Source: an uncultured bacterium (GTDB lineage: Bacteria; UBP6; UBA1177). Taken from it: a DNA stretch of 64,000 nt. The stretch is from positions 11,320 to 75,319 of the forward strand of contig CAJOFY010000020.1 of the NCBI GenBank assembly GCA_905233945.1, given 5' to 3'. Each line of letters starts with the position of its first letter. Positions within the stretch are counted from its first letter, which is position 1. Positions 1 to 64,000 of the stretch are shown here, in pieces. Position numbers and translations under genes: made by a program. The notes beneath the pieces are model-generated. The model had not been told where the DNA came from. It saw nothing but the letters and a program-made list of their open reading frames with translations, and searched no databases.

Positions 1-24
1 ATGAGACGTTTCAGGAAACGTCTC
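1..24. repeat. Palindromic element GAGACGTTTC-AG-GAAACGTCTC at 3' end of tex (second copy of the 14461-14484 palindrome)
   Basis: 10-bp inverted arms identical to those at 14462-14483, only the central 2-3 nt differ. Confidence 0.5.
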
Positions 25-2126
25 TACAAGCCTTTCATTGAGAGGGAGATACGTTTTCTTTCAAGGTCGATATTTTTGACCATAACTTTGATTTTCTGCC
101 CCAATTTCAGGCATTCGGCGGGACTTTTAATGAATTTATCAGATATTTCTGAGATGTGAAGAAGCCCCTTTTCCTTTATTCCGATTTCGACAAAGGCTCC
201 GAAAGCGACGATGTTGTCAACGATTCCGTTTAAGATCATTCCTTCTTTGAGGTCGTTTATCGTGCGCACTTCATCGGAAAATTCAGCCTGTTCGAACTTT
301 TCACGCGGGTCGAGCCCGCGTTTTTTCAGCTCTTCGATGACTGAGGGTGTGAGAAGTTCCTGAAGAAGCATATTTTTGTCGATGATTTCCGGGTTTTTGA
401 CGAGAGTTTCAAGAGGAACTCCCGCTTTTTTCGCGGCACTTTTCACTAATTCGTAGTTTTCAGGGTGGACGCCTGTCGAATCGAGTATTTCGTCTCCGCC
501 GAAGATACGCAGGAATCCGGCGCACTGCTCGAAAGATTTTGCACCTATACCTTTGATATTCTTGAGTCCTTCGATGTTTTTAAAGCGTCTTCCGCTGCGC
601 CTGAAAGCTGCGATTTCAGCCGATTTTTTATTGTCGAGACCTGAAATGTAGGCTAGAAGGTAAGGGCTTGCGGTGTTTAGGTTCGCTCCGACGCGGTTTA
701 CCGCCCATTCGACCGTTCTTTTGAGCCTTTCTGCCAGTTTTTTGACAGGGATATCGTGCTGATACTGCCCGACACCGAGGCTTTCGGGCGGAATTTTGAC
801 GAGTTCGGATAGCGGATCCTGAAACCTGCGCCCGATCGAAATAGCACCGCGGACCGTGATGTCGAGATCAGGGAACTCTTCTCTGGCGACGGCACTCGCG
901 CTGTAAACTGAAGCTCCGTCCTCGCTGACAGAGGCGACGACAAGCTGTTTTCCGAAGAAATTTTTGAGGATCTCATGCGCCTCTCTTCCGAAAGTTCCGC
1001 TTCCGACGGCGATTCCCGCGACTTTGTACTCGGTTATCCACTTTTCGAGTTTTTTGGCCTCGTTTTTGTCAAGGTGGAGATTGAGAAGAGCCGAAGCGAT
1101 GAAGTTTCCGTGCTCGTCAAGGAGGGCTGCCTTGCAGCCTGTTCTGATGCCCGGGTCGACACCGATCACCGGTTTTTCGCCGAACGGCGGCATGAGGAGG
1201 ATCTGCTCTAAATTTTTGTGGAAGACATCCAGTGAGGCATCTATCGCAAACTCTTTGATTTTATTGAAATTTTCAGTTTCTATGCTGCCGAAGATCCTGT
1301 CAGTGAGGGCTAGAGTTGAGCATTCGCCGAAAAAGTCGGAATGTCTTGCGAAAAATATCGATTCAATGCCGTTTGCAAGCTCTTTTTCGGTTTTAGCGGC
1401 TTCAGCAGAAACAGTGAGAAATCCCTCTTTTTCGCCGCGGTTGAGCGCCATGACGCGGTGCGGCGTGATCCTCTGCGCGCTTTCCCTGAAATCAAAGTAG
1501 TCGCTGTAAAGAATGCCGCTTTCCTTTTTTCCGCGCTTTACTTTCGAGACAATGAATCCGTTTTCGACGTTTTTCCTGACAAAATCACGCACTTTTGGAG
1601 TGTCTGCGATTTTTTGTGCAATGATTTCCTTTGCACCATTCACTGCAGAAGCACAGTCGGCAAATGCCTCACAGACAAAATTTTTCGCTTTTTCTAGGAT
1701 TTTAGCGATCGGCGGATTGTTCAGTATGATATATTCCGCAAGCGGCTGCAACCCTGCCTCGACTGCTTTGTCGGCCTTGGTTTTGCGCCCCGGCTTGAAC
1801 GGCGCGTAAATATCTTCGAGAACGGTCATGTCGGCTGCACCGGCGACCGCGATTCCAAGTTCGTCGGAATAATTTCCGGTCTCTTCAAGCGATTTGAGAA
1901 CAGCACGCTTCCTTTTGTCGAGATTTATTAGTTTTTCTGAAAAATCAATGACTTCAGATGTCTGCACTTCGTTAAGGTTGCCCGTCATCTCCTTGCGGTA
2001 TCTCGCGATGAAAGGGATAGTGCAGCCCGATTCTGTGAGTTCAAGTACAGCTTTAACCGATTTTTCAGCTATTTTCAGGGCTTTCGACGTTTCGCCCGCA
2101 ATATTCAATTCTTTAAGTTCGATCAT
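24..2126 (-). CDS. tex: Tex-like RNA-binding transcription accessory protein (YqgF/HhH core, C-terminal S1 domain)
   Basis: 700-aa ORF; N-terminal Tex-like helical region, C-terminal S1 fold (GMILNGIVDNIVAFGAFVEIG...KVMVKNIDLERKRISLSMK); length typical of Tex. Confidence 0.8.
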   Translation of the reverse strand: MIELKELNIAGETSKALKIAEKSVKAVLELTESGCTIPFIARYRKEMTGNLNEVQTSEVIDFSEKLINLDKRKRAVLKSLEETGNYSDELGIAVAGAADMTVLEDIYAPFKPGRKTKADKAVEAGLQPLAEYIILNNPPIAKILEKAKNFVCEAFADCASAVNGAKEIIAQKIADTPKVRDFVRKNVENGFIVSKVKRGKKESGILYSDYFDFRESAQRITPHRVMALNRGEKEGFLTVSAEAAKTEKELANGIESIFFARHSDFFGECSTLALTDRIFGSIETENFNKIKEFAIDASLDVFHKNLEQILLMPPFGEKPVIGVDPGIRTGCKAALLDEHGNFIASALLNLHLDKNEAKKLEKWITEYKVAGIAVGSGTFGREAHEILKNFFGKQLVVASVSEDGASVYSASAVAREEFPDLDITVRGAISIGRRFQDPLSELVKIPPESLGVGQYQHDIPVKKLAERLKRTVEWAVNRVGANLNTASPYLLAYISGLDNKKSAEIAAFRRSGRRFKNIEGLKNIKGIGAKSFEQCAGFLRIFGGDEILDSTGVHPENYELVKSAAKKAGVPLETLVKNPEIIDKNMLLQELLTPSVIEELKKRGLDPREKFEQAEFSDEVRTINDLKEGMILNGIVDNIVAFGAFVEIGIKEKGLLHISEISDKFIKSPAECLKLGQKIKVMVKNIDLERKRISLSMKGL

Positions 2127-2147
2127 TTTTTCTCCGGATGATAAAAA

Positions 2148-2176
2148 AAAGGCCCTCCGAAGAGGGCCGAAAAAAG
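2148..2176 (-). terminator. Rho-independent terminator downstream of ferredoxin gene (hairpin GGCCCTC-ttcgg-GAGGGCC followed by T-run on minus strand)
   Basis: Perfect 7-bp GC stem with flanking A-run/T-run directly 3' of the minus-strand ferredoxin stop. Confidence 0.6.
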
Positions 2177-2190
2177 CAAGGCTTACGGAA

Positions 2191-2355
2191 TTAAGCTTTG
2201 ATAGCTTCTACCGGGCAGCCGTCTTCACATGCGCCGCAGTCAACGCAAGCGTCGGTTACTTCGTAGCCGCCGTCTTTTTCGATGATAGCTTCTACCGGGC
2301 ATGTTCCAGCGCAAGCACCGCATTTTACGCAAACATCTTGATTAATCTTGTGCAT
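2191..2355 (-). CDS. Small 2x[4Fe-4S] ferredoxin (about 55 aa; absent from ORF track because under 60 aa)
   Basis: Minus-strand translation MHKINQDVCVKCGACAGTCPVEAIIEKDGGYEVTDACVDCGACEDGCPVEAIKA with two CxxCxxCxxxCP clusters. Confidence 0.6.
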   Translation of the reverse strand: MHKINQDVCVKCGACAGTCPVEAIIEKDGGYEVTDACVDCGACEDGCPVEAIKA

Positions 2356-2436
2356 TTTTTTCTCCTCGTACCGTGTTAATAAACGCTAAAAAGCCCTATT
2401 TTTTAAATTGCCGGCAGTGTTTTGTCAAGGAAAAAG

Positions 2437-2976
2437 TCAGTGTATTTTTATTTCGCCTAGTATAGAGAGAAGTTCTTCGACCTGTGTCGATTCGCTGACG
2501 CCTGTTTTGCACCATATTGCAAAGTGTTCGCAGTTGTTGGTCGCAATGTTGTAATTCCTTTCGCCCAAACGGCTTTCGGCGCGGGCTACGGTTTCTTCCG
2601 GCGAATAAAGGTGATAGCTGTTGTCGCCGAAAAGAATCTCCAGTATTTTCAATACGTTTATTCTGCCGGTTTTGGTTATTATATCAAAAATACTGTTTTT
2701 TTTCTGCTTGATGTAGTTGTCAAAATCAATGACAAAAACATATTCCGAACCCTCTTTGAATTTTTCGAGAGTCGTTCGGTGTACAACGATGTTTTTGCCG
2801 AAGTCGCCTGACGGGTCTGCATAGTGGATCATTCCGCCGTTTCCGGTGTAAATTCCGTAATGATCGTAAAGTCCGCGTAGTCTTTGGATTCCGACAACAT
2901 CGCCTGCTTTGAGTTCATCGTCTGAAACTACTCTTTTTATTTGTTTAGTTGTATAGTTAGGCAGTTTTTCTATCAT
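2437..2976 (-). CDS. LRAT/NlpC-P60 superfamily protein (putative acyltransferase/hydrolase)
   Basis: 179 aa; conserved His...NCEHF Cys-containing motif (NNCEHFAIWCKTG) typical of LRAT-like NlpC/P60 domains. Confidence 0.45.
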   Translation of the reverse strand: MIEKLPNYTTKQIKRVVSDDELKAGDVVGIQRLRGLYDHYGIYTGNGGMIHYADPSGDFGKNIVVHRTTLEKFKEGSEYVFVIDFDNYIKQKKNSIFDIITKTGRINVLKILEILFGDNSYHLYSPEETVARAESRLGERNYNIATNNCEHFAIWCKTGVSESTQVEELLSILGEIKIH

Positions 2977-3135
2977 TTTTCCTCCTTAAAACGGCGGTTT
3001 ATAGCTTTTTGAATGTAAAAAGCAATATGAAAGTTGACTTTCAGGCAAAATAACAATAAGCCTTTAGCGGTAATCAGGCTTTGTCGGGAGGGTTCCCGTA
3101 AGGCCGTGTCGGTTTGATTTTAAGAGGAGGAAGTT

Positions 3136-3729
3136 ATGACAAAAAGATTCGTTTGCAAGGTTTGCGGTTATGTTTATGAAGGCGAGAGCGCTCCGGAAAA
3201 ATGCCCGGTCTGCAAAGCTCCGTCAACAATGTTCGATGAGATCAAGGACGAGCTCAAACTTGCTGCTGAGCACGAGTTCGGCGTTTATGAAAAGACTGTA
3301 AAAGACAACGCTAATGTTTCCGAAGAAGACAAAAAATTCATCCTTGAGCAGCTCAAGGCAAATTTCACCGGCGAGTGCTCCGAAGTCGGAATGTATCTCT
3401 GCATGGCTAGGATCGCTCACAGAGAAGGCTATCCTGAAATCGGTCTCTACTGGGAAAAGGCTGCTTTCGAAGAAGCTGAACACGCTGCAAAATTTGCTGA
3501 ACTTCTGGGCGAAACTCTTGAGCCGAACATGAAAAATTCGACCAAGGCAAACCTTAAATGGCGTGTTGACTGCGAATTCGGCGCAACAGCAGGCAAAGTC
3601 GAACTTGCAAAATGCGCGAAACAGAACGGTCTTGACGCGATCCACGACACAGTTCACGAGATGGCACGCGACGAAGCACGTCACGGCAAAGCTCTCAAAG
3701 GACTTCTTGAAAGATATTTCGGAAAATAA
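3136..3729 (+). CDS. rbr: Reverse rubrerythrin (N-terminal rubredoxin-like CxxC...CxxC plus ferritin-like diiron domain)
   Basis: [23 protein letters not shown] rubredoxin knuckles, then ExxH diiron motifs ([17 protein letters not shown]); strong RBS GAGGAGG upstream. Confidence 0.8.
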
Positions 3730-3739
3730 TCTTTAATTT

Positions 3740-3768
3740 TTGTCAAAAATCCGTTTCTGGCTATAATA
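3740..3768 (+). promoter_or_regulatory. Sigma70-like promoter (TTGTCA-17 nt-TATAAT) upstream of pepT
   Basis: Near-consensus -35/-10 hexamers with 17-nt spacer in the rbr-pepT intergenic region. Confidence 0.45.
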
Positions 3769-3803
3769 CTCCGGTTTTTTTATTAACTTTGATGGAGTCC
3801 GTT

Positions 3804-5051
3804 ATGAAAAGAGATCAGCTGGTAACAAAAATCCTTAATGAAACCAATCTGTTGAACCGTTTCCTCGACTATGTTAAGGAAGACACGCAGTCTGTTGAAG
3901 AAAGCGAGACATGTCCTTCTTCTCCGAAAGAAAAAAATCTCGGCAGAAAACTTGTCGAAGAGCTTAAATCGCTCGGTCTTGCAAACGCGGAAATGGATGA
4001 AAACGGCTATGTTTACGCGAAAATGGCTACAAACTGCGGAATCACGAAGAAAGTCGCTTTCATAGCCCACATGGATGTCGCTCTTGACTGCAAAGGCGAA
4101 GGCGTATGTCCGGTCATCCATGAAAAATACGACGGTTCAGTCCTGAATCTTAAAGGCGGCACAGTTATCGACCCGGCTGACACGATGCATCTTTCGGACT
4201 GCATCGGCGACACGATCATCACTTCCGACGGCACGACGCTTCTCGGCGCTGACGACAAAGCAGGCGTTGCGGCGATCATGTCGATGGTTGAATATCTGGG
4301 CAAACACCCCGAAATCAAACATCCCGAAATCAGAATCTGCTTCACTCCGGACGAAGAGATCGGACGCGGTGTTGACAAGATCAACCTTCAGAAAGTCGAC
4401 GCTGACTTCGCATACACTTTCGACGGCGGCGCTCCGTATGAAGTAAACTACGAGAATTTCAACGCTTTCTCGGCAAAAGTTACACTGCGCGGTGTTTCGA
4501 TCCATCCCGGATATGCAAAAGACAAAATGGTCAACGCGATCAGATACGCAGGAAAATTCATCGACATGCTCCCGAAGACGATGTCGCCTGAAAGGACCTG
4601 CGGCAGAGAGCCTTTCATCCACATTGTCGGCATCAGCGGCGGCAGCGAGGAAGTTACTGTCAGCATGATCCTGAGAAGCTTCGTTCCTGAGGATATCGAG
4701 CGCGAAGAGAAGATAATCCTCAACATCATCGAAGTCCTCAAGGCTGAGGAACCGCGTCTGCAGGTAACTCCTGTTTTCACCGAAAGCTACCTCAACATGT
4801 ATGAAGTCATGAAAGACAACATGGTCGTTTACGAATATGTCAAGAAGGCGATCGAAGATCTCGGCGCTACACCTGAAGTTGAGCCTATCCGCGGCGGAAC
4901 CGACGGTGCAAGACTTTCCTTCATGGGTCTTCCGTGCCCGAACATCTTCGCAGGCGGCGTAAACTTCCATTCTCAGAAAGAGTGGGTCGCTCTCGAAGAT
5001 ATCGCACTTGCTTCCGCGGTTGCTCTCAAAATCGCTGAAAACATCAAATAA
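3804..5051 (+). CDS. pepT: Peptidase T (M20 family tripeptide aminopeptidase)
   Basis: About 415 aa; M20 family signatures (HMDV, DDKAG, EEIG, GGTDG); start placed at ATG with GGAG RBS, since the ORF-track start is probably an upstream TTG. Confidence 0.75.
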   Translation: MKRDQLVTKILNETNLLNRFLDYVKEDTQSVEESETCPSSPKEKNLGRKLVEELKSLGLANAEMDENGYVYAKMATNCGITKKVAFIAHMDVALDCKGEGVCPVIHEKYDGSVLNLKGGTVIDPADTMHLSDCIGDTIITSDGTTLLGADDKAGVAAIMSMVEYLGKHPEIKHPEIRICFTPDEEIGRGVDKINLQKVDADFAYTFDGGAPYEVNYENFNAFSAKVTLRGVSIHPGYAKDKMVNAIRYAGKFIDMLPKTMSPERTCGREPFIHIVGISGGSEEVTVSMILRSFVPEDIEREEKIILNIIEVLKAEEPRLQVTPVFTESYLNMYEVMKDNMVVYEYVKKAIEDLGATPEVEPIRGGTDGARLSFMGLPCPNIFAGGVNFHSQKEWVALEDIALASAVALKIAENIK

Positions 5052-5055
5052 ATCG

Positions 5056-6117
5056 TTACGGTGTTTCGTCGTTACGTTTCTTTCTTTTTGCTTTTCTTGT
5101 TTCGAGAATTTTTAGTGAAAACGCTTTTTTCTGTTTGAGTTCTTCCGATTCTGCAAGCTGTTTGCGCCACATTTCAAGTGTTTCTGCGGGCAGGATTCCG
5201 TTTTCGACAGCCTCTTTCACGGCGCATCCCGGTTCAGTATCGTGACGGCAGTCGGCAAAACGGCAGTTTTGTGACAATTCCTCTATTGTTTCAAAACCTT
5301 TTGAATCTTCTTCCTGCCAGTTCTGGATTTCGCGCATTCCGGGAGTGTCAATCACCATGCCGCCCGATTCGAGAAGAATAAGTTCTCTGGCGGAAGTTGT
5401 GTGGCGCCCTTTGTTGACGGCTGTGCTGATTTCGCCTGTGGCGCGGATATTCGAGCCTGAGAGAGTATTGATCAAAGTCGATTTTCCGACTCCTGACGAT
5501 CCGATAAAAACAGCAGTGAGGCCGGGTTTGACAAAGGAATTGAGAAGTTCCTCCGTTTTTTGGTCAAACGATGAAACAGCATAAATTTCTTTGTTGCCGC
5601 ATATTTTTGCCGCTTCTTCAAAAAGTTCGCCAGTGTTTTCGCAAGCATCTGATTTTGTTAGCAAAATAACGTGGCTGATTCCTGCTGACGCGGCAACTGA
5701 AATATACCTTTGAAGGCGTTTGAGGTTGAAGTTGCTATCAAGCGACATTACGATGAATACAATATCGATATTGGAGCTTAAAACCTGTTCGTCGATCACG
5801 TTTCCGCTACACCGTCTTGAAATGCGGTTTTTCCGCGGAAGAATTGAGCAGATATACGATTTGTCACGGCGTATCGAAACCATGACCCAGTCGCCGACGG
5901 CAGGAAGATCCGATTTTAAAACGGAGTTGTATCTGATAGAGCCGCTTGTCTTTGCCGAAAAGAACCCTTTTTCGCAGACAATGTCGTAAAAATGGCGGTT
6001 GTGGCCGATTACACGTGCCGGAATAAGTGAAGAATCTTTCTCTTTTTCAGCCAAATTCTTGAAATAACTGTCAAAACCCCATTTTTCAAGATCGATTTTG
6101 AGTGAATCCGAAATCAA
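5056..6117 (-). CDS. rsgA: Ribosome small-subunit-dependent GTPase A (RsgA/YjeQ)
   Basis: Circularly permuted GTPase motifs (LTKSD ... GSSGVGKSTLIN), C-terminal zinc knuckle CRFADCRHDTEPGC. Confidence 0.85.
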   Translation of the reverse strand: MISDSLKIDLEKWGFDSYFKNLAEKEKDSSLIPARVIGHNRHFYDIVCEKGFFSAKTSGSIRYNSVLKSDLPAVGDWVMVSIRRDKSYICSILPRKNRISRRCSGNVIDEQVLSSNIDIVFIVMSLDSNFNLKRLQRYISVAASAGISHVILLTKSDACENTGELFEEAAKICGNKEIYAVSSFDQKTEELLNSFVKPGLTAVFIGSSGVGKSTLINTLSGSNIRATGEISTAVNKGRHTTSARELILLESGGMVIDTPGMREIQNWQEEDSKGFETIEELSQNCRFADCRHDTEPGCAVKEAVENGILPAETLEMWRKQLAESEELKQKKAFSLKILETRKAKRKKRNDETP

Positions 6118-6125
6118 GAAAACTC

Positions 6126-6929
6126 CTATTCGCAGACAAATACAGGGTTAATAAACTGATTGTTTTTTGTAATGAAAAGAAGAACTTTGTCGGGCATAAC
6201 CGGATTGCCGGCAGAAGCCGAAAAAAGTTTTTTGCCGGCCTCGACGTTCTCTTCTGGCTTTACGTTGAGCGATTTGACGTAGGCGAAATTAAGGTCGTAA
6301 CCTTCAGCTTTTGCCGAAATCATGTATCCCTCTTTTTTCATCGGAGCAATACCGGTGATTTTGGCGGGGAAGGGGAGCACAGCCGCTTTTTCGGGCTGTA
6401 TGAAGACTCCGCGGGCGGTGTTCCAGCCGCTTTTTTTCGCGCATTTGTAGAATTTTTTCAACTTGGGAATCACTGTTTTCACTTTGATTGATGCAACTTC
6501 GGTTTCGACTCCTTTTTCGAGCATTTCCATTTTTTCGTCGAGGATTTTTTTTCTGCCCAGACTTTCCGAAAGCATTTTTTCGTAACTGTCAAGCTCGGCT
6601 TTGGTCTTTTCAAGCTCATCAGTGAGGTAAGCTATTGAAATATCGTAGAATTTCTTGCATTCAAAATCGAATGAGACGCAGTTTGCCTTCATTATCCGCG
6701 ACGATTTTTCGAGCAGAACGAGTTTTTTGTATTTTAAAAGGGTATCTGAAGTCAGTTTTTCGGCTGCTTCAAGCTCCTGATCGTTGACTTTGGATGCGAA
6801 AACGACTTCGGCCTTTTCTTTTTCCATACGTTCACGGATAATCTGGTCTTTTTTCGACACGGCGAAGATCGGAAACTGCAGTAAAAGCAGTAATATTATG
6901 AAAATACTAAAGAATTTCTTCATAAACAA
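6126..6929 (-). CDS. Signal-anchored coiled-coil protein with degenerate LytM/M23 domain (EnvC/NlpD-like activator candidate)
   Basis: N-terminal hydrophobic signal, central Lys/Glu-rich coiled coil, C-terminal M23-like scaffold (GWNTARGVFIQ...GYDLNFAYV...VNP) lacking HxxxD/HxH catalytic histidines. Confidence 0.4.
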   Translation of the reverse strand: MFMKKFFSIFIILLLLLQFPIFAVSKKDQIIRERMEKEKAEVVFASKVNDQELEAAEKLTSDTLLKYKKLVLLEKSSRIMKANCVSFDFECKKFYDISIAYLTDELEKTKAELDSYEKMLSESLGRKKILDEKMEMLEKGVETEVASIKVKTVIPKLKKFYKCAKKSGWNTARGVFIQPEKAAVLPFPAKITGIAPMKKEGYMISAKAEGYDLNFAYVKSLNVKPEENVEAGKKLFSASAGNPVMPDKVLLFITKNNQFINPVFVCE

Positions 6930-8103
6930 AAATCAGCTCGCCCATATACTTTATATTGTGGAAGTCGCCGGAGTAGGGCGGAGTCCATGACGAGAAGTCG
7001 CCTTTCTGAACTTTTTTACTGTTTGAATGGCGGTTGATTCTGTGAAAGAAAACTTTCCATCTGTCGCCGTCTTTAGGCGGTTCTTTGACGATTGATTTCC
7101 ACGGGATCGCGATTTCAGCGCTCCAGTTGTGGTCTTTGTCCGCATTTTCGTTGAGAGTGCCGTTCAGCGAAACGCCGTAAACAATGCCGGAATCCCATGA
7201 ATCATCGCGGTTTTTGCGCCTTCCACCGCTGAATTTCGAATCGAATTTGACGCCCGCAGCCGAAACCTGAATTTCGTAGTAAGGTGTCGCTGTTCCTGTC
7301 GGATCAATGAAGATTTCAACGACATCGTCATGGTCGTAAAGCGGATCGTCGTTGTTTTTAAGTTCCGCGTAAATGTCGTTGTCGTCCGCTATGAATCCGA
7401 TGTAAAGGTATTTGTGATCCATGACTGCCATGACTGTTGTTTTGACGGGGCTCAGCTCGGAACCGTCGGGAAGCCAGAATTTATCGTCCTTTGATGAGTT
7501 GAGCCAGTAACTTTCGTCGAGCATTCCGTCTATTTTTGTCTGGGAGCGCGAATTGCCGGCGATCACATAGACATCCATCTGCTTTTTAAGGATGTTGGGC
7601 TTCGTGATTTTTACGCTACCGATCTCCATTCTGTTTTTGCCGTCGTTGAATTTTTCTTCAGGTACCAAACGCTCTTTTTCCTTGAAGAATCCGCCGCGGA
7701 TGAACATTGTGTCGGTGTCGAAGGCAAGCGGGAGTTTTTCGATATTCGTGACATCCTTTATGATTTTCCCGAGGGCAAGCTCCTTCACTTTGCCGTCAAG
7801 AAACTCATGGTCTGCAGTGAAACGTTCTGATCCGTTCTCGTTTTCGAAGTGGAAGAACAGCTGGTAGCCGTCAGGAATCTGCTCTTTGAAACGCCAGAAT
7901 GAGACAAGTTTGAAAGGTTCGCCGTGTCTCGGTTTGCGCGGTTCGGTGTAGTATCCGAGCATCTCTATTTTGCCGTCGTTGAGCTTGATGCCGGTTTTTA
8001 CAGCCGTTTTTGACATTTCTTCTTCGGAGACAACGCCTTCGTGTGTTTTTGAGCAGCCCGCGAAAGCAATCAAAGCAATCAAGAGAACGAAAAGTTTTTT
8101 CAT
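6907..8103 (-). CDS. Lipoprotein, possible carbohydrate-binding (CBM9/DOMON-like) domain protein
   Basis: Lipobox MKKLFVLLIALIAFAGCSK; aromatic-rich beta-type C-terminal region; function not recognisable with confidence. Confidence 0.35.
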   Translation of the reverse strand: MKKLFVLLIALIAFAGCSKTHEGVVSEEEMSKTAVKTGIKLNDGKIEMLGYYTEPRKPRHGEPFKLVSFWRFKEQIPDGYQLFFHFENENGSERFTADHEFLDGKVKELALGKIIKDVTNIEKLPLAFDTDTMFIRGGFFKEKERLVPEEKFNDGKNRMEIGSVKITKPNILKKQMDVYVIAGNSRSQTKIDGMLDESYWLNSSKDDKFWLPDGSELSPVKTTVMAVMDHKYLYIGFIADDNDIYAELKNNDDPLYDHDDVVEIFIDPTGTATPYYEIQVSAAGVKFDSKFSGGRRKNRDDSWDSGIVYGVSLNGTLNENADKDHNWSAEIAIPWKSIVKEPPKDGDRWKVFFHRINRHSNSKKVQKGDFSSWTPPYSGDFHNIKYMGELIFVYEEIL

Positions 8104-8362
8104 TTTTTCCTCCGGAAATCAAAAAACAAAAGATTTTAAGGAAAAACCGGAAAAAAACAAGAGTGGTCGTTCTTGTCGTCGCCGCCAATCTTTTGCACGA
8201 CGCCGCCCGATTTTTTCGTTATAACGTTATTCCGTTATTCCGGTATACCGACACAGGGCGGCGAATCGTTCTTAACGTTATTATCGATTCGCGCCGCAAA
8301 GAAGTTGCTGCGGCGCGAAAAATCGTTATAATCTCTTGCTTTTTGTATTTTTGGAGCTCAAC

Positions 8363-9178
8363 ATGAAACACTTGAAACTTTTATTTCTTTTCATAATTTC
8401 GTTTCCTCTTTTCAGCAGGATCTGGGGAAAAATCACAAAACTTGAAATCCCTGCTTTTCTTATTCAGAAAGCGATTCAGATTTATGCCTCACACTATGAA
8501 ATAGACATGAAGAATTTCGAGGGAGAACTTGACGAGTATGATTCTCTCTGCGCTTTTTTTACAAGGAAAACCGATCCTTCGGTACGTCCGCTTAAAAACG
8601 ATGAAAACTCGTTTCTTTCGCCTTGCGACGGAGTTGTAAGCGTTCTCGAGAATATCCATGCCGATGTCGCGACACAGGTCAAAGGGAGAAAATATCTTGT
8701 TTCGGAGCTTGTCAAAAAGGAGCTTCCCTTTGAGAAAGGTTTCTGGCTTGCAACGATCTATCTTTCGCCGCGCGACTACCACAGATTTCATGTTCCGGTC
8801 GATTCGACCGTTGCGGCGCACATTCACACAGGCTGGCGGCTTTTCCCGGTAAATTCGCTCGGGCTCAACAACATCGACAGGCTTTTTATCAGAAACGAGC
8901 GCGTCGTCGTGAAATTCAGAGCTGAGAATTTCAACTACTTTTACACCGCGGTCGGAGCTACTTTTGTCGGCTCGATAAAAATGAATTTTACAGAAAATTT
9001 CTCTGACGAATGGGTAAAAAACGATGTGAAATATTCACAGAACGACGAGCTCGGAATGTTCGAAATGGGTTCGACTATCGTTCTTCTCGTTCCAGAAGAA
9101 GCGGTCGAAAAACCGAACATCGGAGAAGGTGAAAAAATCCGCGCCGGAGAACCGCTTTTCACTCTCAGAAAACAGTAA
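8363..9178 (+). CDS. psd: Phosphatidylserine decarboxylase proenzyme
   Basis: PSD signatures LSPRDYHRFHVP and C-terminal GSTIV cleavage-site motif (FEMGSTIVLL); start moved to ATG (MKHLK) after GGAG RBS because the track start is an upstream TTG. Confidence 0.8.
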   Translation: MKHLKLLFLFIISFPLFSRIWGKITKLEIPAFLIQKAIQIYASHYEIDMKNFEGELDEYDSLCAFFTRKTDPSVRPLKNDENSFLSPCDGVVSVLENIHADVATQVKGRKYLVSELVKKELPFEKGFWLATIYLSPRDYHRFHVPVDSTVAAHIHTGWRLFPVNSLGLNNIDRLFIRNERVVVKFRAENFNYFYTAVGATFVGSIKMNFTENFSDEWVKNDVKYSQNDELGMFEMGSTIVLLVPEEAVEKPNIGEGEKIRAGEPLFTLRKQ

Positions 9179-9372
9179 ATTTTCACCCGGAAAAATCACA
9201 AATTTTTGTCATAAAAAAATGCAGTTTTTCCAAAAAAACGGCCAATTTTTGACCTGAAATTTTTGCCTCTGAAAAAGTTTAATAAAATCAAGCACTTAAA
9301 AACGCATTTTTGGGGGCAAAAAAATCATCTATGTCCAAAAAATCATTGATTTTTTTCTTCGATAAAAATTGA

Positions 9373-11886
<2,514 letters not shown>

Positions 11887-11895
11887 GAGGGAAAA

Positions 11896-14433
11896 ATGGA
11901 CGAATTGATACACGGCAAAATTAAAGATATCGCGATTGAACACTCCATGAAAACGGCGTTCATCGACTATGCGATGAGCGTCATCACCGACCGTTCTCTC
12001 CCGGATGTCAGAGACGGTCTGAAACCTGTTCACCGCAGGGTCCTCTTCGCGATGAAAGAACTCGGAAACACCTACAACGCGGCTTACAAAAAGTCTGCGA
12101 GAATCGTCGGCGACGTCATCGGTAAATACCATCCGCACGGCGACCAGGCTGTTTACCAGACACTTGTCAGAATGGCGCAGGATTTCTCGATGCGCTACAC
12201 TCTCGTTGACGGACAGGGCAACTTCGGCTCGGTCGACGGCGACGGCGCGGCTGCAATGAGGTACACCGAGGCGAGAATGGCCAAAATCGCAGGTGAGATC
12301 ATGGCCGATCTCGACAAGGACACCGTCAATATGCGCGACAACTACGACGGCAGCTTGCAGGAACCCGAAGTCATGCCGACAAAAATTCCGGAACTTCTTG
12401 TCAACGGAACAAGCGGTATCGCAGTCGGTATGGCGAGCAACATCCCGCCGCACAATATCACCGAAGCGGTAAACGCGACGATACACCTTATTGACAATCC
12501 CGATGCCGACATTCCGGAACTTATGGAATTCATTACCGGCCCCGACTTCCCGACAGGCGGCTCGATCCTCGGCAAAGCAGGCATCAGAGCGGCTTACGAA
12601 ACAGGTAAAGGCATCATCAAAATCCGCTCGAAAGTGACGATCGAACTCGGTCAGAACGGCGCACGTGACCGCATAATCATCCACGAAATTCCTTATCAGG
12701 TAAACAAGGCGAACATGATCATTCAGATCGCCGAGCTCGTTAAGGAAAAGAAACTCGAGGGTATCCACGACATCCGCGACGAGTCCGGAAGACGCGAAAA
12801 GATCAGAGTCGTCATCGAGCTCAAAAAGGACGCAGACCCGAACATTCTTCTCAACCAGCTTTTCAAAATGACACAGCTTCAGGTCTCCTTCGGCATCAAC
12901 ATGCTCGCTATCTGCAACGGAATCCCGAAGACGATAAACCTCAAAGACGCGCTCCACTACTTCATTCTCCACAGAAAGGATGTCGTAACGAGAAGGACAC
13001 GTTTCGAACTTGCAGAAGCAGAAAAACGCGCTCACATTTTGGAAGGCCTCAAAATCGCGATCGACAACATCGACGAAGTCGTCCACATCATCAGATCGTC
13101 TGCTTCGACAGATGACGCGAGAGCAAGACTTATGGAGAGATTCGAGCTTTCGAAGCTTCAGGCGAACGCCATCTTAGACATGAAACTGAGCAGACTTACA
13201 GGACTTGAAAGAGACAAGATCATCGCCGAACTCGAAGAACTCTACAAAAAGATCGAATGGTACAAAGAGATCCTTGCGAACGAAAGCGTTCTTTTCAGCG
13301 TAATCAAGGACGAGCTCAAGGAAATCAAGGAAAAATACGGCGACGAGAGAAAAACCGACATCGTCAACTACGACGGAGACATCGACATCGAAGACCTTAT
13401 CGCGGACGACGACATGGTCGTAACTCTCACGACCGAAAACTACATCAAACGCACTCCGCTTGACCTCTACCGCAAGCAGAAACGCGGCGGCAAAGGTATC
13501 AACGCGATAAATCCTAAGGAAAACGACTACGTCAAGAACATTTTCGTAGCAAGCAGTCACACGCTTCTCCTTCTCTTCACTTCCTACGGCAAAGTTTACT
13601 GGATCAAAGTCCACCAGCTTCCGGAAGCGGCGAGAAACAGCAGAGGCAAACCGATCATCAACCTCGTCAACATCGAAAAGGACGAAAAGATCGCTGCCGT
13701 TCTTCCTATCAAAGAGTTCGTTGACGGCGAATTCATAATGATGGGAACGAAGAACGGAACCGTCAAGAAGACCGACATCATGGAATACAAGACTCAGCGC
13801 ACGAACGGCAAGAAGGCGATCAAACTCAACGAAGGCGACGAGCTTATCGAAGTCAAGATCACGAAAGGAAACGACGATGTCGTTCTCGCAACGAAGAAAG
13901 GCTTAAGCATCCGCTTCAACGAAAACGATGTCAGGGCGATGGGCCGTGTTGCTGCAGGTGTCCGCGGTATCAGGATCAACAGCGACGATGAAGTCGTCAC
14001 GATGGATGTCATCGAAGAAGGAACTACGCTTCTTTCGATCACCGACAAAGGTATCGGAAAACGCACTCCGGTCGAAGATTACAGGCTTCAGTCGAGAGGC
14101 GGCAAAGGTATCATCACCATCAAGACTTCCGAAGAAAACGGATACGTCGTCGGCGTTCTCAAAGTCAACCAGAACGATGAGGCAATGCTCATCACATCGA
14201 ACGGTCAGGCGATCAGGATCCCGGTCAGCGGAATCAGTGTAATTGGCAGAAACACGAAAGGTGTCAGACTTTTCAAAGTCGAAAACGGCGAACTTGTAGT
14301 TTCAGTCACCAAAATCATCGATCCCGAAGACCTTCAGGCTGAATCAGGCGACATAAACGAACTTATTGAAAACCCTGAAAATCAGGTCGAATTCCCTGAA
14401 GAACCGGAAGATTCCGACAATTCTGAAGAATAA
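11896..14433 (+). CDS. gyrA: DNA gyrase subunit A
   Basis: Catalytic region [10 protein letters not shown], quinolone resistance-determining region (QRDR) [10 protein letters not shown]-terminal beta-pinwheel repeats, acidic tail; immediately downstream of gyrB. Confidence 0.92.
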
Positions 14434-14460
14434 ATAACCTCTCATTTATCCGTTTATCGT

Positions 14461-14484
14461 AGAGACGTTTCATGAAACGTCTCT
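14461..14484. terminator. Perfect 24-nt palindrome AGAGACGTTTCA|TGAAACGTCTCT between convergent gyrA and helicase genes (bidirectional terminator candidate)
   Basis: Perfect hairpin then T-run (acatttttcat) 3' of gyrA; near-identical element at window positions 3-24. Confidence 0.5.
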
Positions 14485-14491
14485 ACATTTT

Positions 14492-16519
14492 TCATTTTTC
14501 GTTTCTCAGTTTCGCGAGCATTTCTTCGATCATTTTTGCCTGGTCAAGCGGCGGTCCGCCGTATTTTTCACCGTCGAGCCCTGATTCCTTGATAAAAACG
14601 GAAGGTTTTGTTTCCTTTGTGCTGCCTCGGAATGAGACTGTTTCTGGAATTGTTATGACGAGCAGTTTTTTAGCCCGTGTGAAGGCGACATAGGCGAGTC
14701 TGCGTTCTTCATCGACGTTAAATTCCTCGATTGCGAGATGGTTGGGAAAGCCGCCCTGATAGAAACCCGGTATGAAAACGCGGTCAAATTCGAGCCCTTT
14801 TGCGCTGTGGGCCGTGATTATCGTTACTTTTCCGGCACGGCTCTCTTCTTCCCCGCTGCCCAGAAGCGAAACATTGTTCACGAAACGGGCGAAAAACGAA
14901 CGGGCCGTCTTGTGCTCGGGAAGAGACTGATCGCTTGAAACGGCATCGAAAAAAGCGGAGATGTTGTCGAGTTTTATCCTTGCAACTTCCTCGTTTTCGG
15001 CACTTTTTCTTATCTCGTTCTCGATTCCGGTCTGCTGGATGAGAAAGGCTGTGAACTGCATCGGATCGGTGGAAGTAAATTTCTCTTCAAGTTCATGAAG
15101 CAGAACCGAAAAACCGTTGAGAGCAGCCGCTTGTTCAGTGCTGAAAAGCGTTCTGTAAATTGAAAAATCGTCAAGCAGCTGTCTCGGTTCCATTTTCATT
15201 GAAGCGGCGGTCGAAAAGAGCTTTTCCATCGTGCCGCTGCCGATTCCGCGCGCCGGATAGTTGATTATTCTCCGCAGATTTATTTCATCGTGCGGATTGA
15301 GAAGGATCCTGATGTAGGCAAGAATATCCTTGATTTCCTTGTTTTCAAAAAAGCGGCTGCCGCCGACGACGACAAACGGGATGCCGAACTGCGAAAAAGC
15401 GACTTCAAAAAGGCGGGTCTGGAAATTCGCCCTCACGATAACTGCGACATCGTTGTAGTTGACTCCTTCCGAAGACTTCCATTTCATGATTTCCTGCGCC
15501 GTGAAGTCGGCTTCCTCTTTTTCATTCGTTTTTTTGACGACTTTTATTCCTTCCCCGGCTTCGCCTTTCCTTGATGCGAAGCACTTTTTCGGGCTGCGCT
15601 TTGTGTTGTGGGCGATGAGTGTTCCGGCCGTATCGACGATTTCAGATATCGAACGGTAGTTTTCCTCGAGTTTGACAATCGTGACATTGCCGAAATCACG
15701 CTCGAAATTGAGAATGTTTTCGACATTCGCTCCGCGCCAGCTGTAGATGCTCTGGTCGTCGTCGCCGACAACGCATATATTTTTGTGGACGGATGAGAGA
15801 AGTTTTACAAACTCGAACTGGGCGGAGTTTGTGTCCTGATACTCGTCGACCATTATGTATTTGTATTTTGTCGCATACTTTTTGCGGAGAGAGTCGTCAT
15901 TTTTCAGAAGTCCGACCGACAGTGCTATCAGATCGTCGAAATCGAGCGCAGCACGCACCTTCATTGCCTGGCAGTAGGGTTCAAAAAGCCTGTTGGCAAG
16001 TGCGTTTGTGGGGTTTGAGACAAGAAAAGCGGTTTTTTCCCTGAGAGCAGGGTCGTTTTTCATTTTTGAAATTGCAGAAACTATCACAGGAGCCGAAAAA
16101 CGCTCTGTCGAAATCTTCCCGTCGGTCATAACGCACTTCATCAGTTCGATCTGCTCGTAAGGAGAATAAATAGTGAAATCGGCCGGATAGCCTATTTTGT
16201 CATGCTCGGCTCGGAGAATCGAGAGGCCGAGCGCGTGGAAAGTGCAGATTGTGAGGCGGTTTGACTTGTCTTCGGAATCGAGAAGCGAATGAAGCCGCTC
16301 CCGCATCTCCTTGGCCGCCTTGTTCGTGAAAGTGACGGCAAGAATATTCTCCGGCGCGATATTTTTTCCTTCGATAAGCCACGCGATTCTGTGGGTTATG
16401 ACACGCGTTTTTCCGGAACCGGCTCCGGCAAAAACAAGGACGGCTCCTTCGGTCGTTTTTACCGCTTTTTCCTGCGGTGCACTAAGATTTTTATTTACTG
16501 TATTCAAACTTAGCTCCAA
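14492..16519 (-). CDS. pcrA: UvrD/PcrA-family ATP-dependent DNA helicase
   Basis: Walker A AGAGSGKTRV, motifs II-VI of SF1A helicases; TTG start implied by ORF track. Confidence 0.85.
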   Translation of the reverse strand: MELSLNTVNKNLSAPQEKAVKTTEGAVLVFAGAGSGKTRVITHRIAWLIEGKNIAPENILAVTFTNKAAKEMRERLHSLLDSEDKSNRLTICTFHALGLSILRAEHDKIGYPADFTIYSPYEQIELMKCVMTDGKISTERFSAPVIVSAISKMKNDPALREKTAFLVSNPTNALANRLFEPYCQAMKVRAALDFDDLIALSVGLLKNDDSLRKKYATKYKYIMVDEYQDTNSAQFEFVKLLSSVHKNICVVGDDDQSIYSWRGANVENILNFERDFGNVTIVKLEENYRSISEIVDTAGTLIAHNTKRSPKKCFASRKGEAGEGIKVVKKTNEKEEADFTAQEIMKWKSSEGVNYNDVAVIVRANFQTRLFEVAFSQFGIPFVVVGGSRFFENKEIKDILAYIRILLNPHDEINLRRIINYPARGIGSGTMEKLFSTAASMKMEPRQLLDDFSIYRTLFSTEQAAALNGFSVLLHELEEKFTSTDPMQFTAFLIQQTGIENEIRKSAENEEVARIKLDNISAFFDAVSSDQSLPEHKTARSFFARFVNNVSLLGSGEEESRAGKVTIITAHSAKGLEFDRVFIPGFYQGGFPNHLAIEEFNVDEERRLAYVAFTRAKKLLVITIPETVSFRGSTKETKPSVFIKESGLDGEKYGGPPLDQAKMIEEMLAKLRNEK

Positions 16520-16810
16520 TTAACAATAATTAGTGCCTAATCAAGCAAAATATGATGGTTTTTCCACATTTTTTCAACATTATTGAGATTTATGTCCAAT
16601 TATATGAGTTTTCAACAAAAATTCTTTAGTGAGAGTATCTAACTCATGTATTTTATTGGGCGAAACATTTGCACACTTTTTTGTGCAATATGCAGAAACT
16701 ATTGATTTCTTAGCATATTTTTGGCAAAAAACAGCGGGTTGACAACAAGAATGTGGAAAACTTTCCGGCATGTGGAAAAAGTGAGTTTCAAACTGTAATT
16801 TTATCATGTT

Positions 16811-17488
16811 TTACAAGGTTCTTCTGTTAAAGGAACGGACGATTACTTTTTTTTCTCCGTCTTCTAGTTTTACCACAGAAAAAACAAGGACTGCCGCCTC
16901 AGGTTTATTCGATGAACTGAAAATTGTGAGCTGGGGACGGATGATGGTTTTCTGCGGAGCGTCGAAATTCCCTGTAAGGATCAGATTTACACGGCTTTCC
17001 TGAATGCCTGTGAAGGCGTCTTCGAGATCCTCTGCGGCAGATTCGGGATCGTTGTAGAGATAGTAGATTACAAAATCGCTCTTGGGATCGGGCAGGGAAG
17101 TGCGGAGGCTGGTTTTCTGCTCGTTTTTTTGAGAGTCTTTCTTCTCTTCGCGCTGTTCGCCGTGGGAGAGCGGAAGGTCGTCGGCCCGTTTTTCAGGGAT
17201 TATTGCGGATACAAAAAAGGAGATGTTTCCCATCCTTCTTTTAAGCGGTTCGGCAAATTTCAGAACATCGCCGCCTTTTAAGGTATTTAGAATTAATGTG
17301 TTGTTTTTATTGCATTTTTCTGCATTGTCGGCTTGGAGGAAAACAATGTCGTCGAAAGTTATTCCCTCTTTGAAGGAGTTCAGCAGAACAACACATCCGT
17401 CATCTTCCGAATATGTCGAAAAAGACAGAAAGAATAACGCTAAAACGATAAAAGGAATTAAAAGAAGTAAAATTATTAGTTTCTTCAC
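16811..17488 (-). CDS. Hypothetical signal-anchored/secreted protein
   Basis: 225-aa ORF with N-terminal hydrophobic segment MKKLIILLLLIPFIVLALFFLSF; no recognisable domain. Confidence 0.35.
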   Translation of the reverse strand: MKKLIILLLLIPFIVLALFFLSFSTYSEDDGCVVLLNSFKEGITFDDIVFLQADNAEKCNKNNTLILNTLKGGDVLKFAEPLKRRMGNISFFVSAIIPEKRADDLPLSHGEQREEKKDSQKNEQKTSLRTSLPDPKSDFVIYYLYNDPESAAEDLEDAFTGIQESRVNLILTGNFDAPQKTIIRPQLTIFSSSNKPEAAVLVFSVVKLEDGEKKVIVRSFNRRTL

Positions 17489-17505
17489 GGGCTTCAGAAA
17501 AAAAG

Positions 17506-17582
17506 TGGTCGGGATGACTGGGTTCGAACCAGCGACTTCTGCGTCCCGAACGCAGCACTCTACCAGGCTGAGCTACATCCCG
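17506..17582 (-). tRNA. tRNA-Pro (anticodon CGG)
   Basis: Minus-strand cloverleaf: acceptor CGGGATG/CATCCCG, D-arm GCTCAGCCTGGTAGAGT, anticodon stem CTGCG/CGCAG with loop TTCGGGA, T-arm GCTGGTTCGAACCCAGT, encoded CCA. Confidence 0.8.
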
Positions 17583-17659
17583 ACCCAAAAAACGTCCGCT
17601 TTATAGCAACTTATTTTCAAATAGCAAATTTTTTCTTGGCAAAAAATATAAAAGCCTTT

Positions 17660-18138
17660 TCAGCAGGCATTATCCGCCCATTCGGCAAGAGCCTCTTTCG
17701 TCCATTCTCCGTTGAGAACTTTGCCTTCCTTCAAAACAGCCGTTTCAGAAACTGACGGTTTCAGCGATTTCACGCTGCCGTCAAGCTTCATAGTGCCGCC
17801 GCTTGTCGCGAAAACGACGATTGTTTTGCCGGAAAAATCGTGTTTTTCTAAAAAAGCGTTGACTATCGACGGTGCGGCCCAGCCCCAGATCGGGAAACCG
17901 AGAAAAATCTTGTCGTAGCCCGTCAGATCCAGCTCTTTATCGACTATTTCGGGGCGTTTGCTTTTGCGCGTCGCCACTTCGCGGAAACTCCTTGAAAGCG
18001 GATTCATCCAGAGAAGATCGGCTTTCGTGTATTTTTTAACAGGCTCGATCTCTCCGCTTCGATCGCCTCTGCAAGCTGCAGCGCTCTCAGCTTCGTGTGA
18101 CCAGCAGCCGAAAAGTAAATAACTAAATTTTTGCTCAT
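17660..18138 (-). pseudogene. Flavodoxin (PF12682-like) with apparent 1-nt frameshift near 18070-18085
   Basis: GGAGG RBS + MSKNLVIYFSAAGHTKLRALQLAEAIEAE in one frame terminates after about 45 codons; the rest of the flavodoxin (IEPVKKYTKADLLWMNPLSRS...FLGFPIWGWAAPS...VVFATSGG) continues in the -1 frame. Confidence 0.5.
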
Positions 18139-18286
18139 TTTGTGCCTCCATTATTCACTACTTCCTCTCAAACCCCAGTAGAATAGCCGATTTGCCGAAA
18201 TATATCAAAATTTAATAGTGTAAACATTTGCCCTTTTGATGTTTATTTCTTAAAATCATCCGTTTTTTGAGTAGTTGGAGCAAAAA

Positions 18287-19921
18287 ATGAAGAATTTTTT
18301 TATTTCTTTTGCACTTTTTGCCGCTTTGATTTTTGTCCTCAGCTGCGGAAACAGTTCAAAAACCGAGGAGAAAACTGACGACAAAACCGATACAGGCGAA
18401 ACTTCAGCCGATGAAGATGCGTATACAGAACCTGAAGATTCTGACAGTGACGCTGACACAGGCGAGACCGAATCTGCGGAAGCCGTAGAGTGCAATGATG
18501 CCGGCGGAACCTGGAACTATGAGACCGAGACGTGCACAAGAAAAACAAAATGCGAACCTCTTTCAGACAAACATGCCGAATGGAACGGCGAATCCTCCTA
18601 CACACAGACTTATATCGATGGAAAATGGAGCGCTGAAAATACTACGAAATACAGCGCCAACGAAGGAATCTGCCACTTCAAATGTGCATCAGGCTACGAA
18701 TGGAACGGCTCTGCCTGCATATACGACGGTTCATCGCAGATTCAGCTTCCCGAATGCGGATCAAGAAGTGTCTTTCCCTGCTACGATTCCTCGACAGGCT
18801 ATATCTGGTCTGCAAGACAAACTCTCAACTGGAACCAGGCTGTTTCATACTGCGACAACCTTACAGAAGACGGCATAGAAGGCTGGCATCTGCCGAATAT
18901 AAACGAATTGAGGACTCTTGTACGGAACTGTTCTGACATTATGCCTGGCGGTATATGCCTTCTTCATGATCCGGATTGTCTTGAACGCAGCTGCTGGAGC
19001 GAAAGTACCTGTGAGGCATGTTCATATGACGAGTCTACAGGATATCATACAGGTGATCCTTCAGGCGGTTACAGCAAATTACAGCAAACCGGCAGCTTAT
19101 GGTCTTCATCTATAGAAACCAAATATGATGGCGCCTGGGTCGTGAGTTTCAGTATAGCTACCATTTCACCTTACGGTAAGGAAAACTACCTTGATCTCCG
19201 TTGTGTGAAACACACTATCCCCGTCGGAAAAACAAGGAAAAAAAGCTGCCAGAACAAACCTGCGAACACAGTCTGGAACATAGTCGATACGATCACTCAG
19301 ACATACAATGGCGAAGGCTGGGAACCAACAACTGAAGCGAGCTACAACCCTGAAGCAAGCGAAACCAAGTGCCGCTACAAATGCGCCGAGGGTTATGAAT
19401 GGAACGGCAACAGCTGCACAACCAAAGGCTCGTCTGCGCTTCCAGAATGCAGCGCCTCAAGCGGCACGCCCTGCATTGATACAAGTACTGGCTATGTCTG
19501 GTCGGAGAGATCATCAGAATCAATGAATTGGGAAGATGCAAAATCTTATTGCGGAAGCTATTCTGAAAAGTGGATCGACGGCTGGAAACTGCCGAATATA
19601 GATGAACTCAAGACTCTTTTGATAGCGGACAGAGTCCAGGCCGAATGTCTTGTTAGCGAAGTAAACCACTGTCTTTCCAACAGTTGCTGGAGTTGCTCGA
19701 CCTGTACTCAGACAGCGACTCTGACAAGCGACAATGTCTGCATGGGATCTCCTTCCGATGACGGCAGATACAGCAAATTCGGTGAAACCGGCGATTTTTG
19801 GTCATCCTCTGCCAATTCTCAAACCAATAGTGCCTGGGGCATAACTTTTGACTATGGAGATGTGATCGGTTGGGTCAGAACAGGCACAAGCGATGTTCGT
19901 TGCATGAAGGAAGCCTGGTAA
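18287..19921 (+). CDS. Lipoprotein with two tandem Fibrobacter succinogenes major paralogous (FISUMP)-like Cys-rich modules
   Basis: Lipobox LSCGNSS, acidic Thr/Asp/Glu linker, duplicated modules (C.FKCA.GYEWNG..C ... DGW.LPNI.EL.TL); start set to ATG after GGAG since the track start is TTG. Confidence 0.55.
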   Translation: MKNFFISFALFAALIFVLSCGNSSKTEEKTDDKTDTGETSADEDAYTEPEDSDSDADTGETESAEAVECNDAGGTWNYETETCTRKTKCEPLSDKHAEWNGESSYTQTYIDGKWSAENTTKYSANEGICHFKCASGYEWNGSACIYDGSSQIQLPECGSRSVFPCYDSSTGYIWSARQTLNWNQAVSYCDNLTEDGIEGWHLPNINELRTLVRNCSDIMPGGICLLHDPDCLERSCWSESTCEACSYDESTGYHTGDPSGGYSKLQQTGSLWSSSIETKYDGAWVVSFSIATISPYGKENYLDLRCVKHTIPVGKTRKKSCQNKPANTVWNIVDTITQTYNGEGWEPTTEASYNPEASETKCRYKCAEGYEWNGNSCTTKGSSALPECSASSGTPCIDTSTGYVWSERSSESMNWEDAKSYCGSYSEKWIDGWKLPNIDELKTLLIADRVQAECLVSEVNHCLSNSCWSCSTCTQTATLTSDNVCMGSPSDDGRYSKFGETGDFWSSSANSQTNSAWGITFDYGDVIGWVRTGTSDVRCMKEAW

Positions 19922-19943
19922 GCAAACCAACAAGATCTATATA

Positions 19944-21518
19944 TTACCCGAAAATCTCAGTTGTCTTCAGCCACTCGGCGACTGCTTCGGCTTCTTTGTC
20001 GAGGGCTCGGTCGTCTTCTACGAATGCGCTGATTTTACGGATTTCAGCATGGATCTTCTGCGTGAATGAGGAAAATTCGTCTTTTCCAGCGAGGTCAACG
20101 GCCTGCATTGCCGCAAGGAAATGGGCTGCGAACTGCAAAAATACGAGGTCAGTCTGCTCGGCAAGTTTGCGTGCCGAGATCGTTCCCATCGAGACTTTGT
20201 CCTGATTCAAAGCCTCTGTCGGCGCACTTGTGATGCTGACGGGGAAGGAATATGTCATGACTTCGCCGCGTATCGCGCTTATCGTTATCTGGACTGCCTT
20301 GAAACCTAGTCTGAGCCCCGCTCTCGGGTGATTTTCCGGGGTGAAAGGAATAAGGTTTTCGGTGAGTCCGTTGAATTTGCCGTCGATTATGACTTCAGCC
20401 TGTTTGTCGGAAAGATCTGCTATATTGGCAAGTGCTGTCCGCAGGTAGTCGCATGCTGCGCAGATGTGGCCGCCGTAGAAGTTTCCGGTGTTGAAAAGTC
20501 TGCCGCTTTCAATATCGACAAGCGGATTGTCGTTGGCTGAATTGAGTTCTTCCGTTATGAGGTCTCTCGCAAAGCGCAGAGTGTCGCGGTAAACGCCTGA
20601 AATCTGCGGTGCGCAGCGAATGGAGTATCTGTCCTGGATCTTGTTCTGCTGCTTGATGAAACCTTTGTTTTCGATCGAATCTATCTTGTTTTTAAGGAAA
20701 TCCTCATATCTGAAAACTCGTTTGGAATCTTTAATGATTTCCCTGATATACGCTGCGGAATCGCACTGCCCGCGGTGGTTTTTGATTTCGCTCACTTTTT
20801 CTGCGAAAGGAGTGTCCTTTCCCTGCGTGATCTCAGAGGTCACAGCGGTGAGAAAGTCTGAGATTTTGGCTAATCTTTCCGCTTTTTTCCATGCCAAAGC
20901 GGCGACCGCGCTCATCACGCTCGTTCCGTTCATAAGAGCTAAACCTTCTTTCGCTTCGATGGGAAGCGGTTTTATCCCTTCCGCCTTGAAAGCCTCCGCC
21001 GCGGGAACGATTTTTCCTTTGTAGTAAACGTCTCTTTCGCCCATGATGACAGCCGCGAGGTAGCTGAGCGGTGTCAAGTCTCCCGAAGCGCCGACCGAAC
21101 CGAGCTGCGGGATCACCGGGATTATGTCCTTGTTGAGAAGCGTGAGCATCATTTTCGCAAGTTCAGGCCTTATCGCGGAATGACCGCCTTTCACGTTGCT
21201 GTTGAGGCGCGCAAGCACTACCGCTCTACCGGTAACGCGGCTGAATTTAGGTCCCAAGCCGATGCCGTGGTAAGTGCAGATCGTCCGCTGGAGTTCTCCC
21301 GCCTTGTCAACGCTTATCTGGTTGTCGCAGCTGTCGCCGAAATCGGTCGTTACGCCATATACCGGAACTCCGGTTTTCACGTAATCTTCCAGGAATTTCC
21401 GCGATTTTTCGAGAGTTTCCCAGAATTTTTGATCTTCGGGAAGGGCAACTTCCTCGTTTTTATACGCGACATCGCATACATCTTCGATCGTTAAATCATT
21501 TCCGTTTACAACTTTCAT
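19944..21518 (-). CDS. hutH: Histidine ammonia-lyase (aromatic amino acid ammonia-lyase with the MIO prosthetic group, 4-methylidene-imidazol-5-one)
   Basis: MIO-forming ASG triad in GSVGASGDLTPLSYLA; overall HAL/PAL family length and motifs. Confidence 0.8.
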   Translation of the reverse strand: MKVVNGNDLTIEDVCDVAYKNEEVALPEDQKFWETLEKSRKFLEDYVKTGVPVYGVTTDFGDSCDNQISVDKAGELQRTICTYHGIGLGPKFSRVTGRAVVLARLNSNVKGGHSAIRPELAKMMLTLLNKDIIPVIPQLGSVGASGDLTPLSYLAAVIMGERDVYYKGKIVPAAEAFKAEGIKPLPIEAKEGLALMNGTSVMSAVAALAWKKAERLAKISDFLTAVTSEITQGKDTPFAEKVSEIKNHRGQCDSAAYIREIIKDSKRVFRYEDFLKNKIDSIENKGFIKQQNKIQDRYSIRCAPQISGVYRDTLRFARDLITEELNSANDNPLVDIESGRLFNTGNFYGGHICAACDYLRTALANIADLSDKQAEVIIDGKFNGLTENLIPFTPENHPRAGLRLGFKAVQITISAIRGEVMTYSFPVSITSAPTEALNQDKVSMGTISARKLAEQTDLVFLQFAAHFLAAMQAVDLAGKDEFSSFTQKIHAEIRKISAFVEDDRALDKEAEAVAEWLKTTEIFG

Positions 21519-21525
21519 TTATCCC

Positions 21526-22869
21526 TCACTTGTAGTCGTATTTCACTCTCAAAGCGGCAGGGCCGTATTGGAGCAGAATTTTTTCCTCAGTTTTGGTTTT
21601 TGTGTCGAAAGATTTCAGGTAAGTATCCGATTTTTCATCTACAAAATAATAAATTTTGCCGGTAACCGAGCTGAAATCGATCGGATTCGCCGCAAAAGCG
21701 TTGATGTTCGAGTCTATTTTCGAAATTTTTCCTTCTTTCGGCTTGTAAAGCAGAAGAGTGTTTTCGTTTTTCAGGATGTTGTTTGAAAAAATAATGTAGA
21801 AATCACCGCTGTCGGCAATCGAAAGGTCAACGAAATCACCGTCAAGGATGTTGTTTTCCTCCTCCGATTCACTGAGAACTTTTTTTACCTCGTAAGTATC
21901 CGTATTTACTTGCAGAAGCGCGCCGTCACCCTGTTTCCAGTTGCCGGTCGTCGTTAAATAGATGTGGTTTTTATCGACATTTGCGTTGTATTCGATTTTT
22001 CCGTTCGGGTTCGTTGCCGGAAGTTCAATTCTTTCGACCGAATAATTTTCAAGATTTACAACAGCGATTTCCCCTTTTTCCGAAGTATTGTATTCATTCA
22101 GATTCTGCAGCGCAATAAACAGTTTTTTACCTGCAACCTTCATTTTTGCAGGTGTCGCCGATTTGCTTTCACTTATTTCAAGTTCCGAAATCTGAAGGTT
22201 TTCCATATCGTTTTTTATAATCTGAAGTTTGTTCAGACTCCATGCCGAAACGATAAACTCGTCCTTGAACGGATTGTAAATCGCGTCCTGCATGTTTATG
22301 TAAGTGTCCGCTTTTATTTTGATTTCCTGCTCAAACTCGAAATCATCGCCGAAGAAGTAAAGCGATGAAGAATCGTGCCTTCCGACAACTGCAAAACCTT
22401 CTGGAAAAGCCGCGACGTTGAGATCCGCGCCGTCTGAACTTCCCATTCCGCCGTCGACCGGAATTTCCTTGAAAGTGTCGAGTTTTTCATCTTTTGCATA
22501 GTAAACGTGTCCGCTCATCGGAACGTCGTATCCGCCGACTGTAGCCACAATGAGGTGTGAAGCCGTTATCTCAGGTTCTGGAACTTCTTCGTCGGGCGTT
22601 TCAGGTGTTTCATCTGGAGTTTCATTATCCGGTTTTTCGGAATCTGGAATCTCAGAATCATGGGTTTCTTGGTTGTCCGCATCATTTACGCCGTTTTCCT
22701 CGTCAGGTTCTGACTCGGAATCTGAAGTTTCGTCTTCGTCGCCGATTTCAAAGCTGTCAACATCCATCGACTCGTCCATTTCGGGCAGATCAGGAAGCGT
22801 AGAATCTTCACAACTGACTAAAAAGATCAATGAAATCAATATCAAAACCGGAAAAACAATCTTTTTCAT
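21526..22869 (-). CDS. Hypothetical lipoprotein with acidic Asp/Glu/Pro/Thr-rich N-terminal linker
   Basis: Lipobox LVSCEDS; low-complexity acidic region then beta-rich domain; no recognisable catalytic motif. Confidence 0.35.
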   Translation of the reverse strand: MKKIVFPVLILISLIFLVSCEDSTLPDLPEMDESMDVDSFEIGDEDETSDSESEPDEENGVNDADNQETHDSEIPDSEKPDNETPDETPETPDEEVPEPEITASHLIVATVGGYDVPMSGHVYYAKDEKLDTFKEIPVDGGMGSSDGADLNVAAFPEGFAVVGRHDSSSLYFFGDDFEFEQEIKIKADTYINMQDAIYNPFKDEFIVSAWSLNKLQIIKNDMENLQISELEISESKSATPAKMKVAGKKLFIALQNLNEYNTSEKGEIAVVNLENYSVERIELPATNPNGKIEYNANVDKNHIYLTTTGNWKQGDGALLQVNTDTYEVKKVLSESEEENNILDGDFVDLSIADSGDFYIIFSNNILKNENTLLLYKPKEGKISKIDSNINAFAANPIDFSSVTGKIYYFVDEKSDTYLKSFDTKTKTEEKILLQYGPAALRVKYDYK

Positions 22870-22985
22870 ATCTTTTGACCAAAAAACTTAATAAAACCGC
22901 GCGATAATACAAAAAGAGGCTGTTTTGTCCAGTTTAAAAGCGATATGAATTTTGTAATTGTACGGGAATTTTGAATAAATGAGAA

Positions 22986-24788
22986 TTATCTCGTCGTACC
23001 TTCAGGAACGACAACATGGATGAGACGGCTCGAAAGGTATGAACCGTTTCCGAGAACTGTTGCATGAGCTTCATATTTGATGAAGTCGTTCGTGGAGTTG
23101 ATGCAGAAGTCGTTATAGAAGTGGACATCAAACGTAACATCCGTGCCCTGTTTTACCGAGAAGAAGGTTGTTTCGTTCTGACCGTCAACACCTTCAGGCG
23201 GATCAGCCGCGATTGTTGTGGACGATTTTACGAATTTTGCCGCATTTTCACCGTTACATTCATCATCACTGATGCTGCCTGTCGTGACATCCATGTCGAT
23301 CCAGCTCGTGAGCTGTTTGATTGCTTCAGTAACGTTGCCGCCGATTCCTGTTCCGTCAGCTTGTTCAGTGTGATAAAGGAACGGTTTGCCGTCGCCGTCA
23401 AGCGAGCTGGTTGCGTTTGCGAATGCTTCGAACCAGTCTTTTGCCGCATCAGTTTTTTTGCCGTCATCGTTGAATCCTGAGTCAATTCCGATGAATTTCG
23501 CGCCGATTCCGTTCATTGCAGCAATCGACATTTCTATGGAAAGCTCTTTTGTTCCTTGATTGAACATGCAGTCGGTGCTCAGAGTTACCTGAGAGCCGTA
23601 CGGAACACAGTCATCGGAATCTTCGTCGGTGATTACGATGAAAATCGGCATCGATTTCTTTCTCATGCAGAGTGCTCCGACTGTGCCGAGTTTGTCTTCG
23701 CCTGAGCAGTCAGCTTTCTGGACGTCGTATGTTGTCTTTTTGAGAGTGCCGAAAGTTACAGCGAAAGATTCCTGGCATTTGCCCATAGCGCACGGAAGAA
23801 GACTACCGTTGTAAGCTTCTCCTGTTGCGGCAAGGTAAATCGCGTAAATCGCAAGTTCGTTTGCCTGGTTGCCTTTGAGGTTTCCGATAGCATCTTGAAC
23901 TGCCTGCGGGTCGGTAGTCATAGTCTGTTCAACTATATACGGTTTTTCCCATCCGAATCTTACAAGGCCGAACGAAGCGTAGTTCGGATTGTCTGCGAAC
24001 TGGTTTGCAATCTCACCGACAACTTTGTCTTTTACTTCCTCTTTGAGCTTTTGAATCTCATCGCCCATCGAGCCGGAGTCGTCGAAGAAAATCGCGACAT
24101 CGATAGCTTCGATTTTTGTCGAGAAAGTAAGGACTCTTGTTACATCTGCAGGAGCGTTGTAGGGGAGAACGACATAGAAAAGACCTTCCGGAATATGGTC
24201 GCCGTCGTCAAGCGGATCTGAGCCGTAAGCTATTTCGGCAAGGTCGTCGTCGCCGTCACCGTCGGTATCGTGGTTGAGCGGATCCGTGCCGGCTTCCTTC
24301 TCTTTCTTGTCGTTAAGACCGTCGTTGTCGCTGTCTTTGTCAAGAGCGTCAATCATACCATCGCCGTCTGTGTCTCTGCACGGCTGTTCCGGGCATTCAA
24401 GGTTGTCGGCAGTGCCGTCACCGTCGCTGTCCTTGTCCAGACAGTTCGGCAGGGAATCACCGTCAAGGTCTTCGCAGCCTTCCACTTCGTTAGGAATACC
24501 GTCGCCGTCGTCGTCAGCTCCCGGCTCGGAACTGCAGATGCAGGTTTCAACCGGTTCTTCTTCAGAGTCGGTATCGCCTGAAGATTCACCGTCAGGTTCC
24601 GTGTCTGTGTTTGTATCAGTATCTGTGTCGGAAGTTCCTGAATCTCCTGAATCAGGTGTTGTGTCTGAATCTGAGGTGTTCGTTCCCGTGTCGTTTGTGT
24701 CGCTGGGTTCCTCATCATCGCTGCCGCATGCCGCAAAGAAGCAGCAGAGCGCGAAAGCCGCAAATAATGCGAGTAACTGTTTTTTCAT
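22986..24788 (-). CDS. Lipoprotein with thrombospondin type-3 Ca-binding repeats and von Willebrand factor A domain
   Basis: Multiple DxDxDGxxDxxD repeats (DTDGDGMIDALDKDSDNDG...), VWA metal ion-dependent adhesion site (MIDAS)-like DxSxS (FFDDSGSMGDE). Confidence 0.55.
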   Translation of the reverse strand: MKKQLLALFAAFALCCFFAACGSDDEEPSDTNDTGTNTSDSDTTPDSGDSGTSDTDTDTNTDTEPDGESSGDTDSEEEPVETCICSSEPGADDDGDGIPNEVEGCEDLDGDSLPNCLDKDSDGDGTADNLECPEQPCRDTDGDGMIDALDKDSDNDGLNDKKEKEAGTDPLNHDTDGDGDDDLAEIAYGSDPLDDGDHIPEGLFYVVLPYNAPADVTRVLTFSTKIEAIDVAIFFDDSGSMGDEIQKLKEEVKDKVVGEIANQFADNPNYASFGLVRFGWEKPYIVEQTMTTDPQAVQDAIGNLKGNQANELAIYAIYLAATGEAYNGSLLPCAMGKCQESFAVTFGTLKKTTYDVQKADCSGEDKLGTVGALCMRKKSMPIFIVITDEDSDDCVPYGSQVTLSTDCMFNQGTKELSIEMSIAAMNGIGAKFIGIDSGFNDDGKKTDAAKDWFEAFANATSSLDGDGKPFLYHTEQADGTGIGGNVTEAIKQLTSWIDMDVTTGSISDDECNGENAAKFVKSSTTIAADPPEGVDGQNETTFFSVKQGTDVTFDVHFYNDFCINSTNDFIKYEAHATVLGNGSYLSSRLIHVVVPEGTTR

Positions 24789-24893
24789 TTTATCCTCCTG
24801 TGCATAAAAAGGGCAAAAACATCAACGGCAGAAAGTATAGCTGAAAAAATAATAAAAAAAAGAGTTTTTTTGTCCTCGGCCTGTTTTTTGCGG

Positions 24894-27803
24894 TTATTCG
24901 TCGAAATCATCGTCGTCTGTCGGCTTGTCTTCACCTTTCGTGAAGGTGACATACTTTGAAGCTGTCGACGTTTTTGTGTCGAATCCTGTGACTACGATCC
25001 CGATCCGGTTGTATTTCTTTTTCATTTCGACATCGACCGAAACAGTTTCCTTGCCGCCGTTGTTCTCGATACGTTTGTAGAAAATTTTCTTGCCGTTCAG
25101 GAAAACGAATGCGTCCTTGACCTCGCGCGTGTCTATTTCAAAACTTGCTTTGGTCGTTTTCTGGTCGGTCGTGAGCGGTGTCCTGTCGAAGGAGAGCCTA
25201 GGCATTTTTATCGGGTAAAGCGTCTCTGTTTTTGTTTTGGTTTTATCTGTTCCGGGTTTTATGTCTGCGGATTTTATCCACATCCCGTTCTGTAGAAGTC
25301 TTGCTTCGCCGCATTCGCCTGCGGTTTCCACTGTCCCTGCAGCCGAAACTTTTCCTGTCTGCAAAGAGAAAGCGGCATCACTGAAAAGGGGAGTCTCTTT
25401 TTCGAGCGAGACTGTCGAATCTGCGGCTTTGAATGTGCATTTCGCCGTCTTTTCGAAAGGAACATTGAAGTCTGCGCTGTATTTCAGCTTGTAGTCATAA
25501 ACCGAAACTTCAAGTTTTTGTTTTGCCAGATCTTCAGCTTTTGCCGGTTTTTCGGTCTTGAGCGTGAATTTCAAGGTCGTTGATTTACCGGGTTCGAGAG
25601 TGAAGGACTCGTTTCCGTGCTCAATGAATATCTCTTTGGAATCATTTGAATTGATCAGCATTGCCTTGCCTTCCAGAATCGATCCTTCCCCGGCATTCAT
25701 AACATTCAGCGTAAGTTCGGCAGTTTCTCCGCTCTGGATTATGCCGTCGCGGTTTCCGTTCGAATCGGCTGCAACGAGCGAGAAGTTGAGTTCAGGCTGT
25801 TTTACCGGAATTGTTTCAACCGTGAATTTTTCGGTTTTTATCTCTTTTTTCTTTTCGGGCTCGTTAAGGTAAAGTTTCATAGTTCCTTCGGTTTTCTGCC
25901 ATTTTACCGATTCCGGCAGCTTTACGCTGACAGTGCGCTCGACCGAACCGCTGAAAGTGCCGAAAGGAACCTCGATCCGTCTCAGGTTTGCGATCGGAGT
26001 CTCGAAAACGCCGAGCAGATTCTCGATTTCACCTTCGATTTCGGCCTTGAATGTAAATTTCGCCGTCTCGCCGCCTTTAAGCTGCGGATCGCTCAGCATC
26101 GAAACTTTCAAAGTGTCGGTTTTAGGCTGAGCAAGAGATGTCTTATCCTTCCAGTTTATGCCGTTTTCATGCAGCTTTGCGAGGATTTTTTTCCATTCCT
26201 CGTCCTTTATTTTCATGGAGCTTTCATAGGCTTTGGCGCCTTTTGTCATCTGTTCGGCGATTTTGACGGCTATTTCGATTTCTTCATCGCTTCTGAATTC
26301 GTCGTCCTTCTGCTCGCGGCGTTCCTTGATAATAGTTTTTACATCTTTGTATTCCTTAAAATAGCTGATCGTCGTGAGCGGCTTTTCGATGGTCTTAGGC
26401 GCGTATTTGCTGACGATGTGCTCCTCAAGGTCGCCTTCCTTCAGAATGTTTTCTCCCGAGTCGAAGACAGAAATCTTGTCTGGATGGATGAAAACAGGTC
26501 TTGTTTCGATGTGAGGAGTGATTCCGACCGACTGGATCGAAATGTTGCCGGGTGTGAGATACTCGGCGATCGTGAGCTTCATTCCGCCGCCGCCGGGAGT
26601 GCCGATTATCGTCTGTACGCTTCCTTTACCGAAACTTTTTCTTCCCAGAACCGTTGCCCTGCCGTTCTTTTTGAGAGCAGCCGTAACGATTTCGGTAGCC
26701 GAAGCCGATCCTTCGTTGATCATGACGATTATAGGTATGTCGAGGATATCGCTGCGTTTTTTCTTTGCATAGTTGACTTCGATCTCATCGTCGTCCTCTA
26801 CAGTCGAAACGATGACGCCTTTATCGAGGAAGAGGTCGCTTATTGCTATAGCCTGCGAAAGAAGGCCGCCGGAATTGTTGCGCATATCGAGAACGAGAGC
26901 CTTCATTCCTTTCTTTTGGAGCCCGTCCAGTTCCTCAAGCAGTGTCGAATATGTGTTTTCCATGAAGCCCGAAAGGTTGATGTAGCCGATTCCGGGTTTC
27001 GGCATTGCAGCGAGGACAGACGTGATTTTGATGATTGCTCTCGTGATTTCGAATTTTAGAAGTTCCGGTACTCCTTCACGTCTTATCATCAGTGTTATGG
27101 GGGTTCCGGGCTCGCCTCTCATTTTGCTGACGGCTTTGTCAAGAGTGAGGTTGACAGCCGAGGTGTCGTCAATCTGGACAATTACGTCATTCGCCTCGAT
27201 TCCCGCTTTTGTCGCCGGGGTTCCCTTCATCGGGGAGATTACGGTGATTTCGCCGTTGTCATTCATTCCGACAACGATTCCGAGTCCGCCGAAGTTGCCG
27301 CCTGTCGACTGCTCGAAGTCGTCAAAATCCTTCGGTGTGAAAATGTATGAATGAGGGTCGAGTTTTTTGAGAATGCCGTTTATGGCGATGTATTCAATCT
27401 CGTCTTTCGTAAGCGGCGGTTCAGGCTCGTATTCCTTGTCGAGCAGCACATATACCGATCGCAGAGCGTATGCAATGTCGACGACATCCCTCAGATGTTT
27501 GACCTTTATGTCGTGTTTTTTATTGTAAATCTGCAGGTTTATCAGTTTTTTTTCTTTGTCGTAGGAGATTATCGTTTCCGGAAGCGAGTCCTGCACGGCG
27601 TTGAGTGCATAGACCAGAAGATCCTCGACTTTTATCTTTGACTTGTCGAGATAGCGTGATTCTGCGGTTTTGAGGGCAAAAACTGTTATCTCGCCCTTTT
27701 GCAGCGAAGTGTCCCTGGAAAGCCACCTTACGTTCTTGAAAAAGTCGGCGTTTAGAGCGAACGCCAGAAACAAAACAAGCAGTAATGCTAATTTTTTTCT
27801 CAT
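24894..27803 (-). CDS. Large S41 family C-terminal processing (tail-specific) protease with PDZ domain
   Basis: PDZ (GLGIVVGMNDNGEITVISPMKGTPATKAGIEANDVIVQID), S41 catalytic region (LVLDMRNNSGGLL...GSASATE). Confidence 0.7.
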   Translation of the reverse strand: MRKKLALLLVLFLAFALNADFFKNVRWLSRDTSLQKGEITVFALKTAESRYLDKSKIKVEDLLVYALNAVQDSLPETIISYDKEKKLINLQIYNKKHDIKVKHLRDVVDIAYALRSVYVLLDKEYEPEPPLTKDEIEYIAINGILKKLDPHSYIFTPKDFDDFEQSTGGNFGGLGIVVGMNDNGEITVISPMKGTPATKAGIEANDVIVQIDDTSAVNLTLDKAVSKMRGEPGTPITLMIRREGVPELLKFEITRAIIKITSVLAAMPKPGIGYINLSGFMENTYSTLLEELDGLQKKGMKALVLDMRNNSGGLLSQAIAISDLFLDKGVIVSTVEDDDEIEVNYAKKKRSDILDIPIIVMINEGSASATEIVTAALKKNGRATVLGRKSFGKGSVQTIIGTPGGGGMKLTIAEYLTPGNISIQSVGITPHIETRPVFIHPDKISVFDSGENILKEGDLEEHIVSKYAPKTIEKPLTTISYFKEYKDVKTIIKERREQKDDEFRSDEEIEIAVKIAEQMTKGAKAYESSMKIKDEEWKKILAKLHENGINWKDKTSLAQPKTDTLKVSMLSDPQLKGGETAKFTFKAEIEGEIENLLGVFETPIANLRRIEVPFGTFSGSVERTVSVKLPESVKWQKTEGTMKLYLNEPEKKKEIKTEKFTVETIPVKQPELNFSLVAADSNGNRDGIIQSGETAELTLNVMNAGEGSILEGKAMLINSNDSKEIFIEHGNESFTLEPGKSTTLKFTLKTEKPAKAEDLAKQKLEVSVYDYKLKYSADFNVPFEKTAKCTFKAADSTVSLEKETPLFSDAAFSLQTGKVSAAGTVETAGECGEARLLQNGMWIKSADIKPGTDKTKTKTETLYPIKMPRLSFDRTPLTTDQKTTKASFEIDTREVKDAFVFLNGKKIFYKRIENNGGKETVSVDVEMKKKYNRIGIVVTGFDTKTSTASKYVTFTKGEDKPTDDDDFDE

Positions 27804-27827
27804 TTTCCGACTCCTATTTTCAGCTTT

Positions 27828-28472
27828 TTAGAATTTGAATCTTGTCGCATTTATAATAAATTCAATTTTCCCCATAAAAAGGATAAGCCTCGACAGCAGA
27901 GTATACGCAAAAGCCGAACCTATTGCAACTAATACGAAAAATCTCCCTATTTCGCCCGTTGTGTTTACAAAGCGGTTGTTGTTTTTGTGGCGTGCGACAA
28001 GGAAAAGCATCGCCGAAGTGACGCAGATAATGCTCAGAACGGCGTTTATGGTCGTGTCAGCCTGCAGATTTCCGCTTTTATCGTAGGAAATCAGGGGAAT
28101 TACCGAAGTCCGGATCATTTCCTGAATGAAGGCGGAGAAATAAACCGGAATGTTTATTGCTGTTGTGACGATTATGATGAAGGCTGCCGGCAGAAAGCGC
28201 AGCTTGGAGTATTTCGTGTCGTTGTTCGACGGAAGGAATAGCAGAAGTCCGGCCATAAACGGAACCAGGATAAGCAGTTCTCCGTTTACGGCTGACTGGA
28301 ATGCAGGTTTTATTATCGAAAAATACCATATAACCGCGAAATAACCTGCCGAAACCCCTATGAAGAGCGATTCTGCAAAACGGTACACGGGATTCTGTTT
28401 GAAAAATCCCGAAAATACCGCAACTGTCAGCAATAAAGCAGTGATTGTTCCTAAATCATTGAAAATATTCAT
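27828..28472 (-). CDS. Polytopic membrane protein, unknown function (operon gene 6 of 6)
   Basis: 214 aa, about 6 hydrophobic helices; start overlaps upstream gene stop by 4 nt. Confidence 0.5.
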   Translation of the reverse strand: MNIFNDLGTITALLLTVAVFSGFFKQNPVYRFAESLFIGVSAGYFAVIWYFSIIKPAFQSAVNGELLILVPFMAGLLLFLPSNNDTKYSKLRFLPAAFIIIVTTAINIPVYFSAFIQEMIRTSVIPLISYDKSGNLQADTTINAVLSIICVTSAMLFLVARHKNNNRFVNTTGEIGRFFVLVAIGSAFAYTLLSRLILFMGKIEFIINATRFKF

Positions 28473-29371
28473 TTTTTATCTTTCGCTATTAGTTTTGACA
28501 AGTTCGATAGTATGACGATTCCGATTATGTATAAAAGTATCGCCGATAAAATGCTGTACTGTTTTTCTATTATGATGGACGGCTGAAATTCATGGATGAA
28601 CAGTGATATTGATCTGAAGCCGCCGACAAGACCGTCGAGATAGAGCGTTTCCCTGAACGGAATATAGGCGGGAAGCATGTCCGACGAGCAGAAGGCTACC
28701 TTTTTAAGCTCTTTGTCCTTCAGCATGACAGCCAGCGAGACGAGACCCGGAATACCGTCGAAAGTCTGGGAGGAGAACTCGAAAACCGCCGAGAAATCGG
28801 AGATTTTTGCAATGTTGTTCATCATCGGCTGCCGGAAATCAATGCTGCTGTTGAAAATGTCACGCTCCCGCACTTCGTCAAAGTTGTTGGCGATCAGGTA
28901 TGTCGCAATGCTGCCGCCGACAATGAACCCCAGATGTGTATATTCGTGACCGTATACGAAGCGCTTTTTGCCGAAACTGCCGGTTTCTATCGTTTTTTCA
29001 ACAGCTGTGAAAGCCGATTCGATACCGTTCGGTATCATTGTGGCAAAAGCTATGCCGATGTTTTTTTCAGCCAGTTTTCCGATAAGCGCAGACATTGCCG
29101 GTTCGAGTTCGTATTTTGATTCCGGACCGTAGTTTACAAGGATGAGCACTTTGGAATCTGCTGGAATTTCTTCAATTATTTTAAATACTTTCATGTCGCT
29201 TTCGTTGGGCGATACATACAGCTCCGATTTTTTTTCAGCCTTTTCCGCAGCTTTGTTTGTGTCAAAAAACGAGGCATAGTGGAGTAGAGTCAGGAAAATA
29301 ACCGGAAGTACGAGAACCCAGTGCGGGATTTTTGTGAAGAGGGCGAAGATGTTTCTTATCGAATCCTTCAT
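28469..29371 (-). CDS. Membrane protein, unknown function (operon gene 5 of 6)
   Basis: Start placed at internal ATG (MKDSIRNIF...) that forms ATGA overlap with upstream stop; N- and C-terminal TM helices. Confidence 0.45.
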   Translation of the reverse strand: MKDSIRNIFALFTKIPHWVLVLPVIFLTLLHYASFFDTNKAAEKAEKKSELYVSPNESDMKVFKIIEEIPADSKVLILVNYGPESKYELEPAMSALIGKLAEKNIGIAFATMIPNGIESAFTAVEKTIETGSFGKKRFVYGHEYTHLGFIVGGSIATYLIANNFDEVRERDIFNSSIDFRQPMMNNIAKISDFSAVFEFSSQTFDGIPGLVSLAVMLKDKELKKVAFCSSDMLPAYIPFRETLYLDGLVGGFRSISLFIHEFQPSIIIEKQYSILSAILLYIIGIVILSNLSKLIAKDKK

Positions 29372-30879
29372 TTTTTCCCTCCTGATCCCGAAATGAAAGT
29401 CGTGTAGAAACTTTCGGCCATAAAAAACAGAAATCCGCTGGCTGTCCCTATCGCAAGAGCCCTGAAAACCGGCACGGCAAGAACATTCATAAGCCATCCG
29501 GGCGAGAGCGGACCGTTCCAGCCGGCTAAATTGTTGCGGGCAAAGAGTCCGTACTGGTTGGTCAGTCCGGCGAGAGTCAGGATAAAGGCTATAGTGATTA
29601 CGCAGTATGAGTAGCTTCTCAGCGAGAAGCGGCTGTAAGCAGTCGAAATCATGTTGAGAATGAGCAGGGCGACAAACGACGAGAGAAGTGGATCGAATAT
29701 GTAGCGGTAGATCCAGCGGACGAGACCTTTGATTTCAGGACTGGTCGTGATTCCTGTTTCAAGAAATTTTTCCGCGATCCGTTTTTTGCTGTCAGGCGGA
29801 AGGACCGATGTCCCCCTGTCGGAAAGTTTTTCTGCAACTATTCCTGCGATGCGGCTGTTTGTCATAAACCTGTTGTATCTGAACATGTCTTTTTTCAGTT
29901 TGTCGCCGGAGTTCGATCGGAGCAGCTCCTTTTCTTTCGTAAGCCAGCTTTCAAGCTCTGTTCCGCTGCCGTCGATTCTTGTTCCGTCGTATACGAAGTC
30001 GTCGAAACGGTTCTTTTCACCCGCTTCGAGGCCGAAGTTCAGCTCTGTCTGTTTCAGAGAGGCTATGGAGTTGTCAAACCATTCCTTGAGCTCCTGAGAG
30101 ATGGGGAATATATCGGAAATTATCTCAATGGAGGCTGATTTGACCTTTTCCCTGATTTCTTTAACCCGTTTCATGTCGCTGTCGTTTATGAAAGTTATTC
30201 CGGAAGCCGTTGATTCTTCTCCCGGCATTGTTATTTTGTTTTCCGCGATCAGTTTTTTGTAGTCTTCTTTATGTGAAATGCCGGCGCTTTTCAGCATCTC
30301 TTCCGACGGGAAGAAGTCGGTCGAAACGTCAGCCGAAATATAGAGCGCGAGTTTCTTTTTGGCCGGAAATTTCGAGAGACGCAGGTCGTTTTCAATGAAG
30401 ACGATGGCTGTCTGAGTCAGGAAGTCAGGCTGTTCCCTTACTATGTTTTCGAATGTGTAGCGGCTCTGGTTGGGGTTCATGAAGCCTAAAATAAAGGTCG
30501 TGACGGCTGAAACGACGATAATCAGCGAATTCAGGAGGCGGTTTATGTTCTTTGAACGGGCTTCCTTGCTCAGAAGTCCTGTATCTGTGCCCGGGAGCTT
30601 GTTTTTTTTCGCATTTTCAGCCGAAGTGAGGACATCTTTTATCACTGAAGCCGGTTTTTTGGATGAAAACGACTCTTTCAGTCCGCGGAAAGAGGATTTT
30701 ACAGATGATATTTCCCGCCCGAGAAATTTGAAGAGACCGGCAAAAAACGAGAGTACGATGATTATTTCTGTCCATCTGACGGCTTTTGTCAGAAAAACGC
30801 TGTCGATGCCGAGTGAAATCATTACGAAAACAGCCACGATGCAGACAAAAACCGATATGAGTATTATTTTGGATCTCAT
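29368..30879 (-). CDS. Membrane protein with large soluble domain, unknown function (operon gene 4 of 6)
   Basis: 503 aa; TM helices at both ends; 4-nt overlaps with both neighbours. Confidence 0.5.
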   Translation of the reverse strand: MRSKIILISVFVCIVAVFVMISLGIDSVFLTKAVRWTEIIIVLSFFAGLFKFLGREISSVKSSFRGLKESFSSKKPASVIKDVLTSAENAKKNKLPGTDTGLLSKEARSKNINRLLNSLIIVVSAVTTFILGFMNPNQSRYTFENIVREQPDFLTQTAIVFIENDLRLSKFPAKKKLALYISADVSTDFFPSEEMLKSAGISHKEDYKKLIAENKITMPGEESTASGITFINDSDMKRVKEIREKVKSASIEIISDIFPISQELKEWFDNSIASLKQTELNFGLEAGEKNRFDDFVYDGTRIDGSGTELESWLTKEKELLRSNSGDKLKKDMFRYNRFMTNSRIAGIVAEKLSDRGTSVLPPDSKKRIAEKFLETGITTSPEIKGLVRWIYRYIFDPLLSSFVALLILNMISTAYSRFSLRSYSYCVITIAFILTLAGLTNQYGLFARNNLAGWNGPLSPGWLMNVLAVPVFRALAIGTASGFLFFMAESFYTTFISGSGGKK

Positions 30880-31607
30880 TCCGTCAACCTTCTGACAAAA
30901 TCTTCAAAAACAGGATAGCGGAGAGCTAAAGTCCGGCATAGCGAAAGAGAGAGGATCAGTCCGGCGATTATTATTAAAAACATATAGACCCCGGCGGTTT
31001 CGAGAGTTTTTTTATTCTTGAGTTTTTTGATCTGCGCACTCATCAGAAACGGTTCAAGCGAGATGAGGCACTTTTTCGAGTTTATTGCGTCGATGATTGT
31101 CCCTTCGACTGAGCACGAGAGGGCGACTCTTTTTCTGTCGGAATCCGAGTTGTAGGCATCCCAGTCCGAAATAGCCGATCCGTCGGAAATGTTGAGGATA
31201 AGGGACGCGCTGAGCTCGCGTTTTTCTATTGTGGTGTAAAAGGTGTTGTTTGCGTTTGAAAGCGGTGCAAACCGGATCGATGCCGTTTCGGAACCGCTTG
31301 CCGTGAGAACGCCGAACTCTTCGGGAATCGTTGTCCTGACGTAGTTTCCTATCTCGCTGTCTTCAAGAATTTCGTCAATGAACTTTGCTGCAGCAGAGAA
31401 AAGCGGATGAGTTTTGGAGTCTATCGAGCTGTTGAGAACGATTCTTCCGCTGTCCTCGTCTATCATGGTTTTGATGAACTGCAGGAGAAGCATCGTTTCC
31501 CTCGGGAGCCGGTATGAGAATTTTTTCGAAAAAATCTGCGGAATGACGAGGGATACTATGAAAATCACAAAAAGCGAGAGTATTTTCAAATCTATAATTA
31601 TTTCCAT
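30876..31607 (-). CDS. Bitopic membrane protein, unknown function (operon gene 3 of 6)
   Basis: 243 aa; N-terminal TM (LKILSLFVIFIVSLVIPQIF) and C-proximal TM; overlaps neighbours. Confidence 0.5.
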   Translation of the reverse strand: MEIIIDLKILSLFVIFIVSLVIPQIFSKKFSYRLPRETMLLLQFIKTMIDEDSGRIVLNSSIDSKTHPLFSAAAKFIDEILEDSEIGNYVRTTIPEEFGVLTASGSETASIRFAPLSNANNTFYTTIEKRELSASLILNISDGSAISDWDAYNSDSDRKRVALSCSVEGTIIDAINSKKCLISLEPFLMSAQIKKLKNKKTLETAGVYMFLIIIAGLILSLSLCRTLALRYPVFEDFVRRLTE

Positions 31608-33055
31608 ACGTGCATCTCTTCGCGCAGGTCGAAAATCAGCGTCTTGCTGCTTTTTTTCGTGCCTATAGTCTTTTTAGTGCTTTCAGGGTCGTCCTTTGTC
31701 ATAAAAACTCCTTTCGCAGTGTTGATCTCAACTACCGAATTCGGTTCTATTTCAAAAACGCGGTATTCACCCCATCGGAGAACAATATCCTCTTTTCTGT
31801 CGTTTTCTAATTTTTCTATAAAAACAGCCGGAGCCCCTTTCCTGAATCTGCCGTAAGGGATGAAAAGCCAGCCGTTCCTGACATCTTTCGTGTTGAAGAA
31901 TCCGCGCAGAAAAGGGTTGTTTCCGATTCTTCCGCCGAGGAACATCGTCATTCCGGCGAGTATTATCCCCTGGTTGTCGAAAAGAAAGTATACGGTGCCG
32001 TGTGTGACTCCGGGAATGGAGAGCCTGCTGATGAAAGTCTCGAAATCGATTTTGTCGGTGAGGGATATCCCGATAATCCTGTCAGGTTCGAAAAGAAGTG
32101 CTTCCCTGTTGGCGTCGTCGAGGGCAAGAACGTCGTCCTGCTGGAAATTTTCGTCGAAAACAGTCCGCTTTTCAATGAAAAGATCGTTGAAAACAGACTC
32201 GAAGACTTCTGTTGACAGAGTTTCCGCCTGCTGCGGGATCGCATAGTTCTTGAAAAAAGTGATTCCGGCGCCCCGTTCTGCGTGGCTGAGAAGGGAGTAG
32301 TCGTCGGTAAAGAGAACCGAAAGAACCGTTTCAGAGCGCTTCATGCAGAAAACGTCCGAAACTTTGCGCAGAGCTTCCGTGTAGGTGATGTCCTCGATAT
32401 TGATGTCGCCTGACGCTTCCCAGAGGGTCGTCTGCCGCGGAGCAGGAAGAGTGTTGTGCGCAACAAACTCCTCGTCGCCGGTATAGTCGTTGTTTTCAAG
32501 AACATTCGGCATCGATGAAAACCGTATTCCGGGTTTTACGAGCTCTTTTCTTGCCGTTTCGAGCGAAAGTCTGCTTCCCGCAAAAATAATGTCCGGCCTG
32601 AATTCGGAAAGCTGCGGATTTTTCCCCAGAGAAATTATCATGCTGTTAAGCCTGTTGTTGACAGTGTTGTCGTATCCGCCTGAAATTATTATATAATCTA
32701 TGCTGGACAAATCTATTGTCGAAAAAGGGGCGGAACCCGAGTAAGCCTGTTTTACGTTGAGAAGTTTTGACCATGCAAGTCTTTTAGCCGAACGTGTCGA
32801 GCCGTCCTCGCTTATGCCGAAAACCGCCGCGTTCATAAGCCTTTCGGGAATTATTATCCTCCTTATCGTTTTTGCGCCTGAAGCCGGAGCTTTTTCATAA
32901 AACTGACTGATTTCATCTCTGTTTCCGGACTCTTCATTTATTGTTTTCTCATCGGTTTCCGCTGAAATGCTCTCATTGTAGTAGTCAAAGTCTATGACTA
33001 TTTTCCTGATGATGTTCCTTGTGGAAAGAAAGACGGTGAAGTTCTCGGAAATCAT
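31598..33055 (-). CDS. Soluble 485-aa protein of unknown function (operon gene 2 of 6)
   Basis: No TM segments; contains a stretch (DYIIISGGYDNTVNNRLN) vaguely resembling the GGDGT motif of diacylglycerol-kinase-catalytic (DAGK_cat)/NAD-kinase-like domains; not assignable. Confidence 0.45.
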   Translation of the reverse strand: MISENFTVFLSTRNIIRKIVIDFDYYNESISAETDEKTINEESGNRDEISQFYEKAPASGAKTIRRIIIPERLMNAAVFGISEDGSTRSAKRLAWSKLLNVKQAYSGSAPFSTIDLSSIDYIIISGGYDNTVNNRLNSMIISLGKNPQLSEFRPDIIFAGSRLSLETARKELVKPGIRFSSMPNVLENNDYTGDEEFVAHNTLPAPRQTTLWEASGDINIEDITYTEALRKVSDVFCMKRSETVLSVLFTDDYSLLSHAERGAGITFFKNYAIPQQAETLSTEVFESVFNDLFIEKRTVFDENFQQDDVLALDDANREALLFEPDRIIGISLTDKIDFETFISRLSIPGVTHGTVYFLFDNQGIILAGMTMFLGGRIGNNPFLRGFFNTKDVRNGWLFIPYGRFRKGAPAVFIEKLENDRKEDIVLRWGEYRVFEIEPNSVVEINTAKGVFMTKDDPESTKKTIGTKKSSKTLIFDLREEMHVWK

Positions 33056-33339
33056 TTTTCCCCCCTTTCCAGGGCATCAGTCAGGCTTTCTAGAAAGTCC
33101 TCGTTCCGGGCGGAAGATATGAGTCTGCCGGCATTTTCGTGTCCCATGACAATAGAAAAAAGCGGTTCTGCAACCGAAATAAAAGCTGAAAGCGGCCTTT
33201 TGAAAGGAATCGCAGTGTCGAGCAGTATCAGAAAGAAAGAATCAAGTTTCTTTGATTTCAGAAAGCGTGCGATTTCAGCAGCCTGAAAGCCGCTGTCCGC
33301 TGTTTCGTTTCCGATAGTTGATTTTCCGCCGATTGCCAA
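33052..33339 (-). CDS. Small cytoplasmic protein (operon gene 1 of 6), possible roadblock/LC7-like fold
   Basis: 95 aa; first gene after intrinsic terminator of upstream gene; 4-nt overlap with next gene. Confidence 0.35.
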   Translation of the reverse strand: MAIGGKSTIGNETADSGFQAAEIARFLKSKKLDSFFLILLDTAIPFKRPLSAFISVAEPLFSIVMGHENAGRLISSARNEDFLESLTDALERGEK

Positions 33340-33411
33340 GCCTTTGCTCCAATCATTAAAAACGGGGCATATTACGTTGGAGGTGAGTTTTTGTCAATTA
33401 GACGCGTGATT

Positions 33412-33442
33412 TTAAGGCAAAAAAAGGGAGCCTGAGCTCCCC
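33412..33442 (-). terminator. Rho-independent terminator of the 1752-aa lipoprotein gene (GGGAGCCTGAGCTCCC hairpin + T7 on minus strand)
   Basis: GC-rich hairpin immediately followed (minus strand) by TTTTTTT, 25 nt 3' of the stop at 33467. Confidence 0.65.
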
Positions 33443-33466
33443 TGTAAAAAAACGTTTCAGCTGTGT

Positions 33467-36400
33467 TTAGTAGCGTGAAGCGTACTCAACTGCGAAGCCG
33501 AGGTTGTCAGCTGCGAAGGAGTTGAGCTGGTCAATCGTTGTTTCCATGATGACCAGTCTGGAGAATCCTTCAGCACCGTCAGCAAGGCTGTCGTCTTCGT
33601 AGTTCTTGAGCTGGCTTGCGCTCTGGACAAGTCTGAATGACGGAGACAGTCTTGAGTATTTGTCTGAGAGGTACTGTCTGAATGCTTCTTTCGATGTAAA
33701 ACGCTGAGTTCCTTCAAGACTCGGATCACCAGCTGCAGCCGCACCGTCTTTCGAGAATACGATCTTTGCAAGGCAGGTGTCATCATCGTTACCTTGTGCT
33801 TTACAGGTTTTCCATCCGTCCGGAACAATCTCGTTACCTTTGCTGTCGTATTGAGCGACACCATAGAGAGCGTTCTGATCCTGAATATCGAGGCTCGATT
33901 TTGCAAGAACAGCTCTGTAGTAAGCGTTTCCGTCCTTGTTAAGGAACTGGACTTCGTTTACATCGGGTTCCGGATAGTTGCCGATATCGTAGGTGTTGAT
34001 TCTGTAAGCTACGAATCTCTGGAGAACCGAAGTATCTGCCGAAGTGTTCGCAACGTTCCCCATTGTCCAGTACATCGGCCACATCTTGTCGAAGTAAGTC
34101 CAGCCTGCGTGAACAGGAACATAGTCATCGCTTACCTGCGAGCAGAGGTTCTTCTTCGGAGTGTATGCAAGGTTTGTGGTCGCATTAGGCGGATTGACTG
34201 CCCAGTTGGAGAGGATGTTGACCGGAACATCGACTCTTACGATGTCGGAACCGTTGAAGCAGTACGGAGAGAATGTGAAGAGAGCTTCTTCATCTACAAC
34301 ATCGGAAAGCATTGTGAACTTAACGTTCTCAAGACCTTCGAACTGCTGGTCAATGCTGTTAGCGCGGCTTTCTCTTCTGTATTTGCCGTCAAACCATCCT
34401 GCGTTTGCGATTGCATAGATTGCAACCATTTTTTCTTCCGCATAGCCTCTTCTGAGGACTTTGTCGTAGTAAATGCTTTCGTTGTCCTGAATATCCCAGC
34501 GGTCTTTCTGGAAACGGCCAAGAACAGGAGAAACGTTGATGACGGTTTCGCCTCTCTTTTCCATATAATCAGCATAGCCGTCGATGTAGTTGTCTGTCGA
34601 CTGGAAGTAATTCTGCTGACCTACCCATTTTTCAAGAAGATTGCCGTTGTCATCTTTTTTCTGTTCACCTGTTTCGTCGTCGATATCGGGCTCAAAATGA
34701 CCTTCAAGCTTGTCATAGATATCAGGATCGTTCGAGCCGACAGCAACAGCTGCATAACTTGAAACAGCCGGTCTGTAAAGAACGTTGAAGTAGAAGTAGT
34801 TGACACCGATCATACCTGCGATTACGTGGTCTGCCGGTCCCATCGGAGTGAGTGTTCTGAGTTCGCCGGTGTAATCGTCGATCCAGTATTCCTCACCTTT
34901 AAGAGCTCTCTGGTACTCTTCGTCAACGTAGTTGCTGATACGTTCAGCATAGTTTGCATCCGTTGTTTCACCAGGAATTTCAAATGTATTTGCGCCGAGA
35001 AGAATATACGGTGCCCATTTTCCATAGAGGTAGAAGTTGAAATCAAGCATGAAGTGGATGTATTTGTATTTGCTGAAGAGTGTGTCGTAGATCATCTTCA
35101 TGGAAGTTCTGCCGCGGAATTCTCTGAACTTCGGGTTACCTCTTCTGAAGAATCTCAAGAAGTAGTAGTTGTCGTCCATGTCAACCATGCTTCTGATTAT
35201 GTCGGAAGCCATGTAGCCGGCATCGAATGTGTTAGCCTTAGGATCGTCTGAAGATTTTTCATCGGAAATGAAGGTGTATTCGTAGTGTCTGCCGTCGTTG
35301 ACGAGGTAGGTGGTGTTGTTTGTGCACTCAGCCTGGGAATCGTCACAGTCGAAATCATATTTGTAGTGGGTTTCGAAAGTATTCGGATCTGTTACAGTCT
35401 TGAGCTCTGCTTCGAGGTTGAGCGCTACTTTCGGAGCAAGTCTTTCGACTTTTTTGCCGTTATCATCGTAGAATACGTAAATCTGGGTAGGAACGTCTAC
35501 TTTTATGAGTTTTCCGTCTTTGTCGAGGTATTCCTCGTTGGTTCTGACGTAATCCGGATATTTAGCGTCTCTGAGAGGATTGAGTTTCGTTCCTTTGTAC
35601 TTGTCACCGCTCTGACCCTGAAGGAGAAGCGTACCGTATTCGCCGTTGCCTGCAAGTTTAACCTGCTCGAAAGAACGTCCGTAAACGAACTTGAGAGCCG
35701 CGAGGTCGTATTTGCCGAGACCTACAGCGTGGATGTAAACTTCTCTCTGGTAGTCCATTACAGATGTGTAGGTGTAGTAGTTGATGTCGGTTTCAAAAGC
35801 TTTTTTGTATCTGTAAGCCTTGATACCGAATGTTGCCGGATTGTAATTGTCCTTTGCCTGTTCTTCGATGAGAAGGTTTTTGATTCCTTCCATCATAGCA
35901 GGATAGTTGTCGCTTCTGTAGTAGTTGTCACCGTAGTTCTTCTGGTCGGTTGAACCGGCGAAGTTGTGTCTGAGACCGAGAGTGTGACCCATTTCGTGCT
36001 GAGCGACACCTTTGTACTGCATTTTTTCAAGAACATCGTAGATAGCGTAGATAAGCGCATCTTCGTATTTCTGTCTGTTTTCTTTGTTGTCGTTCCAGTC
36101 AGGCATTTCCTTGCGGAGTTTTTCCTGTCTTTCCTTTATGAACTGGATTATGGAACCATCCATGAAAGACTCGTCGAAATCGAAGTCAAGAGCCTTTGCC
36201 TGGAGATATTTAACCATTTCGGCTTCAAGAGCCGCAGGTCCTACGAACCAAGGCTGCATCATCTGTTTCTGCTCGTCGGAGTAAGCAGGATTGTCAGACG
36301 GGTTCATCCACGGGAAGAGGTTCTTTTTGATCGAGTAGGGAACCATTTTGCCTTCCCATTTCGTGTTTCCGATCATCGTCGAGAAATCGAATCTGTCATA

Positions 36401-38725
36401 GTTCCTGGTTTTAAGTTCCTGTTCGATGCTGAGCTCTTCAAGTCTCTGCTGAGTGTTGATAGCCGTAGACTCATGTTTAACCATGGTCATAAGGTTGTTT
36501 TTGCTGTAGAGCTTGCCGGGAGCGTAAGGAGAAGCGGTTTTGCTTTTGGTAGCAGCTTTTGCTTTCGTATCCCAGATAACTTCCGGAGTGTTTGCATAGT
36601 CGGGGTTGATGAGTTCTTTCCAGTCCCAGCTTGCCGGATCGTCCGGAGAAATAAGGACTCTTGCGAGTTCGATAGCTCTGGTGTTAGCCCATGCAAGAAC
36701 TGATCCTGCGATGTTCGAGCCGCCGCCGAGCGTCATACCGGTTTCGGGGTTTACGTTCCACTGAGAAACACCGAGAATACCGTATTCTGTCGGTTTGTCG
36801 ACCCAGTTGATAAGAGCCGCGTAGGGGTTACCGTTGTCATATTTGTGGCGGAGAACAGGAAGACCGTCCTCGACTTCACAGGTTCTTTCTTCGTTGAGAA
36901 CACATGCAGCCTTTACAGCTACGTATTCATCAGGACATTCTTCGTTTTCAGCAAAAATCTGGCAGTCCCAGCGGTCGCCTCTCCATTCCGGGAAACCGTT
37001 TGCCATGTAAAGTTTGGACATGCCTTCGTCGTTTGTGAGACATGTCGTGAAGTGCATAACCTTTTCTTCGTCATACTGGTCAGCCTCGTCTTTCTTGACG
37101 CAGATTTTTACAGCGTTTTCGCGGCTGTCGGAAGCAAGGTTGTAGTAGTTCTCGAAACCGTAGAGAGCTTTGCCGTCTCTGGCCGGAACATAGGATTCAA
37201 CAGGGTTTTCAACCATAACGACGATGTCGTTTCTGTACTCGTCGAGAAGAGCGGCGTTTTTCTTGTTGAGTTCGTCGTCACCGCTTTCATCGATAAAGTT
37301 ACCGTTCCATTTCTGGATCCATGCCTGACTGTCGGGAACAAAGCATTTTTCTCTCCAGTTGTAGTGCGGGTTCGATTTGTCGTTGAGGTCGGAAGTATAC
37401 CATTCAAGGTCTCTGACTTTAACGGTTTTGCCGTTTACTTCAATTTCTTTGAAGAAGTCGTTTTTGTAGTTCTCAAAATACCAGTCGTCGAAAGCACGCG
37501 TATCGCTTCCCGGATTCATTGCAGCGTATCTTGCGCCGAGCATCGCGTAGTTGTAGTCTTTCGTGATTGCGCAGTTTGCAGGAAGCATGCGGAGCGGGGT
37601 TTTCGGTGAAGAAGTGAAAACGATCTTCTGCTGATATTTGATCTTCTTCAGGCATTTGTTGTAGTCTTCGCCTTCGCCGCATTTGAAATTCCACTCTTTC
37701 TTGTCGTTGGCCCAAGCCATGTTCCAGTAGTTTGCAAGGGTGTGGAAATTGTCTTCACGGTAGCCGTGGTAGTTGTCGTAACCTTTGAAATTGTTGGTGA
37801 AGAAACCGTATTCACGGAACATTTCGTCCGGATATTCAAGCGGTCTGAAGCCGTTGTCTTTTGCGCCCGGAGTCCATTTGAAAGTCTTGGTCGCAAGGTC
37901 GTAGTCTCTCTTTCCGACAACGTCTCTGTTGATTTTCGAGAATACGAAACGGTAGGTTACAGCTGCAGGTTCGCTGCCTACGAATTCGTGAATATCTTCC
38001 CAGCTGTAAATTGTGCTCCAGTCGTTGAGCGGTTCGAAGTATTCTGTCGAGAAGAACTGGAACCATTCAACTTCCTTGTTGTATCTTTCCTCGTCGTCTT
38101 TGATCGCGGTGTAGTCGCGGTATTTCTTCGGGACGATGAAAGTGCCGTCGTGAGCGTAGAATTCCCAGTCTGTAGCGGTCGTAAGACCAGCTTTGTAGAA
38201 AGGAGCACCCCATTCTCTGGTGAGGTTGAGGTATTCAAGCTCGTAGTTGTTTACACCGCTCATCGAGTTGGTAGCGAGAGAGAAGTAACGTCTCTCGTTC
38301 CACGGTCTGTCGGTGTTTGCAACAAGAACAGGAAGTGCTTCGCCTGTCGTCGGGTTTTCACTCGGAACGATGTCGTAGTGAGCCGCGATAGGATAAGCGA
38401 CAACCGGGGTTTCGTTGACATCAACGATTTCGTTGGTGTCGATTGCGGTGAGTTTGTCCCATACGTTGTAAGCGATGAGCCAATTCTCGGTGATTTTCCA
38501 TTTGATGACCTTGCCGGAGCTCGATTCGCCTATGAAAGCGTAATCAGCGGTGTAAGGCAGATCAACAATGGTCTGACGGAAAAAGAACTCGCCTTCGAAC
38601 AACCTTTTGTCGAGAGCAAGTTCATCGGTTTTGTCGACTGCGCTTCTTTCTGTTGTGCATGATACCGCCATCATCACAGCAATGAGAGCAATAAGCAGCG
38701 ACAATGCTTTTTTGGTCAAATTCAT
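33467..38725 (-). CDS. Giant (1752-aa) surface lipoprotein with metzincin-type zinc-protease motif HEMGHTLGLRHNF
   Basis: Lipobox AVSCTTE; single HExxHxxGxxH zinc-binding consensus mid-protein; otherwise aromatic/Asn/Asp-rich beta-type sequence. Confidence 0.55.
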   Translation of the reverse strand: MNLTKKALSLLIALIAVMMAVSCTTERSAVDKTDELALDKRLFEGEFFFRQTIVDLPYTADYAFIGESSSGKVIKWKITENWLIAYNVWDKLTAIDTNEIVDVNETPVVAYPIAAHYDIVPSENPTTGEALPVLVANTDRPWNERRYFSLATNSMSGVNNYELEYLNLTREWGAPFYKAGLTTATDWEFYAHDGTFIVPKKYRDYTAIKDDEERYNKEVEWFQFFSTEYFEPLNDWSTIYSWEDIHEFVGSEPAAVTYRFVFSKINRDVVGKRDYDLATKTFKWTPGAKDNGFRPLEYPDEMFREYGFFTNNFKGYDNYHGYREDNFHTLANYWNMAWANDKKEWNFKCGEGEDYNKCLKKIKYQQKIVFTSSPKTPLRMLPANCAITKDYNYAMLGARYAAMNPGSDTRAFDDWYFENYKNDFFKEIEVNGKTVKVRDLEWYTSDLNDKSNPHYNWREKCFVPDSQAWIQKWNGNFIDESGDDELNKKNAALLDEYRNDIVVMVENPVESYVPARDGKALYGFENYYNLASDSRENAVKICVKKDEADQYDEEKVMHFTTCLTNDEGMSKLYMANGFPEWRGDRWDCQIFAENEECPDEYVAVKAACVLNEERTCEVEDGLPVLRHKYDNGNPYAALINWVDKPTEYGILGVSQWNVNPETGMTLGGGSNIAGSVLAWANTRAIELARVLISPDDPASWDWKELINPDYANTPEVIWDTKAKAATKSKTASPYAPGKLYSKNNLMTMVKHESTAINTQQRLEELSIEQELKTRNYDRFDFSTMIGNTKWEGKMVPYSIKKNLFPWMNPSDNPAYSDEQKQMMQPWFVGPAALEAEMVKYLQAKALDFDFDESFMDGSIIQFIKERQEKLRKEMPDWNDNKENRQKYEDALIYAIYDVLEKMQYKGVAQHEMGHTLGLRHNFAGSTDQKNYGDNYYRSDNYPAMMEGIKNLLIEEQAKDNYNPATFGIKAYRYKKAFETDINYYTYTSVMDYQREVYIHAVGLGKYDLAALKFVYGRSFEQVKLAGNGEYGTLLLQGQSGDKYKGTKLNPLRDAKYPDYVRTNEEYLDKDGKLIKVDVPTQIYVFYDDNGKKVERLAPKVALNLEAELKTVTDPNTFETHYKYDFDCDDSQAECTNNTTYLVNDGRHYEYTFISDEKSSDDPKANTFDAGYMASDIIRSMVDMDDNYYFLRFFRRGNPKFREFRGRTSMKMIYDTLFSKYKYIHFMLDFNFYLYGKWAPYILLGANTFEIPGETTDANYAERISNYVDEEYQRALKGEEYWIDDYTGELRTLTPMGPADHVIAGMIGVNYFYFNVLYRPAVSSYAAVAVGSNDPDIYDKLEGHFEPDIDDETGEQKKDDNGNLLEKWVGQQNYFQSTDNYIDGYADYMEKRGETVINVSPVLGRFQKDRWDIQDNESIYYDKVLRRGYAEEKMVAIYAIANAGWFDGKYRRESRANSIDQQFEGLENVKFTMLSDVVDEEALFTFSPYCFNGSDIVRVDVPVNILSNWAVNPPNATTNLAYTPKKNLCSQVSDDYVPVHAGWTYFDKMWPMYWTMGNVANTSADTSVLQRFVAYRINTYDIGNYPEPDVNEVQFLNKDGNAYYRAVLAKSSLDIQDQNALYGVAQYDSKGNEIVPDGWKTCKAQGNDDDTCLAKIVFSKDGAAAAGDPSLEGTQRFTSKEAFRQYLSDKYSRLSPSFRLVQSASQLKNYEDDSLADGAEGFSRLVIMETTIDQLNSFAADNLGFAVEYASRY

Positions 38726-38738
38726 AATAACCTCCTAA

Positions 38739-40022
38739 TTAAAAACTGTATGAATAGCCAATGTTAGCAAAAACTGTCGTATATTTAGCCTTGAACGGGT
38801 AGTTCGTAGCGCCGTTGTTTACGTCAGGATCCCCCGGACGTTCCGTGAATCCCTCGTAGTTGCCGTTGTCGAACTCGGGAGCGTTTGTTCTGACACCGAG
38901 AGCGAACACAAAGCCTTTTACAGAATAGGACGCCGTTACGCCGAACGTGAAAAGGTAGTACCATTCGGAATCTTCGACCGAACCGTAGAAACCGTCGTAA
39001 TAGTAGTCTTTCACATTGAGTTTGTAATCAGAGCCGAAACTGTATCCGCCGGAAACTTTGAATCCGAAACCTTTGTAAGCTATGCCGATACCGAGAACAA
39101 GACCTATGTCGTGGTTCTGGAGATAGCCCAGCGGTTCGTTGGAGTACGGATCCCATGCCGCATCGTATTCAGCGAATGTTTTTGCGTAGTTAAAGCCGAA
39201 TGAAATACCAAGGTTGACTTCTTTCGGAAGCTTGAAGTTCTTTGCAAGGCTTAAATCAACGCCGAGAATCGTTCTGATCTCGTAAACATCCCAGAGTTCC
39301 TTTGAAGTGAAAGGAATCGAAACGCCGATTCCGATTGAACCCATAACGCCGGCAAAAGCCTCGAAACCTTTGGAAAGGTGAATGTTGAACGGTGTGCCGT
39401 CAAATTTGGAATAGTTGAGATCTGAAGAAGATTCCAGACCGGCTTCGGTTGCGACTGCTTCCGACATTCCGTAGCGGTATAATTCCCTCAAGCCGACATC
39501 TACAGAAATGGCGAATGCCAGCGGAAGGTCGTAGTTCGCGAAAACGTTGAGAGTGTAGGCAAAACTCTTTCTTTCTTTCGCAAAACCGTGCGAGAAACCG
39601 TTGTTGATGCCGAGTGTGAAGGTCGACTGGCTTCCCTGTTCTGCCGCTTTGTCCCCGGCAGCAGTCTCCGAGTCGGCGTCCTCAGCCTGTGCTGCGAGTT
39701 CAGCTTCGAGATCCGACGGTTCTTCTTCGCCGGACGGAGCTTCTTCTTTCGCAGGTGCAGCTTCTTCAGCCGGAGCTTCTTCTTTTGCAGGTGCAGCTTC
39801 TTCAGCCGGAGCTGCCTCTGCCGGTTGCTCAGCTGCCGGTGCCTCTTCCTGCTGCGCAGCTTCCGCCGGGGCTTCCTGGGCGGGTTCCGCAGCCGCGCCT
39901 TGTTCCGGTGCGCTTTCGGAAGCCTGAGCTTCCTGTGCGAAAACCGGCAACGCGCAAATCAACAGCAGAGCAAGAAAGTAAAACTTAAAAACTTTCAATG
40001 TCTCCTCCTTTAATATGAGCAA
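38739..40022 (-). CDS. Outer-membrane beta-barrel protein with Ala/Pro/Glu-rich periodic linker
   Basis: Signal peptide ending VFAQEA; (EEAPA/AAPAKEEAPS) repeats; C-terminal alternating-hydrophobic strands ending in aromatic ...IGYSYSF. Confidence 0.55.
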   Translation of the reverse strand: MLILKEETLKVFKFYFLALLLICALPVFAQEAQASESAPEQGAAAEPAQEAPAEAAQQEEAPAAEQPAEAAPAEEAAPAKEEAPAEEAAPAKEEAPSGEEEPSDLEAELAAQAEDADSETAAGDKAAEQGSQSTFTLGINNGFSHGFAKERKSFAYTLNVFANYDLPLAFAISVDVGLRELYRYGMSEAVATEAGLESSSDLNYSKFDGTPFNIHLSKGFEAFAGVMGSIGIGVSIPFTSKELWDVYEIRTILGVDLSLAKNFKLPKEVNLGISFGFNYAKTFAEYDAAWDPYSNEPLGYLQNHDIGLVLGIGIAYKGFGFKVSGGYSFGSDYKLNVKDYYYDGFYGSVEDSEWYYLFTFGVTASYSVKGFVFALGVRTNAPEFDNGNYEGFTERPGDPDVNNGATNYPFKAKYTTVFANIGYSYSF

Positions 40023-40191
40023 GTTTCATTCATGAGCAAGTATCCGTTTACAAAAAAACGCGCTAAAATAGTAGAAACGCAAATCAAAGTCAAATGAAAA
40101 TAAGCAAAAATCCGAAAACCTTCCGTAGCAAAGAGTGCCCCGGACTTTTTTTTGCAGTTATATCGCCGACTTAGAGTAAAAAATTTCTTGG

Positions 40192-41436
40192 TCATTCTTT
40201 GGCGGTTTCTTCGACAAGGTTCATTCTGTAAATTTTTCCCATTGCGGCGAAAGAAAGTGCGGTTCCTGCGGCAAGCGTCCAGAAAATTCCGCGGATTTCG
40301 ACTTCAGTGAAGAAAAACGGCTCGAGGTTTATGCCGAGCTCGAAGTCGATCCACGGCTTGAAAACAACCAGAAGCGAGTGCCCTAAAGTGATTCCGGCAA
40401 CAATTCCGGCTGCAGAAATAAAGAATGATTCAAGAAAAATCATGAGTGAAACCGGTGCTCTGCCTATTCCCAAAGTCCGCATCAGCGCCATTTCGCGCTT
40501 TCTTTCGTTTATCGAACTCAGAATCGTAACGAAAACCATAGTTAAAACCAGAAAAAGCGTCCCGTAGCTGAAAAATCCGGCCGCTTTCTCCGCCTTGTTC
40601 ATGTAAGTCAGCAGTTTCCGGACAGTTTTTGCCGTGTCAGCTGCGCTTGTTATGCCGTTTTCGGAGTATTCCCGCTCAAGTGCCGCCGTAAAAACAGGAT
40701 TTTTTGTCTTCACGAGAACAGCTGTGATTTTTCCTTCCGTATGCTCGGTTTCTTCCCCGTTTTCATGGTGGTGATGCCCGTGTTCATGGATTTTCCAGAC
40801 ATTACTCAGGCTCGTGAAAATCGCGAAGTCTTCAGGTCCGTTCACTGCCTTCAGTATAGCGCAGACTCTGTATTCGAAGTCGTGGAGGCGGGCATCTTCG
40901 TCGCCGACGCTTCCGTGGCTTCCGAAAAATGTGTCGCTGGTTTTCATTTCGTATCTTGCCGCGGTTTTTGAGCCGATTACTACACAGTTTCTGCCGTTTT
41001 CTCCGAAAATATCGTCTTCTTTCAAACCGCTTTCAATGGCCTCGAAACCGTTTGAAATCTCGCTGATGTAGGTACTTTCGACTCCGGTTATCGGTATTCC
41101 CATGTAGCTGTCGGAGCGGGCAATCGGGAATACCGCTGCAACTCTTTCGTCTTTTGCAAGTTTTTCGGCTGTTTCGTAGTCGAGTGTGCCGAAAGGCTTG
41201 TCGATATTGAAAAGTGTCGACATCACAAGTGTGGTGTCGCTTGCACCGGCGGGACCTACGACAAGCGGAAAGGTGAGGGATGAGTTTACAGCCGTCGCCG
41301 CAAGCCCGAACGAAACGCATCCTATCGCGGCTAAAAACGCAAAAGCAACGGAAATTGCGAAAATACTCAGCAAAACCGAGAACTTGCGGTGCTTTATACT
41401 GTGAAAGACGGCCTTTAATATAAATATGTATTTCAT
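40192..41436 (-). CDS. FtsX/MacB/LolE-family ABC transporter permease with His-rich periplasmic insert
   Basis: N-terminal TM + large periplasmic domain + 3 C-terminal TMs typical of FtsX-like permeases; HEHGHHHHENGEETEH segment. Confidence 0.65.
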   Translation of the reverse strand: MKYIFILKAVFHSIKHRKFSVLLSIFAISVAFAFLAAIGCVSFGLAATAVNSSLTFPLVVGPAGASDTTLVMSTLFNIDKPFGTLDYETAEKLAKDERVAAVFPIARSDSYMGIPITGVESTYISEISNGFEAIESGLKEDDIFGENGRNCVVIGSKTAARYEMKTSDTFFGSHGSVGDEDARLHDFEYRVCAILKAVNGPEDFAIFTSLSNVWKIHEHGHHHHENGEETEHTEGKITAVLVKTKNPVFTAALEREYSENGITSAADTAKTVRKLLTYMNKAEKAAGFFSYGTLFLVLTMVFVTILSSINERKREMALMRTLGIGRAPVSLMIFLESFFISAAGIVAGITLGHSLLVVFKPWIDFELGINLEPFFFTEVEIRGIFWTLAAGTALSFAAMGKIYRMNLVEETAKE

Positions 41437-42128
41437 GAAATTTTTCCCGTTTCCAGATTAAATTCGATATCGGGCTTTACATCGTCGAAAATCGGGTCAT
41501 GTGAGGTCAGAACTAGCGTTTTTCCGCTTTTATTGAGCTCGAGAAGAGTTGTTTTTACAAGTTCCGAAGAAGCTCTGTCAAGGCTTGCGGTGGGTTCGTC
41601 GGCGAGTATGATTTTCGGGTCGGCGAAAAGGACTCTTGCGATTGCAACGCGCTGTTTCTGACCTACCGAAAGGTGGTACGGCATTTTGGCCGCGAAGTCG
41701 CCCATTTCAACTTTCTTTAATGATTCCAGAGCCTTTTCTTTGTAATCTTTTGTGAGCTTTCCTGCAAATGCAAGCGGTGCAAAAACATTTTCGATTACCG
41801 AAAAGGGGGATAGAAGATTGAAAGTCTGGAAAATATATCCGATGTTTTCGGCGCGGAAACGGTCTTTTTCGCTTTCACTGAGGCTTGAGATATCGGTGTT
41901 CCCGTAGAAAACCGAGCCTGAATCGGGCTTTATCAGCCCTGACATGACATTCATGAATGTGCTTTTGCCGCATCCGCTCGCACCTGTTAGGCGCAGAACC
42001 GCACCTTCAGGCAAATCAAAAGTGACATTCTCGAAAATCACCGTCTTTTTTCCGTCAGCGCCGCCGAACGATTTCGTCAGATTTTTTACCGAAACTTTCC
42101 CAAAAGCCACGACTGCTCCGTCACTCAA
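41433..42128 (-). CDS. ABC transporter ATP-binding protein (LolD/MacB-like)
   Basis: Walker A GASGCGKST, Q-loop, signature LSVGQKQRVAIARVL, Walker B ILADEPT; 4-nt overlap with permease gene. Confidence 0.85.
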   Translation of the reverse strand: MSDGAVVAFGKVSVKNLTKSFGGADGKKTVIFENVTFDLPEGAVLRLTGASGCGKSTFMNVMSGLIKPDSGSVFYGNTDISSLSESEKDRFRAENIGYIFQTFNLLSPFSVIENVFAPLAFAGKLTKDYKEKALESLKKVEMGDFAAKMPYHLSVGQKQRVAIARVLFADPKIILADEPTASLDRASSELVKTTLLELNKSGKTLVLTSHDPIFDDVKPDIEFNLETGKIS

Positions 42129-42154
42129 CTTTTTTATTTAATAAAACCGGACAC

Positions 42155-42898
42155 TTAATTTAAAATCTCTATCTCTTTTACAAGTATGCTGTTCAGGAAA
42201 GTCTGCCCGTTTATCGTGTCAGGGCCGAAGAAAAAACGCCCGGTGACTCTGACGAGAAGAACCTGCTTGAAAAGTTTTTCGCGTTCGAACTCGAACGGTT
42301 TTTCGCCGGCGTCCTTGTAGGCATAGACAATGTCGCCCATCGTCGGCGGGTTGCAGAAAACGCAGCCTTTCATGACTATTGCCGGGTTTGAAAGCCAGAA
42401 AGTCGAAAATCTGCCGTCGTCGGGGATTTTTTCAAACGGCATTACCGCTCCGACCATCGTGACGAGCGAGCCGTTCAGAACTTCGACGACTTCCTGAGGC
42501 AGTTTTTCCTTGAGTCTGAAATAAGTATAGACTTTTTTCAGACCTTTGAACTCGATCGGGCGCGGCGGCATGTCATAGTCGGGCTCGTTTATTATATACT
42601 TTCCGTGTGTCATTTCGTTTTTGTTCAGCTTGTCGGAATGGTGCAGGACCGAATTTGTGCCGTGTTCGCGGAAGCTGTCTGCAATTGATTCGTCTGCTTC
42701 TTTTCTCTTTTCTTCCGGAGTTTTTTCAGGCTGCTGTTCAGGAGCTTTTTCCGGAATGTTTTCTTTCGGTTTCAGTTTCTGAGGCATGGCGGTTTCGTTT
42801 TTCTGAATCTGGTTTACCGAAGAGTTTTCTTTAGAGCATGAAACTGTGCATGTCGCTGAAAAAACAAGGAAAAAAAGGATGATAAAAATATTTTTCAT
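42155..42898 (-). CDS. Lipoprotein (DUF3299-like companion of LolD-type ABC systems)
   Basis: Lipobox TCTVSCSKE, Pro/Glu/Lys-rich linker, C-terminal globular domain. Confidence 0.4.
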   Translation of the reverse strand: MKNIFIILFFLVFSATCTVSCSKENSSVNQIQKNETAMPQKLKPKENIPEKAPEQQPEKTPEEKRKEADESIADSFREHGTNSVLHHSDKLNKNEMTHGKYIINEPDYDMPPRPIEFKGLKKVYTYFRLKEKLPQEVVEVLNGSLVTMVGAVMPFEKIPDDGRFSTFWLSNPAIVMKGCVFCNPPTMGDIVYAYKDAGEKPFEFEREKLFKQVLLVRVTGRFFFGPDTINGQTFLNSILVKEIEILN

Positions 42899-42901
42899 GG
42901 T

Positions 42902-44296
42902 CTATTTGTTCTGCTTGTTCAACATTTCGTTTATTGCGTTCGCGGCGGTTTTGCCGTTTGCCATCGCCAGAATTACGGTCGAAGCACCGCTTACCGCGTC
43001 TCCGCCTGCGTAAATATGCGGAACGTTTGTCGCGCATGTTTCGGGATTGACGACGATGCACCCTTTTTTGTTGAGCTCGAGCTCTCTGCAGTTGCTTGTC
43101 AGAGTTGGATTCGGGCTTGTTCCGGTGGCGAAAATGACGACTTCGCACTCCATCGTGACAGTTTCTTCGGTCTCGAAAATCCTGCTCCTGCCCCCTTCAG
43201 GATCGTCTTCAGCCCGCATTTTCCTGAAAACAATGCTTGAAACGCGGCCGTTGTCGCCCTCGGTGATTTCAACCGGGGAGATAAGGAACATCGTCTCGAT
43301 TCCTTCCTCGCGGGCATGGAGAAGTTCCTCTCGGCGTACCGGCATATCGGCTTCAAGTCTGCGGTAAGCCACGATGACGCGTTCGCTTCCGAGCCTCATT
43401 GCAACTCTGGCAGCATCCATAGCGACGTTTCCGCCGCCGATGACGACAGTGGTTTTTCCGACTGAAATCGGGGTTTTGCTCCAAAGTTTGCCGGCGTGCA
43501 TCAGGTTGGCGCGGGTCAGATATTCGTTTGCCGAATAGACACCCGGGAGATCTTCGCCCGGAATTTCCGGAAATGAGGGGACTCCGGCACCTGTTCCGAT
43601 ATATAATGCATCGTAATTGTTAAGGATTTCTTCAACGCTTATCGTTTTCCCGATAATCGTGTTCATTTTGAACTCAACGCCGTACTGCTTCAGGATCTTG
43701 ATTTCCTCGGCTACGATTTTGCGCGGCAGACGAAACGCAGGAATTCCGTAAGCCAGAACTCCGCCGGGTTCGTGCAGAGCCTCGAAAACAGTGACCTTGT
43801 GGCCGTGCAGAACCGACTGGTAAGCGCAGGAGAGACCGCCGGGGCCGCTTCCCGCAATTGCGATTTTTTTGCCGTTGGCCGCTTTGATTTCAGGCTGAGG
43901 AAGATCCCTTGAATAGTTGTCTGCAAGAAATCTTTCGATATTTCCGATAGATACCGGCGCATTGATCTTTGCCATCGTACAGTTTTTCTGGCACTGGCTT
44001 TCCTGCGGACAGACGCGGCCGCAGACAGCAGGGAGCGAATTGTCCTGCCTTATTACCTGCAGTGCTTCGACAAAACGCCTTTCTGCAGTGAGCTCCATCA
44101 CTTTCGGAATATCGATATTTACCGGACAGCCTTTGACGCACGGCGCGTCTTTGCAGCCGAGGCATCTCCACGCTTCTAGAATAGCAGAGTCTTCACCGTA
44201 ACCAACCGGAACCTCGTCAAAAGTCCTTTTTCTGAACTCCGGATCGAGCGTCGGCATGACCTGCGGCGGAATTTTTATTTTATCAGCCGGTTTCAT
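42902..44296 (-). CDS. GltD/SudA-like NAD(P)H-dependent oxidoreductase (glutamate synthase small-subunit family; 2x[4Fe-4S] + FAD/NAD Rossmann)
   Basis: N-terminal Cys clusters (CLGCKDAPCVKGCP), dinucleotide motifs IAIAGSGPGGLSCAY and VIGGGNVAMD; start moved to ATG after GGAGAG RBS. Confidence 0.75.
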   Translation of the reverse strand: MKPADKIKIPPQVMPTLDPEFRKRTFDEVPVGYGEDSAILEAWRCLGCKDAPCVKGCPVNIDIPKVMELTAERRFVEALQVIRQDNSLPAVCGRVCPQESQCQKNCTMAKINAPVSIGNIERFLADNYSRDLPQPEIKAANGKKIAIAGSGPGGLSCAYQSVLHGHKVTVFEALHEPGGVLAYGIPAFRLPRKIVAEEIKILKQYGVEFKMNTIIGKTISVEEILNNYDALYIGTGAGVPSFPEIPGEDLPGVYSANEYLTRANLMHAGKLWSKTPISVGKTTVVIGGGNVAMDAARVAMRLGSERVIVAYRRLEADMPVRREELLHAREEGIETMFLISPVEITEGDNGRVSSIVFRKMRAEDDPEGGRSRIFETEETVTMECEVVIFATGTSPNPTLTSNCRELELNKKGCIVVNPETCATNVPHIYAGGDAVSGASTVILAMANGKTAANAINEMLNKQNK

Positions 44297-44481
44297 TTTT
44301 CTCTCCTGAACAAGAAAAACAGCAACTGAATCGCTAATTAGCATTTTTAAGGGATATTTGAAAGTTTTTTGTGAAATCAGGCGGCATAACAGCGGATTCC
44401 TCTAAAAAATCACGTGAAATATTGACTAAAAATCTCTTTTTCCCTAAATTCCGGAGGTTTTTTAATTTTGGAGGTTGAATA

Positions 44482-46500
44482 ATGTCTGAAAATCAGGAAC
44501 AAATCAAAGGGATTCCGGAGAATGCGTTCAGGGAACTCAAGGAAGGCGAGGTTTTCGAGCCTCTGATGTCCCCTAAGAAAATTTATCCCGAAATCACGGC
44601 ATGGTCGGTAGTCTGGGGTCTTGTCATGGCTGTCGTTTTCTCGGCTGCCGCTGCCTATCTCGGACTTAAAATCGGTCAGGTTTTCGAGGCTGCGATTCCG
44701 ATTGCAATCATCGCGATAGCTCTTTCCACGCTTTTCAAGAGGAAAAACGCTCTCGGCGAGAACGTAATAATCCAGTCGATCGGCGCATGCTCGGGCGTTA
44801 TCGTCGCAGGTGCGATCTTCACTCTTCCGGCTCTTTACATTCTTCAGGCAAAATACGGTGAAGAGGCTATACAGGTCGATTTTATCCAGATTTTCTTTTC
44901 ATCGCTTCTCGGCGGATTTCTCGGAATCCTTTTCCTTATTCCGTTCCGCAAATATTTCGTTGCCGATATGCACGGAAAATACCCGTTCCCTGAAGCGACC
45001 GCTACGACTCAGGTCCTTGTCAGCGGCGAGAAGGGCGGAAACCAGGCGAAAGTTCTTCTTATCGCAGGTCTTATCGGCGGTCTTTACGACTTCATAATCG
45101 CTACTTTCGGTGCATGGTCTGAAACTGTTACAACCAGAATAATCGGCCTCGGTGAAACTTTGGCAAAAGACTATAAACTTGTGTTCAAAACGAATACCGG
45201 CGCCGCCGTAATGGGTCTCGGCTATATCGTCGGCCTTAAATATGCCGCAATCATCTGCGCCGGCTCCTTCATCGGCTGGTTCGTAATAATCCCGATAATC
45301 GCCTACTTTGCAAACGGTATGACACAGCCGGTCGGAGCAAACATCACTCTGACGATCTCACAGATGTCGCCTGAACAGATTTTTGCCAGCTATGTCCGTC
45401 CTATCGGTATCGGCGGTATCGCAATGGCCGGAATGATCGGAATCTGGCGTTCAAAAGGAATCATTCTTCAGGCTTTCGGACTTGCTGTCAGGGAGCTCGG
45501 CGGCAAAGGTGGCGACAAAAAAGCTGAAGTTCTGAGAACTCAGAAGGATATTTCAATGAAAATCATCGCTTTCGGCGTTCTTGCTCTCACAATTCTTGTT
45601 TTCGTATTTTTCCAGTTCGGCGTTGTCCATAATCTGACTCACACCATAGTAGGACTTGCGATAGTTATGGTTATTGCTTTCCTCTTCACGACAGTTGCGG
45701 CAAACGCGATCGCGATCGTCGGCTCGAACCCTGTTTCGGGCATGACGCTTATGACTCTTATAATCGCTTCATTCATCATGGTCGCGGTAGGACTTAAAGG
45801 ACCTGCCGGAATGGTTGCAGCGCTTGTCATCGGCGGCGTTGTCTGCACCGCTCTTTCGACTGCCGGCGGCTTCATCACAGACCTCAAAATAGGCTACTGG
45901 CTCGGCACATCGCCTTATAAACAGGAAACCTGGAAGTTCCTCGGCGTTCTCGTTTCGGCTGCTACTGTCGGCGGCGTAATCATGGTTCTCAACAAAACCT
46001 ACGGATTTACCGGCGACAACGCTCTCGTTGCTCCGCAGGCAAACGCGATGGCGGCTGTAATCGAGCCTCTTATGACCGGCGGCGAAGCTCCATGGATGCT
46101 TTACGGCGCAGGTGCGGCACTCGCGCTCATCCTCACTTCAATCGGTGTTCCGGCGCTTGCTTTCGCACTCGGCATGTTCATTCCGCTCGACCTAAACGTT
46201 CCGATACTTATCGGCGGCTTTATCAATGAAATCGTAATCACGCGCTCGAAAGACGAAAAACTCAACAACGCGCGTCAGGAACAGGGCACCCTCATCGCTT
46301 CCGGTTTCATTGCAGGCGGTGCGCTGATGGGAGTCGCGGCGGCAATAATCAAATTTGCGGGCTTTGACTTTTTTGAAATGGTCCCGGCAATGAAAGACTG
46401 GGCTGATTCAAACGGCGCCCAGTGGCTTGGAATAGCTATGTTCCTTATTCTCTGCGGCTATATGATCTGGCACTCTCTCAAAGCGAAAGTCGAAGAATAA
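44482..46500 (+). CDS. OPT superfamily oligopeptide transporter
   Basis: 672 aa, about 16 predicted TM helices, glycine-rich helix motifs typical of the OPT/YgL family. Confidence 0.7.
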   Translation: MSENQEQIKGIPENAFRELKEGEVFEPLMSPKKIYPEITAWSVVWGLVMAVVFSAAAAYLGLKIGQVFEAAIPIAIIAIALSTLFKRKNALGENVIIQSIGACSGVIVAGAIFTLPALYILQAKYGEEAIQVDFIQIFFSSLLGGFLGILFLIPFRKYFVADMHGKYPFPEATATTQVLVSGEKGGNQAKVLLIAGLIGGLYDFIIATFGAWSETVTTRIIGLGETLAKDYKLVFKTNTGAAVMGLGYIVGLKYAAIICAGSFIGWFVIIPIIAYFANGMTQPVGANITLTISQMSPEQIFASYVRPIGIGGIAMAGMIGIWRSKGIILQAFGLAVRELGGKGGDKKAEVLRTQKDISMKIIAFGVLALTILVFVFFQFGVVHNLTHTIVGLAIVMVIAFLFTTVAANAIAIVGSNPVSGMTLMTLIIASFIMVAVGLKGPAGMVAALVIGGVVCTALSTAGGFITDLKIGYWLGTSPYKQETWKFLGVLVSAATVGGVIMVLNKTYGFTGDNALVAPQANAMAAVIEPLMTGGEAPWMLYGAGAALALILTSIGVPALAFALGMFIPLDLNVPILIGGFINEIVITRSKDEKLNNARQEQGTLIASGFIAGGALMGVAAAIIKFAGFDFFEMVPAMKDWADSNGAQWLGIAMFLILCGYMIWHSLKAKVEE

Positions 46501-46522
46501 CACTCTGACGGAGTAGGTTTCT

Positions 46523-48313
46523 ATGTTCCAGAAAAGCAAAAAATTTCTGATTCTCTTTTTCATCATCGCTGCTGTTGCCGCAGCGGTATTGCTCAGTAAA
46601 GGCGAGGAAAAGAGAAAGATCCCCGAAAAGGATATTGTCGTGATTTACACGAACGATATCCACACGTACATCAAAAACCGTGACATAAACGATGAAAAGA
46701 AGGCAAAGAACCTATCTTACTCGGCTCTATCGGCTTTAAAAGAAGAGGTTGCGGCGCAGGGAAAGGAGGTGATTCTCGTTGATGCCGGAGACCACATCCA
46801 GGGAACGGCTTACGGCGATATGGACAAGGGAGCGACGATAATCCAGATGATGAACGAAACAGGATATGACATCGCAACTATTGGCAACCACGAGTTCGAT
46901 TACGGCATTGCAAGAATTTTTGAACTGGTAAACAAAGCGGAATTCACCTATCTTTCATGCAATTTCTACAAAACAGATGACGGAAAACTTGTTCTTCCGG
47001 CTTACGAAATCGTTGAAAAAGGCGGCCTGAAAATAGCATTTATCGGCATTTCCACACCTGAAAGCATCACGAAGTCAACTCCAACTTTCTTCATGGACAA
47101 GGACGGGAATCTGCTCTACAACTTCTATTCCGGCGAAGACGGAAGCGATCTTTACAGCGCGGTTCAGAAAGCTATCGACGAAGCCAAACCGCAGGCTGAT
47201 TATGTCATCGCGCTTGGACACTTGGGAGTTGATCTTTCGTCAGTTCCTTACACGAGCCGCGAGGTCATTCAGCATACTCACGGACTTGATGCATTTATCG
47301 ACGGTCACTCGCACACACTCATAGAACACGAATATGTTCCGGATTCAAAAGGAAATGAAGTGCTTCTGACACAAACCGGCGCATATTTTAAAGGTATTGG
47401 TGTAATGACTATCGCCAAAGACGGCACGATATCGACCGAAGTTCTGCACGAATACGACAGACAGAACGAATTTGTCACCGAAACAGAGCTAGGCTGGATA
47501 AAGACGATCGATGAAAAATTAGGTGAGAAAATCGCAGTTCTCGACACAAAAATGTTCGTCATGGATCCGAAAAATCCGACTCAGAGAATCGTCAGATGTC
47601 AGGAAACCAATCTCGGTGATCTTACTGCCGATTCATTTTACTATTACTTCAACGAAAAGCTGAAACTCGACTGCGATATCGCCTTTTCAAACGGCGGCGG
47701 AATCAGGAACGGCATAAATCCCGGCGATGTTTCGTATTTTTCGGCAAAAACAGTTTTCCCGTTCGGAAACCAGCTCTGCGTAGTCGAAGCGACTGGACAG
47801 CAGATTCTCGACGCTCTCGAAAAAGGGGCGATGTTTGCAGGAATCTACGACGAATCGAAGCATGTTCCGGCTGAATCGGGCGGATTTCTCCACGTGGCCG
47901 GCATGAAATACGAAATCGACTCCACGGTTGACTCAACTGTCCGGATCGACGGAAACGGAATCTGGCTCGGCGCTCCGACAGGAAAGTACAAAGTCGGAAA
48001 CGTTCAGGTCTACAACCGCGAAACCGCCGAATACGAGCCTCTGGATCCTGAAAAAAACTACCGTCTTGCAGGCGCAAACTACATTCTCAAGAATTTAGGC
48101 GACGGAATGGCGATGTTCAAGGGGATAGTCCCGGTTCTCGACTTTGTCGGCGAGGACTACATAATTCTGTCCGACTACTTCAAGTCGTTCAAAAAAGGGA
48201 AGGACAAGTTTCCGCACATCTCAACCGAAAACAGTCCGCTCAAATCCTACAAAAACTACCTTCTCGACTATGAAAACCCGTTCGGATCGGGAAGAATCGA
48301 AATCAACAAATAA
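46523..48313 (+). CDS. Bifunctional metallophosphatase/5'-nucleotidase (UshA-like), signal-anchored
   Basis: Calcineurin-like motifs (DIHTYI, DAGDHIQG, GNHEFDYG) and 5'-nucleotidase C-terminal substrate-binding domain. Confidence 0.8.
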   Translation: MFQKSKKFLILFFIIAAVAAAVLLSKGEEKRKIPEKDIVVIYTNDIHTYIKNRDINDEKKAKNLSYSALSALKEEVAAQGKEVILVDAGDHIQGTAYGDMDKGATIIQMMNETGYDIATIGNHEFDYGIARIFELVNKAEFTYLSCNFYKTDDGKLVLPAYEIVEKGGLKIAFIGISTPESITKSTPTFFMDKDGNLLYNFYSGEDGSDLYSAVQKAIDEAKPQADYVIALGHLGVDLSSVPYTSREVIQHTHGLDAFIDGHSHTLIEHEYVPDSKGNEVLLTQTGAYFKGIGVMTIAKDGTISTEVLHEYDRQNEFVTETELGWIKTIDEKLGEKIAVLDTKMFVMDPKNPTQRIVRCQETNLGDLTADSFYYYFNEKLKLDCDIAFSNGGGIRNGINPGDVSYFSAKTVFPFGNQLCVVEATGQQILDALEKGAMFAGIYDESKHVPAESGGFLHVAGMKYEIDSTVDSTVRIDGNGIWLGAPTGKYKVGNVQVYNRETAEYEPLDPEKNYRLAGANYILKNLGDGMAMFKGIVPVLDFVGEDYIILSDYFKSFKKGKDKFPHISTENSPLKSYKNYLLDYENPFGSGRIEINK

Positions 48314-48367
48314 ATAGGCATCAGATTCCTTCCTGCGGACTGATACGCAGCAATCCGGACCGGCTGA

Positions 48368-48395
48368 TTTTTATTCTGCGCTGCCTCGGCAGTTT
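48368..48395 (+). terminator. Putative intrinsic terminator after the 5'-nucleotidase gene
   Basis: Short GC hairpin (CTGCC..GGCAG) followed by TTTTTTG, plus T6GCCGC-A8 palindrome. Confidence 0.35.
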
Positions 48396-48483
48396 TTTGC
48401 CGCAAAAAAAATTTTATTTTTGAAGTGTTTTAGTATTATTCCGCCGTTGACAGTTTAACAAATAGCTTCCAGGGAGGTGAGAG

Positions 48484-48969
48484 ATGGCAGGCATTGGAAA
48501 AGACTGGGCTGTTAGAGGTAAAACTGCAGTCGGGGTCGAAAACAGAATCTATTTTTTGGGTGAAATTTTTTGGACTGAGCGTGAGCCGTGGAAAACGACA
48601 TGTTACGGTAGAAATCCGAACAAGCCTCTCAGGGCGGCCATGGTGGCAGTCAAAAGTTCGAATTTCGGTAGAGTTACGATGATTCCAGGATCTTCGCAGT
48701 TTTCCGAGGGAGAGTGGAAATTCACACCTGAGGAGATATTGAACAACACTTCGCAGAAAGGGATTGTAGGAACCTACGACCTGGATTATATCAGAGGAAT
48801 AGACAGGTGGTTTATCGAAGGCGATTACAACTATACCAACAAAAGCGAAAACTGGAAATCTGTTGTGAAGGACAAAAATCCGGGTTTTATCGGTACCATC
48901 AGCACGAAAGATAAACAAAGACTTGCTGATATGGTTGTGAAATATATGAAAAAGGGAGAGACAAAATGA
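48484..48969 (+). CDS. Uncharacterised protein A (first gene of the cas-linked operon)
   Basis: 161 aa; GGAGGTG RBS; no recognisable domain; stop overlaps next start (ATGA). Confidence 0.5.
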   Translation: MAGIGKDWAVRGKTAVGVENRIYFLGEIFWTEREPWKTTCYGRNPNKPLRAAMVAVKSSNFGRVTMIPGSSQFSEGEWKFTPEEILNNTSQKGIVGTYDLDYIRGIDRWFIEGDYNYTNKSENWKSVVKDKNPGFIGTISTKDKQRLADMVVKYMKKGETK

Positions 48970-50063
48970 ATATGTGGGATTTTATTTTAAAGCTCCGGAA
49001 TAAGGAATGTCCTGACGATATGAATGAAATGCTGAACTTTTGGACGGAAGCACTCTGCAAGGACAAGAACATCCGCGGATGGTTCCGCAATGCAGTTCAA
49101 TTAAAAGAGGATTATGTCAGGGCAGCTGTAATCGATGTTATGATATCGGCAGGGAAAAAAGAGGACGAGAATGAAAAAAACAAGGACCGTTTTAGATCGT
49201 TCATAGAACAACATATTGATACAGAAGATGAGGCGGCGCGGGAAGAGAAAATAAAAAGCGATTTTTATAAAGCGGTCTACAACAAGGTTTGGGGGATGGT
49301 ATTTGTAAGAAAAAAGGGTGATCCGAGTGAAGAATCAGAAGAATCAGAAAAACAATGTGAATATAAAGAGCCGGCCTTGAATGCAGTCTCTATAGATTAC
49401 ACTCCTGACGAGAATGAAAAAAATATGGAACAGAAACACAAAGAACTTCAAGAGATGGGTTTTGAGGATAAATTCTCCTGCGATCAGATTATGGAGCTTG
49501 TTGACACGGAAATCTTTGATAAAGTTGTGGATTTTATTGAGAAAAAAGACGCATGGGGGCATTATTCCAAGTTTAAGGATAAAAAATTCCCCATTTATTT
49601 TCACAATCCCAAGTTTGTGGACATCAAAACATGCAATGACATTGACAAGCTGTCGTGGACGAAAAATGTCATGAAAAATCTTTGTCTGGATGACGAAGGA
49701 AAATATGCCAAGGATTTCATTCTTTTTATGCCGTGGGAAAAATATCCTGTAAAAAGCGGAGGGAAATATACATCGGAAGAATATATAGAGTATATGAAAT
49801 CCCAATATATAAAATCCCGTATAGAAGAAAAATTTGAAGAGCTGAATCTGAACGATTCAACGATAAGCGATCATCTAAGAGGGGAACAAGGTGTGGAAAA
49901 AGAGTTCCACCGCCTTCTTGACGAGAAAAAGCTGACAAGCAAAGATATTCATGCTTATTGCTATAAAGAGTTTGAAGATATAATCAGGGAAAATTTTAAG
50001 GAAAGGATGCCTGATATAATTGATTTGGAAGATTTGGAAGAAGATTCGGAATTTTCCGATTAG
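48966..50063 (+). CDS. Uncharacterised protein B (cas-linked), acidic C-terminal tail
   Basis: 365 aa; Lys/Glu-rich, ends EDLEEDSEFSD; translationally coupled to gene A. Confidence 0.5.
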   Translation: MNMWDFILKLRNKECPDDMNEMLNFWTEALCKDKNIRGWFRNAVQLKEDYVRAAVIDVMISAGKKEDENEKNKDRFRSFIEQHIDTEDEAAREEKIKSDFYKAVYNKVWGMVFVRKKGDPSEESEESEKQCEYKEPALNAVSIDYTPDENEKNMEQKHKELQEMGFEDKFSCDQIMELVDTEIFDKVVDFIEKKDAWGHYSKFKDKKFPIYFHNPKFVDIKTCNDIDKLSWTKNVMKNLCLDDEGKYAKDFILFMPWEKYPVKSGGKYTSEEYIEYMKSQYIKSRIEEKFEELNLNDSTISDHLRGEQGVEKEFHRLLDEKKLTSKDIHAYCYKEFEDIIRENFKERMPDIIDLEDLEEDSEFSD

Positions 50064-50116
50064 TTCCACTTTAGGGAAATGTAGAGATGATATTTTTGTG
50101 CTGTTGGAGATAAATA

Positions 50117-51289
50117 ATGAACAAATTCGCAAACAAAGAAAGAATCAAAAAAATTGCTGAAACTTATGCAAGAGAAATGTATCTGTGGGGCGATCCTTTT
50201 GAGGCGCCCAGTGTTCCGCCGGAAGATGTTATCAGGAAATTCATGAAGAACCCGGAAGAGCTGGAACCTGATCTTGTCCGCCAGATAGAGACTGATATAA
50301 ACTGCGGAGCCGCTGTTAAAAAACTTGAAATTTGTGATGCTGATCCGGCACTCGAAGAAAATATTCAGATCTCCGGAGAGGAAATACGCAAGGCGCTTGA
50401 ATCGATGAAACATCCTGAAACTAAAATGGATTTTCCTTGCAAGGGCGGTGTTTTCTATACAAAAAGCAAACTCAAGGTGTTTGATGATGCAAAAGGAAAA
50501 AACTATAACATTTATACTTTCCTTCCTCAGGCTGTTCTGCTTCTTAGTGACGAAAAAAGAAAATCGTGCGGAACGAGACTCTTCAGGTGCGCAGTTGTAA
50601 CACCCGATTTCGCGGGTGGAGCCGTTGACGGTCAGGATATGGACCTTGGAAACGGCTGGATTCTCCACAAATGGCTGTGTTTTCCTGTAAGTTTCGAGCA
50701 GCTTGACTGTGAAAGAAAAATGGCTGATGTAGAAAACATTGATAAAATCGCCGAAGAGGTCAACAACTATTTCTTTTCTGAACACGAAATGACGTGCTAC
50801 GGCAGGAAAGAACAGAGACTCTCGGCGATGTCGGATTATGTTCCGGCTATGGCTGATGCCGATGTGGCAAGAGCTGAATGGCAGGCGGAACACTCCGTAT
50901 CTTTCGACACTATACAGGCTTATACAAAAGAATCTTTCAGGAAAGCTGCTGATACCGACGAGGATGTCAGCCGACTTGTTGTCAGAAGAGGTGAAAACGC
51001 CGTTGCGAAATCTTTTGAAGCGGAACTTGATGTAATAATTGATATCAATGCCGACAACTGTGATAGAATTGTAAAAGAGAAGGCATTTCCGACATGGACT
51101 ATTGATAAAGATGCAAATATTCCGGATGGAACTGTTTTCCTGCTGCGGGATGTCAGAAACGGAAACACGATCGGTTCAGGAGAAATAAGTCGCGGCGTGG
51201 CATGGCTCGAGCGTCTTGTTCCGGAGGCTGTTACGATTTCCGTAACTGACGCATCACAAGTAGTTCTGGAGGTTTATCTTCCATGTTAG
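50117..51289 (+). CDS. Uncharacterised protein C (cas-linked)
   Basis: 390 aa; no recognisable motif; overlaps gene D start by 7 nt. Confidence 0.5.
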   Translation: MNKFANKERIKKIAETYAREMYLWGDPFEAPSVPPEDVIRKFMKNPEELEPDLVRQIETDINCGAAVKKLEICDADPALEENIQISGEEIRKALESMKHPETKMDFPCKGGVFYTKSKLKVFDDAKGKNYNIYTFLPQAVLLLSDEKRKSCGTRLFRCAVVTPDFAGGAVDGQDMDLGNGWILHKWLCFPVSFEQLDCERKMADVENIDKIAEEVNNYFFSEHEMTCYGRKEQRLSAMSDYVPAMADADVARAEWQAEHSVSFDTIQAYTKESFRKAADTDEDVSRLVVRRGENAVAKSFEAELDVIIDINADNCDRIVKEKAFPTWTIDKDANIPDGTVFLLRDVRNGNTIGSGEISRGVAWLERLVPEAVTISVTDASQVVLEVYLPC

Positions 51290-52641
51290 TAAAAATTTTT
51301 GATTCCGCTCATACTGGAATGAGCCGAAGTCAGTTTCTTCGTTTTTTTTTCAAAGATTTCCCTTATGAAGCAAAAGACTTTGAATCGACAAATTTCGAAG
51401 AATCACCCGAAAATCCTGAATTGCGCGACTTGTTTACAGATCTGGGTTCGCTTTCGCTTCTGATGATCAAAAACAAAGAAGAAAACGATGAAATCCGGAA
51501 ATTGAAGGCGTTTTTCAAAGATAAAATCCCTTTTCAGCCGTGTAATAAAACCAAATTTGAAGATCTAGACAAGCGGAGATTCTCCGCAGTGTTTTTCCCG
51601 ATAGAGACAGGAGCTGATCCTGAATGGGGAATGTGCGTCAGAAGTGATGCAGGCGACACTTTCTTCTTTGATTCAAAAGACTGCGAATGGAAATCCGGAT
51701 GGAGCGGTGACGGAGATTCATATAAACTCGCTGCGGCACTTGCGAAAGAACTTCTTGAATCGGATTTGCCGGAACGGGATGAACATATTTTCAAAGCTGC
51801 GCAGGACTGGATTGTCACAGGCAGCGTAGATGGAAAAGGGAAAGTCGGCAAAGTAGCTCTCGGCGGCAAACTAAGGCTCAGAACAAAAAAGAGTTTTATG
51901 ATTCCATTGGAAAATATTGCCACCCTTTCGGATGAAGAGAGAAAAAGGGATTTGTTTTCAGTAGATGAGATCTCGACGGCGATGAATCTGATTACAAGAA
52001 ACGGTGTGAAACCGCTTGTCGAGCGCGAATTTCCTCTGGAAGTTGATGAACTTCACATTCTTGTCGGTGCGGCTCTTGCTCCGCAGGTAGCTTCCGTCGT
52101 GCTTCTGAATGCAAAAAAAATTATACTCTGGCACTCGGAAAATTCCAAAGTAAATGCAGATGAAATGTGTGAAATCGCCCGAAAATTAAAGGGAATTGTC
52201 CCTGAAAAGCGCAAAATGTCGTCTTCATCCCTGCTTGATGCCGAAAAGGAACTCAAAAAGTATTTCGCTTACGGCAAGATTTCGCCTCAGGCACGGATTT
52301 TTTTCAATTTCACGAGCGGAAACAGACTCATGGCGATGGCAGTCCAGTCAGTGGCAAGACTTTATCACAATGTAGAGATGATTTACCGCGATATAGATGA
52401 AACCGACAAAAAAAAGGAGGCTGAAGAGAGCCGTCTTATGACATTCAATCTTCTGCAGTACAGCGAATTCCCCCCTCTTTACGGTAAAATATACGGAACT
52501 GTAAGGAGCGGACTTGATGTCAATTTTCTGCGGAACGGCAAAAGAGAAACTGCAAAGAACGTCAATTTTCAGCAGAACGAAGAAACTGAATATAAGGACG
52601 GAGAGGATTTTTTAAATAAACTGATAAAAAAGGAGAAGTGA
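51283..52641 (+). CDS. Uncharacterised protein D (cas-linked), possible Rossmann-like sensor domain in C-terminal half
   Basis: 452 aa; stop abuts the cas10 start (52641/52642); C-terminal region (ELHILVGAALAPQVASVVLLNAKKIILWHS) has a beta-alpha Rossmann-like pattern, but assignment to the CRISPR-associated Rossmann fold (CARF) is unproven. Confidence 0.45.
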   Translation: MLVKIFDSAHTGMSRSQFLRFFFKDFPYEAKDFESTNFEESPENPELRDLFTDLGSLSLLMIKNKEENDEIRKLKAFFKDKIPFQPCNKTKFEDLDKRRFSAVFFPIETGADPEWGMCVRSDAGDTFFFDSKDCEWKSGWSGDGDSYKLAAALAKELLESDLPERDEHIFKAAQDWIVTGSVDGKGKVGKVALGGKLRLRTKKSFMIPLENIATLSDEERKRDLFSVDEISTAMNLITRNGVKPLVEREFPLEVDELHILVGAALAPQVASVVLLNAKKIILWHSENSKVNADEMCEIARKLKGIVPEKRKMSSSSLLDAEKELKKYFAYGKISPQARIFFNFTSGNRLMAMAVQSVARLYHNVEMIYRDIDETDKKKEAEESRLMTFNLLQYSEFPPLYGKIYGTVRSGLDVNFLRNGKRETAKNVNFQQNEETEYKDGEDFLNKLIKKEK

Positions 52642-54279
52642 ATGGCAACTTACGTTTACGGCGGAAAATTCCAGGGAATCCAAAGCTACATTTTTTCAAC
52701 GAACAGACTGAGGGAGAACATCGGTGCAAGCGAACTGCTGAACGAAATATGTACCGAAGATTTTCTTAAAGAAAAACTTACTTCTTTCGAAATCAAAGGT
52801 GATTACGAAATTGTGCAGAAAGCGGCAAGTACAATTAAAATCGTTTTCCGAGAACAAGACGATGCTAAAAAAATGAAACAGGAATTTCCCAAGGTCGCAC
52901 GTGACTTGGTTCCTGGAATAGAGTTTTCACAGACTTATATTGAGCAGAAAAGTGATGATCTGAAAAACATAGACAAAGAAGTCAGAGATAGTTTAGAAGA
53001 GGAACTGAATAAGGAAAAAAACCGTCCTGCAACACTTTATTATCCTAATCTGATGATCGTAAAAAGGGATAACCGCACAGGACTGCCGGTTCGCGCTGAA
53101 AAAAAATACAGAATAAATTATATCGATGATGATGGAAAACAAAAAGAGAAACCTGCAGATGAATCGACATACAAAAAAGATTCCAAAGCAAATGATGCTC
53201 ACCCGAAACTTGTGGAAAAACTTATCGGAGAAGGACGGGGCCAACTGATGCCTGTTGAAATTGAACGAATTTCAAATTCAAACAGTTTTATTGCTGTTGT
53301 TCACGCTGACGGAAACGGACTCGGTCAGATAATAAGCAATTTGGGAAAGAATGTTAATTCAAAATTGTTTTCCGAGACACTTGACGACTGTCTCGTCGGG
53401 GCAGCCGGAGATGCCTTCAGAGAAATAATAGAGAATAAATACAATGGTGACAAAAAAAATTATTATCCGTTCCGTCCGATGGTGCTTGGCGGAGACGACT
53501 TTAATTTTATCTGCAAGGCGGATGATGCCGTTGAGTTCACAAAGAAATTTATAACGCTGGTCGAGAAATATACCGAAACAAAGTTTGAACCTCTTTTTGG
53601 AGATACAAACGAACAAAATAAAAAAGTGTCAAAAATGACGGTTTGTGCCGGAATAGCTTTTGTTAAAGAGAATTATCCGCTGCATTTTGCCTACGAACTG
53701 GCGGAATCGCTGTGTGATCTTGCAAAGGACAAAGCAAAGGATCTGCGAAAGCAGGAAGTGGAAAGATTAAAAAAAGAAAATGCTGAAGCAAATAAAGATG
53801 CGATAAAGAAGGTTCTGATTCCTTCCTGTATCGCTTTCAGAAAGGAATTGGGCAGTTTTGCTGAGGATTTCGATAATATAAAAGAAAAGGACAAGAAATT
53901 TATTTTCGGACCTTATGCGGTTTCCGACAGCGGATACAAACTTCCTCAGATTGACAGTCTGGTTAAAGTTGCGGAAGTTTTGAAAGACAACAATCCTTTC
54001 AAATCGTTCCTCAGAAACTGGATGAGCGATGAACTGGTCAATCCGCATTCGGCTCAGCTTTTAAAAAAACGTTTCATGCAGGTCGCAAATGAGAAAAACG
54101 GTGGAGCATACGCAAAATTCTGCAATGCGTTGAATGAACTTGTTCCACAGGCAAACGCAGAAGACCTTACGCTTGAAAAGGACGGTGTTTCACCTGTTCT
54201 CGATATTCTGACTCTTATTTCCATTGCGGAAAAAACAGACCCGGACAGTAAGAAAGGAGGAGAAAATGATAACAATTAA
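52642..54279 (+). CDS. cas10: Cas10 (type III large subunit) lacking HD domain, cyclase GGDD motif intact
   Basis: N-terminus starts directly with palm-1 signature (YVYGGKFQGIQSYIFS..LRENIGAS, compare Cas10 GDxSGIQxFIF..LRGRS); palm-2 DxD (AVVHADGNGLG) and RPMVLGGDDFNF; no HD motif, no treble-clef CxxC pairs. Confidence 0.7.
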   Translation: MATYVYGGKFQGIQSYIFSTNRLRENIGASELLNEICTEDFLKEKLTSFEIKGDYEIVQKAASTIKIVFREQDDAKKMKQEFPKVARDLVPGIEFSQTYIEQKSDDLKNIDKEVRDSLEEELNKEKNRPATLYYPNLMIVKRDNRTGLPVRAEKKYRINYIDDDGKQKEKPADESTYKKDSKANDAHPKLVEKLIGEGRGQLMPVEIERISNSNSFIAVVHADGNGLGQIISNLGKNVNSKLFSETLDDCLVGAAGDAFREIIENKYNGDKKNYYPFRPMVLGGDDFNFICKADDAVEFTKKFITLVEKYTETKFEPLFGDTNEQNKKVSKMTVCAGIAFVKENYPLHFAYELAESLCDLAKDKAKDLRKQEVERLKKENAEANKDAIKKVLIPSCIAFRKELGSFAEDFDNIKEKDKKFIFGPYAVSDSGYKLPQIDSLVKVAEVLKDNNPFKSFLRNWMSDELVNPHSAQLLKKRFMQVANEKNGGAYAKFCNALNELVPQANAEDLTLEKDGVSPVLDILTLISIAEKTDPDSKKGGENDNN

Positions 54280-54799
54280 CTATAAAATCGAATTTTTTAC
54301 CGACTGGAACTGTTCCAGCGGTCTCACAGGAAACGCCGATATCGATATCGCGGCTCTGCGTGACAATGACGGATTTCCGTATGTTCCCGGCAAAACGGTA
54401 AAAGGACTTTTGAGAGATGCGGCAAGAAATCTGGGTGAAACCAGTGAAGAAAAAATTTTCGGTTCTCCAAACGAGAAAGTTGACGAAACCGAAATAGAAA
54501 AAGCATACTTCTCAAATGCCGAACTTAATGAAAATGTCCGGAAAGCATTGAAATACGACAATGAGAAAAAAGCGTGCCTTTTCCGCGAAATTGCATCTAC
54601 CGCCATTGGTTCTGACGGGGTGGCAAAAGACAATTCGCTCAGAAAAGTCGAAGTTGCTATTCCTCTTACACTTTTCGGCACAATCGAATGTGAGGAAATG
54701 CACAAAGATACGATTTCGAGATGCATGAAGTTCATAAAAAGGCTCGGTATGGAGAGAAACCGCGGTCTTGGAAGATGTGAAATGTCGGAGGTGAAATAA
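54266..54799 (+). CDS. cas7: Minimal Cas7 (Csm3-like RAMP)
   Basis: AGGAGG RBS; RAMP motifs SSGLTGNADIDI...DGFPYVPGKTVKGLLR and C-terminal Gly-rich loop GMERNRGLGRCE. Confidence 0.65.
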   Translation: MITINYKIEFFTDWNCSSGLTGNADIDIAALRDNDGFPYVPGKTVKGLLRDAARNLGETSEEKIFGSPNEKVDETEIEKAYFSNAELNENVRKALKYDNEKKACLFREIASTAIGSDGVAKDNSLRKVEVAIPLTLFGTIECEEMHKDTISRCMKFIKRLGMERNRGLGRCEMSEVK

Positions 54800-56331
54800 T
54801 GAGATACTGTTACAAAGTCACGCTTCTTGCCGATGTCGTAATGAGTTCGCTCAGCTCGACCGAAGTATCGGAATCGCTTGATTATCTCAGCGGTTCTGCA
54901 TTTATGGGGATCGCGGCAAATTATCTTTTCACAGAAAACAGAAAAAACGGAAAAAATTATGATGTTTTTGACGCTGTTTTTTCAGGGAAAATCCGTTTTC
55001 TGGATGCCCATCCGCTGATTGACGGTAAAAGAAGTTTCAAGATCCCGCTCTGCCTCCACAAACCGAAAGTAAAGGGCGCTGCGAAAAAATACCGTTTTGA
55101 AGGAAAACCGCTGGAGGAAGGTGAAAACAAGATCCAGATGAAGCAGGTACGCAAGGGTTTCTTCATCGCAGACGGCGGAACCTGGACAAAAGTCGAACCG
55201 GAACACCAGTACACGATGAAATCTTCATACGACAGCGAAACAAGACGTGCCCAGGACAACGCTCTTTTCGGCTACGACGCTCTTGTAAAAGGAAGCGAGT
55301 GGGTTTTTGTCATGGAATTCGACGATGAAAAGAAGGATATCGCCGAAGAACTTAATAAATTTTTCATTTCAAAAAACCACAGGATCGGAAAATCGAAGAC
55401 CAGCCAGTACGGAAATGTGGAAATCAAAAGAGACGATTCTCTTCTTTCTGACTGCGGGACCTATGAGGCGACAGAAAACAAATACAAAGTCTATGCCGAT
55501 TCGCGCCTCTGCTTCTTTGATGAAAACGGTCAGCCGACATTCCAGCCGACACCTGAGCAGCTCGGTTTCAAAGACGGAGAAATCCTCTGGAACGAAAGTT
55601 TTGTTAGAAAATATGTCTTTACTCCGAGAAACGCGACAAGAAACGCTTACGACGGCGATATCGCCTGCATAGACAAAGGAAGCGTGTTTACTGTCAAGTC
55701 CGAGACAGGTCACAACGGAAGAAAAGTTGTCGGTGAATATCAGTCGATAGGTCTCGGGCAGATAATCGTAAATCCGGAATTTCTGAAAGAACATCCGGAG
55801 CATTTGAAAGATGTTGATGAAAACGATACTAAACCGGCAGTTCAGTGCAACGGTCCTCTTGTTGCATGGCTTGAAAGTAAGCAGAAAGAGAAAGATGTGG
55901 AGCAGAAAATCGCTGAGCAGGTAAATGAGGCGCGTAAGCTTATTACATGGCTTGAAAGTAAGCAGAAAGAGAAAGATGTGGAGCAGAAAATCGCTGAAAA
56001 GGTGACTGCTGCTTTTGCAAGTATGCCGGTCGGCATTTCTCCGAGCCAGTGGGGAGTTTTGAGAGCAAAAGCAAGAATGGCACTTGTCGAACATACAGAT
56101 TGGGCAGACTTCGAATATGCCATTTTCTTGGCTGGAGATGCATATCTTAAAAAAGAGCGCCTGAATTCAAAATGGGGCACGGATAAAGTTAAAAAACTCC
56201 ACAGTGTTTGTAAGAATGTTTGCGGTAATTCAACTTGGAACGATATTCAGAAACTCCGCTTTTTTGAGCTTCTGTGTGCGGCAGCAGCAAAAGAAGCAGC
56301 CAAAAAAACAAAAGATAATGGAGGCAAATAA
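54799..56331 (+). CDS. cas5: Cas5-group RAMP (Csm4/Csx10-like) with C-terminal extension containing a 27-aa tandem repeat
   Basis: N-terminal YLSGSAFMGIAANYL (RAMP G-loop variant), Csm4-like HRIGKSKTSQYGNVEI; coupled start (ATAATGA) with upstream gene. Confidence 0.55.
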   Translation: MRYCYKVTLLADVVMSSLSSTEVSESLDYLSGSAFMGIAANYLFTENRKNGKNYDVFDAVFSGKIRFLDAHPLIDGKRSFKIPLCLHKPKVKGAAKKYRFEGKPLEEGENKIQMKQVRKGFFIADGGTWTKVEPEHQYTMKSSYDSETRRAQDNALFGYDALVKGSEWVFVMEFDDEKKDIAEELNKFFISKNHRIGKSKTSQYGNVEIKRDDSLLSDCGTYEATENKYKVYADSRLCFFDENGQPTFQPTPEQLGFKDGEILWNESFVRKYVFTPRNATRNAYDGDIACIDKGSVFTVKSETGHNGRKVVGEYQSIGLGQIIVNPEFLKEHPEHLKDVDENDTKPAVQCNGPLVAWLESKQKEKDVEQKIAEQVNEARKLITWLESKQKEKDVEQKIAEKVTAAFASMPVGISPSQWGVLRAKARMALVEHTDWADFEYAIFLAGDAYLKKERLNSKWGTDKVKKLHSVCKNVCGNSTWNDIQKLRFFELLCAAAAKEAAKKTKDNGGK

Positions 56332-57800
56332 TGAAGAAATATCTGGCAAGAATCATATTCGAGGCTGAAACACCGCTCCATGTCGGCAGCGGCAGTTCAG
56401 ACCTTACCCTTGATGCGCCCATAAACTGCGATGCGAACGGACTTCCTCAGATAAACGGATCAAGCCTCGCAGGAATTCTGAGAAGTTCTTTCAGTGACGA
56501 CGAAAAAATCAGAGAAAAAATTTTCGGTTTTCAGAAAAAAGCAGCAGAAGAAGAAGGAAAAGGTGAAGGTTCAAGGCTTGTTGTCAGCAATGCACACCTG
56601 ATTTATGAAGGCGGCAGAGTTGTAGAAGGCCTGATAACCAACGATGAAATAACAAAAAGCAAATATCTCAAAGCGATGCAGGCTTACGCTCTTCCTCTGC
56701 GCGATCACTGCAGGATAAATGAAAAAGGTGCTGCAAAAGATCAGGGAAAATTCGACAACTGCGTCCTTCCGAAAGGTGTCAGATTTGTATGCGAGCTTGA
56801 ACTGACTGAAAATGACAAAGATCTTTCCGCTGACTGGGAAAATCTGCTTCAAGTTGTTTCAAGCGATACTTTCAGGGTCGGCGGCAAAGTTAGAAGCGGT
56901 CTCGGAAGACTGAAAGTTCATGAATGTTTCGAAAAACCTTTTGATTTTCAAAATCCTGATGCTGTCAAAGAATATCTTGAACACTCTTCCTCATTCAATA
57001 AAAAAACTGCATGGAAAACTGAACTCAAATCAGGCGGAAAGTCAGATAAATATTTGTGCTACACTCTCGAGATCCAGCCGGAGGATTTCTTCACTTTCGG
57101 CAGCGGATACGGAGATGAAGAAGTCGATATGACTCCGAAAAAAGAGATCGTTGTTAAGTGGGACGGTGACACTCCTGACATCAGTGAAGCAAAAATCCTT
57201 ATTCCTGCTTCTTCGATCAAGGGGGCGATTTCACACAGGACCGCTTTCTACTACAACAAACTGACAGAAAATTATGCTGAAAAATTTAAAGGTGTTAAAG
57301 AAGAAGATAAGCCGGTCGGTCCAAAAAACGAAGCTGTAAGAGCTCTTTTCGGTTATGACAAGCAAAAAGAGGCTGAATTTAAAAAGCCGGAAGTGCCTGC
57401 CGATAAGCAGGAGAAGGCTGAATCTGAAAAGCAGGAAACTCCCGCAGGCAAAGTGTTTTTTGACGACATGATAATTGAAGAAAATGCCGATGAGAAAGTT
57501 TTCAACCATGTTTCGATAGACAGATTCACAGGCGGTGCGATGAGCGGAGCTCTTTTTGACGAGAAAGTCTGCGGAACCAGCGTCGAAGTTGAACCTGATA
57601 AGTTCAAACCGCTGGAGATCGAACCTCTGAAGATTTATGTCAAAAAATCGGCTTTCGAAGGAAACGTCAATGTCAGAGAAGCTTTCGAAAATGCTCTTGA
57701 CGACATCTGCACCGGAATGCTTCCTCTCGGCGGCAGCACGATGCGCGGACACGGCTGTTTTACAGGAACTTTGAAAAAACCGGAGGATAACAATGAGTGA
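56331..57800 (+). CDS. cas7: Fused double-Cas7 RAMP (two Csm3/Csm5-like domains in one polypeptide)
   Basis: Domain 1: ETPLHVGSGSS...GLPQINGSSLAGILRS with G-loop VRSGLGRLKV; domain 2: ILIPASSIKGAISHRTAF with terminal G-loop LPLGGSTMRGHGCF. Confidence 0.6.
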   Translation: MKKYLARIIFEAETPLHVGSGSSDLTLDAPINCDANGLPQINGSSLAGILRSSFSDDEKIREKIFGFQKKAAEEEGKGEGSRLVVSNAHLIYEGGRVVEGLITNDEITKSKYLKAMQAYALPLRDHCRINEKGAAKDQGKFDNCVLPKGVRFVCELELTENDKDLSADWENLLQVVSSDTFRVGGKVRSGLGRLKVHECFEKPFDFQNPDAVKEYLEHSSSFNKKTAWKTELKSGGKSDKYLCYTLEIQPEDFFTFGSGYGDEEVDMTPKKEIVVKWDGDTPDISEAKILIPASSIKGAISHRTAFYYNKLTENYAEKFKGVKEEDKPVGPKNEAVRALFGYDKQKEAEFKKPEVPADKQEKAESEKQETPAGKVFFDDMIIEENADEKVFNHVSIDRFTGGAMSGALFDEKVCGTSVEVEPDKFKPLEIEPLKIYVKKSAFEGNVNVREAFENALDDICTGMLPLGGSTMRGHGCFTGTLKKPEDNNE

Positions 57801-58191
57801 AAATATTATAAAAAGAGAAATGGACCGCCAGCAGCTTAAAGAATTATGGAATGAACTGAAAGCTGAAGGGATGGACTGCGGCTACTACTGGCTTGACAAT
57901 GATGATCACCCGGAACTTTTTGAAAACGGAAATATGCCCGATTTTCCCGGCAACAGCCGTAACTTCATCGTCGAAAGCTGCTGGTACAAAAAGAACGAAA
58001 AGAGTGTCGAGATCCGTTTTGCAGGCGGAAAATACATCGTCACGACAGTTGATCTGACGAAAGAAAAACTTGAAATACCAAAAGAATACTTTGTCTCGAC
58101 GCAGAAAGAAGCGACAATCCTTTTCTCGGATATCATCAACGAAGAAGACGGTTCGATAAAAAAGATTGTTTTTGTTGGTTTCGGAAATTAG
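57793..58191 (+). CDS. Small uncharacterised cas-embedded protein (132 aa)
   Basis: Overlaps upstream stop; mixed alpha/beta, not obviously Cas11. Confidence 0.45.
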   Translation: MSENIIKREMDRQQLKELWNELKAEGMDCGYYWLDNDDHPELFENGNMPDFPGNSRNFIVESCWYKKNEKSVEIRFAGGKYIVTTVDLTKEKLEIPKEYFVSTQKEATILFSDIINEEDGSIKKIVFVGFGN

Positions 58192-58200
58192 GAGGCAGAA

Positions 58201-60537
58201 ATGGCATACGATAATGATCAGAACAGGAAAGGTTCAAATAGTTTCGGGAAAAATCCCACTATAAAATCACCGTATAATTTTGTACCTCTTTCAGAGACAG
58301 TCGTTTGCCCTGATTGGGCGGATGAAGTCAGCCATGACATTCCGTTTGAAGACGGCATCAGCGGAAAAATCGACCTCACAGTCACGCTTCAGAGCGATAC
58401 TTACATCAGAAACGGCGGGAATTGGAGTGAAGCAGATAAAAAAGACGACAAATCTAAATGCCAGAAATTCTTCACTGCAGCAGTAAACGGCGAAAAGAAA
58501 TACATTATTCCCGGAACATCGTTCAAAGGAATGATCCGCAATGTCCTTGAAATCGCAAGTTTCGGAAAGATGCAGAAAGTCAATGACGACAAGTATTCGA
58601 TAAGGGATCTGCATAACACAAGATATACCGGTGAACTGACTGAAAAAAGAGGCGGGATTATTTATCCTAAAACAAAGGCAGGATGGCTGTGTCTCGATGA
58701 AGGTTCCTATGAAGATGAAGGCGGAAGAAAGTGGCAGATAATTCCTTGTGATTATGCGAGGATAGAGCAGGAAGAACTTAGTCCTGATTTTGGCAGAAGA
58801 GGGACTAAAACACTCAAGGAAACTACTGAATTTAAGTATGAAAAATTCGGAGAAGACAAGCTCGAAGTAACTTTTCAACTCGATGAAAAAACAGAACATG
58901 ATGAGCATTCATGCGGAACAATATACTATAAAAAAGTAAAAAAAGACACTCTCAACAAGCCCGAGTCCGAGATGAAAGGAATTCTTGTTTTTACCGGCCA
59001 GCCAAGCAATCGAATTACTCAGGCAGAACGTAACAGCAATGAAAAACTAAAAAAACAACATCCTAAACACATGGAATTTGTTTTCTACGAATATGAAACT
59101 TCGAAAAAACCTCGATCTATTACAGCATCACAAAAAGAAAATTTCATATTTATAAATTCTGACAGCAATAAAAAACCTCTTCCGGAATGGGAATACTGGA
59201 CAAGAAATGAAGAACCGAAGGATAAAAATCTGAAAGAGAAAAAAGGTGACGGAGAATTGAAAGAGGGAAGAAAAGTCCCCGTTTTTTATCTCGAAGACAG
59301 CGAGGGAAATATAAAATCTTTCGGTCTTGCAATGATGTACAGACTGCCTTACGACAACTCTGTCGTGCAGACGATAGAACATACTTCAAGAGATCATTTT
59401 TCTTTTGATGCTTATAAAAAATACGAAAACAAGAACAAAGATAAAGACGATAAAAATAAAGACAAAGATGAATGGAAACCAGACTTGTCAGATCTCATAT
59501 TCGGTTACTCGAATAAGGAAAAATCCCTTAAAGGCAGAGTCCAGTTTTCGCATTTTATCAGTAAAGATAAGGTCGGAGAAATTGAGACTGTCGGTGAGAC
59601 GAAAACAACCGTTCTCGGAGGACCTAAAGCAAGTTATTATCCTAATTATCTGGAACAGCCGGATCTTAAAGCAGGATATAAACTGTTCTGGGATAAAGAT
59701 GCTAAAATCAGAGGTTGGAAGCGCTATCCTGCGCAGGGAATTGAAGCTTCATACCCGCCACCTCCTGAGATAAACGGAAAAGTGAATGAAGATGTTGCGA
59801 CAAAACTTATTCCGCTGAAAGCAGGTGCAGAATTTAAAGGTTCTGTCCGTTTCTTCAATCTTAAACATGAAGAACTCGGTGCTCTGCTCTGGGCTATTAC
59901 CTGGGATAAAGACAAGTACTGCCAGCACAATATCGGTATGGGAAAACCGCTCGGTCTCGGCAGAATCTCGATAGATATTACAGCACAAGTGATTACGGAA
60001 ACTTCAGAAACAATGGATGATTTCCTTGCAGAATTCAAGAAGTATATGAACGGTAAAGTTCCTAATTGGGAGAAGTCCGAACAGATAACAGAACTCAAGC
60101 GAATGGCGGACATCAGGTTCTGGAGTGACGAAGTAACGACATCTTATCCTATTCTTGATATGAACTGCAAACCTACCATCAACGAGTTTAATGATGCGAA
60201 AACAGCAATGGAAAAACTCGAGCGTTATTCTGAAATTGCAGACCGGCACGATGTCAAGGTAGAAACTCTGGAAGACAAGCTGAAAAAAGATGAAAAAAAG
60301 GCAAAAATTGCAGCAGCTTCCGAAGGTTTGGCTCCTGAACTCCAGAAAGTATTTGAATCACTGCGCAATTTAACGAAAGGCAAATTAAACAATAAGCTTA
60401 AAAACAATGAACTCACTGATAAAGGTAACGAACTCACCGAGAAAGAAGTCGCAGTGCTTAAAATTCAACCTCAGGATGCCTGGGAAAAATGGCAGTGGGA
60501 AGTTATAGATTCTCGTAGAAAAAATTGGGACAAATAA
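58201..60537 (+). CDS. cas7: Large Cas7-family RAMP (Csm5/Cmr6-like) with insertions and alpha-helical C-terminal tail (possible fused small subunit)
   Basis: GGAGG RBS; SPYNFVPL N-terminal motif, YIIPGTSFKGMIRNVLE, distal G-loop GMGKPLGLGRISI; final 180 aa Lys/Glu-rich helical. Confidence 0.6.
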   Translation: MAYDNDQNRKGSNSFGKNPTIKSPYNFVPLSETVVCPDWADEVSHDIPFEDGISGKIDLTVTLQSDTYIRNGGNWSEADKKDDKSKCQKFFTAAVNGEKKYIIPGTSFKGMIRNVLEIASFGKMQKVNDDKYSIRDLHNTRYTGELTEKRGGIIYPKTKAGWLCLDEGSYEDEGGRKWQIIPCDYARIEQEELSPDFGRRGTKTLKETTEFKYEKFGEDKLEVTFQLDEKTEHDEHSCGTIYYKKVKKDTLNKPESEMKGILVFTGQPSNRITQAERNSNEKLKKQHPKHMEFVFYEYETSKKPRSITASQKENFIFINSDSNKKPLPEWEYWTRNEEPKDKNLKEKKGDGELKEGRKVPVFYLEDSEGNIKSFGLAMMYRLPYDNSVVQTIEHTSRDHFSFDAYKKYENKNKDKDDKNKDKDEWKPDLSDLIFGYSNKEKSLKGRVQFSHFISKDKVGEIETVGETKTTVLGGPKASYYPNYLEQPDLKAGYKLFWDKDAKIRGWKRYPAQGIEASYPPPPEINGKVNEDVATKLIPLKAGAEFKGSVRFFNLKHEELGALLWAITWDKDKYCQHNIGMGKPLGLGRISIDITAQVITETSETMDDFLAEFKKYMNGKVPNWEKSEQITELKRMADIRFWSDEVTTSYPILDMNCKPTINEFNDAKTAMEKLERYSEIADRHDVKVETLEDKLKKDEKKAKIAAASEGLAPELQKVFESLRNLTKGKLNNKLKNNELTDKGNELTEKEVAVLKIQPQDAWEKWQWEVIDSRRKNWDK

Positions 60538-60539
60538 CT

Positions 60540-62312
60540 ATGACTCCGGCTTTCTATACTCTCAGAACTGCTTATTCCGCGCAGAAAAGAGGCGTGATCC
60601 TTCACGCTGTCCTGCAGGCGATAATGAAAGAGAGCTATATGGATGCTTTCCCCGGCATGGTCTGGAAAAATCTGGCTGTGCCGAACATTTTCTACCATGT
60701 CGAGGGAAGGCGTTTCAGCGATGTTCTGGAGGAAAAGGAGGTCTTTACTGTCTGCTACTTTTTCTGCGGAATTGACGAAGAAACAGTTGCAAAGTTCACC
60801 GATGCTCTGAAAAAGCGGATGGATGTGCCTGAAAACCAGCATTACTACAGGCTGGAAAAGGTGGCTCAGCCGGTTTTGAAAACGCTTGACGATCTTCGCA
60901 GAGAGTATGCCTTCATTCCTGAGAAGGGTGAGATCACGCTTGATCTATTGATGCCGCTTCCTTTCAACTCGGGCAAGGATACGGAAAAAACAGAGATCTC
61001 GAAAGAGCTCTTCAAAAAGCTGCTTTCGGGAAGGATGAAACGCCTTTTCGGCGATGATCTGCAGGGCGGGATCGATACCGATGCTTTCGAGATCACGACA
61101 GATTTAAGGCGCAAAACTCTGTGCACGCACCAAAAGAACGGCGTCTACGGGCAGAGGATACGCGGATGTATCGGCAAAATCACGCTAAAAGGCGATTTTT
61201 CATCTTTCCGTGATCTGCTGATCCTTGCGTGCGAACTGCACCTGGGGCCGGAACTTACGACTTCTCAGGGGTATTTCGTGCCGGAAAGAGGCGGAGAGCC
61301 TTCATCTGCGGATGATGATGAAACAGTGGCCGAACCTTACAAAAAGCCGCTCTACATCACGGCGATGAACTCTTTTCTCGGGGTGAGCGGAGGAACGATC
61401 GAGATTTACAGCGACCGAGAGCTGAAAAATTCATATCCGATGAACAGAATAGGCGAGGTCATCGTTCTGGAAAAGGCGATTTTCAGCACCGATTTTCTGA
61501 CGAAGTGCGCGGAACGCGGTATTCCGGTTTCGATTTCTCTCGGAAAATCGGCTGAATACGGCACGTTCACCAAGCCGGAAAAGAATCGCTACGAAGTTCT
61601 TAAAAGCCATATTCTGAAGTTTTCATCTCTTTCGGAAGAGGAAATCGTCAAAATTTCGAGAGATATAGCCGAAACGAAGACAAGAGCGTTCATAAGCATT
61701 TTCAAAAGAAGGTGGGAAAAAGGAACCGCAAGGATCCTGAAAAAGCTGGAAGCTGCGGCTGATTTGTTCGCAAAGGCTGAAACGATCGATGAAATACGCG
61801 GCTACGAAGGAATATCGAGCAGGCTGATATACGAGAAGATCCAGAATCTGATCCTGAATGAGGATTTCAGGTTCGAGAGGCGCGGCAGATACGAAAAAGA
61901 CTTTATGAACACGACTCTGAATTTCGTATATTCAAAGCTTTATCAAAGGGTCGTGCTTACGCTTAATGCGCTCGGACTGAATCCGTATCTGGGTTTCCTG
62001 CACAGTTCAAACGACCGCTACGAATCGCTTGCCTGTGACATTGAAGAGCTTTTCCGCGCACCGGTTTTCAACGCAGTAATCAATCTGATCAACCTGCAGC
62101 AGCTGAAAGCGTCCGATTTTGTTGAGACTGAAAAAGGAATCATTATCAAGCAAGGGGCGATCCGCACAATACTTGAGGTTTTTGAAAAAGAATTTCAAAA
62201 AATTAACCCGAAAAGCGGAAAAACGCTTGAATATGAGCTTTATAACCAGTGTGTGCTCATCAAAAACTGGGCACTCGGGAAATGTGAACTGAGCTGGTTC
62301 AGGTGGGAATGA
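60540..62312 (+). CDS. cas1: Cas6-Cas1 fusion protein
   Basis: N-terminal 260 aa with Cas6-like G-rich loop (ELHLGPELTTSQGYF); C-terminal Cas1 core (LYITAMNSFLGVSGGTIEIY ... RYESLACDIEELFRAPV). Confidence 0.65.
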   Translation: MTPAFYTLRTAYSAQKRGVILHAVLQAIMKESYMDAFPGMVWKNLAVPNIFYHVEGRRFSDVLEEKEVFTVCYFFCGIDEETVAKFTDALKKRMDVPENQHYYRLEKVAQPVLKTLDDLRREYAFIPEKGEITLDLLMPLPFNSGKDTEKTEISKELFKKLLSGRMKRLFGDDLQGGIDTDAFEITTDLRRKTLCTHQKNGVYGQRIRGCIGKITLKGDFSSFRDLLILACELHLGPELTTSQGYFVPERGGEPSSADDDETVAEPYKKPLYITAMNSFLGVSGGTIEIYSDRELKNSYPMNRIGEVIVLEKAIFSTDFLTKCAERGIPVSISLGKSAEYGTFTKPEKNRYEVLKSHILKFSSLSEEEIVKISRDIAETKTRAFISIFKRRWEKGTARILKKLEAAADLFAKAETIDEIRGYEGISSRLIYEKIQNLILNEDFRFERRGRYEKDFMNTTLNFVYSKLYQRVVLTLNALGLNPYLGFLHSSNDRYESLACDIEELFRAPVFNAVINLINLQQLKASDFVETEKGIIIKQGAIRTILEVFEKEFQKINPKSGKTLEYELYNQCVLIKNWALGKCELSWFRWE

Positions 62313-62596
62313 TGCCGAATACGGGAAATTATGTTTTCGCTTACGACATTTCGCTCACGAAAGAGCGGAACAAAGTTGATAAAGTTTTGAAGGAATACGG
62401 GTTTCGTATCCAGAAAAGTGTTTTTGAATGTGTTCTGACTGAAAATGACCGCGAAAAACTGCTGAACAGGCTGAATGAACTTGGGTTGAACAGCGGTTTC
62501 GTTAAGGTTTACAGGCAGGATTCCTATTTTAAGGCAAAAACTGTGGGACCTGCACCGGAAAAGCAGGATACCGGTTTTGCCTATTTCGCGGCTTAG
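62309..62596 (+). CDS. cas2: Cas2
   Basis: YVFAYDIS...RNKVDKVLKEYGFRIQKSVFEC Cas2 signature; ATGATG start overlapping cas1 stop. Confidence 0.8.
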   Translation: MMPNTGNYVFAYDISLTKERNKVDKVLKEYGFRIQKSVFECVLTENDREKLLNRLNELGLNSGFVKVYRQDSYFKAKTVGPAPEKQDTGFAYFAA

Positions 62597-62648
62597 CGCG
62601 CGAATGTTCGTTGACAATTGAGAAACAGATAAACTCTGCTATGACCTC

Positions 62649-62711
62649 ACCCCTTTTTCCCCTCGCAGACCTCACCCTAATCCCTCTCCATTGTGGCGAG
62701 GGAAAAGGGGT
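62649..62711 (+). promoter_or_regulatory. Long imperfect inverted repeat (ACCCCTTTTTCCCCTCGC ... GCGAGGGAAAAGGGGT) between cas2 and the CRISPR leader
   Basis: 16-18-nt arms separated by about 29 nt of C-rich sequence, 53 nt 3' of cas2 stop. Confidence 0.4.
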
Positions 62712-62958
62712 TCATAGGTAGCTAATTTTTGTGTTGCAGGAGCCTTAGATCAGGAAACGTTTTTATAACGAGGTTTGAACTAATATCTCGATTTTATTTG
62801 GTAATTTCTTAAATGGCGTTTTCTTTGAACTTCTTGATCTCAGTAAAAAAACAGCGGTCGCACGAAGTCACATTTTTGCGGCTGTTGAAAAATGAAAATA
62901 TGGGTAGCCAATTTTTTAATTGAAAACCTCAGTATTTTCTGCTATGTGAGCATGCTAC

Positions 62959-63750
62959 TGTAACGAGTAGCAGAGTAGCTACTCTGGTTGAAACTGTTAG
63001 TGCACTGAATTGTTTTGCCATTTTGTGTAACGAGTAGCAGAGTAGCTACTCTGGTTGAAACAGGTGTCTTTCTGTATCCCCAATCTCACGCTCAAGTAAC
63101 GAGTAGCAGAGTAGCTACTCTGGTTGAAACTGTGTTCATTCTAAGTCTCCAAAATAAAAGTTACTGTAACGAGTAGCAGAGTAGCTACTCTGGTTGAAAC
63201 ATTCACCCATGCCTTACTGTCTCGAATTACTTCAGTAACGAGTAGCAGAGTAGCTACTCTGGTTGAAACTATATCTTCTTTATCTTTTAAAAGATAAAAA
63301 AGGTAACGAGTAGCAGAGTAGCTACTCTGGTTGAAACTCTTTCTCTTCTTCTTTGTCTTCTTTTTCATCAGGTAACGAGTAGCAGAGTAGCTACTCTGGT
63401 TGAAACCTTCTACAAGGCAGAATACCAGAAAATGTCCAAGTAACGAGTAGCAGAGTAGCTACTCTGGTTGAAACCCGTTAAGAAAACGTTTCATAATTTA
63501 CACCTTCGTAACGAGTAGCAGAGTAGCTACTCTGGTTGAAACTAATACTACCTTTTTTCTTTTCTTCTGTTACTTGTAACGAGTAGCAGAGTAGCTACTC
63601 TGGTTGAAACCAGAGTTTCCGCAACATTCTGATGACCCGCTGTAGTAACGAGTAGCAGAGTAGCTACTCTGGTTGAAACATCGTACCAGGCTGATACCTC
63701 TCCGATAATGCCCCTGTAACGAGTAGCAGAGTAGCTACTCTGGTTGAAAC
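62959..63750 (+). CRISPR. CRISPR array 1: 12 copies of 35-nt repeat GTAACGAGTAGCAGAGTAGCTACTCTGGTTGAAAC, spacers 32-36 nt
   Basis: Identical repeats with 67-71 nt period; repeat has internal 7-bp hairpin (GAGTAGC..GCTACTC) and 3' GTTGAAAC handle; AT-rich leader 62716-62958 on cas side. Confidence 0.95.
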
Positions 63751-63789
63751 TAGTTCGTGTTGTTCTTGTTGTTGTTATTGTTGTTGACA

Positions 63790-64000
63790 GTTACATGAAG
63801 GCGGAACCTAGGCTCCGGTTGAAACTATGCTTCTTTATCATTCTTAATTTCAGTTATTTGTTACATGAAGGCGGAACCTAGGCTCCGGTTGAAACAGCCA
63901 GTCAGGTTTGATATCATCAGGCAGACTGCGTTACATGAAGGCGGAACCTAGGCTCCGGTTGAAACAAACAGTTGCCGTCGTAAGTCATATCACTGACAAG
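63790..64000 (+). CRISPR. CRISPR array 2 (truncated by window end): at least 3 copies of distinct 36-nt repeat GTTACATGAAGGCGGAACCTAGGCTCCGGTTGAAAC
   Basis: Three identical repeats with 70-nt period starting 39 nt after the last repeat of array 1; shares 5' GTWAC and 3' CYGGTTGAAAC with array-1 repeat. Confidence 0.85.

Follow-up and report, generated by a model that had tools for sequence, protein, structure and literature searches.

Gene content of the locus

The window, by which we mean the whole 64,000-nucleotide stretch of DNA that was analyzed, carries an operon in which a cas10 gene is preceded by genes for a Lon-CARF protein and the proteins p390, p365 and p161, and followed by genes for the remaining subunits of a type III effector, by cas1 and cas2, and by two CRISPR arrays (Table 1). 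A terminator-like hairpin lies upstream of p161 at 48380-48393, and GGAG-type ribosome-binding sites precede most genes of the operon; a promoter scan of the operon gave counts not above those of shuffles.

Table 1. Coordinates of the features in the window (nucleotides) and of the Cas10 domains (amino acid residues); loci with an L number are related loci
Feature	Position	Strand	Description and support
p161	48484..48969	+	First gene of the operon; small protein; homologue in L003
p365	48966..50063	+	Fast-evolving cassette protein; weak homologues in L003, L083, L084
p390	50117..51289	+	Small family; homologues upstream of Lon-CARF in L003, L083, L084
Lon-CARF	51283..52641	+	Lon-protease-like domain, ~95-240; C-terminal Can2/Card1-type CARF, ~250-410
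cas10	52642..54279	+	Subtype III-D type, 545 aa; ATG start, ORF list and uninterrupted translation
Cas10 Palm1	residues ~1-105
Cas10 linker	residues ~106-215		Without zinc finger
Cas10 Palm2			HADGN 221-225 and GGDD 283-286
Cas10 C-terminal domain	residues ~437-538		Helical; no HD domain in the protein
Small Cas7	54266..54799	+	177 aa; PADLOC Cas7_IIId 6e-61; gene call in L001
csx10 (Cas5 of III-D)	54799..56331	+	510 aa; PADLOC Cas5_IIId 2.6e-109
Cas7-2x	56331..57800	+	Two fused Cas7 domains, 489 aa; PADLOC Cas7_IIId 1.2e-142
csx19	57793..58191	+	132 aa; TIGR04423 3.7e-12, 46.6 bits against a cutoff of 40; PADLOC Csx19
Cas7 with large insertion	58201..60537	+	TIGR03986 family, 778 aa; TIGR03986 1.3e-91
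cas1	60525..62312	+	N-terminal extension of ~275 aa; Pfam Cas_Cas1 1.2e-53 at 276-555
cas2	62303..62596	+	Pfam CRISPR_Cas2 2e-14
CRISPR array 1	62960..63750	+	12 copies of the 35-nt repeat GTAACGAGTAGCAGAGTAGCTACTCTGGTTGAAAC
CRISPR array 2	63790..63965	+	At least 3 copies of a different 36-nt repeat, GTTACATGAAGGCGGAACCTAGGCTCCGGTTGAAAC, heading to the window end

The presence of csx10, csx19 and a TIGR03986 Cas7 assigns the locus to subtype III-D, whose markers (csx10, csx19 and a Cas10 that lacks the HD domain) are all found here. The Cas7-insertion protein scores 308.8 bits against TIGR03986, above the cutoff, and matches PADLOC Cas7_IIId at 1.8e-146; Cas7-2x is hit by Pfam RAMPs in two stretches and has the Cas7-2x chain 8s9t_D as its best PDB match; and Csx10 finds its best PDB match in the Cas5 part of the Cas7-Cas5-Cas11 protein 8s9t_A, with an alignment confined to residues 254-462 of that fusion. 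Judged by these matches the module is III-Dv-like, but with Cas7 and Csx10 encoded by separate genes rather than as one Cas7-Cas5-Cas11 fusion; fused forms occur in some relatives (L020, L038, L045 and L062). The mechanical ORF of the small Cas7 begins at a TTG at 54224; the start chosen in Table 1 is an ATG. The N-terminal extension of Cas1 is possibly Cas6-like, with a weak match to Pfam CRISPR_Cas6 (E=0.0034, under the cutoff); a fused Cas6b was considered and rejected, as an HMM made from the Cas6b proteins of the family (54 sequences) does not match the extension.

Identity of the Cas10 subunit

A preliminary description of the locus had read this ORF as a compact Cas10 and named alignment to Cas10 profiles as a check. 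PADLOC Cas10d matches the ORF at E=4.8e-98 over profile positions 2-439 of 441, and in an alignment with 128 relatives the palm residues are not degenerate. Generic libraries detect palm 2 only (Pfam Cas10-Cmr2_palm2, E=2e-12); the NCBIfam Cmr2 and Csm1 models score far under their cutoffs, and no NCBIfam model reaches its cutoff. Relatives of the protein are labeled "hypothetical protein" in public records; a look-up of database names for the exact proteins of the window returned none.

An AlphaFold2 model based on 48 homologues (pLDDT 84.6, pTM 0.86) places beta-alpha-beta palms at residues 3-102 and 216-342, followed by a bundle of helices at 437-538. The 50 top matches listed by Foldseek for this model are all Cas10, Csm1 or Cmr2 chains, and chain C of 8S9T ranks first, aligned over the full length with a TM score of 0.73. 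The protein thus combines two palm domains, a helical Cas11-like C-terminal domain, GGDD and the aspartate of the first palm-2 strand (D223), and lacks two features of canonical III-A/III-B Cas10, the N-terminal HD nuclease domain and the four-cysteine zinc finger between the palms. On the strength of the profile matches and the predicted fold, we identify it as a genuine Cas10 large subunit of a subtype III-D effector.

Its closest solved relative is the III-Dv Cas10 of Synechocystis sp. PCC 6803 (8S9T/U/V/X chain C; Schwartz et al. 2024, PMC11026444), a full-length homologue found by phmmer at 7e-32 and by the family profile at E=8e-66. The two proteins have identical HADGNGLGQ and LGGDD motifs and no functional HD domain, and both have the palm-1 motif close to the N-terminus, at residue 26 in Synechocystis and at residue 11 here; the two loci share the partners Cas7-2x, Csx19 and Cas7-insertion. 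In other respects they differ: the structure-based identity is only about 22%, and the cyanobacterial protein has a palm-1 insertion of about 35 residues, unlike the present one. Cas7, Cas5 and Cas11 form one protein in Synechocystis, whereas Cas7 (177 aa) and Csx10 (510 aa) come from two genes here, and the ancillary genes are different.

Absence of the HD domain and the zinc finger

The palm-1 signature, QGIQSYIF, spans Q11 to F18 and is preceded by only 10 residues; the first element of the AlphaFold2 model is a beta strand at residue 3, and no N-terminal domain comes before palm 1. The claim that the ORF begins directly at palm 1 is thereby borne out. The 545 residues include four histidines in total, and a search for an HD dipeptide in them found none. 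The start codon is credible and not a mis-call, since a Shine-Dalgarno sequence of its own, AAGGAG, lies 6 nt 5' of the ATG, and the TGA of the preceding gene directly adjoins it. Across the family, too, the protein starts 10-16 residues ahead of the GIQ motif, with a median of 12 residues in a 128-sequence alignment of relatives at about 30-35% identity, so that the HD domain is, as had been proposed, absent rather than misannotated.

An HD domain could nevertheless be hidden by a mis-called start, by a split upstream ORF or by readthrough of a TGA from an in-frame upstream gene, and the Lon-CARF ORF does lie in the same frame as cas10 with a single TGA between them. We regard this as extremely improbable. 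The upstream protein is a Lon-protease-like domain joined to a CARF domain, not an HD domain, and no HD dipeptide was found in it or in the three ORFs further upstream (p390, p365 and p161), which rules out the split HD gene that the preliminary description had singled out as worth looking for. The strong AAGGAG ahead of the cas10 ATG speaks against readthrough, as does the use of TGA to end three other genes of the operon, each of which is followed by a gene with its own Shine-Dalgarno sequence; in relatives, moreover, other genes stand between Lon-CARF and cas10, or Lon-CARF is missing altogether. Readthrough or fusion of Lon-CARF and cas10 is ruled out on these grounds, and the start shared by the whole Cas10 family leaves a mis-call equally implausible.

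The absence of the zinc finger is likewise confirmed: Cas10 contains no CxxC and, between residues 38 and 249, the zinc-finger region between the palms, no cysteine, and 123 of the 128 relatives have no CxxC there. The expectation that palm 2 keeps both D-x-D and GGDD holds for the GGDD, at residues 283-286, and fails for the D-x-D, which is not present; the first strand of palm 2 reads H221-A-D223-G224-N225-G-L-G228, an HADGN motif that supplies D223.

A common architecture in subtype III-D

The combination of a missing HD domain with an intact cyclase had been called unusual, which is true only against III-A and III-B. That is the wrong comparison for a III-D locus, and the claim of rarity therefore fails. 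Of 1113 type III loci, 39% have a recognizable HD domain, as against 3% of those of subtype III-D, and a cyclase occurs in 92% (Hoikkala et al. 2024); since 61% of the loci have no HD domain in Cas10, the domain is not defining for Cas10 as a whole. Most III-D Cas10s are without HD, and III-Dv keeps GGDD (Schwartz et al. 2024, PMC11026444).

The relatives of the present protein agree with this. A protein search returned 1679 of them, and the 120 listed are all annotated with a single domain and are nearly all about 470-550 aa long. In a scan of species-representative genomes (one per species), at least 569 loci with such Cas10s were found, mostly in Bacteroidales; Tannerella forsythia ATCC 43037 is one of the cultured strains among the hosts. 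The 82 loci that were examined comprise 80 genomic ones and two metagenomic copies of the window's own sequence; every one of them encodes a Cas10 of 473-601 aa with the same motifs, and the order Cas10-Cas7-Csx10-Cas7x2-(Csx19)-Cas7ins is almost universal among them. A Cas10 that has neither HD domain nor zinc finger and retains the cyclase site is the normal, documented state of subtype III-D.

The likely messenger

With the HD domain absent and the cyclase residues intact, signaling without DNase activity of Cas10 is a sensible prediction, and to this extent the preliminary description stands; it went too far in taking cyclic oligoadenylate (cOA) as the sole possible product. HD-less Cas10s have been shown between 2023 and 2026 to make SAM-AMP, first in the III-B system of B. 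fragilis, so this alternative had to be weighed. In III-D2, the only variant of III-D with an assayed product, the complex of Gammaproteobacteria bacterium HyVt-522 yields SAM-AMP and SAM-AMP2 for a CorA effector, not cOA (Mitsuda et al. 2026, PMC13294483).

The III-D2 structure, in which Mg2+ is bound by the side chain of D286 and the main chain of G287 (Mitsuda et al. 2026, PMC13294483), allows the active site to be compared residue by residue. By spacing, D286/G287 correspond to D223/G224 here, F306/D307 to F243/S244, and G346/D347/E348 to G284/D285/D286, the GGDE of III-D2 being matched by GGDD. All metal and donor residues of III-D2 have counterparts, so the cyclase metal-binding and donor sites of the present Cas10 are complete by this correspondence, and their residues are invariant or nearly so in the family. 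H221, D223, G224, N225, G228, S244, G284 and D286 are invariant in the 128-sequence alignment, D285 is kept in 127 of 128, and G12, I13, Q14 and I17 of the palm-1 motif are invariant or nearly so. These data bear on the notion that the cyclase is vestigial, with Cas10 a purely structural subunit and defense left to RNA cleavage by Cas7, a scheme that has been suggested for III-C/III-F-like systems. Schwartz et al. (2024, PMC11026444) left cOA synthesis by the III-Dv lineage to future work, which gives the notion some room; we nonetheless consider it very unlikely, because invariance of the active site among such diverged relatives argues for purifying selection on it, and because CARF effectors are consistently linked to the family.

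The SAM-AMP reading, under which Cas10 would be a SAM-AMP (or SAM-AMP2) synthase like its HD-less III-D2 and B. fragilis III-B counterparts rather than a cOA cyclase, draws on resemblances of architecture and of one residue. The III-D2 protein has the same HD-less Palm1-linker-Palm2-CTD layout, and after III-Dv the next-best Foldseek matches are the SAM-AMP-making Cas10 chains of B. fragilis, 9lq5-9lq8. In the literature, the acceptor is determined by D253/K379 in L. lactis Csm1, a cOA producer, by E8/Q186 in III-D2 and by D70/E151 in B. fragilis; the position of D253 is occupied here by K9, not by aspartate. The same position, which is also that of E8 in III-D2, weighs against the reading as well: in the family it is Ala in 80, Ser in 33, Asn in 8, Lys in 3 and Arg in 3 of 128 sequences, and never acidic, whereas the SAM binders have E8 or D70. 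It thus fits neither the SAM binders nor the III-A state, and by this alignment the acceptor pocket is not a canonical III-A one. Profile alignments of Cas10 to PDB chains covered palm 2 only; as to a second acceptor-pocket determinant, equivalent to K379 of L. lactis or Q186 of III-D2, our guess would be the conserved R/K126-N127-K/R128 stretch.

Gene context points away from SAM-AMP more clearly. Searches of the operon with Pfam, NCBIfam and PADLOC found no CorA, NrN, DEDD or SAM-lyase gene. The recurrent neighbors in 80 related loci are Cas6b (54), Csx1 CARF-HEPN (44), a Can2/Card1-like CARF nuclease (31) and CARF-TM (5), and no CorA cluster is among them. The sensor co-transcribed with cas10 is a CARF of the Can2/Card1 type, a class known for cOA binding. 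Finally, the locus resembles III-Dv rather than III-D2, having a CARF effector and III-Dv-like subunits where III-D2 has its CorA and its Cas7x3 and Cas7-5 fusions. We therefore judge SAM-AMP synthesis by this Cas10 to be unlikely and favor cOA signaling as its best-supported output, given the co-transcribed CARF effector, the Csx1 and Can2 neighbors of the family and the lack of CorA. Because the CARF domain is of the Can2/Card1 type, the cOA species is probably cA4.

The Lon-CARF cassette

The C-terminal half of the Lon-CARF protein is a CARF domain by PADLOC CARF4 (1.5e-9) and by comparison of the family profile with Card1 (3e-6). The family comprises 339 clusters (50% identity) at E<=1e-3 and 177 at E<=1e-30, and most of the best hits listed match over both domains. 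Even at identities as low as 21%, S146, G180, K196 and, in the CARF loop, T344 and N347 do not vary. In alignment, K196 falls on the GGVTQK lysine of A. fulgidus Lon, the catalytic lysine of that enzyme. Lon-CARF is the predicted receptor of the Cas10 product and, by analogy with CalpL, presumably a cOA-activated, substrate-specific protease.

In CalpL/CalpT/CalpS (7QDA), a Lon fold carries a Ser-Lys dyad, as Lon-CARF also does; the sensor of CalpL is a SAVED domain, in contrast to the single, Can2/Card1-like CARF domain of Lon-CARF. CARF-Lon fusions figure in Steens et al. (2022, citing Makarova 2020) as a bioinformatic prediction only, and no experimental characterization of such fusions was found in the literature searched.

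The genes ahead of Lon-CARF travel with it. p390 lies directly upstream of it in all loci inspected (the window, L003, L083 and L084; E<=1e-72), which makes its product a candidate partner or substrate of the protease, and a faster-evolving homologue of p365 precedes p390 in L003, L083 and L084. A homologue of p161 is evident in L003 (E about 1e-53), whereas L085 offers at best a remote counterpart, seen only by alignment, at 20% identity. Searches of Pfam and the PDB brought up no relatives of p390, p365 or p161, and the three show no detectable similarity to CalpT or CalpS. Two assignments were tried and dropped: p161 as a MazF/PemK-like toxin, for which neither Pfam, searched to E=10, nor a profile search of the PDB gave support, and p390 and p365 as the anti-sigma or sigma analogues of CalpT/CalpS, for which there were no Pfam or PDB matches.

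In L083, housekeeping flanks 73-90% identical to those of the window stand in the same order and the fused Cas1 is 81% identical, and a type III-B Cmr module takes the place of the III-D module behind the cassette. Joined to III-D here and to III-B there, the cassette is portable from one kind of effector module to another, and this favors a generic messenger. We tentatively propose, as a possibility somewhat short of an even chance, that p161, p365, p390 and Lon-CARF form a portable cassette serving III-D or III-B modules at the same chromosomal site, in which cOA bound by a single CARF domain would prompt the Ser-Lys protease to cleave one of the orphan proteins and release an effector.

A model for the III-D locus

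We posit that the complex of Cas10, Csx10, Cas7, Cas7-2x, Csx19 and Cas7-insertion, loaded with crRNA, binds a complementary foreign transcript, which its Cas7 subunits would cut. Cas10, allosterically switched on by the bound RNA target, would then polymerize ATP into a cyclic oligoadenylate, most likely cA4, and would itself cleave no DNA. The messenger would be bound by the CARF domain of Lon-CARF, the protease encoded in the same transcript, and the Ser146-Lys196 dyad of this protease would then cleave a specific protein, plausibly p161, p365 or p390; the best-placed candidate is p390, by analogy with the cleavage of CalpT by CalpL. Taken as a whole, the route from an HD-less III-D Cas10 through cOA (most likely cA4) and the CARF domain of Lon-CARF to specific proteolysis seems to us likely on the genes and motifs present. 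Cyclase-only Cas10s without HD are known from other subtypes too: the III-B system VmeCmr of Vibrio metoecus (PMC8682760) follows the same functional logic, with no HD nuclease and defense via a cOA-activated effector; it is of the Cmr subtype and uses NucC and cA3.

Implications

Taken alone, the Cas10 of this locus is one more HD-less, cyclase-competent III-D Cas10, in a group with hundreds of known genomic members and a solved structure. With no NCBIfam model at cutoff and relatives recorded as hypothetical proteins, such loci can readily escape notice or be taken for oddities. The SAM-AMP results for III-D2 make the messenger of III-Dv worth measuring, and the CARF effector at this locus predicts cOA. 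The Lon-CARF cassette is more interesting than the Cas10 and is a lead worth following: if characterized, it would be the first Lon protease pathway gated by a CARF rather than a SAVED domain.

Exchange of the interference module

L083, a locus from a related organism, keeps the flanking genes of the window in the same order and at 73-90% amino acid identity (L083 1-17284 compared with window 38739-62312), encodes a fused Cas1 that is 81% identical to its window counterpart, and carries a Lon-CARF cassette at 41-43% identity. Because the flanks, Cas1, and the cassette are common to both loci, but what comes after the cassette is a type III-B Cmr module in L083 and a III-D module in the window, the interference module has been swapped at an orthologous site. 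Relative to L083, the window has extra OPT-transporter and 5'-nucleotidase genes between the flank and the cassette. The closest relatives, L003 and L084, contain an additional gene of ~525 aa between Lon-CARF and cas10, with a precomputed Pfam assignment to MJ1674_2nd and a weak Apea-like HEPN match (7e-5), whereas in the window Lon-CARF directly adjoins cas10.

The window Cas1 has an extra N-terminal ~275 aa. A stand-alone Cas6 is absent from the window's CRISPR locus, although Cas6b is encoded in 54 of the 80 related loci. Compared with these Cas6b proteins, the extension shows no match, and its residues 141-243 give a weak, below-threshold hit to Pfam CRISPR_Cas6 (E=0.0034). This Cas1 is possibly a Cas6-Cas1 fusion. 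The two CRISPR arrays are directly adjacent and have different repeats, which share only 5' GT(A/T)AC and 3' C(T/C)GGTTGAAAC. Unrelated to the CRISPR locus, imperfect 18-36-nt tandem repeats elsewhere in the window encode a low-complexity, Ala/Glu/Pro-rich stretch at the N-terminus of a protein predicted to be of the outer-membrane type.

Coordinates of the features discussed
Feature	Locus	Position	Strand	Details
ORF with tandem repeats	window	38739-40022	-	
Tandem repeats	window	39720-39865		
OPT-transporter and 5'-nucleotidase genes	window	44482-48313		
Lon-CARF cassette	window	48484-52641		4 genes
cas10	window	52642-54279	+	545 aa
Cas10 residue 9	window	52666-52668	+	Lys
cas1	window	60525-62312		
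CRISPR array 1	window	62960-63750		35-nt repeat GTAACGAGTAGCAGAGTAGCTACTCTGGTTGAAAC, 12 copies
CRISPR array 2	window	63790-63965		36-nt repeat GTTACATGAAGGCGGAACCTAGGCTCCGGTTGAAAC, at least 3 copies; continues toward window end
Additional gene	L003	8436-9977		
Additional gene	L084	9405-10982		

Cas10 and the Lon-CARF cassette

The window Cas10 falls into an annotation gap: its best NCBIfam scores, to Cmr2 (30.5 bits; cutoff, 79.4) and Csm1 (24 bits; cutoff, 170), fall far short of the cutoffs, relatives 54% identical to it are labelled 'hypothetical protein' in NCBI records, and its exact sequence bears a name in no source. At the acceptor-pocket position, residue 9, most of the III-D Cas10 family has Ala/Ser and the window protein has Lys, in contrast to Asp in Csm1 that makes cyclic oligoadenylate (cOA) and Glu/Asp in Cas10s that make the alternative messenger SAM-AMP. 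Judged by these residues, the pocket in this III-D clade appears to fit neither characterised state. A stretch conserved in the family, R/K126-N127-K/R128, may be a candidate source of phosphate contacts.

Upstream of cas10 and co-transcribed with it, the cassette encodes p161, p365, and p390, for which no homologues were detectable in Pfam or the PDB, and a Lon-protease+CARF fusion whose Lon dyad (Ser146/Lys196) and CARF loop are invariant across its family, which comprises at least 177 clusters. Together, the four proteins likely constitute a cOA-gated protease pathway.

Follow-up and report, generated by a model that had tools for sequence, protein, structure and literature searches.

Does the CRISPR-Cas locus encoded in this 64,000-nt stretch of DNA (hereafter, the window) represent a new type III subtype, or a described one in an unfamiliar setting? 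The original prediction had read a gene order of cas10-cas7-cas5-cas7x2-small gene-cas7-cas6::cas1-cas2-leader-array, described it as III-D-like with subunit fusions, and proposed it as a candidate for an undescribed subtype variant. All of the open reading frames in this order exist on the + strand, as do all features given with coordinates below, and they are tightly packed or overlapping. The type III, III-D-like character and the fusions also held, as III-D profiles match all effector genes. The proposed novelty did not, however: the locus belongs to type III-D, which is already described, and is not a new subtype. We consider it very probable that this is a complete subtype III-D CRISPR-Cas system whose effector operon has the "III-Dv" architecture minus one fusion. 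What sets the locus apart is not the effector layout but its less ordinary parts, namely an adaptation gene encoding a Cas6-Cas1 protein that lacks a reverse transcriptase (RT), a Lon-CARF gene within a four-gene upstream cassette, and a mosaic structure with a hybrid array.

Effector genes and subtype

The first effector gene, cas10 (52642-54279), encodes a 545-aa protein of III-D type with a cyclase GGDD motif at residues 283-286. It matched the PADLOC Cas10d model over its full length (4.8e-98) and Pfam Cas10 palm2 (2e-12), and its sole PDB match was the Cas10 of Synechocystis III-Dv (8S9T_C, 7e-32). The predicted lack of an HD domain was correct and is the norm in this subtype, since only 3% of III-D Cas10 proteins carry one (PMC11229360); the HD-less family has over 1,675 homologues between 470 and 550 aa long. 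The adjoining stand-alone cas7 (54266-54799, 177 aa) matched PADLOC Cas7_IIId (6.2e-61), and its catalytic aspartate, D27, aligned by BLASTP with D26 in the Cas7 domain of the Synechocystis Cas7-Cas5-Cas11 protein. Two fused Cas7 domains are encoded by cas7-2x (56331-57800, 489 aa; PADLOC Cas7_IIId 1.2e-142, Pfam RAMPs in two stretches), for which the best PDB match was the Synechocystis Cas7-2x (8S9T_D) and whose catalytic aspartates D28 and D266 correspond to two active-site aspartates of that protein in the BLASTP alignment. The last Cas7 gene (58201-60537, 778 aa) carries a large insertion and belongs to the TIGR03986 family, the "Cas7-insertion" of III-Dv, with an NCBIfam score of 308.8 bits against a 161-bit cut-off (E 1.3e-91), a PADLOC Cas7_IIId match of 1.8e-146, and PDB matches to 8S9T_E and 9WXH_D, both TIGR03986 proteins.

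Between the two multi-part Cas7 genes lies the "small" gene of the original prediction (57793-58191, 132 aa). It is not a Cas11: NCBIfam TIGR04423 (46.6 bits against a 40-bit cut-off) and five PADLOC Csx19 models (best 1.2e-12) identify it as Csx19, and a Pfam CHP04423 annotation was already recorded for this gene.

The cas5 gene (54799-56331) is of the III-D (Csx10) kind and matched PADLOC Cas5_IIId over its full length (2.6e-109); its sole PDB match was the Cas5 part of 8S9T_A, and hhalign aligned it with the Cas5 portion of the Synechocystis fusion at 8.9e-12. The classical Csx10 equivalog (NCBIfam TIGR02674) was barely touched (16 bits, cut-off 177), which places this protein in a III-D Cas5 family other than the classical cyanobacterial Csx10. 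The gene also contains an in-frame 81-bp tandem duplication. Beyond the Cas5 domain, a C-terminal extension of ~185 aa is homologous to that of the Persicobacter counterpart (5.8e-10); sequence searches connected it neither to a PDB chain nor to the Cas11 domain of Synechocystis, and an AF2 model from the single sequence without alignment reached a pLDDT of 33. As predicted, the locus has no stand-alone cas11 gene, and this extension may stand in for Cas11.

Taken together, III-D profiles match every effector gene (Cas10d, Cas7_IIId, Cas5_IIId/Csx10, the double Cas7, Csx19, and the insertion-bearing Cas7) far above chance level, as judged from PADLOC E-values and two NCBIfam matches past curated cut-offs. 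Among the five proteins compared to solved structures (Cas10, Cas7, Cas5, Cas7-2x, and Cas7-insertion), the corresponding 8S9T chain was the best or near-best relative in each case: the only or best match for Cas10, Cas5, and Cas7-2x, and the second of two for Cas7-insertion. The layout had been described as matching no canonical one, yet it equals the published III-Dv operon of Synechocystis sp. PCC 6803 plasmid pSYSA (PDB 8S9T-8S9X; PMC11026444) in gene order and families, the exception being that Cas7 and Cas5 are unfused. Both loci encode an HD-less GGDD Cas10, Cas7, Cas5, Cas7-2x, Csx19, and Cas7-insertion (TIGR03986) with three catalytic aspartates, and have CARF ancillary genes nearby and Cas6, Cas1, Cas2, and an array adjoining. 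Synechocystis, in contrast, has a Cas7-Cas5-Cas11 triple fusion, where the window and all relatives examined have Cas7 and Cas5 as separate reading frames; the proteins are ~23-40% identical in aligned segments, the Cas6 of the window is fused to Cas1, and the ancillary genes differ.

That the effector module might still represent a type III subtype or variant not yet described could be argued from the unfused Cas7, which departs from the named III-Dv reference, from the missing stand-alone cas11, and from the below-cut-off Csx10 equivalog. We judge this to be very improbable, as each subunit matches existing III-D profiles very strongly and over its full length, the three proteins by which III-Dv is defined (Cas7-2x, Csx19, and Cas7-insertion; PMC13294483, PMC11026444) are all encoded at the locus, and the identical unfused layout is already found in RefSeq, on Persicobacter psychrovividus plasmid pPP6 (NZ_AP025298.1), on a Bacteroidales metagenome contig (L009), and widely across metagenomes. 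The Persicobacter effector proteins are of similar sizes (Cas10 548, Cas7 186, extended Cas5 478, Cas7-2x 558, TIGR04423 132, and TIGR03986 780 aa), with a homologous Cas5 extension and a Cas10 29% identical to that of the window; that locus encodes Cas6, Cas1, and Cas2 individually and lacks the upstream cassette, with csx20, csx2, and a primase-polymerase as its accessory genes. Profile-based typing assigned the window locus cleanly to III-D, the outcome that the original prediction itself had named as refuting it, with Cas11 alone not positively accounted for.

The locus falls in one evolutionary Cas7-fusion series with III-D2 and III-E (Cas7-11) and shares an insertion-bearing terminal Cas7 with them; the Cas7-2x of the window gave weak matches to gRAMP profiles. 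III-D2 consists of Cas7x3, Cas7-5, Cas10, and CorA (PMC13294483). Unlike III-D2 and III-E, the locus encodes Csx19 and has neither a toxin-antitoxin pair nor a single-protein effector, and Cas7x3, a Cas7-5 fusion, and CorA were absent from the gene calls across the locus and ~10 kb on each side.

Adaptation genes and a hybrid array

The predicted cas6::cas1 fusion (60540-62312) is real and kept in at least four independent loci. Its 590-aa product combines a Cas6 domain (residues 1 to ~250), a 20-aa linker, and a Cas1 domain (267-590; Pfam Cas1 1.2e-53). The Cas6 domain reached only E 0.01 against Pfam Cas6, whose cut-off was passed by three relatives (P0148, P0159, and P0160). A profile built on this domain recovered 97 relatives, which were mostly the N-termini of 860-890-aa proteins with RVT_1 and Cas1 domains, and matched the N-termini of RT-containing fusions at 9e-52 to 1e-33. 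When aligned by BLASTP to one of these (P0149, 876 aa), residues 8-246 correspond to 13-252 and residues 267-590 to 550-873, at 39% identity each, while nothing in the window protein corresponds to residues 253-549 of P0149 and the Pfam search returned no RVT_1 match. By its sequence, then, this protein is an RT-less relative of Cas6-RT-Cas1. Known Cas6-RT-Cas1 proteins (e.g. from Marinomonas mediterranea and Thiomicrospira; PDB 7KFT) likewise carry an N-terminal Cas6 and a C-terminal Cas1 on one polypeptide, followed by Cas2 and adjoining a type III effector as in the window, but include a central group II intron-like RT. With the ~297-aa RT segment replaced by a 20-aa acidic linker, acquisition of RNA-derived spacers would not be expected.

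The RT-less clade (two clusters at 50% identity) has a Cas6-RT-Cas1 sister and is nested amid dozens of RT-containing clusters; this nesting comes solely from a crude midpoint-rooted neighbor-joining tree of the Cas6 domain, and stand-alone Cas6 versions (252-262 aa) are scattered through the family, which shows that fission and fusion are frequent. A Cas6-Cas1 fusion ancestral to Cas6-RT-Cas1 nonetheless seems unlikely to us, given this nesting, that both halves are 39% identical to a single RT-containing protein with a clean junction, and that RT-Cas1 fusions are documented to lose the RT (PMC6753606).

Downstream of this putative RT-loss derivative, cas2 (62312-62596, 94 aa; Pfam 2.1e-14, NCBIfam TIGR01573 past cut-off) encodes a protein identical to that of a type III-B locus (L011). 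A leader of ~360 nt, read from the sequence between cas2 and the first repeat (62597-62959), precedes an array in two contiguous parts. The first (62960-63750) contains 12 identical 35-nt repeats, GTAACGAGTAGCAGAGTAGCTACTCTGGTTGAAAC, and 11 spacers of 32-36 nt; this repeat is predicted to form a 7-bp stem (-11.2 kcal/mol, z -2.6) and is also used by loci of type III-D (L008) and III-B (L011). The second (63790-64000) is built on a 36-nt repeat, GTTACATGAAGGCGGAACCTAGGCTCCGGTTGAAAC, of which three of seven copies lie wholly inside the window and which ends ~246 nt past it; relatives L003, L004, and L005 have this repeat. The two repeats have the 3' end GGTTGAAAC in common. Folding did not predict a stable hairpin for the second (z 0.3), which leaves in doubt whether the same Cas6 processes it.

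Recent adaptation would fit the 12 identical repeats next to the leader and their diverse spacers; exact protospacers in IMG/VR were found for none of the four spacers tested, so that these give no support to current activity. The segment from cas6-cas1 through cas2, the leader, and the first array part (60540-63750) is 89-90% identical at the nucleotide level to L011 and L008, and the stretch around the first upstream gene is 92.5% identical to another type III-B locus (L012). Recombination has made the locus a mosaic, and its array is a hybrid of two repeat types.

Upstream cassette and candidate signalling

Four genes upstream of cas10, here named A to D, had been flagged as unknown; they are indeed unusual, but the fourth is recognizable. 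This cassette is conserved and is also carried by type III-B loci. Gene A (48484-48969, 161 aa) comes first; L003, L007, L012, L016, L017, and L019 carry homologues at the equivalent position. Gene B (48966-50063, 365 aa) is acidic and poorly conserved besides a DFIEKKDGRAG motif, with homologues in eight related loci (alignment A5); one distant positional counterpart gave a 16-bit hint of sigma-70 that was not repeated in nine others. Gene C (50117-51289, 390 aa) is well conserved (42-93% identity), and eight related loci have homologues, among them the distant L019 (phmmer E 1e-59; alignment A4). Genes A, B, and C had no match in Pfam, NCBIfam, PADLOC, or PHROGs, at the limited sensitivity of these searches.

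Gene D (51283-52641, 452 aa) directly abuts cas10 and combines N-terminal helices, a Lon-type Ser-Lys protease domain (S146, K196), and a C-terminal CARF domain (~250-410). It is a predicted protease activated by cyclic oligoadenylate (cOA). Lon-like folds also occur as non-catalytic modules, as in RadA and ComM, and gene D could by analogy be no protease but a cOA sensor, scaffold, or ring nuclease serving A to C. We regard this as the less probable reading, though one with some weight: the Ser and Lys equivalent to Lon S679 and K722 are invariant in 20 aligned homologues and in the distant loci examined, which include Pontiellaceae, Verrucomicrobiota, and Caldithrix, as are the flanking Lon-like motifs GxS[YW]xLA, TG...V.LG.KL, and IPxxN. 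A precedent for a protease of this design exists in CalpL, in which a Lon domain is followed by a sensor domain. Gene D and the CalpL-CalpT-CalpS system share the Lon fold with its Ser-Lys dyad; they differ in the sensor, SAVED4 in CalpL and a single Can2/Card1-like CARF in gene D, and in the partners, which are the anti-sigma factor CalpT and the ECF sigma factor CalpS for CalpL, and three genes with no detectable sigma or anti-sigma similarity for D. CARF-Lon fusions are so far known only as predictions (PMC9704534).

The locus had further been described as free of csm6 and csx1. This is literally true from cas10 to the array, but CARF effector genes adjoin on both sides: gene D upstream of cas10 and, just past the array and outside the window, a 524-aa CARF/PD-(D/E)xK nuclease resembling Can2/Card1; close relatives additionally encode Csx1. 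From the GGDD motif and these CARF neighbours alone, cOA is the signal molecule that we infer. III-D2, a III-D relative with an HD-less Cas10, yields SAM-AMP and SAM-AMP2 and no cOA (PMC13294483), raising the prospect that the Cas10 product is instead SAM-AMP, as there and in the B. fragilis III-B system. We find this highly unlikely here, as a CorA effector is the hallmark of such systems and the genes read around the locus include neither CorA nor a SAM-AMP lyase, all identifiable ancillary proteins carry CARF domains, and the layout is of the Cas7-2x/Csx19 rather than the Cas7x3/Cas7-5 kind.

We established family membership, the conservation of catalytic residues, gene context, and mosaic structure directly, and all biochemical activities are ones that we infer. 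The conservation of the GGDD motif and of the three Cas7 aspartates makes RNA-guided RNA cleavage with cOA signalling the likely mechanism. In the scheme that we propose by analogy to the solved complex of Synechocystis, the Cas6 domain of Cas6-Cas1 would cut the repeats, leaving an 8-nt GUUGAAAC 5' tag, and the fixed-length crRNA would scaffold assembly of one copy of each subunit. The complex would then bind a complementary transcript and cut it at up to three sites (Cas7 D27; Cas7-2x D28 and D266), and target binding would activate the GGDD cyclase in the HD-less Cas10. The resulting cOA may activate the CARF effectors on both flanks, i.e. the gene D protease with its partners A to C and the Can2/Card1-like nuclease. 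New spacers would be taken from DNA by Cas6-Cas1 and Cas2, with a fusion protein of the Cas6-RT-Cas1 lineage working without its RT.

Assignment of the effector module to subtype III-D

Eight open reading frames, packed tightly or overlapping, occupy the + strand from 52642 to 62596 and are followed by a leader of ~360 nt and a CRISPR array. Genes called independently on the parent metagenome contig were the same eight, in keeping with the order and assignments of the original prediction: an HD-less Cas10 (545 aa), a small Cas7 (177 aa), Cas5 (510 aa), a double Cas7 (Cas7-2x, 489 aa), a further small protein (132 aa), a Cas7 with extra mass (Cas7-insertion, 778 aa), a Cas6-Cas1 fusion (590 aa) and Cas2. 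The same prediction held that this layout was not canonical and might represent an undescribed subtype. Using PADLOC, whose Cas profiles are resolved to subtype, full-length matches were obtained for Cas10 (Cas10d, 4.8e-98), Cas5 (Cas5_IIId, 2.6e-109), the small, double and 778-aa Cas7 proteins (Cas7_IIId, 6.2e-61, 1.2e-142 and 1.8e-146, respectively) and the 132-aa protein (Csx19, 1.2e-12), and the last two proteins of the module also fell within NCBIfam families (the 132-aa protein in TIGR04423, 46.6 bits vs a cut-off of 40; the 778-aa protein in TIGR03986, 308.8 bits vs a cut-off of 161). Profile-based typing thus returns a clean assignment to III-D, the outcome named beforehand as refuting the original reading, with a reservation only on Cas11, and the proposal of a new subtype is not supported.

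Comparisons with solved structures and with other genomes pointed to the III-D variant of Synechocystis (III-Dv): the matching chain of its complex (PDB 8S9T) was the top PDB hit of Cas7-2x, and Cas7-insertion had it as the second of its two hits. In the published III-Dv operon (PMC11026444), cas10 is followed by cas7-cas5-cas11, cas7-2x, csx19 and cas7-insertion; cas6, the adaptation genes and an array adjoin these, and accessory genes encoding CARF proteins are found close by. Gene order in the window is equal, with one fusion fewer, Cas7 being encoded by its own gene. Plasmid pPP6 of Persicobacter psychrovividus carries the same unfused effector form (Cas6, Cas10 (548 aa), Cas7 (186), Cas5 with extension (478), Cas7-2x (558), TIGR04423 (132) and TIGR03986 (780)), and a Bacteroidales contig has the same effector order, hence the unfused form is not new. 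The protein collection contains more than 1,675 members of this short Cas10 family, and an HD domain is present in only 3% of Cas10s from III-D (PMC11229360). Searched against GTDB representative genomes, the Cas10 protein gave no match; an alignment of the upstream gene D (51283-52641), used as query against the same genomes, did. The locus is a real new member of III-D with a III-Dv-like architecture, ordinary as a subtype and one that current tools would type as such. The claim as made matters little. What is worth following up is an RT-less Cas6-Cas1 and, outside 52642-64000, a Lon-CARF cassette.

As originally predicted, no separate cas11 gene is present at the locus. One PADLOC model labelled Cas11 matched the Csx19 protein; this candidate was rejected, as Csx19 in the solved III-Dv complex is a beta-rich subunit and not the small subunit (PMC11026444). 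The triple fusion of Synechocystis leads us to infer, by analogy, that the C-terminal extension of Cas5 (~185 aa) may act as Cas11. The extension is conserved among relatives, and hhalign relates it to that of Persicobacter (5.8e-10). Compared by hhalign with the Cas11 domain of Synechocystis, it bore no similarity, a profile search of PDB with the Cas5 C-terminus gave no match, and whole-protein hhalign against the Synechocystis fusion aligned the Cas5 part alone; an AF2 model built on the single sequence without alignment was unusable for this purpose (pLDDT 33). Also within cas5 lies an in-frame 81-bp tandem duplication (27 aa, 55867-55998) with a 17-aa core, WLESKQKEKDVEQKIAE, present twice (50/51 nt identical), which is missing from all relatives and therefore looks recent.

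Module exchange, hybrid array and predicted signalling

At ~48.4 kb, G+C falls from ~0.48 to ~0.41 and GC skew jumps, indicating that the compositional island begins not at 52642 but four genes upstream of cas10, with genes A (48484-48969), B (48966-50063), C (50117-51289) and D. The yak-rumen MAG GCA_017963125.1 (loci L012 and L013) and a metagenome contig (L011) carry the same A-B-C-D(-Csx1) cassette upstream, and downstream of it Cas6-Cas1 is again the same and Cas2 identical; the middle of these loci, at the syntenic chromosomal site, is a canonical III-B module, Cmr1-Cas10 (923 aa)-Cmr3-Cmr4-Cmr5-Cmr6. Nucleotide identity to L012 is 78-79% in the chromosomal flank, 92.5% over 48406-51872 and 94.5% over 60539-62231, and 50440-52635 is 90.7% identical to UBP6_UBA1209 (L016), while the effector genes reach 73-76% at most to any relative. 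This is a clear natural example of III-B and III-D effector modules swapped inside a constant frame of accessory and adaptation genes, which implies that one set of ancillary effectors, one Cas6 and one crRNA 5' tag work with either effector type. Among named genomes the nearest is 'bacterium UBP6_UBA1209'; the related samples are metagenomes from rumen or gut. On the chromosomal side, a conserved Fer4_20/Pyr_redox_2 gene (42902-44344, - strand) is separated from the island by an OPT-family transporter gene and a 5'-nucleotidase/metallophosphatase gene (44482-48313); in the III-D relative L008 and in L012, the island directly follows the Fer4_20/Pyr_redox_2 gene.

The array (62960-64000, continuing to about 64640; 10649-12326 of the parent contig record) mirrors this mosaic history in containing two repeats, twelve copies of a 35-nt repeat 1 (62960-63750) being contiguous with seven of a 36-nt repeat 2 (63790 onward). 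The leader-proximal repeat 1 is that of L008 and L011 and repeat 2 that of three other related loci (L003-L005); the array is a hybrid, which suggests array recombination or leader-plus-repeat replacement. The last of the seven repeat 2 copies is degenerate and precedes a 192-nt gap, beyond which lie two to three degenerate repeat 1 copies and another terminal repeat 2 copy; the array trailer (~140 nt) is duplicated. For four spacers, IMG/VR contained no exact protospacer, and Rfam had no family for either repeat. Repeat 1 can form a 7-bp hairpin and repeat 2 none. Both end in GGTTGAAAC, from which a shared 8-nt 5' tag is predicted.

Cas10 retains GGDD at residues 283-286, preceded by the HADGNG motif, and pairwise alignment places Cas7 D27, Cas7-2x D28 and Cas7-2x D266 opposite the three RNA-cleaving aspartates defined by experiment in the Synechocystis subunits (10.1101/2022.06.13.496011). 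The best-supported mechanism, with all biochemical functions predicted from sequence, would start with crRNA maturation by Cas6 and assembly of a complex of fixed stoichiometry, which would cut complementary RNA at up to three sites; target binding would then activate synthesis of cyclic oligoadenylate (cOA). Cas10 might instead signal by SAM-AMP, as is known in III-D2 (PMC13294483), but this is unlikely given that no CorA was seen among genes neighbouring the locus and that every recognisable ancillary gene includes a CARF domain. Close relatives encode a Csx1 (CARF-HEPN, 414-525 aa) between D and cas10 (e.g. L003, 8504-9976), which is cleanly absent from the window, where D stops at 52641 and cas10 starts at 52642. 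Directly downstream of the array, a 524-aa CARF/PD-(D/E)xK (Can2/Card1-like) protein, a predicted second cOA effector, lies just past the window end (12692-14266 of the parent contig record, about window 65003-66577).

The Cas6-Cas1 fusion

Residues 276-575 of the 590-aa fusion form an ordinary Cas1 (Pfam 1.2e-53). Taken alone, the N-terminal 250 aa gave marginal Cas6 matches (E 0.01 to 5e-4), and their profile found no Cas6 among PDB sequences. A word-indexed homologue search retrieved six close relatives only; the Cas6 identity of this region was settled by an exhaustive HMMER profile search, which recovered 97 relatives, mostly the N-termini of 860-890-aa proteins that Pfam identifies as Cas6-RT-Cas1 fusions (RVT_1 and Cas1), with the Pfam Cas6 model above cut-off in 3 of the 10 relatives scanned. 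In one such fusion of 876 aa (P0149), residues 13-252 and 550-873 correspond to residues 8-246 and 267-590 of the window protein (39% identity in each case), which has a 20-aa acidic linker in place of the ~297-aa RT segment. RT losses are documented for RT-Cas1 (PMC6753606). Given that a crude NJ tree placed the RT-less clade as sister to P0149 within a mostly RT-containing family, the economical reading is that Cas6-Cas1 would have arisen by RT loss from Cas6-RT-Cas1. Stand-alone versions of this Cas6 (252-262 aa, 72-90% identical) also exist and end at the fusion junction. A literature search for 'Cas6-Cas1' returned gene lists only and no fusions. With a natural RT-less Cas6-Cas1 as a comparison point, one can ask what RT and Cas6 each contribute when Cas6-RT-Cas1 systems acquire spacers.

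A candidate Lon-CARF protease and its conserved partners

Gene D abuts cas10 and encodes a C-terminal CARF domain (PADLOC 1.5e-9), and its AF2 model, built from 20 homologues (pLDDT 86.6), resembles folds of two kinds. Around S679 and K722, the catalytic residues of E. coli Lon, lie motifs with which GDGDS146YKLAAALA and TGSVDGKGKVGKVALGGK196L...MIPLEN of D align. All 20 homologues keep S146 and K196 without exception, as do distant ones in MAGs of Pontiellaceae, Verrucomicrobiota and Caldithrix. D is therefore most likely a cOA-regulated Ser-Lys protease. Its domain logic is that of CalpL, in which the sensor is SAVED and not CARF. CARF-Lon fusions are, in the literature searched, uncharacterised and known by bioinformatic prediction only (PMC9704534).

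Profile searches detected no family for A, B or C; nevertheless, at least eight loci, one of them from a distant MAG, carry these genes together with D in unchanged order. Detectable homologues of all four genes occur in an unclassified-bacterium group including UBP6_UBA1209 and in that distant unclassified MAG (L019), and the cassette is found before either III-D or III-B effector modules. We tentatively suggest that A-B-C-D might form a portable cOA-activated proteolytic pathway, in which a protease of the Lon type, sensing through CARF and not SAVED, would act on at least one of its three partners. If true, CalpL/T/S would not be the sole CRISPR-Lon signalling system but would have an independent counterpart acting on new substrates, and a Lon-CARF protease with three conserved partners would add to the protease-based CRISPR signalling represented by CalpL and SAVED-CHAT. 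A CalpS-like sigma factor identity for B was rejected, its one 16-bit match, in one distant locus, being missing in nine other B-position proteins.

In the Pontiellaceae, Verrucomicrobiota and Caldithrix MAGs (L020, L021, L022 and L025), the distant D homologues, which keep the Ser-Lys dyad, are preceded by three ORFs of about 160, 310-350 and 320-376 aa. These have no detectable homology to A-C, whose size pattern they follow, and may be highly diverged partners. We also considered whether the CARF half of D moves with the cas10 module, as a breakpoint at 51872 in comparisons with L012 and L003 would have it; this was rejected, as L016 has the whole of D in common with the window at 91% nucleotide identity while its Cas10 matches no better than that of relatives with ~53% identity.

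What the first reader, a model, noticed from the sequence alone, without database searches (positions are those of the whole stretch)
56331..57800. Two Cas7 (RAMP) domains fused in one 489-aa protein
There are two complete RAMP signatures in one ORF. The first is a PLHVGSG/INGSSLAGILR pair with its G-loop. The second is IPASSIKGAISHR with its own terminal G-loop. Backbone fusion of Cas7 subunits is the hallmark trend of III-D variants and Cas7-11 (III-E) effectors. Together with the other fused parts here (Cas7-helical tail, Cas6-Cas1), the locus looks like an intermediate of effector consolidation.
Basis: partly seen in the sequence, partly recalled or inferred. Interest (0 to 1): 0.55.

Follow-up and report, generated by a model that had tools for sequence, protein, structure and literature searches.

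The report
Double-Cas7 (Cas7-2x) subunit, type III-D CRISPR
The gene really does encode two fused Cas7 RNA-cutting domains, but this is the already described "Cas7-2x" backbone subunit of type III-D CRISPR systems, found here in a common and already catalogued operon, so it is a correct but ordinary finding.

Summary
ORF 56331..57800 (+) encodes 489 aa with two complete Cas7/RAMP domains. Each half passes Pfam's RAMP threshold alone, the halves are homologous to each other (hhalign 95.9%), and a model of the second half alone hits only Cas7-family structures.

[quoted passage not shown] A 2023 PADLOC model, "Cas7_IIId", matches end to end (E=1e-142).

The asparates aligned with the proven catalytic D33 and D246 of Cas7-2x are D28 and D266. 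They are conserved in 76/80 and 79/80 homologs.

The operon is cas10 (GGDD, no HD match), cas7, cas5-cas11, cas7-2x, csx19, cas7-insertion, (cas6?)-cas1, cas2 and two CRISPR arrays. This gene order recurs in about 70 of 80 related loci from many phyla. At least 1,448 homologs and 358 species genomes carry the gene, and the exact protein is already in public metagenome assemblies.

The only departure from Synechocystis III-Dv is that the first Cas7 is a separate gene rather than fused to Cas5-Cas11.

Verdict: new member of a known kind, low interest.

The parts
56331..57800 (+). cas7-2x: a 489-aa protein with two fused Cas7 (RAMP) domains
   Evidence: ORF. Pfam RAMPs, two stretches. PDB 8s9t_D Cas7-2x, E=9.7e-13, collinear. 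PADLOC Cas7_IIId PDLC02107 full length, E=1.2e-142. Foldseek top hit 8s9u_D, E=4e-27.
56331..56945 (+). Cas7 domain 1 (aa 1-205), equivalent to Cas7-2x.1 and to Cas7.2 of Cas7-11
   Evidence: Pfam RAMPs 73.2 bits alone, aa 10-195 covering profile positions 2-189 of 189. AF2 secondary-structure order. aa 123-218 align to DiCas7-11 residues 498-594.
56412..56414 (+). Codon for D28, the predicted catalytic Asp of domain 1
   Evidence: Aligns to D33 of 8s9t_D, which is the proven catalytic residue (PMC11026444). Asp in 76 of 80 homologs.
56946..57050 (+). Inter-domain linker (aa 206-240): one helix followed by a low-confidence loop
   Evidence: AF2 model: helix at 209-217, and the lowest pLDDT of this region in the 231-240 block.
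57051..57776 (+). Cas7 domain 2 (aa 241-482), equivalent to Cas7-2x.2 and to Cas7.3 of Cas7-11. It carries lineage-specific K/E-rich loop insertions at aa 353-364 and 419-430.
   Evidence: Pfam RAMPs 51.2 bits alone. hhalign against the N-half, 95.9%. C-half-only model hits only Cas7-family chains. aa 369-478 align to Cas7-11 residues 717-818, E=1.7e-10. Insertions.
57126..57128 (+). Codon for D266, the predicted catalytic Asp of domain 2
   Evidence: Aligns to D246 of 8s9t_D (PMC11026444). Asp in 79 of 80 homologs. Pairs with D28 in the half-versus-half alignment.
52642..54279 (+). cas10 (545 aa) with GGDD at aa 283-286 and no match to an HD domain
   Evidence: 8s9t_C Cas10, E=7e-32. PADLOC Cas10d, E=4.8e-98. 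Pfam Cas10 palm2. GGDD motif.
54266..54799 (+). Stand-alone small cas7 (177 aa), equivalent to the N-terminal Cas7 of the Synechocystis Cas7-Cas5-Cas11 protein. The candidate catalytic Asp is D27.
   Evidence: PADLOC Cas7_IIId PDLC02110, E=4.8e-61. It also matches positions 4-188 of the fused Cas7-Cas5 model PDLC02091. The 177-aa gene call appears in a public assembly. The Asp position comes from my own motif alignment to domain 1.
54799..56331 (+). cas5(csx10)-cas11 fusion (510 aa), with an in-frame 81-bp tandem duplication in the Cas5-Cas11 linker region
   Evidence: 8s9t_A residues 254-462, E=3e-8. The family profile A3 hits 8s9t_A residues 253-684, E=6e-19. PADLOC Cas5_IIId PDLC02088 full length, E=2.6e-109. 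Duplication at 55867-55917 and 55948-55998, 50 of 51 nt identical.
57793..58191 (+). csx19-like small subunit (132 aa, TIGR04423 family)
   Evidence: NCBIfam TIGR04423, 46.6 bits against a cutoff of 40. Five PADLOC Csx19 models, E=1e-12 to 2e-8. No PDB sequence match, even with a profile.
58201..60537 (+). cas7-insertion (778 aa, TIGR03986 family), the fourth Cas7 domain, carrying a large insertion
   Evidence: NCBIfam TIGR03986, 308.8 bits against a cutoff of 161. 8s9t_E and 9wxh_D. PADLOC PDLC02108, E=1.8e-146.
60525..62312 (+). cas1 with a ~270-aa N-terminal extension that may be Cas6
   Evidence: Pfam Cas1, E=1.2e-53 at aa 276-555. The N-terminal part gives only a sub-threshold Cas6 hit, PF10040, E=0.0034. 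No PDB hit.
62303..62596 (+). cas2 (97 aa)
   Evidence: ORF. Conserved after cas1 in L001, E=2e-48, and in L013. The Cas2 identity rests on position and size only and was not scanned against a family library.
62960..63750 (+). CRISPR array 1: 12 identical 35-nt repeats (GTAACGAGTAGCAGAGTAGCTACTCTGGTTGAAAC) with spacers of 32-36 nt
   Evidence: The repeat folds as a hairpin, -11.2 kcal/mol, z = -2.6.
63790..64000 (+). CRISPR array 2: a different 36-nt repeat with the same 3' GGTTGAAAC. At least 3 copies, running off the window.
51283..52641 (+). CARF-domain accessory protein (452 aa), the candidate sensor or effector for the Cas10 signal
   Evidence: Pfam CARF_Card1, E=9e-4, below the cutoff. 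PADLOC CARF models down to E=1.5e-9 at aa 252-394. Conserved upstream of cas10 in L001.

Best explanation
The ORF encodes a Cas7-2x-type subunit: two Cas7 (Csm3-like RAMP) domains in one chain. It forms the middle of the crRNA-binding backbone of a type III-D effector complex.

By homology with the solved Synechocystis III-Dv complex, the complex would contain one copy each of Cas10, the small Cas7, Cas5-Cas11, Cas7-2x, Csx19 and Cas7-insertion. These would assemble on one crRNA of fixed length that carries an 8-nt 5' tag (GUUGAAAC) derived from the repeat. The four Cas7 domains (small Cas7, Cas7-2x.1, Cas7-2x.2 and Cas7-insertion) would line up along the guide, and each thumb would flip out every sixth nucleotide of the guide-target duplex. 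D28 (domain 1) and D266 (domain 2) would each position a metal ion and the scissile phosphate. Cas7-2x would then make two cuts 6 nt apart in the target RNA, and the small Cas7 (D27) would make a third. Target binding would also switch on the GGDD palm of Cas10 to produce a nucleotide second messenger, probably sensed by the adjacent CARF protein.

Shown here: the two-domain anatomy, the fold, the homology, conservation of both Asp residues, and the operon context.

Inferred from homologs: stoichiometry, cleavage activity and signalling.
For: Sequence: 8s9t_D Cas7-2x is the best PDB match, in three collinear pieces spanning both domains. PADLOC Cas7_IIId PDLC02107 matches aa 2-485 against positions 4-423 of 426, E=1.2e-142.

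Fold: the full-length AF2 model has pLDDT 83.8 and pTM 0.85. Its top Foldseek hits are 8s9u_D and 8s9t_D (E=4e-27, TMq 0.67, TMt 0.64), followed by about 40 Cas7-11 chains with TMq around 0.6. The C-half-only model hits only Cas7-family chains.

Internal homology: hhalign of the N-half against the C-half gives 95.9%, E=6e-9, with every motif pair aligned and D28 paired with D266.

Catalytic residues: D28 aligns with D33 and D266 with D246. D33A and D246A each abolish one cleavage site in Synechocystis (PMC11026444), and those residues correspond to D429 and D654 of Cas7-11 (bioRxiv 2022.06.13.496011). Asp is kept in 76/80 and 79/80 homologs.

Context: every other subunit of 8s9t except Csx19 has a sequence match to a gene in the operon, and Csx19 is matched by PADLOC and NCBIfam models. 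The gene order is conserved in about 70 of 80 loci. A CRISPR array lies directly downstream. Cas10 has GGDD, and III-Dv Cas10 makes cOA that activates Csx1 (PMC11026444).
Against: Identity to the only solved Cas7-2x is low, about 18-19% in the Foldseek alignments, so details such as thumb geometry and metal site are extrapolated.

The loops carrying D28 and the domain-2 thumb are modelled with low confidence: pLDDT about 71 for aa 21-30 and below 50 for aa 395-406. The C-half-only model is only moderate, with pLDDT 72.7 and TM 0.42-0.54 to Csm3.

The Csx19 assignment rests on HMMs only. There is no detectable sequence match to the Synechocystis Csx19 chain.

No activity, stoichiometry or crRNA length was measured here. 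The Cas10 product (cOA versus SAM-AMP, as in III-D2; PMC13294483) is not determined.
Confidence: 0.9

Rival explanations
1. It is a two-domain backbone subunit in which only one domain is an active ribonuclease. The other would be purely structural, like Cas7.1 and Cas7.4 of Cas7-11 or the Cas7-insertion site of III-Dv.
For: In related fused effectors not every Cas7 domain cleaves. Cas7-11 cuts with two of its four domains, and III-D2 cuts at a single site. The catalytic loops are the less confident parts of the model.
Against: Both aspartates are nearly invariant, D28 in 76/80 and D266 in 79/80 homologs. They align with the two residues that are each required for one cut in Synechocystis Cas7-2x.
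Confidence: 0.07
2. The fusion is an artefact: a frameshift or assembly error has joined two adjacent single-domain cas7 genes, as in III-D1.
For: III-D1 operons carry separate adjacent cas7 genes, and metagenomic assemblies can contain frame errors.
Against: The same single ORF of about 435-507 aa accounts for all full-coverage hits among the 120 best of at least 1,448 homologs. It also appears in all 80 genome loci examined. The identical 489-aa protein occurs in at least two independent public assemblies. The inter-domain linker is part of a full-length curated HMM.
Confidence: 0.01
3. The second half is not a Cas7 but a Cas5/Csx10-like or other RAMP domain, which would make this a Cas7-Cas5-type fusion.
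For: There is a faint NCBIfam hit to Csx10, TIGR02674, E=0.0045 at aa 163-199. Cas7-Cas5 fusions do exist in III-D.
Against: That faint hit lies in the first half and is far below threshold. The C-half passes Pfam RAMPs with a Csm3-like alignment and matches the PADLOC Csm3 model PDLC01339 at aa 288-475. It aligns motif for motif with the N-half. Its structural hits are Cas7 subunits only. A separate Cas5 gene lies immediately upstream.
Confidence: 0.02

Closest known systems
Cas7-2x of the Synechocystis sp. PCC 6803 type III-Dv effector (PDB 8s9t/8s9u/8s9v/8s9x chain D; Schwartz et al. 2024, PMC11026444)
   Same: Both have two Cas7 domains in one chain of about 500 aa. The match is collinear in sequence and the full-length fold agrees (TM 0.67). 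Both catalytic Asp positions are conserved. The gene sits in the same operon position, after cas5-cas11 and before csx19 and cas7-insertion. The partner Cas10 is of the same kind, GGDD-containing with no HD match.
   Different: Identity is only about 18-19%. Here the first Cas7 of the complex is a separate 177-aa gene rather than fused into a Cas7-Cas5-Cas11 protein. The Csx19-like protein belongs to the TIGR04423 family and has no detectable sequence match to the Synechocystis Csx19 chain. Domain 2 carries K/E-rich loop insertions.
Cas7-11 / gRAMP (type III-E), Cas7.2-Cas7.3 region
   Same: The two halves are collinear with Cas7.2 and Cas7.3. NCBIfam gRAMP matches aa 123-479 against model positions 504-836. 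PDB 7wah residues 498-594 and 717-818 also match. Foldseek gives TMq around 0.62. Those are the two catalytic domains, with D429 and D654.
   Different: Cas7-11 is a single polypeptide of about 1,600 aa with four Cas7 domains plus Cas11, and its loci lack Cas10 and Cas5. This protein scores 66.6 bits against a family cutoff of 700, and the locus keeps Cas10, Cas5 and Csx19.
Cas7x3 of type III-D2 (PDB 9wxh chain D; Mitsuda et al. 2026, PMC13294483)
   Same: It is also a multi-Cas7 fusion in a type III-D effector, regarded as part of the same consolidation series. There is weak sequence similarity, E=3.5e-4.
   Different: Cas7x3 fuses three Cas7 domains, including the insertion-bearing one, into 1,235 aa. 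Its loci lack Csx19 and Cas11, carry CorA and a toxin-antitoxin module, and signal with SAM-AMP. Here the insertion-bearing Cas7 is a separate gene, and the accessory gene encodes a CARF protein.
Csm3 / Cmr4 (single-domain Cas7 of types III-A and III-B)
   Same: Each half has the RAMP motifs, the G-rich loop and a Csm3-like fold with a catalytic Asp in the loop after strand 1.
   Different: Csm3 and Cmr4 are single-domain proteins present in several copies per complex, which allows variable crRNA length. Here two domains are covalently linked, implying a fixed stoichiometry.

Membership tests
Cas7 / RAMP superfamily (each half separately) | Sequence profile match above the curated threshold (Pfam PF03787) | tested here: met
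   The N-half scores 73.2 bits and the C-half 51.2 bits, against a cutoff of 22.1.
Cas7 / RAMP superfamily (each half separately) | RRM-like Cas7 fold | tested here: met
   The full-length model matches Cas7-2x over both domains, TM 0.67. With the C-half modelled alone, all 50 top hits are Cas7-family chains: Cas7-11, Csm3, Cascade Cas7, type VII Cas7 and 8s9u_D. The C-half model confidence is moderate, pLDDT 72.7.
Cas7 / RAMP superfamily (each half separately) | C-terminal glycine-rich loop | tested here: met
   GGKVRSGLG at aa 184-192 and LPLGGSTMRGHG at aa 464-475. G184, G190, G192, G467, G473 and G475 are invariant in 80 sequences.
Cas7-2x (double Cas7 of type III-Dv) | Two Cas7 domains in one polypeptide, homologous to and collinear with 8s9t_D | tested here: met
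   phmmer E=9.7e-13 with three collinear pieces. Foldseek E=4e-27 over the full length.
Cas7-2x (double Cas7 of type III-Dv) | A catalytic Asp in each domain (D33 and D246 in Synechocystis) | tested here: met
   D28 and D266 align with them and are conserved in 76/80 and 79/80 homologs. Catalysis itself was not tested.
Cas7-2x (double Cas7 of type III-Dv) | One copy per effector complex, making two target RNA cuts 6 nt apart | not testable with these tools
   This needs purification, native mass spectrometry and cleavage assays.
Type III-D CRISPR-Cas | Cas10 of the III-D clade together with the csx10-type Cas5 | tested here: met
   PADLOC Cas10d, E=4.8e-98, and Cas5_IIId, E=2.6e-109. 8s9t_C, E=7e-32. 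8s9t_A Cas5 region.
Type III-D CRISPR-Cas | A csx19 gene (often present) | tested here: met
   Five PADLOC Csx19 models, E=1e-12 to 2e-8. TIGR04423 is above its cutoff.
Type III-Dv in the strict sense (Synechocystis architecture) | Triple fusion cas7-cas5-cas11 | tested here: not met
   Cas7 is a separate 177-aa gene at 54266..54799. The 510-aa protein aligns only to residues 253-684 of 8s9t_A. The fused form does occur in one relative, L055, as a 699-aa ORF.
Type III-Dv in the strict sense (Synechocystis architecture) | Insertion-bearing terminal Cas7 (TIGR03986) | tested here: met
   308.8 bits against a cutoff of 161. 8s9t_E also matches.
Type III-E Cas7-11 (gRAMP) | A single polypeptide with four Cas7 domains plus Cas11, in a locus without Cas10 or Cas5 | tested here: not met
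   66.6 bits against a cutoff of 700. There are only two domains, and Cas10 and Cas5 are present in the operon.
Type III-D2 Cas7x3 | Three fused Cas7 domains including the insertion domain, in a locus without csx19 or cas11 | tested here: not met
   There are two domains only. cas7-insertion and csx19 are separate genes.

The most novel reading that the evidence does not exclude
The operon may represent a distinct, very widespread and not separately named sub-architecture of type III-D: separate Cas7, Cas5-Cas11, Cas7-2x, Csx19, Cas7-insertion. It would sit one fusion step before Synechocystis III-Dv. If so, the Cas7-Cas7 and Cas5-Cas11 fusions would have been fixed first, and the Cas7-Cas5 link would have been added later and more than once, for example independently in the Prevotella locus L055. 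That would give an ordered series of fusion events from III-D1 to III-E.
Probability: 0.3. Interest if true: 0.3.

Novelty: new member of a known kind. Interest (0 to 1): 0.15.

Why it matters
The finding adds little. Double-Cas7 subunits of type III-D are structurally and biochemically characterised, their role as a stepping stone towards single-protein Cas7-11 effectors is published, and this clade already has a full-length HMM in PADLOC-DB.

Its modest value has two parts. First, it shows that the partly fused architecture, with Cas7 separate from Cas5-Cas11, is the dominant form across Bacteroidota, Campylobacterota, Desulfobacterota and other phyla, and that the Synechocystis triple fusion is rare among the 80 closest relatives (1 of 80 loci). 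Second, general annotation resources (Pfam, NCBIfam, RefSeq) still label these proteins only as generic RAMPs, so a dedicated family model would improve annotation.

Tried and rejected
- Csx19 by sequence: searching the PDB with the 132-aa protein and with a 40-sequence profile of its family found nothing. The Csx19 assignment therefore rests on PADLOC and NCBIfam HMMs.
- Cas6 in the Cas1 N-terminus: only a sub-threshold Pfam hit and no PDB hit.
- Cas11 in the tail of the 510-aa protein: Pfam on the tail alone gave only noise. Support comes only from the profile alignment running into residues 625-684 of 8s9t_A.
- CARF protein N-terminal domain: no Pfam or PDB match.
- Promoter and terminator scans of 48000-63000 were at background level and uninformative.
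- The Makarova 2020 classification paper (PMC8905525) is not held. [quoted passage not shown]
- Artefactual fusion and a Cas5-like second half were both considered and rejected (see the rival explanations).
[quoted passage not shown] Collinear HMM and PDB alignments served as a proxy.
Full report
**Observation.** ORF 56331..57800 on the + strand runs from ATG to TGA and encodes 489 aa.
- PLHVGSG at aa 15-21 and INGSSLAGILR at aa 41-51
- first G-loop GGKVRSGLG at aa 184-192
- IPASSIKGAISHR at aa 291-303
- second G-loop LPLGGSTMRGHG at aa 464-475

The second domain also has its own counterpart of the first motif, FGSGYGDEEVD at aa 256-266. The gene is tightly coupled to its neighbours. Its ATG overlaps the upstream stop (TAATG), its stop overlaps the downstream start (ATGAGTGA), and GGAGG precedes both starts.

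**Are there really two Cas7 domains?** Four independent tests agree.
- Pfam RAMPs (PF03787) hits the whole protein at E=5.6e-34 in two stretches. Scanned separately, aa 1-232 score 73.2 bits and aa 233-489 score 51.2 bits, against a cutoff of 22.1.
- A profile-profile comparison of the N-halves and C-halves of 80 family members gives 95.9% probability and E=6e-9 over 173 columns. All four motif pairs are in register, and D28 is paired with D266.
- An AlphaFold2 model of the whole protein (pLDDT 83.8, pTM 0.85) shows the same order of strands and helices twice, joined by a short helix and a loop at aa 206-240.
- The second half modelled alone (pLDDT 72.7) returns only Cas7-family backbone subunits among its 50 best Foldseek hits: Cas7-11, Csm3 of several type III-A complexes, type I Cascade Cas7, type VII Cas7 and Cas7-2x.

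The two halves are only 19% identical to each other, while the aligned family members are 39-96% identical to the window protein over the full length. So the fusion is old relative to the spread of the family and is not a recent tandem duplication.

**What it is.** The best match among solved structures, by sequence and by fold, is chain D of 8s9t/8s9u, the "Cas7-2x" subunit of the Synechocystis sp. PCC 6803 type III-Dv effector.
- By sequence, phmmer gives E=9.7e-13 with three collinear pieces covering both domains.
- By fold, Foldseek gives E=4e-27, TMq 0.67 and TMt 0.64 over the full length.
- The next hits are about 40 Cas7-11 (type III-E) chains with TMq around 0.6. The first half aligns to DiCas7-11 residues 498-594 and the second half to residues 717-818.
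- The NCBIfam and PADLOC gRAMP models align as one collinear stretch: aa 123-479 against positions 504-836, and aa 123-478 against positions 479-791.

The III-Dv papers state that Cas7-2x.1 D33 corresponds to Cas7.2 D429, and Cas7-2x.2 D246 to Cas7.3 D654. D33A and D246A each abolish one cleavage site (PMC11026444; bioRxiv 10.1101/2022.06.13.496011). In the window protein these positions are D28 and D266 (from the alignment). They are Asp in 76/80 and 79/80 homologs.

**Context.** The whole operon matches the III-Dv complex subunit by subunit.

| Window coordinates | Product | Key evidence |
|---|---|---|
| 52642..54279 | Cas10, GGDD at aa 283, no match to an HD domain | 8s9t_C E=7e-32; PADLOC Cas10d E=5e-98 |
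| 54266..54799 | small Cas7, 177 aa | PADLOC Cas7_IIId E=5e-61 |
| 54799..56331 | Cas5(Csx10)-Cas11, 510 aa | family profile matches 8s9t_A residues 253-684, E=6e-19; PADLOC Cas5_IIId full length E=3e-109 |
| 56331..57800 | Cas7-2x, 489 aa | see above |
| 57793..58191 | Csx19-like, 132 aa | TIGR04423 above its cutoff; five PADLOC Csx19 models |
| 58201..60537 | Cas7-insertion, 778 aa | TIGR03986, 309 bits; 8s9t_E |

Downstream lie cas1 with an N-terminal extension, cas2, and two CRISPR arrays. Upstream is a CARF-domain protein.

The one architectural difference from Synechocystis is that the first Cas7 is a separate gene rather than the N-terminal domain of a Cas7-Cas5-Cas11 protein.

**How common it is.** The protein search found at least 1,448 homologs. 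The 120 best are listed, and those covering the full query are about 435-507 aa long and 39-94% identical. In the species-representative genome collection, 358 stretches encode a relative. They come mainly from Bacteroidota (including Tannerella forsythia ATCC 43037 and Segatella copri), and also from Campylobacterota, Desulfobacterota, Cloacimonadota, Caldithrix and others. The nearest is a UBP6 metagenome-assembled genome at 69% identity, with full synteny including the accessory genes.

In the 80 loci retrieved, 67 show the order Cas10 > Cas7 > Cas5-Cas11 > Cas7-2x > (Csx19) > Cas7-insertion in full, three of them with cas10 split in two pieces. Most of the rest are shorter loci showing only part of that order. 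Only L055 (Prevotella) has Cas7 fused to Cas5, as a 699-aa ORF.

The exact 489-aa sequence is already in ENA and Logan metagenome assemblies. PADLOC-DB 2.0 (2023) has a 426-position model, "Cas7_IIId" PDLC02107, that this protein matches end to end at E=1.2e-142. It also has separate models for the fused Cas7-Cas5 form. RefSeq annotates plasmid-borne relatives only as "RAMP superfamily CRISPR-associated protein". Small genes lying between a RAMP gene and a TIGR03986 gene were already noted in 2013 (PMC3936711).

**Mechanism (inferred from homology).** The complex would contain one copy of each subunit on a fixed-length crRNA. The repeats end in GGTTGAAAC, so the usual type III 8-nt 5' tag would be GUUGAAAC. 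The array-1 repeat forms a hairpin just upstream of it, and the spacers are 32-36 nt. The four Cas7 domains would form the backbone. The two domains of this protein would occupy adjacent positions and cut the bound target RNA at two sites 6 nt apart, through D28 and D266. The small Cas7, with an Asp at the equivalent position (D27), would provide a third site. Target binding would activate the GGDD palm of Cas10. In Synechocystis this produces cOA that activates Csx1 (PMC11026444), and here the adjacent CARF protein is the likely receiver. None of this was measured.

**Comparison and novelty.** The literature divides III-D into three groups: III-D1 with separate Cas7 genes, III-Dv with Cas7-2x, and III-D2 with Cas7x3. 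It regards the series as leading to III-E (PMC13294483). The window protein meets every feature of Cas7-2x that could be tested. The locus meets four of the five III-Dv features and fails the triple fusion. It is not a Cas7-11 (66.6 bits against a cutoff of 700) and not a Cas7x3.

The most novel reading still open is that this partly fused architecture is a distinct, dominant sub-variant that fixes the order of fusion events. I give that a probability of about 0.3, and modest interest even if true.

**Verdict.** Real feature, correctly read, a new member of a known kind. Interest 0.15.

Noticed in passing
window 62960-63750 and 63790-64000: Two adjacent CRISPR arrays have different repeats: a 35-nt repeat GTAACGAGTAGCAGAGTAGCTACTCTGGTTGAAAC in 12 copies, and a 36-nt repeat GTTACATGAAGGCGGAACCTAGGCTCCGGTTGAAAC in at least 3 copies, running off the window. 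Both share the 3' GGTTGAAAC that would give the same 8-nt crRNA tag. Only the first repeat folds into a clearly stable hairpin.
   Followed up: partly
window 55867-55917 and 55948-55998 (inside the cas5-cas11 gene): There is an in-frame tandem duplication with an 81-bp period. Two 51-nt stretches are 50 of 51 nt identical and encode WLESKQKEKDVEQKIAE twice, in the region between the Cas5 and Cas11 parts. It looks like a recent duplication in a linker.
   Followed up: partly
window 60525-61349 (N-terminal ~275 aa of the 595-aa Cas1 protein): Cas1 carries a ~270-aa N-terminal extension that is conserved in the UBP6 relative L001. It gives only a sub-threshold Cas6 hit (PF10040, E=0.0034, 18.5 bits against a cutoff of 25) and no PDB sequence match. 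No other cas6 gene was seen in the operon, so this may be the crRNA-processing domain.
   Followed up: partly
window 48966-52641: Three genes lie upstream of cas10 on the same strand, encoding proteins of 365 aa and 390 aa with no family match and a 452-aa protein. In the 452-aa protein only the C-terminal half (aa ~250-390) resembles CARF, and the N-terminal ~240 aa match nothing. The 390-aa and 452-aa genes are conserved and syntenic in L001, and a CARF452 relative lies near the operon in L009. They may be an uncharacterised signalling effector set.
   Followed up: partly
window 48000-64000 versus 40000-48000: The cas region has lower G+C (0.40-0.46) and a strong positive GC and AT skew compared with the flanking genes (G+C 0.46-0.49). 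This is consistent with a horizontally acquired island.
   Followed up: no
L011 4812-7902 (Segatella copri extrachromosomal element) and L058 1910-3237: In these relatives cas10 is split into two pieces. In L011 the pieces are about 1.5 kb apart, suggesting an insertion or disruption of cas10 while the Cas7-2x backbone genes stay intact.
   Followed up: no
L002 1776-5836 (Sumerlaeota MAG): Two consecutive cas7-insertion (TIGR03986) genes follow cas7-2x and csx19, instead of one.
   Followed up: no
L047 (contig WAPZ01000148.1): A full-length Cas7-2x relative at 41% identity sits on a contig binned as a Heimdallarchaeota archaeon MAG. This could be horizontal transfer or a binning error.
   Followed up: no
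window 57387-57422 and 57585-57620 (aa 353-364 and 419-430 of the protein): Domain 2 has two loop insertions that are absent from at least 70% of the 79 aligned homologs. One is a K/E-rich stretch that is modelled with low confidence.
   Followed up: no

Follow-up and report, generated by a model that had tools for sequence, protein, structure and literature searches.

RT-Cas1 systems are able to record RNA and have been studied, and used, as RNA recorders. The closest described relatives of the protein considered here are the Cas6-RT-Cas1 fusions of type III systems, known from Marinomonas mediterranea MMB-1 and from Thiomicrospira (PDB 7KFT/7KFU); the Marinomonas Cas6 domain was reportedly defined by Mohr et al. 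2018. In such fusions the Cas6 domain processes repeat RNA (PMC8102632). According to a passage in PMC11014452 that cites Silas et al. 2016, an engineered M. mediterranea variant, Cas6-RTdelta-Cas1, acquires spacers from DNA, supports efficient integration in vitro and shows no bias to highly expressed genes in its acquisition. The Cas1 of Butyrivibrio sp. YAB3001 is a described case in which an RT-Cas1 ancestor secondarily lost its RT (PMC6753606). In a search of the literature, the terms "Cas6-Cas1" and "Cas1-Cas6" occurred as gene-order strings and not as names of fusions, and a published description of a natural RT-less fusion was not found.

The window, i.e. the whole 64-kb stretch of DNA that was analysed, encodes such an RT-less fusion. 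With a probability of roughly 85%, we attribute it to in-frame loss of the RT from a Cas6-RT-Cas1 protein, leaving a DNA-only integrase joined to the Cas6 of the locus by a tether that is probably a leftover.

Domain organisation of the fusion protein

The cas6-cas1 gene (60540..62312, on the forward strand, as are all features described below) is a single unbroken open reading frame running from the ATG at 60540 to the TGA at 62312, with 590 codons and a stop. The ATG was taken from the list of open reading frames and is favoured over an in-frame TTG upstream (60525) because homologues share the same start methionine. The gene was annotated for its Cas1 part by Pfam, NCBIfam and PADLOC. In the protein, a Cas6 domain (aa 1-252) and a complete Cas1 (aa 267-590) are joined by a linker that is acidic and disordered (aa 253-266).

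The Cas1 integrase domain (61338..62309) is matched by PF01867 on aa 271-550 over profile positions 1-283 of 283 (E 1.2e-53, 182.6 bits against a cut-off of 22.3) and by TIGR00287 (161.3 bits against a cut-off of 71.7), and the Cas1 structures matched in the PDB include 8D3P (6e-21). The catalytic residues E423, H488, D500 and E503 are all present and are 99-100% conserved in 154 relatives; the corresponding motifs (Glu in GxEG, His in LGxxH, Asp/Glu in DxxE) align with those of the solved Cas1 8D3P. The stop codon overlaps the start of cas2 (62309..62596; ATGA, as read from the sequence), which encodes 95 residues from the ATG at 62309 and is identified by PF09827 (E 2e-14) and TIGR01573.

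The Cas6 domain (60540..61295) scored lower in the profile searches. The Pfam Cas6 family PF10040 matches aa 137-238 with E 0.01 and 17 bits, under the gathering cut-off of 25 bits, so that a profile search alone is insufficient to confirm Cas6. NCBIfam gave no Cas6 match to the protein, and a profile built from 12 Cas6 domains matched no sequence in the PDB up to E 10. Since the Pfam match is sub-threshold and the PDB sequence search came back empty, the assignment is based on the fold together with homology to Cas6-RT-Cas1 proteins. An AlphaFold2 model of aa 1-262 (pLDDT 86.7, pTM 0.85) shows two beta-alpha-beta-beta-alpha-beta halves, i.e. the double ferredoxin/RRM fold. In a Foldseek search of the PDB, the top 34 matches were all Cas6 endoribonucleases (probability 1.00, TM 0.5-0.63), including 6DD5, the Cas6 domain of the Marinomonas fusion. 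A profile of the Cas6 family matches the protein with E 1e-114, and two relatives (P0010 and P0174) have a precomputed PF10040 match. The G-rich region, in the segment LHLGPELTTSQGYF, contains the glycines G209, G212, G218 and G244, invariant across the family, as well as G236, and the family consensus is kept at K30, H53, E131, R165, E232 and H234. The RT-less clade departs from Cas6-RT-Cas1 at several positions that the latter conserves (R190, K199, G201, T215 and D225); these changes could reflect a relaxed Cas6-RT interface or, alternatively, an altered function.

A sequence-only reading of this gene had called a Cas6-like N-terminus with a G-rich loop, a full Cas1 at the C-terminus, and no RT. 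The combined data agree with it: Cas1 lies far above the profile cut-offs over its full length and with its four catalytic residues, Cas6 is recognised by the ferredoxin fold and the invariant glycines where the Pfam match fell short, and no RT profile match was obtained within the protein.

Relatives and the missing reverse transcriptase

In an exhaustive phmmer search, the best 150 cluster representatives were almost all 840-960 residues long, each with two matched stretches. When 173 related proteins were classified, 127 proved to be Cas6-RT-Cas1, which bears out the earlier statement that Cas6-Cas1 fusions go with RT-Cas1 systems, and the RT-less Cas6-Cas1 proteins amounted to only about five clusters at 50% identity. 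Both halves of the window protein align collinearly to the same Cas6-RT-Cas1 proteins, leaving a clean gap of about 290 residues at the RT. The gap falls exactly between ...SQGYF and KKPLYIT..., and a junction alignment with two relatives (P0026 and P0012) places 14-17 linker residues where these carry the RT with its YADD motif. The linker itself (61296..61337), delimited by this alignment and by low pLDDT, lies within ERGGEPSSADDDETVAE. A profile of the window protein aligned with its relatives matches 7KFT, the solved Thiomicrospira Cas6-RT-Cas1, at 3.8e-91. The window protein alone gives a weak match to 7KFT (1e-9) in its Cas1 part only, and hence belongs to a sub-branch other than that of the studied Cas6-RT-Cas1 proteins. 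Lacking a group-II-intron-like RT with YADD, it is a derivative of the Cas6-RT-Cas1 family and not a functional member of it.

The RT was also sought outside the fusion gene. When all six frames of the window were searched with a profile built on the RT domains of the relatives, no RT-like open reading frame emerged (E up to 10), as the sequence-only reading had anticipated, and none was found within +/-10 kb at ten related loci. A fission, with the RT relocated to a neighbouring gene, was rejected on these grounds. The same scans weigh against an RT gene at some other place in the genome whose product would sustain spacer acquisition from RNA in trans. Some CRISPR-associated RTs are indeed separate genes (PMC5513706), and the genome is covered here by 64 kb; in the characterised fusions, however, the RT sits between Cas6 and Cas1 and contacts both (PMC8102632), and we regard supply in trans as highly improbable.

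Trees were built for both domains by neighbour-joining with 200 bootstraps, and are not maximum-likelihood trees. In the Cas1 tree, the clade of the window protein joins the RT-less P0025 and the RT-containing P0026 with 82% bootstrap, deep among Cas6-RT-Cas1 proteins, i.e. the Cas1 domain is nested within the RT-associated clade. The Cas6 tree agrees in topology and likewise has the RT-less clade inside Cas6-RT-Cas1. In the Cas1 tree, two further RT-less proteins each pair with a sister that has the RT (100% and 96.5%). Overall, there have been at least three independent RT losses, each leaving a short linker; on a single loss shared by P0025 and the window clade, the neighbour-joining tree is divided (36% against 64%). 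For P0025, no genomic locus was confirmed in a scan of JGI metagenomes.

These results bear directly on the two origins that the sequence-only reading had left side by side, namely RT loss and an independent fusion, in which a stand-alone cas6 and a stand-alone cas1 unrelated to RT-Cas1 joined in this lineage. The latter could draw on the common CRISPR gene order of cas6 followed by cas1, and on the existence of separate Cas6 proteins with 73-90% identity to the N-terminal domain. These proteins, however, nest within the Cas6-Cas1 clade of the Cas6 tree and are not basal to it. Moreover, the nearest outgroup of both domains is one and the same Cas6-RT-Cas1 protein (P0026), both ends align in order with such proteins while the RT drops out as a clean gap, and the next Cas1 not linked to an RT lies much further away (E 3.5e-14 against 1e-101). 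An independent fusion was rejected on phylogeny and collinearity and appears exceedingly improbable, whereas the comparison of sequences supports RT loss as the likely origin through collinearity, the RT gap and nesting in both trees.

Locus context, CRISPR arrays and selection

A type III-D effector operon (51283..60537), identified with PADLOC, NCBIfam and Pfam, lies immediately upstream of cas6-cas1. It encodes a CARF-like protein (51283-52641), a Cas10d with GGDD present (52642-54279), two Cas7_IIId proteins (54224-54799 and 56331-57800) on either side of Cas5_IIId/Csx10 (54799-56331), Csx19/TIGR04423 (57793-58191) and a large Cas7_IIId/TIGR03986 (58201-60537). Pfam, NCBIfam and PADLOC revealed no separate cas6 in the operon. 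As RT-centred surveys and Pfam annotation call the fusion protein just "Cas1", loci of this kind seem to be without a Cas6. Separately, csx10 was seen to contain an internal duplication, found by a repeat search and missed by Tandem Repeats Finder. The effector subtype beside the fusion varies, being III-D in the window and III-B in a related locus (L001).

Downstream, a leader (62597..62959, delimited on the sequence) extends from cas2 to the first repeat, and a simple scan found no sigma-70-like promoter in it. The leader is part of one alignment with L001, about 90% identical, that spans from the start of cas6-cas1 through the array. Two arrays were located by repeat search. Array 1 (62960..63750) holds 12 copies of the 35-nt repeat GTAACGAGTAGCAGAGTAGCTACTCTGGTTGAAAC with spacers of 32-36 nt; as RNA, this repeat forms a 7-bp hairpin upstream of GUUGAAAC (-11.2 kcal/mol, z -2.6). 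Array 2 (63790..64000) directly abuts array 1, contains at least three copies of a different 36-nt repeat, GTTACATGAAGGCGGAACCTAGGCTCCGGTTGAAAC, that folds weakly as RNA, and is truncated by the end of the window. Repeats of the second type also occur after stand-alone Cas6 in two related loci (L009 and L010), and a variant follows the Cas6-Cas1 of another (L007). Every type of repeat associated with this Cas6 family ends in ...GGTTGAAAC. Three spacers, searched as exact 26-28-mers against IMG/VR, gave no match. The spacers of the window and of L001 are entirely different despite 94% identical Cas6-Cas1 proteins, which is consistent with spacer turnover.

It could be argued that the protein is non-functional, the in-frame deletion being either a sign that the adaptation module is dying or a product of mis-assembly. 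A reductive trend is visible among the relatives, as cas1-cas2 has been lost entirely from three loci (L008, L009 and L004) and one protein (P0110) retains a degenerate RT remnant. Nevertheless, the same Cas6-Cas1 architecture is kept in ten other clusters (clustering at 90% identity) at 61-94% identity, from several samples and with two effector types, and dN/dS is 0.14-0.28 in the Cas6 and Cas1 domains alike, indicating purifying selection. On both counts the fusion is no assembly artefact. Decay is further opposed by the conserved catalytic residues, all of them intact, and by the arrays of the window and its relatives, which are long (12-20 repeats) and wholly different in their spacers; this explanation is thus considered very unlikely.

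Proposed function and comparison with known systems

Under RT loss, the whole RT domain would have been dropped in frame from a Cas6-RT-Cas1 ancestor, giving Cas6, a flexible acidic linker of about 17 residues, and Cas1. The Cas1 domain and the translationally coupled Cas2 would then act as a conventional integrase, predicted to place spacers taken from DNA into the neighbouring array at its leader end. Direct acquisition from RNA would have been lost; with the entire RT missing, RNA-templated spacer acquisition should be impossible. The Cas6 domain, the only Cas6 of the locus, would cut pre-crRNA at the foot of the hairpin that the repeat forms, leaving the 8-nt GUUGAAAC as a 5' tag, presumably for the type III-D effector complex encoded upstream.

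That the two domains are still tethered is most likely a relic of their history rather than something the system requires. Close relatives that have lost cas1-cas2 encode the same Cas6 on its own, as the last gene ahead of the array in III-D loci that are similar in other respects, or joined to Cmr6 in a Cmr6-Cas6 fusion. The converse proposal is that the tether is under selection, with repeat-bound Cas6 targeting or regulating the Cas1-Cas2 integrase and so coupling crRNA biogenesis to acquisition without an RT. It is favoured by the survival of the fusion, with a short linker each time, through the RT losses described above, and by the Thiomicrospira Cas6-RT-Cas1, in which a mutation of the Cas6 active site alters the ligation of DNA and of RNA by the integrase (PMC8102632). 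Against it, the linker is poorly conserved, with a dN/dS above that of both flanking domains, and disordered (pLDDT <50 in the full-length AlphaFold2 model, whose pTM of 0.57 gives no fixed interdomain orientation); the same Cas6 functions apart from Cas1 in the close relatives just mentioned, and an in-frame deletion is the easiest route to losing an internal domain. We therefore judge selection on the tether unlikely. Were it nonetheless at work, the repeated survival of the fusion would reflect function and not history.

The window protein shares its domain order with the Cas6-RT-Cas1 proteins of M. mediterranea and Thiomicrospira, and its Cas6 and Cas1 are homologous to theirs; cas2 is adjacent and type III effectors lie alongside, in what behaves in both cases as a mobile adaptation module joining different effector subtypes. 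The difference is the linker of about 17 residues that replaces the entire RT of about 290 residues with its YADD. This clade shed the RT and retained all else, and related lineages did so independently at least twice more. Cas6-RT-Cas1, Cas6-Cas1 and Cas6 thus form a natural reductive series for asking when acquisition from RNA is dispensable, and comparing RT-less proteins with RT-containing sisters such as P0026 could show how integration depends on the RT and on the Cas6 tether.

In canonical type III-D/III-B loci, where cas6, cas1 and cas2 are genes of their own, the predicted function is the same, i.e. processing by Cas6, Cas1-Cas2 acquisition from DNA and a type III effector, and the repeats likewise end in ...GTTGAAAC. 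In the window, by contrast, Cas6 and Cas1 are one polypeptide, and Cas1 belongs to the RT-associated clade. The Butyrivibrio sp. YAB3001 type exemplifies the same process, albeit there an N-terminal RT was removed and a plain Cas1 left, whereas here an internal domain was lost and the flanking Cas6 is still fused. The engineered Cas6-RTdelta-Cas1 has the same domain content as the window protein, Cas6 followed by Cas1 with the RT removed, and on this analogy the latter is likely to act in the same way and take its spacers from DNA. The engineered protein is artificial, whereas that of the window is natural and maintained by selection, in a family in which the RT was lost independently several times. 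The window gene is, in short, a natural counterpart of a laboratory-made RT-deletion mutant, and its novelty is modest.

The cas6-cas1 gene and its two domains

An uninterrupted ORF on the + strand, from an ATG at 60540 to a TGA at 62310–62312, encodes a protein of 590 aa. The stop codon of the preceding gene ends at 60537, and an in-frame TTG at 60525 is a possible alternative start; homologues begin at the same Met as the ATG at 60540 (MTPxF...). The ATG of cas2 (+ strand; PF09827, TIGR01573) lies at 62309 and overlaps the cas6-cas1 stop codon as ATGA, suggestive of translational coupling between the two genes. A 363-nt leader separates cas2 from the first repeat of CRISPR array 1, which comprises 12 identical copies of the 35-nt repeat GTAACGAGTAGCAGAGTAGCTACTCTGGTTGAAAC and spacers of 32–36 nt.

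The sequence-only reading had described the product as a Cas6-like N-terminus with a G-rich region followed by a full Cas1. The latter is confirmed: PF01867 matches over profile positions 1–283 of 283 (E 1.2e-53), TIGR00287 scores 161 bits, and the catalytic residues E423, H488, D500 and E503 are present and 99–100% conserved among 154 relatives. The nearest solved structures of this part are ordinary Cas1 proteins (8D3P, 6e-21). Profile searches thus recovered the Cas1 half of the proposal only, as curated profiles miss the N-terminal 260 aa (PF10040, 17 bits vs. a gathering score of 25). Nor did any PDB sequence match a profile made from the N-terminal domains of 12 homologues. The identity of this domain as Cas6 is settled by its predicted fold. 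The AlphaFold2 model (25-sequence alignment; pLDDT 86.7, pTM 0.85) displays two beta-alpha-beta-beta-alpha-beta units, i.e. the Cas6 ferredoxin fold whose absence would have overturned the sequence-only reading, and every one of its best 34 Foldseek matches in the PDB is a Cas6 endoribonuclease (probability 1.00, TM 0.5–0.63). These include proteins from Sulfolobus (4ILL/3ZFV), Pyrococcus (3PKM) and Thermus (4C9D) as well as 6DD5, the Cas6 domain of Marinomonas Cas6-RT-Cas1. Glycines G209, G212, G218 and G244 of the G-rich region are invariant in the alignment of relatives. The full-length model consists of two confident domains with a disordered stretch (aa 253–266) between them, and their mutual orientation is not fixed (pTM 0.57).

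Loss of the reverse transcriptase

A word-indexed search returned ten clusters of the same 584–593-aa architecture (61–94% identity to the query), publicly annotated simply as “Cas1”. The next best matches were 845–914-aa proteins with a reverse transcriptase (RT, PF00078) and Cas1, some also with a Cas6 match. When 1.84 billion cluster representatives were scanned exhaustively with HMMER, nearly all of the best 150 hits proved to be 840–960 aa long and to align with the query in two distinct segments. Using profiles built for the Cas6, RT and Cas1 domains, 173 proteins were classified: 15 are Cas6-Cas1, 19 are RT-Cas1 (mostly fragments truncated at the N-terminus), and 127 are Cas6-RT-Cas1, which bears out the suspected tie of the fusion to RT-Cas1 systems. 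A profile of the relatives' alignment matches the solved Thiomicrospira Cas6-RT-Cas1 (7KFT, 3.8e-91), and the match takes in the C-terminal portion of the Cas6 domain.

In a multiple alignment the query and its RT-containing relatives are collinear at both ends. Exactly between ...SQGY(F/Y) and (K/R)KPLYIT..., the relatives hold about 290 residues including the RT active-site motif YADD, where the query carries ERGGEPSSADDDETVAE. When 167 Cas1 domains are arranged in a tree by neighbour joining (200 bootstraps, non-RT Cas1 proteins as root), the query clade falls deep within the Cas6-RT-Cas1 radiation, and 82% bootstrap unites it with P0026 (Cas6-RT-Cas1, 876 aa) and the RT-less P0025 (589 aa, 43% identical). 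Elsewhere in this tree, RT-less P0106 is sister to RT-containing P0091 (100%), and RT-less P0079 to RT-containing P0074 (96.5%). In the tree of Cas6 domains the branching order is (P0026, (P0025, query clade)). As RT-less clades nest among RT-containing proteins in both trees, the absence of RT is, on these phylogenies, a derived trait that has arisen at least three times. Of the two origins initially considered, RT loss is therefore upheld by the RT-sized alignment gap and by the nesting; an independent fusion of Cas6 and Cas1 finds support in neither alignment nor trees and is rejected. The same holds for relocation of the RT to a neighbouring gene: an RT profile gave no match in any frame of the 64-kb window at E up to 10, in agreement with the RT-less locus first described, nor in ten related loci with ±10 kb flanks. 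The RT was thus lost rather than relocated nearby.

The remnants between Cas6 and Cas1 vary among loss events, from 9 aa in P0106, 11–14 aa in the query clade and 16 aa in P0025 to 61 aa in P0079 and 211 aa in P0110. In the latter (790 aa, from the representative search), residues ~252–462 resemble RT motifs only faintly and in collinear order, and LNNN stands at the YADD position; this segment appears to be a decayed RT, an intermediate stage of decay rather than a clean deletion. Separately, Cas6 positions 190, 199, 201, 215 and 225 (W, S, S, Y and P, conserved at 77–89% in 103 Cas6-RT-Cas1 proteins) are changed in all members of the RT-less clade (the query has R, K, G, T and D) and may mark the former Cas6-RT interface.

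Effector exchange, reduction to Cas6 and possible array replacement

Upstream of cas6-cas1 lies a type III-D effector operon encoding a CARF-like protein, Cas10d (GGDD), three Cas7_IIId, Cas5_IIId/Csx10 and Csx19. The same arrangement accompanies an 80% identical protein in bacterium UBP6_UBA1209 (L007). P0001 (94% identical) comes from a yak-rumen MAG (L001, L002, L006), where it follows a type III-B Cmr operon and is accompanied by the same repeat as in the window. Window segments 50920–51872 and 60539–63750 are 90–92% identical in DNA to L001 3–955 and 10000–13203, and the effector genes between these flanks are unrelated (III-D in the window, Cmr1-6 in L001). By sequence comparison, the effector cassette has therefore been swapped, with the accessory genes on one side and the cas6-cas1-cas2-array module on the other conserved, which fits the free combination of RT-Cas1 adaptation modules with type III effectors (PMC5513706). 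The leaders of the two loci are 90% identical and no spacer is shared, as expected if spacers turn over. Within cas6-cas1 (60540–62309), dS against L001 drops from 0.24 in the Cas6 part to 0.09 in the Cas1 part, a possible sign of a recombination breakpoint close to where the two domains meet.

A Cas6-domain profile search revealed stand-alone Cas6 proteins (252–262 aa, 73–90% identical to the N-terminal domain). In L008, L009 and L010 they occupy the same place behind III-D operons, with an array directly next and neither cas1 nor cas2. Two are 252–256 aa long: L008 10001–10759, where the array starts 68 nt past the stop codon, and L009 10001–10771. The window and L008 are homologous up to 61282, where the Cas6 domain ends, and then again at the array. 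A 584-aa Cmr6-Cas6 fusion (P0013, L004 10001–11755) resides in a III-B locus devoid of cas1 and cas2. Both forms nest within the Cas6-Cas1 clade in the Cas6-domain tree, indicating a reductive series from Cas6-RT-Cas1 via Cas6-Cas1 to Cas6 alone or Cmr6-Cas6.

The array itself (62960–64000) is composite: the 12 copies of repeat 1 are followed by a 39-nt T/G-rich spacer and at least three copies of the 36-nt repeat 2 (GTTACATGAAGGCGGAACCTAGGCTCCGGTTGAAAC), which runs past the window end. The two repeats have only the 3' ...C(T/C)GGTTGAAAC in common. Repeat 2 recurs as the repeat in L009 and L010, III-D loci with a stand-alone Cas6, a variant follows the Cas6-Cas1 of L007, and L004 also interleaves blocks of two repeat types. 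This composition suggests that recombination has replaced arrays or adaptation modules, and that Cas6 recognises its repeats chiefly by their 3' portion.

The Cas5_IIId/Csx10 gene contains an in-frame 81-nt direct duplication (55858–56008; copies 91% identical, 27 aa, ...WLESKQKEKDVEQKIAE...). Four genes (48484–52641) precede cas10d. Neither Pfam nor PADLOC gives a match for the proteins of 365 and 390 aa, and a 161-aa ORF, scanned against Pfam only, has none there. The fourth, of 452 aa, has a weak CARF-like region (aa ~255–390) and no recognisable effector domain. The 390-aa and CARF-like genes are conserved beside both III-B and III-D versions of the locus (L001, L008). They are candidates for as yet uncharacterised accessory or signalling proteins of type III systems.

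Predicted function and comparison with known systems

The fusion is a real, conserved gene. dN/dS for the Cas6 and Cas1 parts is 0.18 and 0.28 against L001, and 0.28 and 0.14 against L007; the linker is less constrained than both (0.56, against L007). The query equals the family consensus at K30, H53, E131, R165, E232 and H234, the polar Cas6 positions with the highest conservation. With no separate cas6 gene among the annotated members of the III-D operon, crRNA maturation in this locus has the fused domain as its only candidate enzyme. Repeat 1 folds into a 7-bp hairpin just 5' of GUUGAAAC; a hairpin immediately upstream of the 8-nt tag is the usual shape of Cas6 substrates for type III crRNAs. 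The query is most likely a bifunctional protein serving the III-D system, in which the Cas6 domain would process the array transcript to supply the effector complex, and Cas1 would form a conventional integrase with Cas2, drawing spacers from DNA only.

This proposal draws support from publications on the nearest system studied. The Cas6 domain of Thiomicrospira Cas6-RT-Cas1 cuts a 35-nt repeat RNA to 26 nt (PMC8102632). A laboratory Cas6-RTdelta-Cas1 of Marinomonas continues to take up spacers, with DNA as their source and no expression-level bias, and integrates at least as well in vitro (PMC11014452). For the surviving Cas6-Cas1 tether, a possible functional role is favoured by two findings: a Cas6 active-site mutation alters the ligation activities of the Thiomicrospira complex (PMC8102632), and the fusion outlived several independent RT losses. 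Two others speak against it, namely the disorder of the linker in the full-length model and the occurrence of the same Cas6 in unfused form among close relatives.

Surveys of CRISPR-associated RTs (PMC5513706, PMC6013744) took RT sequences as their starting point; they list RT, RT-Cas1, Cas6-RT-Cas1 and secondary fissions, and RT-less Cas6-Cas1 is absent. In full-text literature, Cas6-Cas1 or Cas1-Cas6 appears in gene-order strings only; most subscription papers fall outside this coverage and an earlier mention is possible. The RT-less protein is accordingly a variant of the known Cas6-RT-Cas1 type for which no published description was found in the literature covered. Its mechanism is unsurprising; for specialists the value lies in the evolutionary series and in a comparison set for RT-Cas1 function. 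RT loss in Butyrivibrio left a plain Cas1 (PMC6753606), whereas here it left a Cas6-Cas1 fusion. The DNA-acquiring Marinomonas mutant is a laboratory construct, and the window protein, a natural RT-deleted derivative of Cas6-RT-Cas1, is thus its natural counterpart.
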